Origin: a virus | Virus record (IMG/VR): IMGVR_UViG_3300005298_000004 | Length of the DNA stretch: 23,262 nt | Reading direction: 5' to 3' (one strand) | In this document: in pieces, positions 1 to 23,262 of the stretch | Layout: each line of letters opens with the position of its first letter | How positions within the stretch are numbered: position 1 is the stretch's first letter | Translations under genes and position numbers: made by a program | The notes under the pieces: model-generated | Told to the model about the DNA's origin: nothing | Databases searched by the model: none | Seen by the model: the letters and a program-made list of their open reading frames with translations, nothing else

Positions 1-770
1 AGTAGTAATTTAATTTCTTCATCCGTGAAACCCTTGTTCTTCAACACATCATACCTCTTTTTCTCCAATTTCAGGAAGTCAGGGATATCGAGGGTTGGGT
101 CGATTTCAATCAAATTAGCTGATAAGCTGGGTCTGAACGGGTCATCATCGCTACCGCTACCTGCAACATCGACTTCGACAATTGCTAACGCTGGTGGTGA
201 TGGAGATGCTGGAGCTAAAAGTCTTGCGGTTATTCCATCTCCATGTGCCACATCATTCTTGCACCAGAGAGATACACCAAATCTGCCAGATGCAAATGTT
301 GTATCTGTGACAGTGAATTTGGGAGTGGTCATGTCTTCACGAAAGCCCTTTAGTGTAGAACCAGAGACAGAACCCTTGTTCTCATAACTATCCTTTACAT
401 TGAGATCTACAGCTTCATATGCGAGAATAGCTCCACCTGCATCTGTGCTTACGGATAGTAAATAGTCTTGTGTTGTATGACCATACCATATCCTGAAGAA
501 GTAGAAATTGAGATAACTATTCCACCTTACATATTGACCTGGGTAATATCCAGCTACGTTTGCTCCCCAAACTGCTTTATCTGTAAAAACATCAACTGTT
601 AGCAGTCCAACTGACGTTCTGGCCGGATATGGTCTTGCCTTGTCTATTGCTGTTAAATAAGTAAGACTAACATCCTCAGTCGGATACTCAAGCTTTTTTC
701 TGATTATGCTTTTATCTGGATGGTCAATCGGTATTTTTCGTCTATGAGCTTCGATTACGAATTCAGTCAT
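1..770 (-). CDS. Truncated (>256 aa) putative virion/adhesin protein with probable ConA-like beta-sandwich; absent from the ORF track because its stop lies outside the window
   Basis: Manual translation from ATG at 770 (SD GAGGTGA upstream) is open to base 1: MTEFVIEAHRRKIPIDHPDKSIIRKKLEYPT...FTVTDTTFASGRFGVSLW...GFTDEEIKLL. TDTTFASGRFGV resembles the end of ConA/LamG-like domains. Confidence 0.8.
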   Translation of the reverse strand, partial: MTEFVIEAHRRKIPIDHPDKSIIRKKLEYPTEDVSLTYLTAIDKARPYPARTSVGLLTVDVFTDKAVWGANVAGYYPGQYVRWNSYLNFYFFRIWYGHTTQDYLLSVSTDAGGAILAYEAVDLNVKDSYENKGSVSGSTLKGFREDMTTPKFTVTDTTFASGRFGVSLWCKNDVAHGDGITARLLAPASPSPPALAIVEVDVAGSGSDDDPFRPSLSANLIEIDPTLDIPDFLKLEKKRYDVLKNKGFTDEEIKLL

Positions 771-781
771 AACTTATCACC

Positions 782-1150
782 TCATACAACGCCGAAATTA
801 AGCTTAACAAAATAATATGGAAACTGCCTTAACGTTCCAGCTGTTTGAGTGATTTGAACTTTGTATTTGCCATCGCTTTTTATTATCTTCGAATTGAATC
901 TTATAATCGGCTCTTCTTGAGCATCCTTAAAGGTTGCATATATGTATAAATTCTGATTCGTTCCATCTACAGCTATAAATTCTTCAATCATTACTTCATC
1001 ACCAGTCAGCATTGGTGAAAGGTCAATATAACCTTCAATAACGTATTCATCAGGTTGAGAAGGTATATTCACCACTATAGCTGGAGTTCCTAATTCGATA
1101 GGTGTTGCAAGACCTGATAGAACCTCTTTACTTGAGACTATTACTGTCAT
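782..1150 (-). CDS. Hypothetical 122-aa beta-rich virion protein
   Basis: In-operon ORF; its stop overlaps the SD of the next gene; beta-strand-like composition. Confidence 0.75.
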   Translation of the reverse strand: MTVIVSSKEVLSGLATPIELGTPAIVVNIPSQPDEYVIEGYIDLSPMLTGDEVMIEEFIAVDGTNQNLYIYATFKDAQEEPIIRFNSKIIKSDGKYKVQITQTAGTLRQFPYYFVKLNFGVV

Positions 1151-1158
1151 ATTTTACG

Positions 1159-1692
1159 TTAGCTGAGGCTTAATTCTACAGTAAAAATCCATGTAGTGCC
1201 TTGAACTTTTGTTCCGAGGCTTTCAACTTTTCTGTTTAAATTTATATATTCATCACCTGCACCATTTGCAACTGTCCATTCGTTCCAGGGAAAATTGGCT
1301 TCATCAGCACCAAAAGTGGCTCTAAAAACGACTTTTTGATTACTACCGTATATCGGATATCCATCATCCATTCCTTTATAATACTTATTAGTTCCCTGTA
1401 AACCGGTTTGTGAAGGGTCTGCTGGAGTCGTTCCATCACCAACGCCTATATGTGCGTTCGCATTATCGAATGGCGTAAATGTGCCTCCGCAAACTGCAGT
1501 CCATATTAAGTTAATTCCTTCATTAAGAAAGATGTTTCCATGAATTACCTTTTCTTCAATGAAATTTTCAGCATATGCTTTTTTCAAAAATTCAATCGGT
1601 TTACCTGCTTTAGCTAACTTTTCTATTGCTCCTGCTGAATCTATAAATTTAGTTATAATAAAGGTCGATTTAACTTTTCCTTTTTCATTCAT
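1159..1692 (-). CDS. Tail-collar/fibre-attachment-like structural protein (177 aa from ATG 1692; ORF track uses 1701)
   Basis: Motifs IGVGDGTT, FRATFGADEANFPWNEW, LNRKVESLGTK resemble phage minor tail/collar proteins. ATG 1692 lies about 26 nt from a BRE-TATA, fitting a leaderless start. Confidence 0.65.
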   Translation of the reverse strand: MNEKGKVKSTFIITKFIDSAGAIEKLAKAGKPIEFLKKAYAENFIEEKVIHGNIFLNEGINLIWTAVCGGTFTPFDNANAHIGVGDGTTPADPSQTGLQGTNKYYKGMDDGYPIYGSNQKVVFRATFGADEANFPWNEWTVANGAGDEYINLNRKVESLGTKVQGTTWIFTVELSLS

Positions 1693-1712
1693 ATTATACA
1701 TTATACGATTGA

Positions 1713-1730
1713 TATTTATAACTTTTTCTC
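1713..1730 (-). promoter_or_regulatory. Archaeal BRE-TATA promoter (GAGAAAAAG-TTATAAATA)
   Basis: Purine run plus TATA box about 26 nt upstream of ATG 1692; overlaps the stop codon of the 707-aa gene. Confidence 0.6.
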
Positions 1731-3852
1731 AAAATCTGATAATCCAATTCATGTTAGCACCCTGACCATATTTAAGTTTCCACTTTGTATTTATTGTATT
1801 TACATCGAAATGGTCGAAGAACTCAAATACTTCTTCTGGTGCTTCTTCGCTTTCAGCTTTTGGATTTCCGTAATACATGAAAATATCCGTTTCACCAACT
1901 GGTAGATAATCAACTTTAACCCAAATCCAGCTTTCACCTTGAGGATTCCATAACTCAATCCAATACGGCAATTTTGTAATTCCATTATCTTTTGTGAATC
2001 TAATATCGCTTCCATCAGGCTTTACTTTAGAATAATCGAAATTCTGAGGTGTTAATTTGATTAAAATTTGATAATCATAAACTTCTTGTGCTGTATTCGT
2101 TATAGTAATTTTTCTGCGATATTTGAAGCCATATAACCAAAGGATGTATTCAAACTCATAACCTGTCTGAATTGTTGAAGTTTTATCTAAAGATGAAGTA
2201 GTTTTATAAAATGGTGTAGATATTATTAACGGTTTATCATAACTTTCTAAAGTCTTTTCTAAAACTGCTTCAGAGCTGTAAACTTCGAAATCGAGCGATT
2301 GTAAATATCGCTCTAAAATGAGCTGAGTTAAAGCATCTAAATCATAGCTTTCGAAAGTTCTATCGTAAATTAACTGATAAACTAAATCGAGATTATAGCT
2401 TTCTAAAGTTCTTTCTAAAAGCAAATAACTTACGAGTTGTAAATCGTAACTTTCTAACGTTAAAGCTGATTCGAGCATCGATTGAATAAATAAATCGTAT
2501 GAATCGATGATTAATTCTGATACAATTTCTGGAAATACGATTAATTCGAAATATTGCGGAAAATCGTATTCTATTATAGGAATACCATAACCAGTTAAAG
2601 TTACTGGAAAATCGAATGGAAACATAATTTGTATTGATATATCTGATGTATAAAGAAATTCATCATGTTCTGTTTTTGTTTTAATTTCGTATGAAACTAT
2701 TGGCTCAATCCATAAATCATTAAAAGAATAAAGCTGTATTAATCTACTGATTTCTTCAATTGTATAATCAAAATTCAAATATGCATTTAAATCGTATGAA
2801 ATAAATTCTGGAAAATCATGCAATAAAGTAATATCTGCAAAAGCCTCTATTAATTCAGGAAAATCATGTAATAAAATAATATCCGCAAAAGCTTCTATTA
2901 ATTCGGGAAAATCATGTAACGTTGATATATCTACAAAATCTGTTATTATTTCTGGAAAATTAAATTCTGTTTTTACATAAGTCGAATAATCAATTGTATA
3001 AAGTGTTACGTCAATCATCGATATGATGTTTATTATAGATTCAATTACGTCGATATTTACTGAAACTATCGTATTTATTTCATTAAGAATGTTTAAACTA
3101 TCGATAACAATATTACATAAAGTTGTTATGATGCTTAATACATCTAAAGATGCTATAATCGGCTCTAATAAAGCAATTAAATTCGCAAAATAACTTAATG
3201 ATTCAATTGTAGTTGATGCTTTAACAATTGGTTTAATCGTATATTCAAGTAATGCAGTCGTTAAATCGTATTCTGAATATAATTCTACAGCTATTTCTTC
3301 GATTATTACTATATATCTAAATATAAATCTCAAAAGTTGTTTTAAAGCATCTATTTTTGTGTTATAATGAAATGATAAAACTGGCTCACCATAATTCACA
3401 TAATTCAACATTTTTATATACGTATCAAGAGTTATTAATTCAATTTCTGGAACAGAATTTGCTATACAATTTCTTGCTGATTTAATTGCATCTACTACAA
3501 GATTATGGTCTTCTGGCAGAATTATATCGCCTTTATGAACATATCTGATTCTACTTACAATTTCTGAAAAATCAGAACATGGATAATATGTTTGAAAAAC
3601 GATATCAACTAATTTTAAAGTATCAACTATTACATTTTGATCTCTAATTTTTACGAAATCACCAAAACCGACATAATTATATAATTTAGTTAGTGCTATT
3701 AAATTATCTATTACGGCTTCAAATCCTTCTAAATGCTTACCAATCTTTAAGTCTATACCTAAAGCTAAATCGTTAGAATAAATTTGTCTAAAAACAGTTA
3801 ATTCATAAGAATACGCTTCATCATAACTTAATATTTCTGATTCTAAAGACAT
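1729..3852 (-). CDS. 707-aa fibre-like virion protein: N-terminal GD-x-I..N motifs, repeat shaft, C-terminal DUF2341 domain
   Basis: C-terminus FKYRRKITIT...DGSDIRFT...LPYWIE.W...WIWVKV...MYYGNP...FEFFDHF matches the DUF2341 pattern; 16-aa and 17-aa repeats in the middle. Confidence 0.85.
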   Translation of the reverse strand: MSLESEILSYDEAYSYELTVFRQIYSNDLALGIDLKIGKHLEGFEAVIDNLIALTKLYNYVGFGDFVKIRDQNVIVDTLKLVDIVFQTYYPCSDFSEIVSRIRYVHKGDIILPEDHNLVVDAIKSARNCIANSVPEIELITLDTYIKMLNYVNYGEPVLSFHYNTKIDALKQLLRFIFRYIVIIEEIAVELYSEYDLTTALLEYTIKPIVKASTTIESLSYFANLIALLEPIIASLDVLSIITTLCNIVIDSLNILNEINTIVSVNIDVIESIINIISMIDVTLYTIDYSTYVKTEFNFPEIITDFVDISTLHDFPELIEAFADIILLHDFPELIEAFADITLLHDFPEFISYDLNAYLNFDYTIEEISRLIQLYSFNDLWIEPIVSYEIKTKTEHDEFLYTSDISIQIMFPFDFPVTLTGYGIPIIEYDFPQYFELIVFPEIVSELIIDSYDLFIQSMLESALTLESYDLQLVSYLLLERTLESYNLDLVYQLIYDRTFESYDLDALTQLILERYLQSLDFEVYSSEAVLEKTLESYDKPLIISTPFYKTTSSLDKTSTIQTGYEFEYILWLYGFKYRRKITITNTAQEVYDYQILIKLTPQNFDYSKVKPDGSDIRFTKDNGITKLPYWIELWNPQGESWIWVKVDYLPVGETDIFMYYGNPKAESEEAPEEVFEFFDHFDVNTINTKWKLKYGQGANMNWIIRF
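2181..2510 (-). repeat. Coding tandem repeat, about 17-aa period (TLESYD-type), 5-6 copies
   Basis: TLESYDLQLVSYLLLER / TLESYNLDLVYQLIYDR / TFESYDLDALTQLILER / YLQSLDFEVYSSEAVLEK / TLESYDKPLIISTPFYK. Confidence 0.85.
2804..2961 (-). repeat. 48-bp (16-aa) coding tandem repeat, 3 copies plus a partial copy
   Basis: Units at 2804-2851, 2852-2899, 2900-2947 encode LHDFPELIEAFADIxL-type repeats. Units 1 and 2 differ at 5 nt, 4 of them synonymous. Confidence 0.9.
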
Positions 3853-3870
3853 TTAAAAAAATAAAAAATA

Positions 3871-4572
3871 TCACGCTGTTACCTTAAAGATATATCTAAC
3901 TGTTAGCGTTGCGTCTACTGGAACATTTTGTGGAGTTGAAAGAACATCTCTGGCTATTAAAACGTATTTACCTTGAGCTTTTGCTATTATGCCTATTTCT
4001 CTTATAGTTATTGTATCCGAACTTTCATTAGTGAATGTTCTGATTATTCTAAAAACAGAATCTGGTGGATTTCCATCAACATCTTCAACAGTTGTTTTTC
4101 CGTAAACCATTTGACCATCTTCAAAACCATCTGAAATTTGCTGTTCTAATTTAAAATCGTCTCTTGATACTGAAGCTGAACCAATACCGACTACAACGCC
4201 ATAAGTATCTGTTCTTTCAATAGCGGCTACTTCTAATGCTGATGGTGCATATCTGGCTTCGCCAGCATACATAAGAGATGGATATTGAAAAGTTGAACCA
4301 TCAGTAGCGGTTAAAGTTACTTTTACACTCCATTCAGATTGCGATATAACTCCTGCGATATTTCCAGCCATAAGTGCTCTTAACATCAATGCAAAATTCT
4401 TCAATAAAGAACGACTTCTATCAAATTGCGTAGATATCAGATTTCCTTCTCTGTCTCTTACTTCAATTTCGTAAAAAAGGTCGAGATTCGCTCCAGAACT
4501 CATGTTCTTATCATTCGTTTCACCTTTAATATCTATTTCTCCTTTTTGAATAACTAATTTATTTACAGTCAT
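3871..4572 (-). CDS. 233-aa tail-collar/fibre-attachment-like structural protein
   Basis: GVVVGIG...D.KL...I, RTFTNESSDTITIREIGI, LIARDVL...V...LTVRY pattern; same general family as the 1159-1692 protein. Confidence 0.65.
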   Translation of the reverse strand: MTVNKLVIQKGEIDIKGETNDKNMSSGANLDLFYEIEVRDREGNLISTQFDRSRSLLKNFALMLRALMAGNIAGVISQSEWSVKVTLTATDGSTFQYPSLMYAGEARYAPSALEVAAIERTDTYGVVVGIGSASVSRDDFKLEQQISDGFEDGQMVYGKTTVEDVDGNPPDSVFRIIRTFTNESSDTITIREIGIIAKAQGKYVLIARDVLSTPQNVPVDATLTVRYIFKVTA

Positions 4573-4594
4573 ACATTAATTTATGATACTTAAG

Positions 4595-4611
4595 TAAATA
4601 AAAAGTTTTCT
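4595..4611 (-). promoter_or_regulatory. BRE-TATA promoter (GAAAAC-TTTTTATTT)
   Basis: About 27 nt upstream of ATG 4572. Confidence 0.5.
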
Positions 4612-5960
4612 CACCATTCGATTTGTGATTGTTCTTCTTGTTTAATCGATATTACTGGACAAGGTTCAAGATGTTTTCTTACGAATAACCAATCATAATA
4701 AACTTCCTGCACAAAATAAGATAAATCTTCATTACATGCTCCAATTACAATCTTAAGATTTGTGTTATGGCCTTCGGAATAAGCTGAACTTGCAATTAAG
4801 GTTCTTTTTTCATCAAAAACTTCATAAATCGTTTCATCAGGTTTTTGTATTATTTTAAAAACATACCATTTATTTGATTCAAATTCTTTACTCATTGATT
4901 GATTTCGTAACGAAGTATCAGCATCTCTGAAGCCCCACGCAAATATACCTTTAAATGGATTATTCGATAAATCTCCAGCCCCCCAAGCGTGTAGATAGCT
5001 TCCATAAGCATCTGCAGGATGATAATCTAACTTATCAGCATGATATAGGTCAAGTCTTGCGTCATGGTCTTTTGCAGTCCTGGGTGATAACTTTGCTTCA
5101 ACAATAAATGGTGATGTAAAATCATTTATGCTGTATATATTTACGAAACCATATATATTAAATGCAAAGTATAATATTTTGATACAGCTATCCTCAAAGC
5201 GTATTATAATTCTATCTATGCCTAATCGTTCATCTATTACCTCAATATATCTTTCAATCAGCTTATCGAAAGCTGATGCGATGTCTGTTAGAATAAATCT
5301 TCTTTCAGGCAGATATTCGTATAAAGTTGCGATATCTGTTGCTTTTATTATAAGATTCGCAAAATCAAACGTTTGTGCATAATCTGATGATGGAAATTCT
5401 TTAATGTATAGTTCAAGTGCACTCGAAAAGTCTGAAGCTGAAAAAGTTCTATCACTAAGTTTTTCAACTAATACGGCTACATCAACAGATTCTAACGATT
5501 TAAAGTATACCTCAAATCCGATAGCGATATCATAAGCAATTATATTTAGAATTGAGTAAATTTCTGCAAACTCTGCAAAATCGAATGCTTCTTTAATGAA
5601 ATAAGCTAAATCAAAAGCAGTAGCTAAATCGTAAGATGAAAAAGCAATAGATGAAGCTACATCAGTTAAAACACCATATTCATAAGCTATGAATCCTCTT
5701 GCACCAAGAGTTTCTATTAACGTTGCGAAATCTGCTGTTAATACGTTTTGAAGAGATGATTCAGAAATTTGTGCAATATCAAATCCATATGGTGTTATAA
5801 ATGCTAAATCAATTAATTCTATAGCCCAATCTGATACTGGCGAAAGTTGAGTTGATATTGATTTATCAATTCCGTATGCCCAATCAGATGAAAATAACTC
5901 TACAGGTCTTACCGGTGTCGAAAAAGCTGGTAATATTGCTGGAAATACGTCGAAAACCAT
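4611..5960 (-). CDS. 449-aa fibre-like virion protein: degenerate D-x-A repeat shaft plus C-terminal ConA-like domain of the type that normally follows DUF2341
   Basis: Ends with YDWLFVRKHLEPCPVISIKQEE, the characteristic C-terminal signature of DUF2341-containing proteins; N-terminal 250 aa carry recurring D[IFWYLV]A motifs. Confidence 0.8.
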   Translation of the reverse strand: MVFDVFPAILPAFSTPVRPVELFSSDWAYGIDKSISTQLSPVSDWAIELIDLAFITPYGFDIAQISESSLQNVLTADFATLIETLGARGFIAYEYGVLTDVASSIAFSSYDLATAFDLAYFIKEAFDFAEFAEIYSILNIIAYDIAIGFEVYFKSLESVDVAVLVEKLSDRTFSASDFSSALELYIKEFPSSDYAQTFDFANLIIKATDIATLYEYLPERRFILTDIASAFDKLIERYIEVIDERLGIDRIIIRFEDSCIKILYFAFNIYGFVNIYSINDFTSPFIVEAKLSPRTAKDHDARLDLYHADKLDYHPADAYGSYLHAWGAGDLSNNPFKGIFAWGFRDADTSLRNQSMSKEFESNKWYVFKIIQKPDETIYEVFDEKRTLIASSAYSEGHNTNLKIVIGACNEDLSYFVQEVYYDWLFVRKHLEPCPVISIKQEEQSQIEW

Positions 5961-5969
5961 AACAATTTA

Positions 5970-6185
5970 TTAATAGCCGTGATTTTTCATTCTTCCGTTT
6001 AAGGTATCTAATTTCTTTTCAATTTTCTCAAGACGATGCTCTATAAAAATTAATCTATCATCATGATTCTGCAACTTTTTTAAAGTTAATGAATAAAATT
6101 TGATAACTGCGGCAACTATAATTATTCCTACACTTATAATTTCCAGCATAATTAAAACCCAGCTTAAATAATTGCAATCCATCAT
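5970..6185 (-). CDS. Small membrane protein (one TM helix plus coiled coil); holin-like or envelope protein
   Basis: Hydrophobic WVLIMLEIISVGIIIVAAVIKFY followed by heptad-like RLIFIEHRLEKIEKKL; SD GAGGTGA. Confidence 0.75.
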   Translation of the reverse strand: MMDCNYLSWVLIMLEIISVGIIIVAAVIKFYSLTLKKLQNHDDRLIFIEHRLEKIEKKLDTLNGRMKNHGY

Positions 6186-6186
6186 C

Positions 6187-7017
6187 TCACCTCAAATAGT
6201 TTTTAACGTAATTTATGGAATCTCTTATCATATCATTTAACCAAACTGGTATATTATTTCTTTTAGATAAATCGATTAATCTTAACGAATTTATATCAAT
6301 CTTAAATGGAAGCTTATTGATATATTGCGATGGTCTTAAGATAAAATCATCAAAATCTATTACAATAATATTTGATTGCTGTTCAACAGCTTTTTTAGTT
6401 GCCATAATGTTAAAAACTATTTTATCTAAATTATGTCGTGAAAAATCTTCTTTAATGTTGTAATATTTCAATAAGTTTTCAAATACCTTATCGAAAAAGA
6501 ATCTTTCAATTGGTGTTTTACCCATCAACAATGTTTTTAACACTTCTGAATTAATAATTTCGTTATAAAAGAAGTGGTCTGCAATTATACGTTCTATACT
6601 TCTTGTTAAATGCAAAATCCAGCAATTATACCATTTTTTCATTTTATCTAAAAATAAATGCAATTGAGTTGATTTAATTACAACAGGCTTATCGAATTCA
6701 TCTAATGGTTGCAGTAAATATCTAATAGCACCTTCTGAAGTCATTATACCATGCTGTTTAGTGTCATTATCAAATACTTCAAAATGTCTTTTTATGAATT
6801 CATGCAATACTTTTTTCGGTAATCTGCAATAATCTTTAAAAATCTCCCATCCGTGTAAAGGATTGCAATTATTACATCCGTTCGCAAGAATATGGTCAAT
6901 GATTTCGTGTTGCGTTGGTTCACTAAGAACTATTAAATCAGGATTGCTTTCAGAACAAAGCAACTGCATGAATGTTGTTCCCGAACGATAATATCCGTTT
7001 ATTATTCCAACTATCAT
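6187..7017 (-). CDS. Sulfotransferase-family (PAPS-binding P-loop) protein
   Basis: N-terminal IINGYYRSGTTFMQLL plus downstream EP matches the 5'-PAPS-binding loop; LHLTRS is a candidate 3'-phosphate motif; SD GAGGTG. Confidence 0.7.
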   Translation of the reverse strand: MIVGIINGYYRSGTTFMQLLCSESNPDLIVLSEPTQHEIIDHILANGCNNCNPLHGWEIFKDYCRLPKKVLHEFIKRHFEVFDNDTKQHGIMTSEGAIRYLLQPLDEFDKPVVIKSTQLHLFLDKMKKWYNCWILHLTRSIERIIADHFFYNEIINSEVLKTLLMGKTPIERFFFDKVFENLLKYYNIKEDFSRHNLDKIVFNIMATKKAVEQQSNIIVIDFDDFILRPSQYINKLPFKIDINSLRLIDLSKRNNIPVWLNDMIRDSINYVKNYLR

Positions 7018-7034
7018 ATCTTACACCTCTTTCA

Positions 7035-7937
7035 TTAATCTTCCCACCATAATATTCTGATGCTTAAATCAATACTTGTTTGTGCTTTATTTACGAATTG
7101 AATCATAAAATTTCTTCCTTCAGGAATTATAATTCGTTCTCCAACTTCCGCCAAACTACCCATAGCATTAATTTTAGTTCCGCCATAAACAACTGTTTGA
7201 TGTGCTAAAGTTCCATTTGTGTATGTTCCATCAGTTTCAATAATACATGATGAAACATTTGTGCTACCTAAATTTAAATTCATTACATTAAGCTGTGTTC
7301 CTGCAGTTTCAATTGTAACATCCCTATAAATATCTACAAAGCCTTGTCCTGTCGCTATGATTTCTATAGCCACTATATATACTGTTTTACCACTACCACT
7401 TGGATTAGAAAACAGCATTTCGACTACAGTATCAGATGCGACATTTTCGAATCGCTTAGATACTGAAAAAGCTAATCCTTGTTCTATTCTTTCTTCAAAT
7501 CTCGAACCAACAGCAAAACTATTATCATTAAGCCTTAATGGAGAAGAACTCCAGCTTGTTATAGCATTCTGAACTGCTTCTTGAAGCTGACTTTTTGCGT
7601 AATCGAAAAATGAAGCTATATGAATTGGGTCTTCATCTTTAAGAACGGTTTTACCCTGAACTGTTAAGCTCTCACTAAATTCGCCTGTTCTCGAATTAAC
7701 GCTATCGAAATATCCCGAAGTTGCATGAACTTCTTTCAGCCGATAATCCGCAGTCCCTATGCTATATGCTGAATCCGAATCAGGAATTAAATCCTTATGT
7801 ATGTATCCATCGTAATCGATTGCACCGCCCTGTTCTATTAAAGATAAATACTCTACTAAATCGTTATACCAATCTTCAGTTATTACGTCTCCGGCTTCAA
7901 GCTTCAATCTCAATCTCAATTCTTCTAAACTCGTGAT
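7035..7937 (-). CDS. About 300-aa fibre/adhesin-like virion protein; start probably the non-canonical ATC at 7937 (ORF track uses TTG 7919)
   Basis: LEAGDVITEDWYNDLV attachment motif, LIPDSDSAYSIGTADYRLKEVH fibre-hinge motif, beta-rich C-terminal domain. SD GGAGGTGA lies 6 nt before the in-frame ATC. Confidence 0.75.
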   Translation of the reverse strand: MTSLEELRLRLKLEAGDVITEDWYNDLVEYLSLIEQGGAIDYDGYIHKDLIPDSDSAYSIGTADYRLKEVHATSGYFDSVNSRTGEFSESLTVQGKTVLKDEDPIHIASFFDYAKSQLQEAVQNAITSWSSSPLRLNDNSFAVGSRFEERIEQGLAFSVSKRFENVASDTVVEMLFSNPSGSGKTVYIVAIEIIATGQGFVDIYRDVTIETAGTQLNVMNLNLGSTNVSSCIIETDGTYTNGTLAHQTVVYGGTKINAMGSLAEVGERIIIPEGRNFMIQFVNKAQTSIDLSIRILWWED

Positions 7938-7952
7938 ATTTCATCACCTCCT

Positions 7953-10900
7953 TTATTTATATAATTCTCTAATCTTTCTTAATTTTGCTCTATTAATAAT
8001 TAATTCTTTCTCAAAGTCATCAATTACAATCCAATCGACCCCGAATTTCTTTACTTCTCCGTTCAAGGTTCTAACTCTGTCGATTTCTCTTCTTAATGCA
8101 TCTTCATCTATTATGTCGTAAACGTATAGATATATCAGTTCTGTTACTATACTGTTTATTTCTTCTGAAAGATTTCTTGCTAAAAGATAAGCTGGATATA
8201 GATTTACTTCATCATCAGGATATCCAAACATTTTAGCTTTTTCTACGATTTTCTGAATATCTATTGAAACATATTCTCCCATGCTGACGAGTTTATCTGG
8301 AGACCAGACTGCTGTTCTAACGTATTTTTCAATCATGGCGTCGATTAAAGCTTTATCAACTATATACTTCTCAAGTTCTTTTCTTGCTTGTTCGAATGTA
8401 ATAGCACCTCTTCTAAGTCTATTAAGTATGGCGTCTATCGCCATTTTAACTGCAGATTGTGACCTTTCAAAATCAGCAAATTCGGTTAAAATTTCAATCT
8501 CTCTCTGAGATTTTCCTAAATTCTTCAGATTTTGCTGGAATAATTCTTTAGTTATATAACCATCCATATATGCATCAATCATACTTCTAATCATTTTCGC
8601 TCTCTCATCTTTTATCGGTCGTATTCTGAATATCTGCAGAATAATTGGAATTTCATCCTGCGGAACACCCATCCATTCAAGTTTCTTTTTAACGTAATCT
8701 TCTGGAATATCGATGTATTCAGCATAACTGAGTATCGTAGAAATTGAAAGCGTATGTATCTTCATGTTCTTTTCAATTAATGCATCTGCTAAATCTTCAG
8801 ATAATCCAAGTTTTATGAGCTCGTTCTTTGCAATTGCTGGATCTATTGCACCTCTTCTTACCTTATTAAGTATCCCATCGGCAAGTGTTTTCTTGTAAAA
8901 GCCGTCATACATCAATTTAGCTATTTCAATGAATACTTGCTTTTCTTCTTCTGTAAGGGATGCATTAGCTACAATTTGATTGATTATTGTATTAAATTCG
9001 GCTTCACTCATGAAGCCTTCTGAAAATCTGTAAAGAATTCTGTATAGCATATATCTATACCAGTATCTTATTCTTTCCACAGTTCTAACTTTTTTCAATG
9101 CATCAGCAACTGGTTGATATAATTTGTAATATTCATCATCTAAGCCTAATGCTGGCAATTCTAATGATTTTGATATCGTAATAAGCTCTTCTTTAAGAGA
9201 TTTTGTCATTCCATCGAACGGAACTATATTTTCAACTACGCCTCTAAGCAAATCTTTAAAGTAATCTTTCATAATATCCATAGCTCTATCGTATTTCGCT
9301 CTTAATGCAAGTAATTTTATTTCACCATCAATAAAGCGAACTGGAACCTCTTTTCCGAGAATGTTTATTGTGGTTAAATTCGATAAAGTATTCATAAAAT
9401 TATTTATAGTCATGAATCCTTCTTTATACATATTTATTATGCCAGTTCTTACTAAAGTTCTTTCTTCCTGCAATGCATTCATGCACTCTGCGATTGTTAT
9501 TGGTTCAACCCATTTTGGATGCATTCCTCTTGAGACCACTATTAAGAATAACGCTTTTTCATCGAAATACTGATTGCCAGTTATTTCAGAAATTTCTTTT
9601 GGAATCGGAACAGACCATTTATACATCCATCTTGCATCGATTCTCATCGGAATATCGGCCATTAAGTCGAGATAAATGAGATTATCAGCTGTCCAGCCTT
9701 CAAGCCATGAAAACGGTGCGTAATCGTGCCATTTTGCGTAATGTTTGAGAACTTTTGAAACTATATCATTAAGCCTTTTCGCTACTTCCTCACTCGTGAA
9801 ATTCGATAAACCATAAAATCCCATAAGCCTTACTGGCGATACAGCTCCTTTTGCTCCTAAATCTTCCTCAATCGTTGGCTCTTCAGTTATCCACGCCTGC
9901 TTTGCGACCACTCTGCATGAAAAAGTCCATAAATCGCTCATACTTGGATACTTATAGTGTAGCAAGTAGTAGAGTTTTGCAAAATCTTCATAATAGCCTT
10001 TCATTGACATTAACGTTTTGAAGCTCTTTATTGCAAGTTCTGGTTTATTTGGAACTGAGAACAAATCTCTAATCATCATTCTCGAAAGGTCGCTTGGAGT
10101 CGGTAATTCATACAGCAAGCTAATTGGTGCTTTTCTTACTCTGCCAAATCTATCATAAAATTCGACAGACCACCCTTTAACATCCGCAGTAGTTGTTAAC
10201 CATGAAATCACTTCATCATTATATCCATGTAAACATAAATATCTATACATGCTTTCAAGAAGCCTATTAAATTTATTAGTTGGCATATGTCTTCTCGTTA
10301 TTTCTCTCATTTCAGCTATAGTTGGTAGTTCGACTGGTAATACATTCCTCCACATTGCGTTTGCAAGTTTTGAAATTGGTTGTGTTACCCAAATTGTCAT
10401 ACCGTAAAGCAGTCCTCTTCTAAATTCATCAGCATACTTTCCCATCATCTTTGCAAGACGAATAAACGGCTCTCCAACGTTGAATTTTATTTTAACTGTC
10501 TTCTCACCTTTAGCCTCACCTTCACCTTCAGCTCCGACTCCTGCTGGACTGCTTTTAGCTTTACCAGCACCTTTAAGAGTTACTGTAAACGAAGTTTCAT
10601 ATTTACTGAAAAATCCTCCAAGTTTAGTTAATGCAATTTTCATTCCGTTTGCAATATATTCTGAACCTATGAATACTACTGCTGTTGAACCTATCAATAA
10701 TACAGTCTCAATTAGCTGTCCTTTTTCTTTTCCAGCTACAATTCTGTCAATAAGGTCTAAAAAGAGCTTTTCGATTGGAACTGCTATATTAGAATATATC
10801 TTTTCAAATATACCTATTATAAGTTTAGATGTAAATTTACCAATAGGCTCCCATAACGATTGTGAAAAATTAACCAATCCCTCAACTACTGTCCAAAATC

Positions 10901-12437
10901 CGCTTAAAACAGTTTTTACTAAATTTGATGCAACAGTTACGAATCCGTTATAAAGAAGAACTGCAGTATCGTTTAAAACTTTAGGTATCATTTTTACTAA
11001 ATTAGAAATCATACTCGTTATTCCTGAATATATCCATGATAAAACACCGCTAACTGCATTCCAGACATCCAATAAAAACGTATTTAACGCACCGATTGGG
11101 TCTTTAACGAATCCTAATATCTTATTCCATATTACGTCAGCTACATTAGATATGAATTTGTAAATCGAATCAAAAGTTTTCCATACTGAATCAATTGCAT
11201 TCTTTAGCCAATCTGGAACTCCATTCCATATCCACTGCCCAAATGCACTAAATGCGTCAGAAATCGGCTTTATTACGTTTTTATTAAACCATCCTAATGG
11301 GTCTTTAGCAATTTCCGTAAAGAAGTCGCCAATCGCTTTAAGATAATTCGGAATGCTGTTTAGGAAATCGATTACATTTTTACGTATTTGTTCAAAGAAC
11401 AGAGCTATTCCAACAAGTGGATTAACGAAACCCTGAAAAGCAACAGCTATTTCTTTCATTCGTTCTGGTATATCTTTTACTTTTTCGAAAATCGCATCAA
11501 AAATCGGCTTTATGAACTCATGAATTTTCTCTGGAATTTCAGGAATAAAAGTAGCAATACCTTTTATCGCATCACCTAATGGAGTAATCGTTTTAACTAT
11601 AAATCCAGGGATTGCTGATACGGCTTCAAAAAGATTGCTCATCGATGATTGAATTGCTGACATTAAGCTTTGTATTGAACTTACTACCGATTGAAATCCT
11701 GCAATCGTTGCATTATATATGTTGGTTATGGTGTTAGTAATACTTTGTAAAACATTTTGTATATTTTCTACAAGACCACTAATGCTCTTATAGAGTGATT
11801 GTAACGTGTCGGATACTGCATTTTGTATATTGCTGATTGCACTAACAATATTCTGTAAACCTGACTGAAATGCTATTGAAACACTTTGAATTGAACTAAC
11901 TATGCTTGATAAACTTGTTTGAACTGTATTAGCTATATTTTGAACGATGTTGCTGATATTTGTAAAAGCATTTTGCACAACGTTTTGAATTGTTGATATG
12001 ATGCTTGATGTTGCAGTTGATATTAAATTCGTAAGATTACTGATACTACTTTGTAATGCATTTAAAACTGAAGATATTGAACTTGATATTGAACTTAAAG
12101 CACTTTTTAAATAACTGTATATAGAATCAAATGAAGATTTTACAGAATTTATAATCGAATTAACTGCATCGGATATAGCTTTTAAAACAGAAGTGCTTAA
12201 ACTCGATAATGCTGATTTAATCGTATTAATTATATAAGAACCAACATCTTCTATAAAATCCATTATTATTGTCGCCAACTGACCGAGTGGGTCGGTTACA
12301 CCGCCGTGTTCTACAAGAAACTCGTCCTCAATAACTAAATCGAGAGTTAAATCTTCTACAGGAACTACTTTACCAAATACGTTTACCAAAAGTTCAATAT
12401 CCGGTTTAAATTCGGTTACGGTTTCAGCCGACATCAT
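7953..12437 (-). CDS. 1494-aa large virion protein: tape-measure-like amphipathic helical N-half and helical-repeat C-terminus; candidate terminal-structure protein
   Basis: Long S/N/I/V-rich amphipathic periodic region, W-spaced repeats, hydrophobic segment, Gly-rich hinge, duplicated C-terminal units; start overlaps the upstream stop (ATGA). Confidence 0.85.
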   Translation of the reverse strand: MMSAETVTEFKPDIELLVNVFGKVVPVEDLTLDLVIEDEFLVEHGGVTDPLGQLATIIMDFIEDVGSYIINTIKSALSSLSTSVLKAISDAVNSIINSVKSSFDSIYSYLKSALSSISSSISSVLNALQSSISNLTNLISTATSSIISTIQNVVQNAFTNISNIVQNIANTVQTSLSSIVSSIQSVSIAFQSGLQNIVSAISNIQNAVSDTLQSLYKSISGLVENIQNVLQSITNTITNIYNATIAGFQSVVSSIQSLMSAIQSSMSNLFEAVSAIPGFIVKTITPLGDAIKGIATFIPEIPEKIHEFIKPIFDAIFEKVKDIPERMKEIAVAFQGFVNPLVGIALFFEQIRKNVIDFLNSIPNYLKAIGDFFTEIAKDPLGWFNKNVIKPISDAFSAFGQWIWNGVPDWLKNAIDSVWKTFDSIYKFISNVADVIWNKILGFVKDPIGALNTFLLDVWNAVSGVLSWIYSGITSMISNLVKMIPKVLNDTAVLLYNGFVTVASNLVKTVLSGFWTVVEGLVNFSQSLWEPIGKFTSKLIIGIFEKIYSNIAVPIEKLFLDLIDRIVAGKEKGQLIETVLLIGSTAVVFIGSEYIANGMKIALTKLGGFFSKYETSFTVTLKGAGKAKSSPAGVGAEGEGEAKGEKTVKIKFNVGEPFIRLAKMMGKYADEFRRGLLYGMTIWVTQPISKLANAMWRNVLPVELPTIAEMREITRRHMPTNKFNRLLESMYRYLCLHGYNDEVISWLTTTADVKGWSVEFYDRFGRVRKAPISLLYELPTPSDLSRMMIRDLFSVPNKPELAIKSFKTLMSMKGYYEDFAKLYYLLHYKYPSMSDLWTFSCRVVAKQAWITEEPTIEEDLGAKGAVSPVRLMGFYGLSNFTSEEVAKRLNDIVSKVLKHYAKWHDYAPFSWLEGWTADNLIYLDLMADIPMRIDARWMYKWSVPIPKEISEITGNQYFDEKALFLIVVSRGMHPKWVEPITIAECMNALQEERTLVRTGIINMYKEGFMTINNFMNTLSNLTTINILGKEVPVRFIDGEIKLLALRAKYDRAMDIMKDYFKDLLRGVVENIVPFDGMTKSLKEELITISKSLELPALGLDDEYYKLYQPVADALKKVRTVERIRYWYRYMLYRILYRFSEGFMSEAEFNTIINQIVANASLTEEEKQVFIEIAKLMYDGFYKKTLADGILNKVRRGAIDPAIAKNELIKLGLSEDLADALIEKNMKIHTLSISTILSYAEYIDIPEDYVKKKLEWMGVPQDEIPIILQIFRIRPIKDERAKMIRSMIDAYMDGYITKELFQQNLKNLGKSQREIEILTEFADFERSQSAVKMAIDAILNRLRRGAITFEQARKELEKYIVDKALIDAMIEKYVRTAVWSPDKLVSMGEYVSIDIQKIVEKAKMFGYPDDEVNLYPAYLLARNLSEEINSIVTELIYLYVYDIIDEDALRREIDRVRTLNGEVKKFGVDWIVIDDFEKELIINRAKLRKIRELYK

Positions 12438-12835
12438 CTACCACCTCTTATCCTCAATAAAGGTCTCGTTCTCAAATAAAATTGAACCTCAGAAATAACT
12501 TTATTTTTAAGTTCTTGTGGGTCTTTAACTCTGATATGAAAAGTTGGAGAAATATAATCACCCTCAACGATTCTGCAACCTAACAGATAAGATTTAAGCG
12601 GTAATTCTTTTCCAATTTTATTAACTTCCATTATTTCTAAATATATGGTCTTTTTAGAAACTACTTCAATATTTGGCTTAGAAAGTTCAGTTTCTGTTGG
12701 ATTTACAACGATTTTTGCATCTACAGAATGTATAATACCTTTACTACCGTCAGGTTTTATTACTTCTTGTTCTTTTCTTTCTTTAATATAATATACATCA
12801 AATTGTATTTTATCTCCACTATTTACTTCAAGCAT
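12434..12835 (-). CDS. Hypothetical 133-aa protein
   Basis: In-operon ORF, translationally coupled to the 1494-aa gene; TATA-like ATTTATTT about 25 nt upstream. Confidence 0.75.
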   Translation of the reverse strand: MLEVNSGDKIQFDVYYIKERKEQEVIKPDGSKGIIHSVDAKIVVNPTETELSKPNIEVVSKKTIYLEIMEVNKIGKELPLKSYLLGCRIVEGDYISPTFHIRVKDPQELKNKVISEVQFYLRTRPLLRIRGGR

Positions 12836-12891
12836 TAATTAAAAATATGCTTTTAAAAATAAATGCTTTTCTATCAGATTCGATAAAAATG

Positions 12892-13137
12892 CTATCCTAA
12901 TGATTTTTCGATATTAGATAATGCTCTTATGTGATTATCCAACACCTCTTTCAATTTATTTTGAGCATTTTCTTTATCGCTGATATAAACAAAACCGTGA
13001 GAAAGCTCCTGCAATCCCTTTAAAAAAATATAATGAACTTCATAAACTTTTATACCGCCTAATTCGACGAATGATTTTACTTTAGTTACTTTCAAACTGT
13101 ATCCTTTATCATCTATTTTAAACCCCTCTCTTATCAT
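12892..13137 (-). CDS. Hypothetical 81-aa protein
   Basis: In-operon ORF on the coding strand, 7 nt after the previous stop. Confidence 0.7.
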   Translation of the reverse strand: MIREGFKIDDKGYSLKVTKVKSFVELGGIKVYEVHYIFLKGLQELSHGFVYISDKENAQNKLKEVLDNHIRALSNIEKSLG

Positions 13138-13144
13138 AATTCAA

Positions 13145-13435
13145 TTACTTTCTTTTCTTAACCTCTTTAGCTCTCGAAGCAGACCTGACTGTAACCATAG
13201 CCTTATCCTGCAGTTCTTTCATAATTTTGGCTATCTCTTTTGCGATGTTAAAAACTCCGCACTCTTCTCTATCACCACATTCGCACGTAGCAACTTCAAA
13301 AACGAGTTTAGTAGAATAATTCAAAAGCTCTGCCTGAATGTTCCTCAATTCTTCAGCAAGCTTTGAATCTATGTCCGCAATTAGTTCATTTGCATTAGTC
13401 ATAAAATCTTCCGATTTAATTTCCTCAACATCCAT
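13145..13435 (-). CDS. Hypothetical about 96-aa helical protein with CxC-x5-C motif (start revised to ATG 13435)
   Basis: TCECGDREECG; TATTTATA box about 26 nt upstream of ATG 13435 fits a leaderless start better than TTG 13444. Confidence 0.7.
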   Translation of the reverse strand: MDVEEIKSEDFMTNANELIADIDSKLAEELRNIQAELLNYSTKLVFEVATCECGDREECGVFNIAKEIAKIMKELQDKAMVTVRSASRAKEVKKRK

Positions 13436-13470
13436 ATTTAACAATATATTGTCATGCTATAAATATTTTT

Positions 13471-14700
13471 TCATGTTACCATCGTCGATTCGATATCAGA
13501 TACACCTTTTAAAATTTTTACAGCATTTATTATATCTCTTAAGATTTTTTCATCATAACCCATCTTTTTGTATTTTTCAATCAAATCATCTTCAGTTAAA
13601 AGACGCTTCCATTGTTTGTATTTTCTGCTCGATTTGTAATGCATGTAAACGTATTCTTTTGCAAAAGCAACGTATCCTGCTCTTAAATTGCTAACAACGC
13701 CATAACGGTCTAAAATTGGTCTTACTCTTTCGATAATATGCTGTAGCCTTGCCTGATGCTTACCGCCTTCCCATTCAAGTTCATGCCTCTTTTGTAAAAA
13801 GAAAGTTCTCTGATAAATAGTATGCGTTGGAGTTGGCATTTGTGCAGTATACTCACTAATTTCGGGTCTAATTTCAACATTAAAATATTGTGTAATCGGA
13901 GTTTTACTCGAACGTATTTTAAATTCGTTTATTCTTTTTTCAAGCTCTTTTGCAAGCGGTTTTAGATGTGTTTGTCTATACGATTCTGCATTTGGAATCA
14001 CTCTACAATAATTTACTCTTGAGTAATTTACTGTTGTTTCATAAGGATATGCAGTATAAAATTGTTTTTCGGATTTAAAATCATCAGTTGTTCTCATAAG
14101 ACCAATACCGGACTTAAGCCCACGTCTGATTACTGATTGCATAACTTTAGATAAATTTACGATTGAAAAGCCGACATAAGCACTATTCAGCACTTTACCT
14201 TCAACTTTCATTAACTTTTCAATCATCATATCGATATAATGCTTAGATACTCCTTTCTTTTCGAGAATCTCTTTGTTTAACTCGATATATTTTCGCAGTG
14301 TTTCACCAACGTTTTTATAATCTGGAGAACTATCTTCAGTAGTTTTATATCTCATATCCCATAAAAATCTTGCGAGGTCTTGGTAAAGAATCTCTGGAGG
14401 GTCATATACACTTTCGCCGTATTTAGTTTGTCCATAATAAGCTTTATTTATTTTCGGCCAATCAAATCTGAAATCTGGCATCTGAAAATCGAATTCCTCA
14501 AATGGGAAATGCAAATCAAGCGATAAGTAAAAATCGAGTAAGAAATTAAATTCTAAATTGAAACTTATTGATAAATCGATATCGGGCAATGAAAACTCCC
14601 ATCTAAGCATGTTGAGGTTAAGCCAGTCTAAATCAGTGGTTTTCTCTATGTAATCTTCTTTCCTGTCTCGAATTTTTGCAACTGGGTCTACTCGTGGCAT
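13471..14700 (-). CDS. 409-aa minor structural protein with C-terminal SIRV2-MCP-like domain (MCP paralog)
   Basis: HQARLQHIIERVRPILDRYGVVSNLRAGYVAFAK...GYDEKILRDIINAV aligns with GQAVLTDIEKRVRGILDENGIFGISRVPYLNLAR...GLDATIVEEVIQAV of the 121-aa MCP. Confidence 0.75.
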   Translation of the reverse strand: MPRVDPVAKIRDRKEDYIEKTTDLDWLNLNMLRWEFSLPDIDLSISFNLEFNFLLDFYLSLDLHFPFEEFDFQMPDFRFDWPKINKAYYGQTKYGESVYDPPEILYQDLARFLWDMRYKTTEDSSPDYKNVGETLRKYIELNKEILEKKGVSKHYIDMMIEKLMKVEGKVLNSAYVGFSIVNLSKVMQSVIRRGLKSGIGLMRTTDDFKSEKQFYTAYPYETTVNYSRVNYCRVIPNAESYRQTHLKPLAKELEKRINEFKIRSSKTPITQYFNVEIRPEISEYTAQMPTPTHTIYQRTFFLQKRHELEWEGGKHQARLQHIIERVRPILDRYGVVSNLRAGYVAFAKEYVYMHYKSSRKYKQWKRLLTEDDLIEKYKKMGYDEKILRDIINAVKILKGVSDIESTMVT

Positions 14701-14706
14701 AATACA

Positions 14707-15819
14707 CTAATTAATTTCTATAATTTCATCATCATGTAAATTAATTAATTCGAGAACTTCTGCAGGTATCTTAAGTTTAAGTTCTTTCATTAATTCTGCA
14801 TATTTTATATGATAATCCCAATTTTTCGTCCATTCCCTGGCTTTTATACAATACTCATTATATTCATCTTTGCTGTTTTTGTAAACGTCTATCGCATAAG
14901 CGATGACTTCTGCAAGCATATCTGGAGTAAATAAGTGAAATATCCAGTTTTGATAAGCATTCGCTTTAACTATCTGCTTATCGATGTAGCTAAATGTAAA
15001 ATTGAATTCTGAAGATGAAAACTCGTTTAAAGGCGGAAAATCGCAATGTATGGCTGGAATTCCTACAGCATTAGCTTCTAAAACTGGTAATCCGAAACCT
15101 TCACAAACTGCTGGATGGATTAAATAATCACAGCTGGCTATGTAACCTAAAATTAATTCATGTGAAGAACCTCCAAAAGGCTTGATAAAAACTACATTAT
15201 TGATTCCATCGAATAACTCTTTAGCACTTTCATCAGTTATCAGAAAAACGATGTAATCGTTTTGATAACCTTTATCATTTAATATTTTAAGTGCTTCAGC
15301 AAAATTTTTCAAATTCTTTCGAGGGTCATGTCTTGCAACCACTATGAATTTTATTTTATCTTTAGCATAATTATCTATTTGTCTTTTTTGATACTGATTT
15401 TTATTTCGGATTTCGCCACAAAGCCTCCAATCTACTGCATGATGAATCACCTTTTTTACTTTTAATCCAGAATTCACTAAACACTCTCTTACATAATTGC
15501 TGACCGCTATAAATTCACACTTTGTTATATTAGAATTAATAACGTTTCCTTTCGTTAAATATCCTTCGCAAGTAACGTATAAAAATTTTGGTTTATCACT
15601 TAAGATATATGGAACTATGGCATCACCAATGAAATTTATTGTTGCAAGCTGAAACCATGCACCCGCTATAACATCATCAGATTCTAAATCCTTCAAAGAT
15701 ATCATAGATTTAAATACTGCTTCATACTCACTCTTTTCAACCAACTTTTTGAATAACATTGCTTGATTTATCATCGAATCTGCATTAAGTGACGAAATCA
15801 ATACCGTTTTACCAACCAT
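14707..15819 (-). CDS. Glycosyltransferase, GT4 (GT-B fold)
   Basis: VARHDPRKN and HPAVCEGFGLPVLEANAVGIPAI (EX7E) motifs; adjacent to the MCP as in rudiviruses. Confidence 0.92.
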   Translation of the reverse strand: MVGKTVLISSLNADSMINQAMLFKKLVEKSEYEAVFKSMISLKDLESDDVIAGAWFQLATINFIGDAIVPYILSDKPKFLYVTCEGYLTKGNVINSNITKCEFIAVSNYVRECLVNSGLKVKKVIHHAVDWRLCGEIRNKNQYQKRQIDNYAKDKIKFIVVARHDPRKNLKNFAEALKILNDKGYQNDYIVFLITDESAKELFDGINNVVFIKPFGGSSHELILGYIASCDYLIHPAVCEGFGLPVLEANAVGIPAIHCDFPPLNEFSSSEFNFTFSYIDKQIVKANAYQNWIFHLFTPDMLAEVIAYAIDVYKNSKDEYNEYCIKAREWTKNWDYHIKYAELMKELKLKIPAEVLELINLHDDEIIEIN

Positions 15820-15838
15820 ATTTATAAATAAACATCAC

Positions 15839-15854
15839 AATATAAAAGTTTTTC
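15839..15854 (-). promoter_or_regulatory. BRE-TATA promoter of GT4 operon (GAAAAAC-TTTTATAT)
   Basis: About 25 nt upstream of ATG 15819; no SD present, consistent with a leaderless transcript. Confidence 0.6.
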
Positions 15855-15879
15855 TTATGATTTTAAAAATTTATCAATT

Positions 15880-15894
15880 AAAAAAAAAGAAAAA
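15880..15894 (-). terminator. Oligo-T archaeal terminator after the MCP gene
   Basis: TTTTTCTTTTTTTTT on the minus strand about 45 nt downstream of the MCP stop. Confidence 0.6.
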
Positions 15895-15936
15895 GGGAAT
15901 CTCTGAAAAATTTCTGAATTCTAAGTATTATTGATT

Positions 15937-16302
15937 TTAATAACTCGTTGTGCCTATGACTGCCTGAATGACTTCCTCAACGATGGTTGCGTCGAGACCT
16001 TCAGCAATAGCCTTCTGCTTCCATGCGTTAGCTACTCTCTGCAAAGCCAAACCGCTGTTGCTTCCGCTCGCCCTAACAAGGGCTCTTGCAAGATTCAGAT
16101 ATGGAACTCTCGAAATTCCGAAAATTCCGTTCTCATCAAGAATGCCTCTAACCCTCTTCTCGATATCGGTCAAAACGGCCTGGCCTCTTTGCTGAAGCTG
16201 AACCATCTTATTCTTTCTTATTTCGAACTTAGTTTTGACTACGTCAGGTATTACGGCAAGCTCGTAATTCTCAACCCTATCCGTAAAATCCCTATACGGC
16301 AT
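15937..16302 (-). CDS. Major capsid protein, SIRV2-like alpha-helical fold (Tokiviricetes)
   Basis: 121 aa; V..IL.E.GI.G..R..Y...A..L.RA...SG.AL......K...I....D.......V...I.G pattern matches the rudivirus MCP as recalled. Strong SD AAGGAGGTGA, own terminator, C-ending codon bias suggesting high expression. Confidence 0.82.
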   Translation of the reverse strand: MPYRDFTDRVENYELAVIPDVVKTKFEIRKNKMVQLQQRGQAVLTDIEKRVRGILDENGIFGISRVPYLNLARALVRASGSNSGLALQRVANAWKQKAIAEGLDATIVEEVIQAVIGTTSY

Positions 16303-16455
16303 TCACCTATCACCTCCTTTATTTTTTTTGTTCAATATGATTATAACATTCATAATAAAATAAATTTTTCGGTCTTTTTATTAATTTCGTTAGATAATAT
16401 AAATTAAGTCAGCAATAGCTAAATATATATACTTTAAGTTACGAAAATTAAGTAT

Positions 16456-16800
16456 ATGAATAACATAATTAGTCCAAACATAAAAGAAGTCTCTGAGACA
16501 ATTCGCCAGGATGATGATGAAAATGAAAAAGATGAAGATATTTCTAAATTATCGCTTACAGAAAAAATTGCATTAATATTAAGACAAAAATTTAAAAACA
16601 TTCCAGAAAAAGAACTAAATGATTTGGCGAATGAGCTTGCAATTGGGCTACTTGATGCAGAATCACGAAAGCATTATGCATTAGGTATATTGCATAGAGC
16701 TAAAAACTACGTGCATGGATATCTTAAAGACTATCGAATTGAAAGCGAAATACAAGATAAAACTTATCCTCTTGTGTTAGTCGTAAAAATTTATTTCTAA
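16456..16800 (+). CDS. Hypothetical 114-aa protein; the only convincing plus-strand gene
   Basis: Occupies a gap with no minus-strand gene; AAATATATATA box at about 16421-16431, about 25 nt upstream; converges on the minus-strand operon. Confidence 0.7.
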   Translation: MNNIISPNIKEVSETIRQDDDENEKDEDISKLSLTEKIALILRQKFKNIPEKELNDLANELAIGLLDAESRKHYALGILHRAKNYVHGYLKDYRIESEIQDKTYPLVLVVKIYF

Positions 16801-16811
16801 AAAAAATTTAT

Positions 16812-16973
16812 TTATAAAAGTCTATTAATTTCGTTTATCAAAGTTATTGCGTATTCTCTTATTTGCTTTAACGTATTTTTATCAGCAGAACTTAAAGGCG
16901 GTCTAACGTCGTCCATCAAGATTAAAGCGTTCTCAAGGCTTCTTTTAACAAGTTCTAACGATTTATTAGTCAT
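16812..16973 (-). CDS. Hypothetical 53-aa helical protein (below the ORF-track cutoff)
   Basis: SD GGAGGTGG; MTNKSLELVKRSLENALILMDDVRPPLSSADKNTLKQIREYAITLINEINRLL*; followed by a T-run. Confidence 0.7.
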   Translation of the reverse strand: MTNKSLELVKRSLENALILMDDVRPPLSSADKNTLKQIREYAITLINEINRLL

Positions 16974-16976
16974 ATT

Positions 16977-17165
16977 TCAACACCACCTCCTAAAATGTTT
17001 ACAAACAAAATTTGGATACACATAAATTGGGTCTCTCTTAAGCATGCATTTTCCAGTGATTTCACTGTCTGGCTTAAAATGCATGCATACAAGACATCTT
17101 CGATAAATACTACCTTTGTTCAGATGCTTTTCAAGAAGTTTATCTAAAGCTGATTTTTCTGACAT
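16977..17165 (-). CDS. 62-aa Cys-rich putative Zn-binding protein
   Basis: CLVCMHF...C...CKHF pattern. Confidence 0.7.
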   Translation of the reverse strand: MSEKSALDKLLEKHLNKGSIYRRCLVCMHFKPDSEITGKCMLKRDPIYVYPNFVCKHFRRWC

Positions 17166-17328
17166 TATGAACCACCCACTCAGCGACTTTTGCTATTCCA
17201 TACATAATCAATCCTGCGAGGGTTGCGAACATTAAGAATATCAATGGAACAATAGACATAATAAAAATTATTATTGCGATAGACTTCAATATTGCTTCAA
17301 TCAAAAACATTTCCATTTTGACCACCAC
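17140..17328 (-). CDS. 62-aa membrane protein
   Basis: About 40-aa hydrophobic stretch; start overlaps the upstream stop. Confidence 0.65.
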   Translation of the reverse strand: MVVKMEMFLIEAILKSIAIIIFIMSIVPLIFLMFATLAGLIMYGIAKVAEWVVHNVRKISFR

Positions 17329-17765
17329 TACTTGAATATTATTCTTGCCATCGCAAGCTTTGTTTCATCATTTAGTTTAGCACTTTGTTTACCCTGTGGG
17401 GTCTCGATAAATGTATCTATTGCACTTTTTACGTTATTCAAGTCTACTCCAAGTCTTGTTTCAATCTGATTAATGGTTGCTAATGTTTTTTTCTTGTATC
17501 GCATTATATCACGTTCATCGAATTTTTGTTCTACAGCATGTTTAAGCTGAGCTACTGAATTCACAAGTTTAAAAGCATACCAAAGCCCCCTATCAACGTC
17601 GTAACCATGATGATACTCCTTATCTCCGCTTTTATATGTTTGTTCTTTCGCAAATTGCCTCACTGCAAGCTCAATTACCTGGTATTTCTTTAATCCTCTT
17701 CTTTTCGCTACTTCATCAACAATCTTCTTCACATCTTCTTTTACGGCAATATGCTTCCACACCAT
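17328..17765 (-). CDS. Ribbon-helix-helix (CopG-like) DNA-binding protein with C-terminal extension
   Basis: KHIAVKEDVKKIVDEVAKRRGLKKYQVIELAVRQF fits RHH; SD GAGGTGA. Confidence 0.7.
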   Translation of the reverse strand: MVWKHIAVKEDVKKIVDEVAKRRGLKKYQVIELAVRQFAKEQTYKSGDKEYHHGYDVDRGLWYAFKLVNSVAQLKHAVEQKFDERDIMRYKKKTLATINQIETRLGVDLNNVKSAIDTFIETPQGKQSAKLNDETKLAMARIIFK

Positions 17766-17800
17766 TTTGCATCACCTCTATGTAATAGTTATGTAACTAA

Positions 17801-17818
17801 AGGTATATATACTTTTCC
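17801..17818 (-). promoter_or_regulatory. BRE-TATA promoter (GGAAAAG-TATATATA) of the RHH operon, immediately beyond the IS right end
   Basis: Canonical spacing upstream of the SD and ATG 17765. Confidence 0.6.
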
Positions 17819-17825
17819 AAAACTA

Positions 17826-18947
17826 TTACTTGACATTCTCCACGGCTAAAGCCGGGAGATTCTCCCTTCTCAGCCCCAGAGCATTCGGAACTTCCTTCAT
17901 CTGCCCCGGGACATCACATGGAGTTTCGGGCTGTGTCAAATCAGCCCCTACCTTGGACATATAGCCCAAGGCTCGTTTTAAGATGTTTAGAGCTCCATTA
18001 TAATCTGCGTTCAGCTCAACTCCGCATTTACTGCAAACAAATTTTCCGTTGCGTCTCAAACCTTGAGAACCACAACGGGAGCATATTCTGGATGTATTAG
18101 CTTCATTAACCTTTATAACTGCTATTCCTTCCCATAAGGCTTTGTATTCAATAAATTTGGACAAGCGATAATATGGAAATGTGTTTAGCTTTCTGTTGAA
18201 CTTTCTTCCTTTATTTTGTTTTCTAATTCCTTTCAAATCACCAAGAACTATTACGGCATTTTCTTCTTTAGCTTTGTTAACTATCTCTTTTGAAATTTTA
18301 TGTAGTAAGTCGTCAACCATTCTTCTTTCTTTATTTCCAATCTTTTTTATCGCTTTAAACTTCTTCAGTTTACCCAATTTCCTTCTGAGATGGAAATAAT
18401 GTCCTCGAATTCTTCTGAGTTCTTTTCCGTAGAACCTCGGCTTGCCGTCGGCAGTAGAAACGACTGTAGCGATATTTCTAATCCCTAAATCAATAGCTAT
18501 AACGTTCTCATATTCCTTCTTAATTTCTACTTCTTTCTCCATCGTTATATGCACGAACCATCCGTTTTTCTTTCTTATAACCTTGGCTTCCTTAAACTTC
18601 CAACTCAAATCTATTTCACAATGCGGTCTTATTGGCAGTTTTATACCACCTCTGACTCCATGAACCGGTATTTTAATCCAATATTTTGATAACTTGTTGT
18701 TAGTTATCCGCACATCATAAACGTCATTACGAAGAATAAGAGGATACTCTTTTTGCTTGAGCTTTCCTCTTTGTTTTCTGATTTTCCTTAATAGTCTTTC
18801 AGCCTGTTGTTTGGTCGCAGAATAAAGTTCGACATCTTCTCCCCTTAAAGCCTTCTGAAAGTTATTGTATTCTTTCTCAAGGGCTTTCAGCTTTCTGCTA
18901 TTTGCTTCATCCATGATTTTGGCCTTGATGACTTTTCTAACCAGCAT
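17826..18947 (-). CDS. tnpB: TnpB RNA-guided nuclease
   Basis: RuvC-I IAIDLG, RuvC-II region IVLGDL...VNEANTS, Zn finger CSRCG/CSKCG, RuvC-III NADYNGALNI; TAATG coupling to tnpA. Confidence 0.95.
   Translation of the reverse strand: MLVRKVIKAKIMDEANSRKLKALEKEYNNFQKALRGEDVELYSATKQQAERLLRKIRKQRGKLKQKEYPLILRNDVYDVRITNNKLSKYWIKIPVHGVRGGIKLPIRPHCEIDLSWKFKEAKVIRKKNGWFVHITMEKEVEIKKEYENVIAIDLGIRNIATVVSTADGKPRFYGKELRRIRGHYFHLRRKLGKLKKFKAIKKIGNKERRMVDDLLHKISKEIVNKAKEENAVIVLGDLKGIRKQNKGRKFNRKLNTFPYYRLSKFIEYKALWEGIAVIKVNEANTSRICSRCGSQGLRRNGKFVCSKCGVELNADYNGALNILKRALGYMSKVGADLTQPETPCDVPGQMKEVPNALGLRRENLPALAVENVK
17830..17990 (-). ncRNA. Predicted omegaRNA/reRNA scaffold overlapping the tnpB 3' end; 5' boundary approximate
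   Basis: Established for TnpB elements: the scaffold derives from the right end and the guide from flanking DNA (here GTAATAGTTTTGGAAAAG...). GC-richer, hairpin-containing region. Confidence 0.5.
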
Positions 18948-19339
18948 TATCTCCCTCTCTGAGCCTCAATATACTTCTCGACTGTTTCTTTTGAAACATT
19001 GCCGATAGTTGCAACGAAGTATGAATGAGTCCACAGCGATGGGAGTTTTAGTAGTTCAGGGAACTCTTGCCTTAAAATGCGGGAAGTTCTGCCCTTTATC
19101 TTCCTTACAATCTTATGAACTGGAATTGTTGGATGAGCTGAAATGAACAAATGTATGTGATCTGAATTTACTGTAAGTTCGATAACCTTAATCCCTAATT
19201 CTTCTGCAACCTCATAAATAATTTGTTTCAATCTTTCCTTGATTTTTCCAATCAAAACTGGTTTTCTACGTTTAGAACACCAAACCAAATGATACTGAAT
19301 TAAATACACCTTATTTTTTGAATGTTGATAGTCGTTCAT
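18947..19339 (-). CDS. tnpA: IS200-type Y1 HUH transposase
   Basis: YHLVW..K.RK, DHIHL (HUH), LW..SYFV, YIEAQ catalytic Tyr. Confidence 0.95.
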   Translation of the reverse strand: MNDYQHSKNKVYLIQYHLVWCSKRRKPVLIGKIKERLKQIIYEVAEELGIKVIELTVNSDHIHLFISAHPTIPVHKIVRKIKGRTSRILRQEFPELLKLPSLWTHSYFVATIGNVSKETVEKYIEAQRGR

Positions 19340-19365
19340 CTATAAACAATTAGTGTCGTTGTATT

Positions 19366-19399
19366 TAAACTTATCGATAATCTAAACTTATCGACAATC
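19366..19399. repeat. 17-bp tandem direct repeat in the tnpA promoter region
   Basis: TAAACTTATCGATAATC / TAAACTTATCGACAATC (1 mismatch), abutting the TTTAAATA box about 25 nt upstream of tnpA. Confidence 0.85.
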
Positions 19400-19535
19400 C
19401 CATTCACCTCTCCTAATTCATCTTATGATTAAAATCATGAGCTTTCTTAACGACTTTATTGTAATCTTTTCTTAGCCATCCATAACGCATAACTTTTTGC
19501 CACCTCTAAACAACATTTTTAGAGCTGAAAAAAGA

Positions 19536-20648
19536 TTACAAAATACTCTTCAAGGATTCCGCAAGAGCTTTTGCCATCAACGGAGGAACTGCATTACCAA
19601 TCTGCTTGAATGCTGAAGTCATCGATTTTGGAAATATGAACGTATCGGGAAAGCTCTGAAGCCTTGCAGCTTCTCTAACTGAAATCGTTCGAGGGGGTTC
19701 TGGTTCGTCAGGTCGGCTTGGATATATATAACTGCGTGTATCTTTAAATATATTAGCTACGATTGTCCATGATGGAGCATTTCTTATCAGCTTTCTGTAT
19801 TTTTCTTTGAAAATCTTACCACGATATCTTCTTAATTCTAATGGCACATCTGAATAAAGACCGCCTTCGGGTAATATTGAAAATATGTATAAATCTTGTT
19901 CATTATGCCATCTTGTTACATGGTTATAAAGTGTATTACCTGCATTTTCACGCATCATTTTTTGATATTTTGTAAGCTTGCAACGTGGACTATAAGGCAT
20001 TTCTGCAATTCTGAAGCCGTGTGGTATTATAGGTAAATCAGAAATTGCTTCCCACACTGTAACGGGGGTATCTGTAGTTTTTTCTGGAAAAGGTATATCA
20101 TTACTAATTCTTGAACCAACTAAAAATAATCTTTTTCGAATTTGTGGAACTCCATAATCTGCAGAATTTAAAACTTTATACTTTACAAAATATCCGAGGT
20201 CATTTGCAACTTTAGCAATTAATTCAGGCATTAATTGATTTAGATATTTTACACTTAACATACCCTGAACATTTTCTATTACAAATAAATCTGGCTTTAA
20301 ATCTTCAACAAAACGCATGAAATGAGTCCATAAAAACGTGCGGGGGTCGTCAATAGGATTTCTACCAAGCGATTTCAATACACATCTACCGATTGAACTG
20401 AAAGTCTGACATGGAACACCTGCAATAATTGCGTCTACATACTCCATTTCGGTATGTTCAATGAAAAATTCCTTAGGTTTTTTGATTTTAGAAATATCTG
20501 CAAGAACAGCATGTCCTATGTTTTTAGAATACGTCTCTACGCACTTATTATCAAAATCAATCCCTAATACGGATTTAAATCCAGCCATTTCGAATCCGAG
20601 ACTTAATCCTCCCGCACCGCAAAAAAGATCCAAAATATATTTGGTCAT
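19536..20648 (-). CDS. dcm: DNA (cytosine-5) methyltransferase
   Basis: Motifs I FCGAGG, IV GVPCQ, VI ENV, VIII Q.RKR, IX RLQSFPD, X GNAV; SD GAGGTGA; no cognate restriction enzyme recognised in the window. Confidence 0.95.
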   Translation of the reverse strand: MTKYILDLFCGAGGLSLGFEMAGFKSVLGIDFDNKCVETYSKNIGHAVLADISKIKKPKEFFIEHTEMEYVDAIIAGVPCQTFSSIGRCVLKSLGRNPIDDPRTFLWTHFMRFVEDLKPDLFVIENVQGMLSVKYLNQLMPELIAKVANDLGYFVKYKVLNSADYGVPQIRKRLFLVGSRISNDIPFPEKTTDTPVTVWEAISDLPIIPHGFRIAEMPYSPRCKLTKYQKMMRENAGNTLYNHVTRWHNEQDLYIFSILPEGGLYSDVPLELRRYRGKIFKEKYRKLIRNAPSWTIVANIFKDTRSYIYPSRPDEPEPPRTISVREAARLQSFPDTFIFPKSMTSAFKQIGNAVPPLMAKALAESLKSIL

Positions 20649-20704
20649 GCTTTATCACCTCTCATGTATTTTTGATATTACTTTCAATGAATATATATTT
20701 TATC

Positions 20705-20842
20705 TTATCGATTTATTGAACATACTGGAAAATCATCTAACTCATGATACATACAAGTTCCGTCTTCATCAATTTCAATGTAATCTAAATCACACCACCC
20801 CCCATGATTATATTTACATTTTGAAAAGCACCTAATCGCCAT
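20705..20842 (-). CDS. 45-aa Cys-rich protein, DUF1540-like (below the ORF-track cutoff)
   Basis: MAIRCFSKCKYNHGGWCDLDYIEIDEDGTCMYHELDDFPVCSINR*; TGATG coupling to hjc and upstream GGTGA. Confidence 0.65.
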   Translation of the reverse strand: MAIRCFSKCKYNHGGWCDLDYIEIDEDGTCMYHELDDFPVCSINR

Positions 20843-21231
20843 CACTCATCACCTAAAAGAATGTCACGATTCATTTTTATATCATTTTTAAGTTTAAAAA
20901 ATTCGTCAATAGTCAAGATTTTGGTAATCCATCTTCCTTTGAATCTAAAACGAATCGCAAGCATCACTTTTACGTTGAAATCCTTTTCGAACTGCCTTAA
21001 CTCCTCAATTTCTTTTTTGCTGATTCGTGGTAGCTGATTTAGCTTTGAGGTCTTTTTACACTGAATGCATAAAGGTTTTTCATATTCTGTTGAAGCCCTG
21101 GGTATGGCGATAACGTCGCAAAGCCTATGACTTCCTGCACTTCTTATTGTGTAATAACCCTCTTTCTCAAGCTGTTTCATTACGAACTCTTCAAGAACGT
21201 AGCCTCTGCGATAAAAAGTAGTTTTAGACAT
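20842..21231 (-). CDS. hjc: Archaeal-type Holliday junction resolvase
   Basis: RG...E....L...GY..IRSAGS...DVIA...IQCK pattern. Confidence 0.88.
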   Translation of the reverse strand: MSKTTFYRRGYVLEEFVMKQLEKEGYYTIRSAGSHRLCDVIAIPRASTEYEKPLCIQCKKTSKLNQLPRISKKEIEELRQFEKDFNVKVMLAIRFRFKGRWITKILTIDEFFKLKNDIKMNRDILLGDE

Positions 21232-21233
21232 TG

Positions 21234-21938
21234 TTAATCACCCGGATTCTCATATTCAGGAACTCCGCCACGCTTTCTGATTTCGTATTCGATAGAATCA
21301 TTAATTCCGTTATAGATGTTATCTGAAATCGTAAAGATGAATCCAAGAATCGTTAGCATCAATGAAAGCTTATCTTCGAATTTATGATATTTATTTATGT
21401 TCCATAAATCATTCAAAACTACATTAACAAATTCATCGATTTTTTCAGTATCTTCTTTAAATTGATTTTTTAGTTGCTCAACGTCAAAGCCCCTTACGAA
21501 ATAAATGACGCTTTTGATGATGCTTAAAATTATGTTGTAAGTATACTCTATAACGAGAAAAACCGTAGGATTATTTTCGAAATCCTCAGCAACCACTTTA
21601 AGAAGTTCTAAAAGATGATTCAAGCTTGCTAAAAGTATATTGACCTCAAACCATAAGGAATGCTTCATCATGCTCTTTATTACGTTTATTGAATCAGTAG
21701 TCAGTTTATCGCTTAATTTCATCACTTTTTTAGCAAGTTTATCCGATATAGCACTTTCAAGCACCCTCAAAAAGCCTATAGATATAACGTTGATTTTGTT
21801 AATCTCTAAAGAAAGCCCTGTCAGCAGTGTAACGCTTCTCATAAACATCAAATCCGTCTCTGAAACCGGCGTGAACTCATATGCGTCAAAGAACTTATTT
21901 TCAAGTATTTTATCTACAACATTTTCGTCCCCCTTCAT
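21234..21938 (-). CDS. Hypothetical 234-aa alpha-helical protein
   Basis: Long in-operon ORF; CAAAAAG-TATTATAT promoter about 27 nt upstream. Confidence 0.8.
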   Translation of the reverse strand: MKGDENVVDKILENKFFDAYEFTPVSETDLMFMRSVTLLTGLSLEINKINVISIGFLRVLESAISDKLAKKVMKLSDKLTTDSINVIKSMMKHSLWFEVNILLASLNHLLELLKVVAEDFENNPTVFLVIEYTYNIILSIIKSVIYFVRGFDVEQLKNQFKEDTEKIDEFVNVVLNDLWNINKYHKFEDKLSLMLTILGFIFTISDNIYNGINDSIEYEIRKRGGVPEYENPGD

Positions 21939-22004
21939 GATATAATATTTGTAGCAACTGCTATATAATACTTTTTGTCTTAAAGTTCAAGACAAAAAAG
22001 TTTT

Positions 22005-22679
22005 TTATATCAAACCCAGCTCAAGCAATTCTGCAACAGTATCTGATGTGCATTTTTCGTAAAAAGGACAGGAATCGCAGAATTGCCTTCTTGCGGATAA
22101 CGGAAGGTTTACTTCTGGCGGAATATCGTTATCAAGTGCTTTTTTCAGCAATTTTGCTTTTTCAAGGGTCTGCTGGAACATTCGATGATTTTTTTCGCAT
22201 TCGAAAACTACGGTATCGGCTTGAACTTTCGATATATAAACCAAATAACCGATTTTTTTATCCAGTATATTCATGTATACGTTTAACTGCTCAACATGGG
22301 ACAATTTTGGCTTAATTGGAAGTTTACTGCATGTTTTCAGCTCAATAATGGAATCATCAAGAAGAACATCAACACGTCCGTGAATCTCCACATCTTCAAA
22401 TTTATAATTTATTGATACCTCTTTCTGCCCTTTAAATGCCTCTGCAATGGCTGGAGTGATTAAATCATGAAATAATCCGCCGAACAATAGCCATAAAGCT
22501 GTTGATTCATCAACTTGAAATCCATATTTTTTTATGTAATAACTGCGTCTTATACAGCCCACAAGGTCTGTAACATAAATCTTTTTGTTTTCCTTAATTC
22601 CGTTTTTAGTTGCTGAATTGATGAGTGTCTGCTTTACAAGATTCTTCAATTTTTGAGAATAATCGTTATTGCCAAGCAT
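22005..22679 (-). CDS. cas4: Solo Cas4-like (RecB-type, 4Fe-4S) nuclease
   Basis: VTDL..C.RR.YY, G..FH, GRVD, IELKT, QL..Y, CDSCPFYEKC; no CRISPR array or other cas gene in the window. Confidence 0.88.
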   Translation of the reverse strand: MLGNNDYSQKLKNLVKQTLINSATKNGIKENKKIYVTDLVGCIRRSYYIKKYGFQVDESTALWLLFGGLFHDLITPAIAEAFKGQKEVSINYKFEDVEIHGRVDVLLDDSIIELKTCSKLPIKPKLSHVEQLNVYMNILDKKIGYLVYISKVQADTVVFECEKNHRMFQQTLEKAKLLKKALDNDIPPEVNLPLSARRQFCDSCPFYEKCTSDTVAELLELGLI

Positions 22680-23223
22680 ATAGCTCCACCACGTTTTTTA
22701 TAGTGTTATTTCTGATTAGCTTTTTCTGCAATTTATAGTTATGCATCAAAAACTGAATACGTTCATATGTAAGTAATTCTAAAGTCATCCATTCGATTTT
22801 TGCTTTCAATTTAGATTTCATTCTACCCTGACATTTGAAATAAACATGTCCGAGAAAAGTATTGTGATATACGGCAAAATCTTTGTATTTTGGATAAAAA
22901 ATCGCAGGATAAACCATGCATTGAAATGGTCTAACGTCATAAATCGTGCATTTACCATTATCATAAAAAATGCAGTAACTCGTATTATTGATTTGTTTTG
23001 TTTTTATAGATACGGTATAATAATTAGGTTCAAGCAAAAACACCCTATCAAAATGAACCCCTAAATAGCGTAAAATATCAATCATTTCGGGTATCGTTAC
23101 GAGTATTCTGTTATTTTGACAGCAATAACCGCATCTTTGACAACTATCTTCAAATCTTAAATGTTGCTTAACAAATTCCTTAATTTTTTTATCCCAGTCT
23201 ATTAAATATTCGATTTTATTCAT
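22666..23223 (-). CDS. YkgJ/UPF0153-family (CxxCxxCC) Fe-S or Zn cluster protein
   Basis: CQRCGYCC...CIFY...CTIYDVRPFQC..YP. Confidence 0.85.
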   Translation of the reverse strand: MNKIEYLIDWDKKIKEFVKQHLRFEDSCQRCGYCCQNNRILVTIPEMIDILRYLGVHFDRVFLLEPNYYTVSIKTKQINNTSYCIFYDNGKCTIYDVRPFQCMVYPAIFYPKYKDFAVYHNTFLGHVYFKCQGRMKSKLKAKIEWMTLELLTYERIQFLMHNYKLQKKLIRNNTIKNVVELYAWQ

Positions 23224-23262
23224 TTTTCTACACCAGTCTTTTTTTATGTAAATAAAATAAAT

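Follow-up and report, generated by a model that had tools for sequence, protein, structure and literature searches.

In a hot-spring archaeal virus, a surface module made of a DUF2341 body and a ConA-like lectin domain is divided between two fibre proteins of 707 and 449 aa, and this gene-fissioned lectin module probably reassembles in trans, joining two fibre chains (a probability of about 0.6). The DNA analysed is a stretch of 23,262 nucleotides from IMG/VR record IMGVR_UViG_3300005298_000004, referred to below as the window, and Table 1 gives the features on which the argument is built.

Table 1. Features of the two fibre genes and of the gene between them (window coordinates; aa, residues of the encoded protein).
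Feature	Coordinates	Strand	Basis
707-aa fibre protein gene	1729-3852	-	ORF
N-terminal domain and repeat shaft of 707-aa protein, aa 1-564	2161..3852	-	ORF, repeats; dN 3-5 times that of the module
48-nt tandem repeats in 707-aa shaft	2801-2960		
DUF2341 beta-sandwich body, aa 565-672	1837..2160	-	Pfam PF10102; 56% identity to pilin-fused intact P0019; dN 0.09-0.15
Putatively donated stub, aa 673-701 (FFDHF and KWKLKY, the first two ConA strands, with loop)	1750..1836	-	HMM positions up to 131; dN 0.16-0.19
Last six residues NWIIRF, redundant overlap strand	1732..1749	-	Outside the confident co-fold interface; dN 0.33-1.28, near neutral; variable in relatives
Stop codon of 707-aa gene	1729..1731	-	Next gene starts 27 nt on; contigs of four runs cover the site
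233-aa gene between the halves, kept in all relatives	3871..4572	-	62-75% identity in L001, L002, L005, L008, L011, L012
449-aa fibre protein, C-terminal part of split module	4611..5960	-	ORF; conserved family of 442-1027 aa proteins sharing this C-terminal domain
N-terminal region and repeat shaft of 449-aa protein, aa 1-246	5223..5960	-	Monomer AF2 pLDDT <50; length varies among relatives
ConA-like domain without its first two strands, aa 247-430, IIIRFE to DWLFVRK	4671..5222	-	HMM 145-340; Foldseek; pLDDT 66-96
C-terminal tail, aa 431-449 (LEPCPVISIKQEE...), predicted partner of first DUF2341-body strand	4614..4670	-	Co-fold contacts

The complementarity of the two halves is far beyond chance. 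A profile HMM of 342 positions, built from four intact cellular homologues, is covered from 4 to 131 by the 707-aa protein and from 145 to 340 by the 449-aa protein; neither alone spans it, and coverage is reached only jointly. In a six-frame scan, these two proteins gave the only matches to the profile in the window. As the original prediction required of homologue alignments, intact DUF2341-ConA proteins aligned to both ORFs define a precise junction, with no gap and an overlap of at most one strand. Independent BLAST comparisons with the intact protein P0019 place the 707-aa C-terminus and residue 253 of the 449-aa chain alike at about P0019 residue 287, and the position of the cut is strand 278-285 in the AF2 model of P0019 (pLDDT 87.9). 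The best matches of both halves lie in the same intact subfamily (P0016, P0017, P0019 and P0020) and not in the viruses' own intact paralogue.

The 707-aa protein had been described as stopping just past DUF2341, and the Pfam match (PF10102, aa 613-692, E 4.7e-21, 75.5 bits against a gathering cut-off of 23.4, model positions 1-82 of 84) does end 15 residues before the C-terminus. The Pfam model itself reaches further than the beta-sandwich body and takes in lectin strands 1 and 2, FFDHF being located at aa 676-680. Some other proteins, P0006 for one, have the DUF2341 body but no ConA domain. The missing half was correctly placed in the 449-aa protein, where a highly conserved domain runs from about G247 and ends in DWLFVRKHLEP. 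A further claim was that the halves are complementary with a four-residue overlap, IIRF, written in different codons in the two genes. The codons do differ and the complementarity stands, but the identity of the four letters is at chance level: the last 120 residues of the 707-aa protein share two 4-mers with the 449-aa protein, IIRF (aa 252-255 of the latter, 5196-5207) and QEVY, and at least one shared 4-mer is found in 43% of shuffles. IIRF is also not kept in relatives, which have IVVF, IVEF or LIEV in the 449 family and VIKL, VIIP, VIQQ or VVKL in the 707 family. It was thus rejected as a meaningful signature, the conserved feature of the overlap being a hydrophobic strand in both families. 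A duplication followed by reciprocal loss would be compatible with this one-strand overlap.

The fold of the lectin half is recognizable from predicted structure. A model of aa 250-449 matches L-type lectins (Emp47p, ERGIC-53 and VIP36) and GH16 enzymes with a Foldseek probability of 1.0 and a TM-score (target) of 0.5-0.6, and the model of intact P0019 gives similar matches. The sequence forms a separate subfamily, with 12 representatives among 1.84 billion proteins (HMMER, whole library); neither Laminin_G_3 (PF13385) nor any other Pfam family matches the 449-aa protein or the lectin part of the intact proteins P0016-P0021. Modelled alone with AF2, the 449-aa protein shows a domain beginning with strand 251-256, and no in-cis replacement for strands 1 and 2 is seen, the segment before it being a helix of low confidence. 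The domain's own model has good confidence, and the domain might be stable without the stub. The P-x-P...I-x-I...EE pattern of the tail is kept in split and intact forms alike. Paralogy of the two shafts was considered and set aside, as the match is weak (E 4e-4, 24% identity) and may reflect repeat composition. The product of the 233-aa gene between the halves matches no Pfam family in a Pfam scan.

The split is old and conserved. Seven virus contigs of independent metagenomic origin (the window, L001, L002, L005, L008, L011 and L012) have both the split and the gene order in common, which answers the suggested check of related viruses, and the two halves co-occur in 7/7 contigs where both sites are present. 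A distant pair is that of L008, with only about 39% identity in the lectin part and a 449-type protein that reaches 1027 aa through added repeats. Synonymous sites (dS) are saturated among the contigs, with a dN of 0.16-0.19 for the stub and 0.40-0.69 for the shaft. The 29-residue stub is conserved like the DUF2341 body and demonstrably under purifying selection, whereas the last six residues drift freely. Since the source is a single metagenomic contig, a misassembly or a recently broken gene had to be considered. Against this reading stand the same arrangement in seven contigs from different samples, the saturated dS and low dN, and contigs of four hot-spring metagenomes, one run from each of four studies, that tile the region with no rearrangement, indel or joint. 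Around the stop codon the contigs of the four runs differ only by a synonymous change at 1735. The DNA of the region is thus shown to be correctly assembled, and misassembly or recent breakage is effectively refuted.

The same data bear on the possibility that the halves become a single chain again, whether through frameshifting, site-specific recombination, or trans-splicing of RNA or protein. The idea draws on the common same-strand gene block of the halves and on the earlier remark that deleting one T turns the end of the 707-aa frame into IIRFE. The deletion does yield IIRFE, but the frame then reads IIRFEKKL and stops, with no hidden continuation; seen as a -1 frame, it stops after four codons. 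Besides, the two junctions share no DNA repeat, the contigs of the four runs contain no joints or indels, neither end carries intein-like sequence, and the C-terminal half is encoded upstream of the N-terminal half. A frameshift or recombination junction was therefore rejected, and rejoining by any of these routes is very improbable.

Structure prediction addresses whether the halves meet as separate chains. Their co-fold scored 0.90, against 0.44 for the best of three controls, in a setting that favours a pass, as the alignments of both chains included intact homologues and split-gene halves tend to pass through likeness to the intact fold. Of 80 solved complexes, 58 attain the mark applied to this score, as do 2 of 110 mismatched pairs, counts that are only roughly valid here because custom alignments were used. 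Contacts agreed between runs to at least 81%, with a partner pLDDT of at least 84. The model arranges the halves as a single module: FFDHF pairs with DWLFV (aa 423-427) of the DWLFVRK strand, the one singled out in the original proposal as possibly completing the DUF2341 sheet, and residues 436-440 of the 449-aa tail contact residues 581-585 of the 707-aa protein, in the first DUF2341 strand. The predicted interface includes all of residues 675-687 and 689-701 of the 707-aa protein. The halves are thus predicted to bind each other as a heterodimer, and the proposal of a tip assembled in trans gains support at the level of prediction. All the refuting conditions named with that proposal were put to the test, and none told against it.

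An alternative, which we consider unlikely although well ahead of the other two, is that the pieces of one ancestral module are now independent, the 449-aa protein being a self-sufficient, N-terminally trimmed lectin and the 707-aa protein a stand-alone DUF2341 body whose tail caps the body or binds something else. The confident sandwich that the 449-aa protein gives alone (aa 250-449) and the ConA-free body of P0006 would suit it, as would the stub of L008, which has lost FFDxF and the W. Yet selection on the stub is as strong as on the body, the stub keeps its length of 34 residues after EVF even in L008, and the halves co-occur wherever both sites lie on a contig. Moreover, changes in L008 have counterparts on the strand they pair with, D680/W424 becoming L/F, W691/S277 becoming C/T and F678/V427 becoming E/L across predicted contacts, in this one lineage only. 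The co-fold, far above its best control, likewise argues against independence.

Under reassembly in trans, the ancestor would have been a two-domain surface module with a DUF2341 body, a ConA-like lectin domain and a C-terminal strand folding back onto the body. Gene fission would have fallen inside the lectin domain, leaving the body and lectin strands 1-3 in the 707-aa protein, and everything from strand 3 onwards, fold-back tail included, in the 449-aa protein, whose gene lies upstream. After translation, the two C-termini would co-fold: the 707-aa stub would enter the sandwich left open in the 449-aa protein, placing FFDHF next to DWLFVRK and bringing W691 up against strand 272-278, and the 449-aa tail would clasp the DUF2341 body at its first strand. 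The product would be a composite lectin-like tip that locks two different fibre chains together, we infer at the distal end of the terminal fibres of the virion, where it would probably bind a host surface glycan or pilus. A stronger version, on which we are evenly divided, is that the receptor-binding tip exists only as an obligate heterodimer, the pieces of a lectin cut within its sandwich being carried on two fibre proteins in permuted gene order. Folding and chain joining would then be one event, and the virion would contain a naturally evolved split-protein device.

The virus may be a filamentous archaeal virus of the Tokiviricetes type, a group marked by a SIRV2-type major capsid protein. 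A 121-aa ORF matches Sulf_coat_C with 21.5 bits, short of the 25.2-bit cut-off; this capsid-like ORF has no match in GenBank phage records. CRISPR spacers from archaeal arrays match the window, which encodes Hjc, a Cas4-like nuclease and a GT4. Portal, terminase and HK97 capsid families had no match among the window ORFs scanned. None of 124 genomes from a single archaeal class, and none of four MAGs with P0019-like genes, contains the CRISPR repeat, and a housekeeping protein adjoining a CRISPR array shows at most 40% identity to eight MAGs. Peptide patterns revealed no close relatives of either fibre protein in IMG/VR. Among GenBank phage records, the 449-aa protein had no match and DUF2341 a single weak one, in a Methanomicrobiales virus. 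Queried with the first 330 residues of the 707-aa protein, a word-based search of limited reach gave only five proteins, each truncated in the same way, and among the proteins that the lectin part matched in whole-library HMMER none joins a 707-like shaft to the full module; on these two results, an unsplit ancestor-like form was not found. A literature search returned no relevant description of a split lectin tip in viral fibres.

In nature, gene fission mostly separates whole domains. A cut conserved within a sandwich, held until synonymous sites saturate, would be an uncommon natural example of fold complementation in trans. If confirmed, the arrangement would reveal a route to a heteromeric fibre tip in an archaeal virus, possibly copying the tip-adhesin module of host-type pili, account for the structural interdependence of DUF2341 and the lectin domain, and provide a thermostable natural split-domain pair. 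Given that the Pfam borders of DUF2341 include lectin strands, proteins that seemingly end after DUF2341 may be half-modules in need of a partner.

Several known systems resemble parts of this arrangement. A role as tip adhesins has been proposed for DUF2341 proteins encoded in type IV pilus loci of archaea (PMC4858521). The same two-domain module occurs intact on the archaeal pilin-type proteins P0016, P0017, P0019 and P0020, and P0019 matches a type IV pilin of Pyrobaculum (8fk7) at its N-terminus. The N-terminal half is 56% identical to P0019 and the C-terminal half 27-33% identical to the intact proteins, with FFDDF, W, DAxLDLY, HP and DWVRVRKY..PEP as motifs common to split and intact modules. 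The intact module forms a single pilin-borne chain, whereas that of the virus is cut in the lectin domain and its parts are placed on two viral fibre shafts, the C-terminal part being encoded first.

In chaperone-usher pili (Fim/Pap), donor-strand complementation completes an incomplete beta-sandwich with a strand of another chain, and completion of the fold is the assembly bond. The likeness is one of mechanism only, a sandwich completed by strands of another chain. Chaperone-usher pili use an Ig-like fold, one donated strand, homologous polymer subunits, a chaperone and an usher; the predicted viral assembly has a ConA-like fold, two or three donated strands, a reciprocal tail clasp and 1:1 pairing, and among the scanned ORFs of the window Pfam identified neither chaperone nor usher families. 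The ConA-like sandwich tolerates chain breaks, permuted order and two polypeptides, as legume lectins with two chains (pea, lentil, favin) and the circularly permuted concanavalin A illustrate. In those lectins one gene product is cleaved or ligated post-translationally, whereas here two separate genes are involved. Finally, fission or fusion of TcA-like subunit genes is exemplified by YenA1/YenA2, in which one unit is made from two adjacent genes and assembles like its single-chain relatives (PMC6486591). These genes are colinear and encode another class of protein that is not a viral fibre, whereas the halves of the viral module are encoded in permuted order.

Three minus-strand ORFs, encoding proteins of 449, 233 and 707 aa in that order, are separated by spacers of 38 and 18 nt (see table). 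The Pfam DUF2341 domain covers aa 613-692 of the 707-aa fibre protein (E 4.7e-21), whose chain ends 15 residues further on with NWIIRF. In the 449-aa fibre protein, IIRF occupies aa 252-255 and the domain beyond it terminates in DWLFVRKHLEP. The two ORFs are thus as described in the original prediction, in which a DUF2341-ConA module is split over both genes and may be assembled in trans. The shaft of the 707-aa protein carries three tandem 48-nt units (75-100% identical) encoding 16-aa repeats of the DFPELIEAFADI.LLH type, and shaft length and repeat number differ between relatives. The 233-aa gene has a seemingly frameshifted homologue at L011:3981-4696, with two matching pieces (aa 1-185 and 185-233) and a called gene of 193 aa. 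Downstream of the 707-aa gene lies the gene of the 180-aa protein, which matches phrog_23653, of unknown function (E 3.4e-50), and is kept in all relatives (64-82% identity).

Features of the window discussed in the text
Feature	Position	Strand	Remark
449-aa ORF	4611-5960	minus	C-half of module
233-aa ORF	3871-4572	minus	
707-aa ORF	1729-3852	minus	N-half of module; stop 27 nt ahead of next gene (start 1701)
48-nt repeat units	2801-2960		shaft of 707-aa protein
180-aa ORF	1159-1701		
1494-aa ORF	7953-12437		
IS200/IS605 element	17826-19339		Y1 transposase and TnpB

What the two halves are emerges from their homologues. The C-terminal 220 residues of the 449-aa protein, used as a HMMER query against 1.84 billion representatives, returned only 12 proteins, of which three are 449-like and lack DUF2341, and five (P0016, P0017, P0019, P0020, and P0021) carry DUF2341 immediately N-terminal to the lectin domain in a single chain. 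Pfam does not recognise this C-terminal domain. For aa 250-449, Foldseek matched the AF2 model (pLDDT 66-96) to L-type lectins and GH16 enzymes with a probability of 1.0, so that the domain is, by its predicted fold, ConA-like, as originally labelled. From N- to C-terminus, the AF2 model of the intact P0019 (pLDDT 87.9) comprises an archaeal type IV pilin domain (matching 8fk7), a beta-sandwich body, a ConA-like domain, and a short final strand. Since the Pfam DUF2341 model extends past the body, across FFDDF and a conserved W, the first two lectin strands already lie inside it. Both halves have the same closest intact subfamily, the N-half sharing 56% identity with P0019; the intact DUF2341-ConA paralogue found further downstream in related viruses is the nearest match of neither. 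This paralogue (L001:13025-14119, L002:14266-15330, L008:7926-8966), a single chain of 346-364 aa closing the same gene block, belongs to a different lectin subfamily. At the corresponding place, window 3-770, lies an unrelated ORF, cut by the window end and without homologue in relatives, and a TnpB (Cas12f1-like) gene (L008:6665-7894) separates the N-half gene from the paralogue in L008.

The halves are complementary, with an overlap of one strand. An HMM of 342 positions, built from four intact modules only, matches the 707 family from position 3 or 4 to 127-131, leaving eleven residues of the window protein unaligned beyond the match. Its match to the 449 family begins at positions 132-148 and ends at 339-340, and when all six frames of the window were scanned, those two pieces only were recovered. 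Pairwise BLAST aligns residue 253 of the 449-aa protein to P0019 residue 287, and the 707-aa protein, by extrapolation, ends at about that residue; a MAFFT alignment is consistent with this junction, confirming its proposed precision. In the modelled P0019 structure, lectin strand 3 (278-285) is where the module is cut: the 707-aa protein retains strands 1-3, and the 449-aa protein begins with its own copy of strand 3. The four-letter identity at IIRF carries no weight. The proteins also have QEVY in common, at least one shared 4-mer arises in 43% of shuffles, and the site reads IVVF, IVEF, or LIEV in 449-family and VIKL, VIIP, VIQQ, or VVKL in 707-family relatives. Removal of one T, proposed to give IIRFE, yields a frame reading IIRFEKKL and then a stop.

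The split arrangement is old and not an artefact. The window, L001, L002, L005, L008, L011, and L012, which are seven independent contigs and come from different samples, each carry the C-half gene and the 233-aa gene, followed by an N-half gene stopping at the same place; they include the distant relative L008, with about 39% identity in the lectin part. Five runs, belonging to at least four hot-spring and sediment studies, contain the window sequence, and contigs from four of these runs cover 1500-6100 with neither indels nor joints, the sole change near the 707-aa stop being synonymous. The rearrangement by misassembly considered in the original prediction is therefore not seen, and no DNA repeat was found at the two junction sites. 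The suggested origin by duplication fits the one-strand overlap, but neither the library HMMER search with the lectin part nor a search with the N-terminal part of the 707-aa protein found an unsplit-to-split intermediate; the data are compatible with a 3' part having been duplicated onto a second fibre gene before the first was truncated.

A co-fold of the 707-aa protein (residues 565-707) with the 449-aa protein (residues 225-449) scored 0.90, against 0.44 for the best of 3 controls. Of 80 solved complexes, 58 reached the mark, as did 2 of 110 mismatched pairs, a calibration that is rough here, as custom alignments were used; split-gene halves also tend to pass by likeness, and both alignments included intact homologues. 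None of the structure matches was a solved DUF2341-ConA module in its entirety, and the pass therefore does not come from a remembered heterocomplex. Contact agreement between runs was at least 81%, and partner pLDDT at least 84. The lowest-error contacts join F679/D680 with W424-V427 (placing the first lectin strand alongside the last), W691/K692 with residues 275-278, and 581-585 (KITIT, the first body strand) with 436-440 of the 449-aa C-terminal tail; residues 702-707 lie outside the confident interface. This computed model has the layout that the intact module would lead one to expect, with the DWLFVRK strand predicted to pair with the FFDHF strand. When AF2 models the 449-aa protein by itself, a low-confidence helix precedes strand 251-256, and nothing that could replace strands 1-2 in cis is apparent. 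At three of the predicted contacts, the residues of the distant L008 pair differ on both sides; coming from one lineage, this is only a hint of paired change.

Synonymous sites are saturated between relatives (dS >1.4 or not computable), and dN was compared between the window and its closer relatives L001, L005, and L012. It is 0.09-0.15 in the DUF2341 body, 0.16-0.19 in the stub that follows it (aa 673-701), 0.40-0.69 in the shaft, and 0.33-1.28 in the last six residues. These values indicate purifying selection on the stub, with free drift limited to the redundant overlap strand, which is the pattern that trans-complementation predicts.

Both fibre proteins would be produced from one gene block, and their C-termini would co-fold into a single lectin-like module. 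This composite would link two different fibre chains distally and would, at the same time, be the probable host-binding tip; we infer its virion location, stoichiometry, and ligand. TAKDHDARLDLY and YHPADAYGSYLHA are invariant across lectin parts at 40% overall identity, H314 and P315 also in cellular intact forms, and this most conserved lectin surface may be the ligand site.

The window derives from an archaeal hot-spring virus that is probably filamentous. One of its ORFs is capsid-like, matching the rudivirus/lipothrixvirus coat family below threshold, and it also encodes GT4, Hjc, a Cas4-like nuclease, a C5 methylase, and an IS200/IS605 element; portal, terminase, and HK97 capsid families had no match among the ORFs scanned. 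The window is matched by no fewer than 20 different CRISPR spacers (L028-L038), many of them with 100% identity, at sites scattered over 1038-21069, including 2724-2750, 2790-2817, 4744-4781, and 4986-5024 within the two fibre genes. The arrays that hold these spacers have one 30-nt repeat, GTTGAAATCAGACCAAATTGGGATTGAAAG, and one array lies on a 25.8-kb contig adjoining archaeal housekeeping genes; a housekeeping protein encoded beside an array shares at most 40% identity with the eight MAGs tried as host lineage. Relatives carry large gene insertions (L012:5683-7260, L009:1528-3960, L006:2800-5895), one of about 350 aa divides the 180-aa homologue in L012, and one glycosyltransferase and one methyltransferase gene of relatives have LAGLIDADG_3 matches; the insertions are probably inteins. 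The 1494-aa protein has weak similarity to phage tape measure proteins (21-24% identity, aa 195-625), which may reflect low-complexity or coiled-coil composition.

A literature search found no paper on a lectin domain divided between two viral fibre genes. The arrangement resembles known systems in mechanism, fold, and descent. In mechanism, it is akin to donor-strand complementation in chaperone-usher pili. In fold, it recalls two-chain legume lectins and permuted ConA, both of which originate post-translationally from one gene. By descent, it groups with the pilin-fused DUF2341 modules, which have been proposed to act as pilus-tip adhesins (Makarova et al., PMC4858521).

Follow-up and report, generated by a model that had tools for sequence, protein, structure and literature searches.

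Several groups of archaeal viruses described recently resemble the virus reported here. The Ahmunviridae (Maximonvirales) include Methanophagales virus PBV300 and two genomes linked to Thermococcales (19.6 and 23.3 kb), which were added in a 2026 preprint (PMC12934983). In the Thermococcales-linked ahmunviruses, a 122-aa major capsid protein (MCP), MCP-1, shares a block with small ORFs, a glycosyltransferase (GTase) and a minor structural protein of large size, and Hjc, a Cas4-like exonuclease and a ConA-like protein with DUF2341 are present as well; one of these viruses is 23,291 bp long without terminal redundancy (PMC12934983). Baiyanviruses are Asgard-associated Adnaviria with hosts assigned to Njordarchaeales and Baldrarchaeia (PMC13700489), and the Demeterviridae and Gaiaviridae are Caldarchaeales-associated rod-shaped viruses of hot springs (bioRxiv 10.1101/2025.08.23.671958).

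The window analysed here, IMGVR_UViG_3300005298_000004, is an entire metagenomic contig of 23,262 bp with a GC content of 33%. It is 94.5% coding, all on one strand (minus), on which every gene described below lies. The genome was judged to be partial because the longest record carrying this MCP is the 23,262-bp contig itself, ORFs run off both of its ends, and 21 of its 28 genes occur in matching order over 17.4-50.4 kb of a larger genome, the closest long relative (mean amino acid identity 56%). On this sequence comparison, the contig covers about half of a linear dsDNA genome, roughly its central and right-hand part, and the virus is an uncultured, rod-shaped virus of archaea. The contig of the relative (104,260 bp) consists of two halves that are exact reverse complements around a palindromic centre, so that one genome unit measures at least 52.1 kb, more than the ICTV genome size range of 17.6-41.5 kb. 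This perfect-palindrome assembly suggests hairpin (covalently closed) ends or a head-to-head junction.

A contig 99.5% identical to the window was found in JGI 3300005278, a 77 °C cellulolytic enrichment from Great Boiling Spring. This spring is near-neutral and hence unlike the habitats of Sulfolobales. The first-pass annotation had stated that the host could not be read from the window, which was right; CRISPR spacer searches gave no host either.

The MCP (121 aa, 15937-16302) was identified by its family profile and predicted fold. In the PDB, the family profile, A1, matched the capsids of SSRV1 (6wq0, 4e-17) and SIRV2 (3j9x, 1e-15) and 6d5f (3e-12), with SFV1 and AFV1 capsids also among its matches; the protein on its own scored 21.5 bits against Pfam Sulf_coat_C (PF12193), below the cut-off of 25.2. 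When its AF2 model (pLDDT 90.4) was searched with Foldseek, SSRV1 and SIRV2 were the top matches (TM 0.70) and ranks 1-8 were all Adnaviria MCPs. The profile and the modelled fold are decisive in identifying the protein as an MCP with the SIRV2-type alpha-helical fold, as first proposed. The window encodes no other full-length MCP, and the A1 profile found no second short one in this part of the genome. The archaeal Shine-Dalgarno motif GGAGGTGA, also reported earlier, was observed twice against 0.2 occurrences expected, with one copy 7 nt upstream of the MCP ATG.

The expected GT4 glycosyltransferase (14707-15819; PF00534 1.2e-14, phrog_2170 1e-29) does lie directly downstream of the MCP gene. 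It is closest to SIRV2 gp28 (ORF335; phmmer 2e-27) and is 69% identical in the relative. It is followed by a minor structural protein (MSP; 409 aa, 13471-14700), in which a C-terminal MCP-like domain at about residues 300-400 was detected by the A1 HMM (E 1e-12), by hhalign (probability 97.7%, E 1.9e-12) and by Foldseek, with AFV1 ORF140 and SIRV2 as top matches. The MSP is conserved in the clade at 31-99% identity, and its N-terminal half shows no MCP signal. Three small ORFs (99, 81 and 133 aa, 12434-13444) without a family match separate the MSP from a giant protein, and their homologues are arranged likewise in the relative and the contigs L029, L030 and L062. The giant coiled-coil protein (1494 aa, 7953-12437) is a homologue of SIRV2 P1070 (phmmer to gp38 8e-8), described in the literature as the protein of the terminal fibres; its coiled-coil Pfam matches are noise, and its homologues in the relatives (1219-2012 aa) keep their position. 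The next gene encodes a 294-aa protein (7035-7919, start codon uncertain) related to SIRV2 gp42 (ORF269; phrog_5335 4e-15, phmmer 1.5e-6).

Within the structural module there is also a sulfotransferase-like protein (276 aa, 6187-7017), 67% identical in the relative. The assignment comes from an N-terminal RSGTT loop and language-model similarity (Atlas feature score 0.97, top clusters all Sulfotransfer_1/3 families), with no Pfam or NCBIfam match. A sulfotransferase had been listed earlier among the genes of 13471-22679, but the candidate lies far outside that range. The distal block (3-5960), putatively for structure and host recognition, encodes proteins of 449, 233, 707, 180 and 122 aa and a 256-aa ORF truncated by the contig end, all of which keep their order in the relative (43-76% identity). 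The 707-aa protein matches DUF2341 at 4.7e-21, the domain with which SIRV2 gp39 (P564) is likewise annotated. It had been claimed that the structural module differs from that of Sulfolobales viruses; the P1070-like, DUF2341 and gp42-related proteins largely contradict this.

Upstream of the MCP, a cluster of small ORFs is headed by a conserved 145-aa protein (17328-17765), 60% identical in the relative and possibly a ribbon-helix-helix regulator (weak match to phrog_3887, 1.2e-3). Further upstream, the Holliday junction resolvase Hjc (20842-21231; PF01870 2e-10) matches SIRV2 gp35 and is 66% identical in the relative. [quoted passage not shown] The presence of both Hjc and Cas4 thus agrees with the first-pass annotation. 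The YkgJ protein named there is also present as a CxxCxxCC metal-binding protein (185 aa; PF03692 9e-11; 46% identical in the relative), but its position, 22666-23223, is mostly past 22679, where the range assigned to it ended.

The MCP fold and profile support well the earlier claim of a filamentous archaeal virus of Tokiviricetes. Lack of the SIRV2 MCP fold in the 121-aa protein, named beforehand as a finding that would refute that claim, is contradicted by the profile and the model. The reading that we favour, and consider rather probable, is an uncultured rod-shaped archaeal virus (realm Adnaviria, class Tokiviricetes) whose MCP belongs to a clade without a named member, inside or beside known groups. 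In the MCP tree this clade is supported (SH-aLRT 97) and separate from the one holding SIRV2 and the PF12193-positive MCPs, and it contains dozens of metagenomic members without names, from geothermal metagenomes. Because almost no member has a precomputed PF12193 match, the clade would escape surveys based on PF12193. Among the MCP and MSP homologues found there was no deposited or named virus, nor any PBV300 protein in a collection including NCBI nr, and tblastn of both proteins against 50,697 GenBank virus records, rudiviruses included, gave no match. Only two contigs of the clade are present in IMG/VR, and their sample numbers were not found in the available parts of the supplements to the ANME-1, Thermococcales and Nitrososphaeria papers.

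These observations, the size of the relative beyond the ICTV range, and a GC content of 33-35% against 46-51% in Demeterviridae and Gaiaviridae would fit a new family-level lineage of Tokiviricetes with a thermophilic archaeal host, distinct from Rudiviridae, Ahmunviridae, Chiyouviridae, Demeterviridae, Gaiaviridae, Samediviridae and Baiyanviruses. Such a family is possible but doubtful, as gene content and order are very close to the published descriptions of ahmunviruses and Baiyanviruses, the 23,291-bp ahmunvirus without terminal repeats is near this contig in length, and the lack of word-based database matches to PBV300 is no measure of distance. The earlier claim of a new lineage therefore stands as far as the separate clade and its lack of deposited viruses are concerned, and is weakened by the groups published in 2023-2026. 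Because those papers describe the same core block and accessory genes, the lineage probably lies inside or next to a described group. By the published descriptions, the MCP clade falls within the rudivirus-ahmunvirus assemblage, most probably inside or beside the recently expanded Ahmunviridae or the Baiyanvirus-like viruses.

A divergent genus of Sulfolobales rod-shaped viruses, within Rudiviridae proper, was also considered. At least seven genes of the window have SIRV2 counterparts, including homologues of gp19, gp35, gp38, gp39 and gp42, and the single MCP with an adjacent gp28-type GT, the closest solved capsids (SIRV2, SSRV1), the low GC as in Sulfolobales and the hairpin or head-to-head evidence in the relative, as known for SIRV1, are all rudivirus-like. 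However, this placement is highly improbable, since the MCP lies outside the SIRV2 clade, MCP and MSP are undetected by tblastn in GenBank rudiviruses, SIRV2 shares no more than about a quarter of the genes, its ORF488 is not significantly matched by the 409-aa MSP, the genome of the relative is far above rudiviral sizes, and the habitat, a 77 °C cellulolytic enrichment, differs.

Part of the window appears to be strain-specific. An IS200/IS605 insertion (17824-19464) carries TnpA (Y1; 18947-19339, PF01797 7e-42) and TnpB (17826-18947, PF07282 1e-23); its boundaries were set by copies at 76-79% nucleotide identity in four archaeal MAGs, and three sister contigs part from the window sequence at 17836. 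The element lies within the range covered by the first-pass annotation, in whose finding it was not mentioned. The C5 cytosine DNA methyltransferase reported there was found next to it (19536-20648, PF00145 3e-67). A 234-aa ORF (21234-21938) has no assigned function and no Pfam or NCBIfam family at E <= 0.01; its match to a portal protein (phrog_37955, 4.4e-4) was weak and probably spurious. The methyltransferase, TnpA and the 234-aa ORF have no homologue in the closest long relative, and all that TnpB matches there, at 27%, is a paralogue in another element. As the relative lacks them, the insertion, the methyltransferase and the 234-aa ORF are, on sequence grounds, strain-specific cargo in a variable island and not lineage markers.

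The inserted element and the fragments of related elements in MAGs of several phyla could also suggest that this is not a free virus but a defective provirus or plasmid-like element, or a stretch of cellular DNA that captured rod-virus genes. This is the least probable reading of all, given the coding on one strand, the full structural module, the lack of integrase and cellular genes, the conflicting MAG labels (Thermotoga, Cloacimonadota, Crocinitomicaceae, Thermoprotei) on records that, where looked up, were about 2-15 kb, typical of mis-binning, the near-identical contigs of 2.9-6.7 kb recurring in five independent assemblies, and the end of the relative in a terminal palindrome, not host DNA.

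For the rod-shaped virus that we favour, homology suggests how the encoded proteins could act. Dimers of the MCP would wrap the DNA into a helical rod, in a virion that is probably non-enveloped; the absence of an envelope and homodimer formation are inferred only. GT4, and perhaps the sulfotransferase-like enzyme, would decorate virion proteins, and the giant and distal proteins would build the host-binding end structures. Concatemers arising as intermediates in the replication of a genome whose ends are covalently closed would be processed and resolved by the nuclease and Hjc.

When compared with known systems by their descriptions, the Demeterviridae and Gaiaviridae are likewise hot-spring rods, some from Great Boiling Spring-type samples, in which the MCP adjoins a GT and a larger MCP-derived gene lies in the same island; in Demeterviridae, as in PBV300, an MCP-derived gene adjoins the GT. 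However, their MCP clearly matches PF12193 and that of the window is sub-threshold, their GC is higher, and the window has no UbiG-like or ArsR-like gene.

Baiyanviruses share the single MCP, the GT directly downstream and the MSP with an MCP-like domain, as well as Hjc and a methyltransferase. In some of them, as in the relatives of the window, a further protein carries an MCP domain at its N terminus. In Baiyanviruses these fusions carry DUF6385, which had no match in the C-terminal extensions of the relative's fusion proteins. TGT and TFB were not seen in this partial genome, and no link to a host was found for it.

Published ahmunviruses differ in having a second MCP of 131 aa; they also have a ricin-type lectin and a second GTase, neither of which Pfam found in the partial genome of the window. 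They come from marine vents and not from a terrestrial 77 °C hot spring, and their genomes are 41.5 kb or about 20 kb against at least 52 kb in the relative. The GC of 33% and the terrestrial spring, as opposed to the marine ANME-1/Thermococcales setting, speak against a placement on the ahmunvirus side, and the absence of PBV300 among the MCP and MSP homologues argues for considerable distance. By description, the likeness includes the MCP block with GTase, minor structural protein and small ORFs, the Hjc, DUF2341 and Cas4-like genes, and a linear genome with terminal repeats; PBV300 has a single MCP, a GT downstream of it and an MCP-like MSP as well.

The core block, found in one close and one distant relative, consists of the MCP gene, the GT, the MCP-like minor protein and the giant fibre protein. 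Together with Hjc, DUF2341 and Cas4, and as far as published descriptions can be compared, it matches Ahmunviridae, Baiyanviruses and Demeterviridae, and the virus is probably not of a new kind but one with a gene layout that has been published since 2023.

[quoted passage not shown] An exhaustive phmmer search gave 39 relatives of this protein, and 19 of the 27 sequences aligned to build the MCP family profile match Sulf_coat_C individually. Against the PDB, the profile matched the capsid proteins of SSRV1 (6wq0, 4e-17) and SIRV2 (3j9x, 1e-15) over virtually the entire protein, with weaker scores for the MCPs of SFV1 (6d5f, 3e-12) and AFV1 (5w7g, 2e-7) than for the rudiviral ones. In the AlphaFold (AF2) model (pLDDT 90.4), a long helix at the N terminus leads into a helix bundle. 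In a Foldseek search of the PDB, ranks 1 to 8 were all Adnaviria capsid proteins; SSRV1 and SIRV2 each gave a TM score of 0.70, with superposition of the C-terminal bundle at 1.2 Å rmsd. The first-pass annotation had staked its reading on this fold and, since profile and model both recover it, the 121-aa protein is identified from its sequence and predicted structure as an MCP of the Tokiviricetes type, and the assignment of the virus to Tokiviricetes is solid. Because the MCP stays under the threshold of the Pfam capsid model, the clade that carries it would escape domain-based virus screens.

The window is a complete metagenomic contig carrying part of a genome, because ORFs are cut at both ends and the longest record bearing this MCP is, like the window itself, 23,262 bp long. 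Tokiviricetes genomes are characteristically linear dsDNA with inverted terminal repeats and with termini that are protein-linked or covalently closed; the two cut ends of the window are without terminal inverted repeats. All 28 plausible genes are on the minus strand (coding 94.5%, GC 33%), and neither tRNA genes nor Rfam families were found in the window. Most of the genes listed by the first-pass annotation were confirmed by Pfam, namely the GT4 glycosyltransferase (14707-15819, 1e-14), the C5 DNA methyltransferase (19536-20648, 3e-67), Hjc (20842-21231, 2e-10), the Cas4-like PD-(D/E)XK nuclease (22005-22679) and the CxxCxxCC protein (22666-23223, 9e-11), all on the minus strand. The gene order runs from the MCP through GT4, a 409-aa minor structural protein (MSP) and three small ORFs to a 1494-aa protein, with Hjc upstream.

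The sulfotransferase is a different case. A 276-aa ORF carries an RSGTT loop and scores 0.97 for language-model similarity with sulfotransferase clusters. It has no Pfam match, however, and lies at 6187-7017, beyond the 13471-22679 stretch in which the gene had been noted. The 234-aa ORF within that stretch (21234-21938) was also considered and rejected, as it has neither the motif nor a match to a sulfotransferase family.

It had also been claimed that the structural module differs from those of the Sulfolobales viruses. This was not borne out, as direct comparison with SIRV2 gave counterparts for seven window genes: the MCP (gp26, profile 1e-19), GT4 (gp28, the glycosyltransferase adjoining the SIRV2 MCP, 2e-27), the Cas4-like nuclease (gp19, 5e-15), Hjc (gp35, 7e-4), the 1494-aa coiled-coil protein (gp38, P1070, 8e-8), a 294-aa protein (gp42, 1.5e-6) and a 707-aa protein (gp39, P564, with DUF2341 in both). 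Within 7900-7960, a second GGAGGTGA at 7944-7951 leads into a 15-codon mini-ORF instead of the 294-aa gene. The listed start of that gene, a TTG at 7919, is in a frame other than that of the mini-ORF, and a different true start or a frameshift is possible.

The MSP (13471-14700, minus strand), which adjoins GT4, has no Pfam match. Its C-terminal domain is MCP-like by HMM search (1e-12) and by hhalign (probability 97.7%, E 1.9e-12), and its structural model, of moderate confidence (pLDDT 72), has the AFV1 and SIRV2 capsids as top Foldseek matches. No MCP signal was detected in the N-terminal half with the MCP profile or hhalign. The MSP could have been two fused MCP units, as reported for PBV300, the Methanophagales virus that is the exemplar of Ahmunviridae (OP413840 / NC_074636), and for Demeterviridae; this is unsupported, as the MCP profile matches the C-terminal half alone. 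An HMM search over all ORFs of the partial window found one full-length MCP and the MSP domain, and no other MCP. The block that runs from the MCP over GT4, the MSP and the small ORFs to the giant protein recurs both in L062, a close relative, and in L060, from a distant sister clade, where the MSP is 39% identical.

The nearest long relative, IMGVR_UViG_3300013099_000018, has an MCP 79% identical to that of the window. The record, 104,260 bp long, consists of two exactly inverted copies that meet in a perfect palindrome at contig position 52130/52131, so the unit genome is at least 52,130 bp and the inverted terminal repeat called by IMG/VR, which labels the record 'inverted terminal repeat, 90% complete', is an assembly effect. 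Such a duplication fits assembly past either a hairpin end that is covalently closed or a replicative junction of the head-to-head type, with one terminus seen. Adnaviria genomes range from 17.6 to 41.5 kb and the strands of rudivirus genomes can be covalently linked (ICTV). With its unit of at least 52.1 kb exceeding the upper bound of 41.5 kb, the relative suggests that there are genomes above the current range of the realm, with hairpin-type ends as in rudiviruses.

The window aligns collinearly with this unit from 17.4 to 50.4 kb, with 21 of the 28 genes in common at a mean amino-acid identity of 56%; what it lacks is therefore an arm of about 17 kb at one terminus, along with the far end. 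The counterpart of this arm in the relative encodes class-II glutamine amidotransferase-like, COOH-NH2 ligase-like and thymidylate-synthase-like proteins (L005:3651-5537 and 14411-15052), and the ten ORFs scanned in it included none recognisable as a replication protein. The far end encodes two further proteins with an N-terminal MCP domain, of 203 and 226 aa, and a further relative (L059) has an N-terminal MCP-fusion ORF of 387 aa. These fusions (L007:10354-11034 and 11009-11620; L059:12373-13530) consist of a complete N-terminal MCP domain and 80-270 more residues, in which DUF6385 was not detected, and their genes sit past the point where the window is cut. The relative also has a 525-aa homologue (L007:4469-6046) of the 180-aa protein encoded at 1159-1701 in the window. 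Weak, sub-threshold matches of this homologue to Hint, intein-splicing and LAGLIDADG homing-endonuclease models suggest a putative intein within a virion-module gene of the relative.

Near-identical contigs of 2.9-6.7 kb (98.4-99.7% nucleotide identity) were found in five other assemblies. The metagenomes in which this virus occurs include JGI 3300005278 and ENA ERZ650669, ERZ27289263, ERZ27289264 and ERZ27245891. Three of them (L029, L032 and L033) part from the window exactly at the end of an inserted element, at 17836, and have a different gene there; the stretch from Hjc to the 145-aa gene is thus a variable island. At 17836, these three contigs read TTAC before the shared GTAATAG and the window reads TCAA. 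The element (17824-19464) is of the IS200/IS605 type, with a Y1 transposase TnpA (PF01797, 7e-42) and a TnpB with OrfB_IS605 and zinc-ribbon (TNB) domains (PF07282, 1e-23; PF01385, 3.5e-10), the pair being encoded at 17826-19339 on the minus strand. It lies within the stretch covered by the first-pass annotation, where it went unmentioned. The long relative lacks the TnpA, the C5 methyltransferase and the 234-aa ORF, and the TnpB has a paralogous match only (27%) there, to a different element. In sister strains (L033:3-578; L062:1-369), a PAPS-reductase-family gene, with PF01507 in L062, replaces the IS element and methyltransferase of the window. Together with the sulfotransferase-like gene, this gene hints that sulfur activation or DNA modification may be a theme of the clade.

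Regarding habitat and host, a 4.7-kb stretch in the JGI assembly 3300005278 (L031) is 99.5% identical to the window, and the sample is a 77 °C lignocellulose enrichment from Great Boiling Spring. Contigs of the clade have been binned in MAGs labelled Cloacimonadota, Thermotoga, Thermoprotei, Crocinitomicaceae, Syntropharchaeia-class and Archaeoglobi-class (NCBI MAG proteins P0059, P0068, P0077 and P0131; contigs G066:C153, G066:C60 and G113:C70), and the first four of these labels are mutually inconsistent. The placement is likely to be mis-binning, which contaminates the MAGs and hides viruses in public databases. The Thermotoga, Thermoprotei, Cloacimonadota and Crocinitomicaceae MAGs with clade contigs appear to come from hydrothermal sites.

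The window DNA was compared with 576 archaeal genomes (96 Archaeoglobi-class, 79 Syntropharchaeia-class and 401 Thermoprotei-class). The short matches were 27-47 nt long, and none of the 11 sites checked for CRISPR spacers across the genomes of these three classes was in a repeat array. The longer matches were fragments of related viruses binned into MAGs, which are weak host evidence at best. The IS element was also considered as a route to the host. Copies of the whole element at 76-79% nucleotide identity were found in four archaeal MAGs (Ca. Alkanophaga, Ca. Methanoxibalbensis, Archaeoglobus and a Thermoprotei archaeon), in which the TnpB is 78-83% identical; this route was rejected because the copies are all about equally distant and so name no host.

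The gene set is present in the window and conserved across its relatives, and homology to SIRV2 and SSRV1, together with the literature, allows a likely working of the virus to be proposed. Linear DNA would be wrapped by MCP dimers into a rigid rod, the class being characterised by helical filaments of A-form DNA and MCP dimers, and because there is only one short MCP, a homodimer is likely. Virion proteins could be glycosylated by GT4 and may be modified further by the sulfotransferase-like enzyme. Host-binding end structures would be built from the P1070-like giant protein, the 409-aa protein with its MCP-like domain, the DUF2341 protein and distal beta-rich proteins. The gp19-type nuclease and Hjc are predicted to process and resolve head-to-head concatemers of a genome with putative hairpin ends, and genes for replication initiation, if any, would be in the missing arm.

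For a long time Adnaviria were regarded as viruses of acidophilic Sulfolobales and Thermoproteales alone; metagenomics is now adding methanotrophs, Bathyarchaeia, Asgard archaea, Thermococcales and Caldarchaeales to this range. An MCP tree built from 80 sequences placed the window in a 17-member clade (SH-aLRT 97) within a weakly supported 38-member group (SH-aLRT 80), both of which are separate from the clade that includes SIRV2 together with the PF12193-positive MCPs; with only 123 columns in the alignment, the tree does not resolve the deeper forks. A further clade, of 123-132-aa MCPs (P0022 and P0039), is carried by short contigs. There was no tblastn match of the MCP or MSP in 50,697 GenBank virus records, and no named virus was found among their homologues, the few NCBI records being 'hypothetical proteins' on MAG contigs. 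These results support a distinct unnamed MCP clade for the window, as judged from its sequence. The new lineage proposed by the first-pass annotation is supported only in part, as the same architecture has been repeatedly described in recent literature.

Judged by published descriptions, the window probably belongs to, or sits next to, either the expanded Ahmunviridae or the Baiyanvirus group. Ahmunviridae is defined by PBV300, with 41.5 kb and ITRs. The two genomes of Thermococcales-linked ahmunviruses added in a 2026 preprint, of 19,616 bp and 23,291 bp, the latter without terminal redundancy, carry a block in which a 122-aa MCP-1 is joined by a glycosyltransferase, a minor structural protein of large size and small ORFs, and they also encode Hjc, a DUF2341 ConA-like protein and a Cas4-like exonuclease (PMC12934983). 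On comparison with the published text, the block and Hjc are present in the window, whereas those ahmunviruses have two divergent MCP genes (122 and 131 aa) and the partial window has one MCP and the MSP domain. No PBV300 protein was found among the word-based homologue matches, which is a weak negative. The Asgard-linked Baiyanviruses and PBV300 have a single MCP with a glycosyltransferase downstream and an MCP-like minor structural protein (PMC13700489), and in PBV300 and Demeterviridae an MCP-derived gene adjoins the glycosyltransferase (bioRxiv 10.1101/2025.08.23.671958).

That the clade forms a separate family is possible, and we consider it rather doubtful. A fuller version can also be put forward only tentatively: a new Adnaviria family, overlooked because of its sub-threshold MCP, with the largest genomes of the realm (at least 52 kb), covalently closed hairpin ends, a single MCP and MCP-derived accessory capsid proteins, and with a hitherto virus-less low-GC thermophile of near-neutral hot springs and hydrothermal sediments as its host. 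Membership of Demeterviridae or Gaiaviridae is unlikely, because Demeterviridae have clear PF12193 MCPs and both have 46-51% GC, compared with a sub-threshold MCP and 33% GC in the window. Demeterviridae are further described with UbiG-like and ArsR-like genes, a GC of about 46-47% and Caldarchaeales spacers (bioRxiv 10.1101/2025.08.23.671958), and no UbiG-like or ArsR-like genes were found in the window. As for Rudiviridae, a single MCP (homodimeric capsomer) is a trait of the family and the partial window has one full-length MCP, to which the long relative adds its two N-terminal MCP-domain proteins. The window MCP groups outside the SIRV2 clade, and the roughly 7 of 28 genes with SIRV2 counterparts fall short of family-level gene sharing. 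Lipothrixviridae, Ungulaviridae and Tristromaviridae, with enveloped virions and heterodimers of two paralogous MCPs of similar size, are set apart, as no second MCP of similar size was found in the window, its relatives, L059, L060 or L062.

To summarise, the contig adds a capsid-protein clade with dozens of metagenomic members, from sources such as a 77 °C hot-spring enrichment and hydrothermal samples, without altering what is known of the workings of such viruses. Conservation of the block formed by the capsid gene, the glycosyltransferase and the capsid-like minor protein supports the idea of one virion-building module common to rudiviruses, ahmunviruses and their new relatives.
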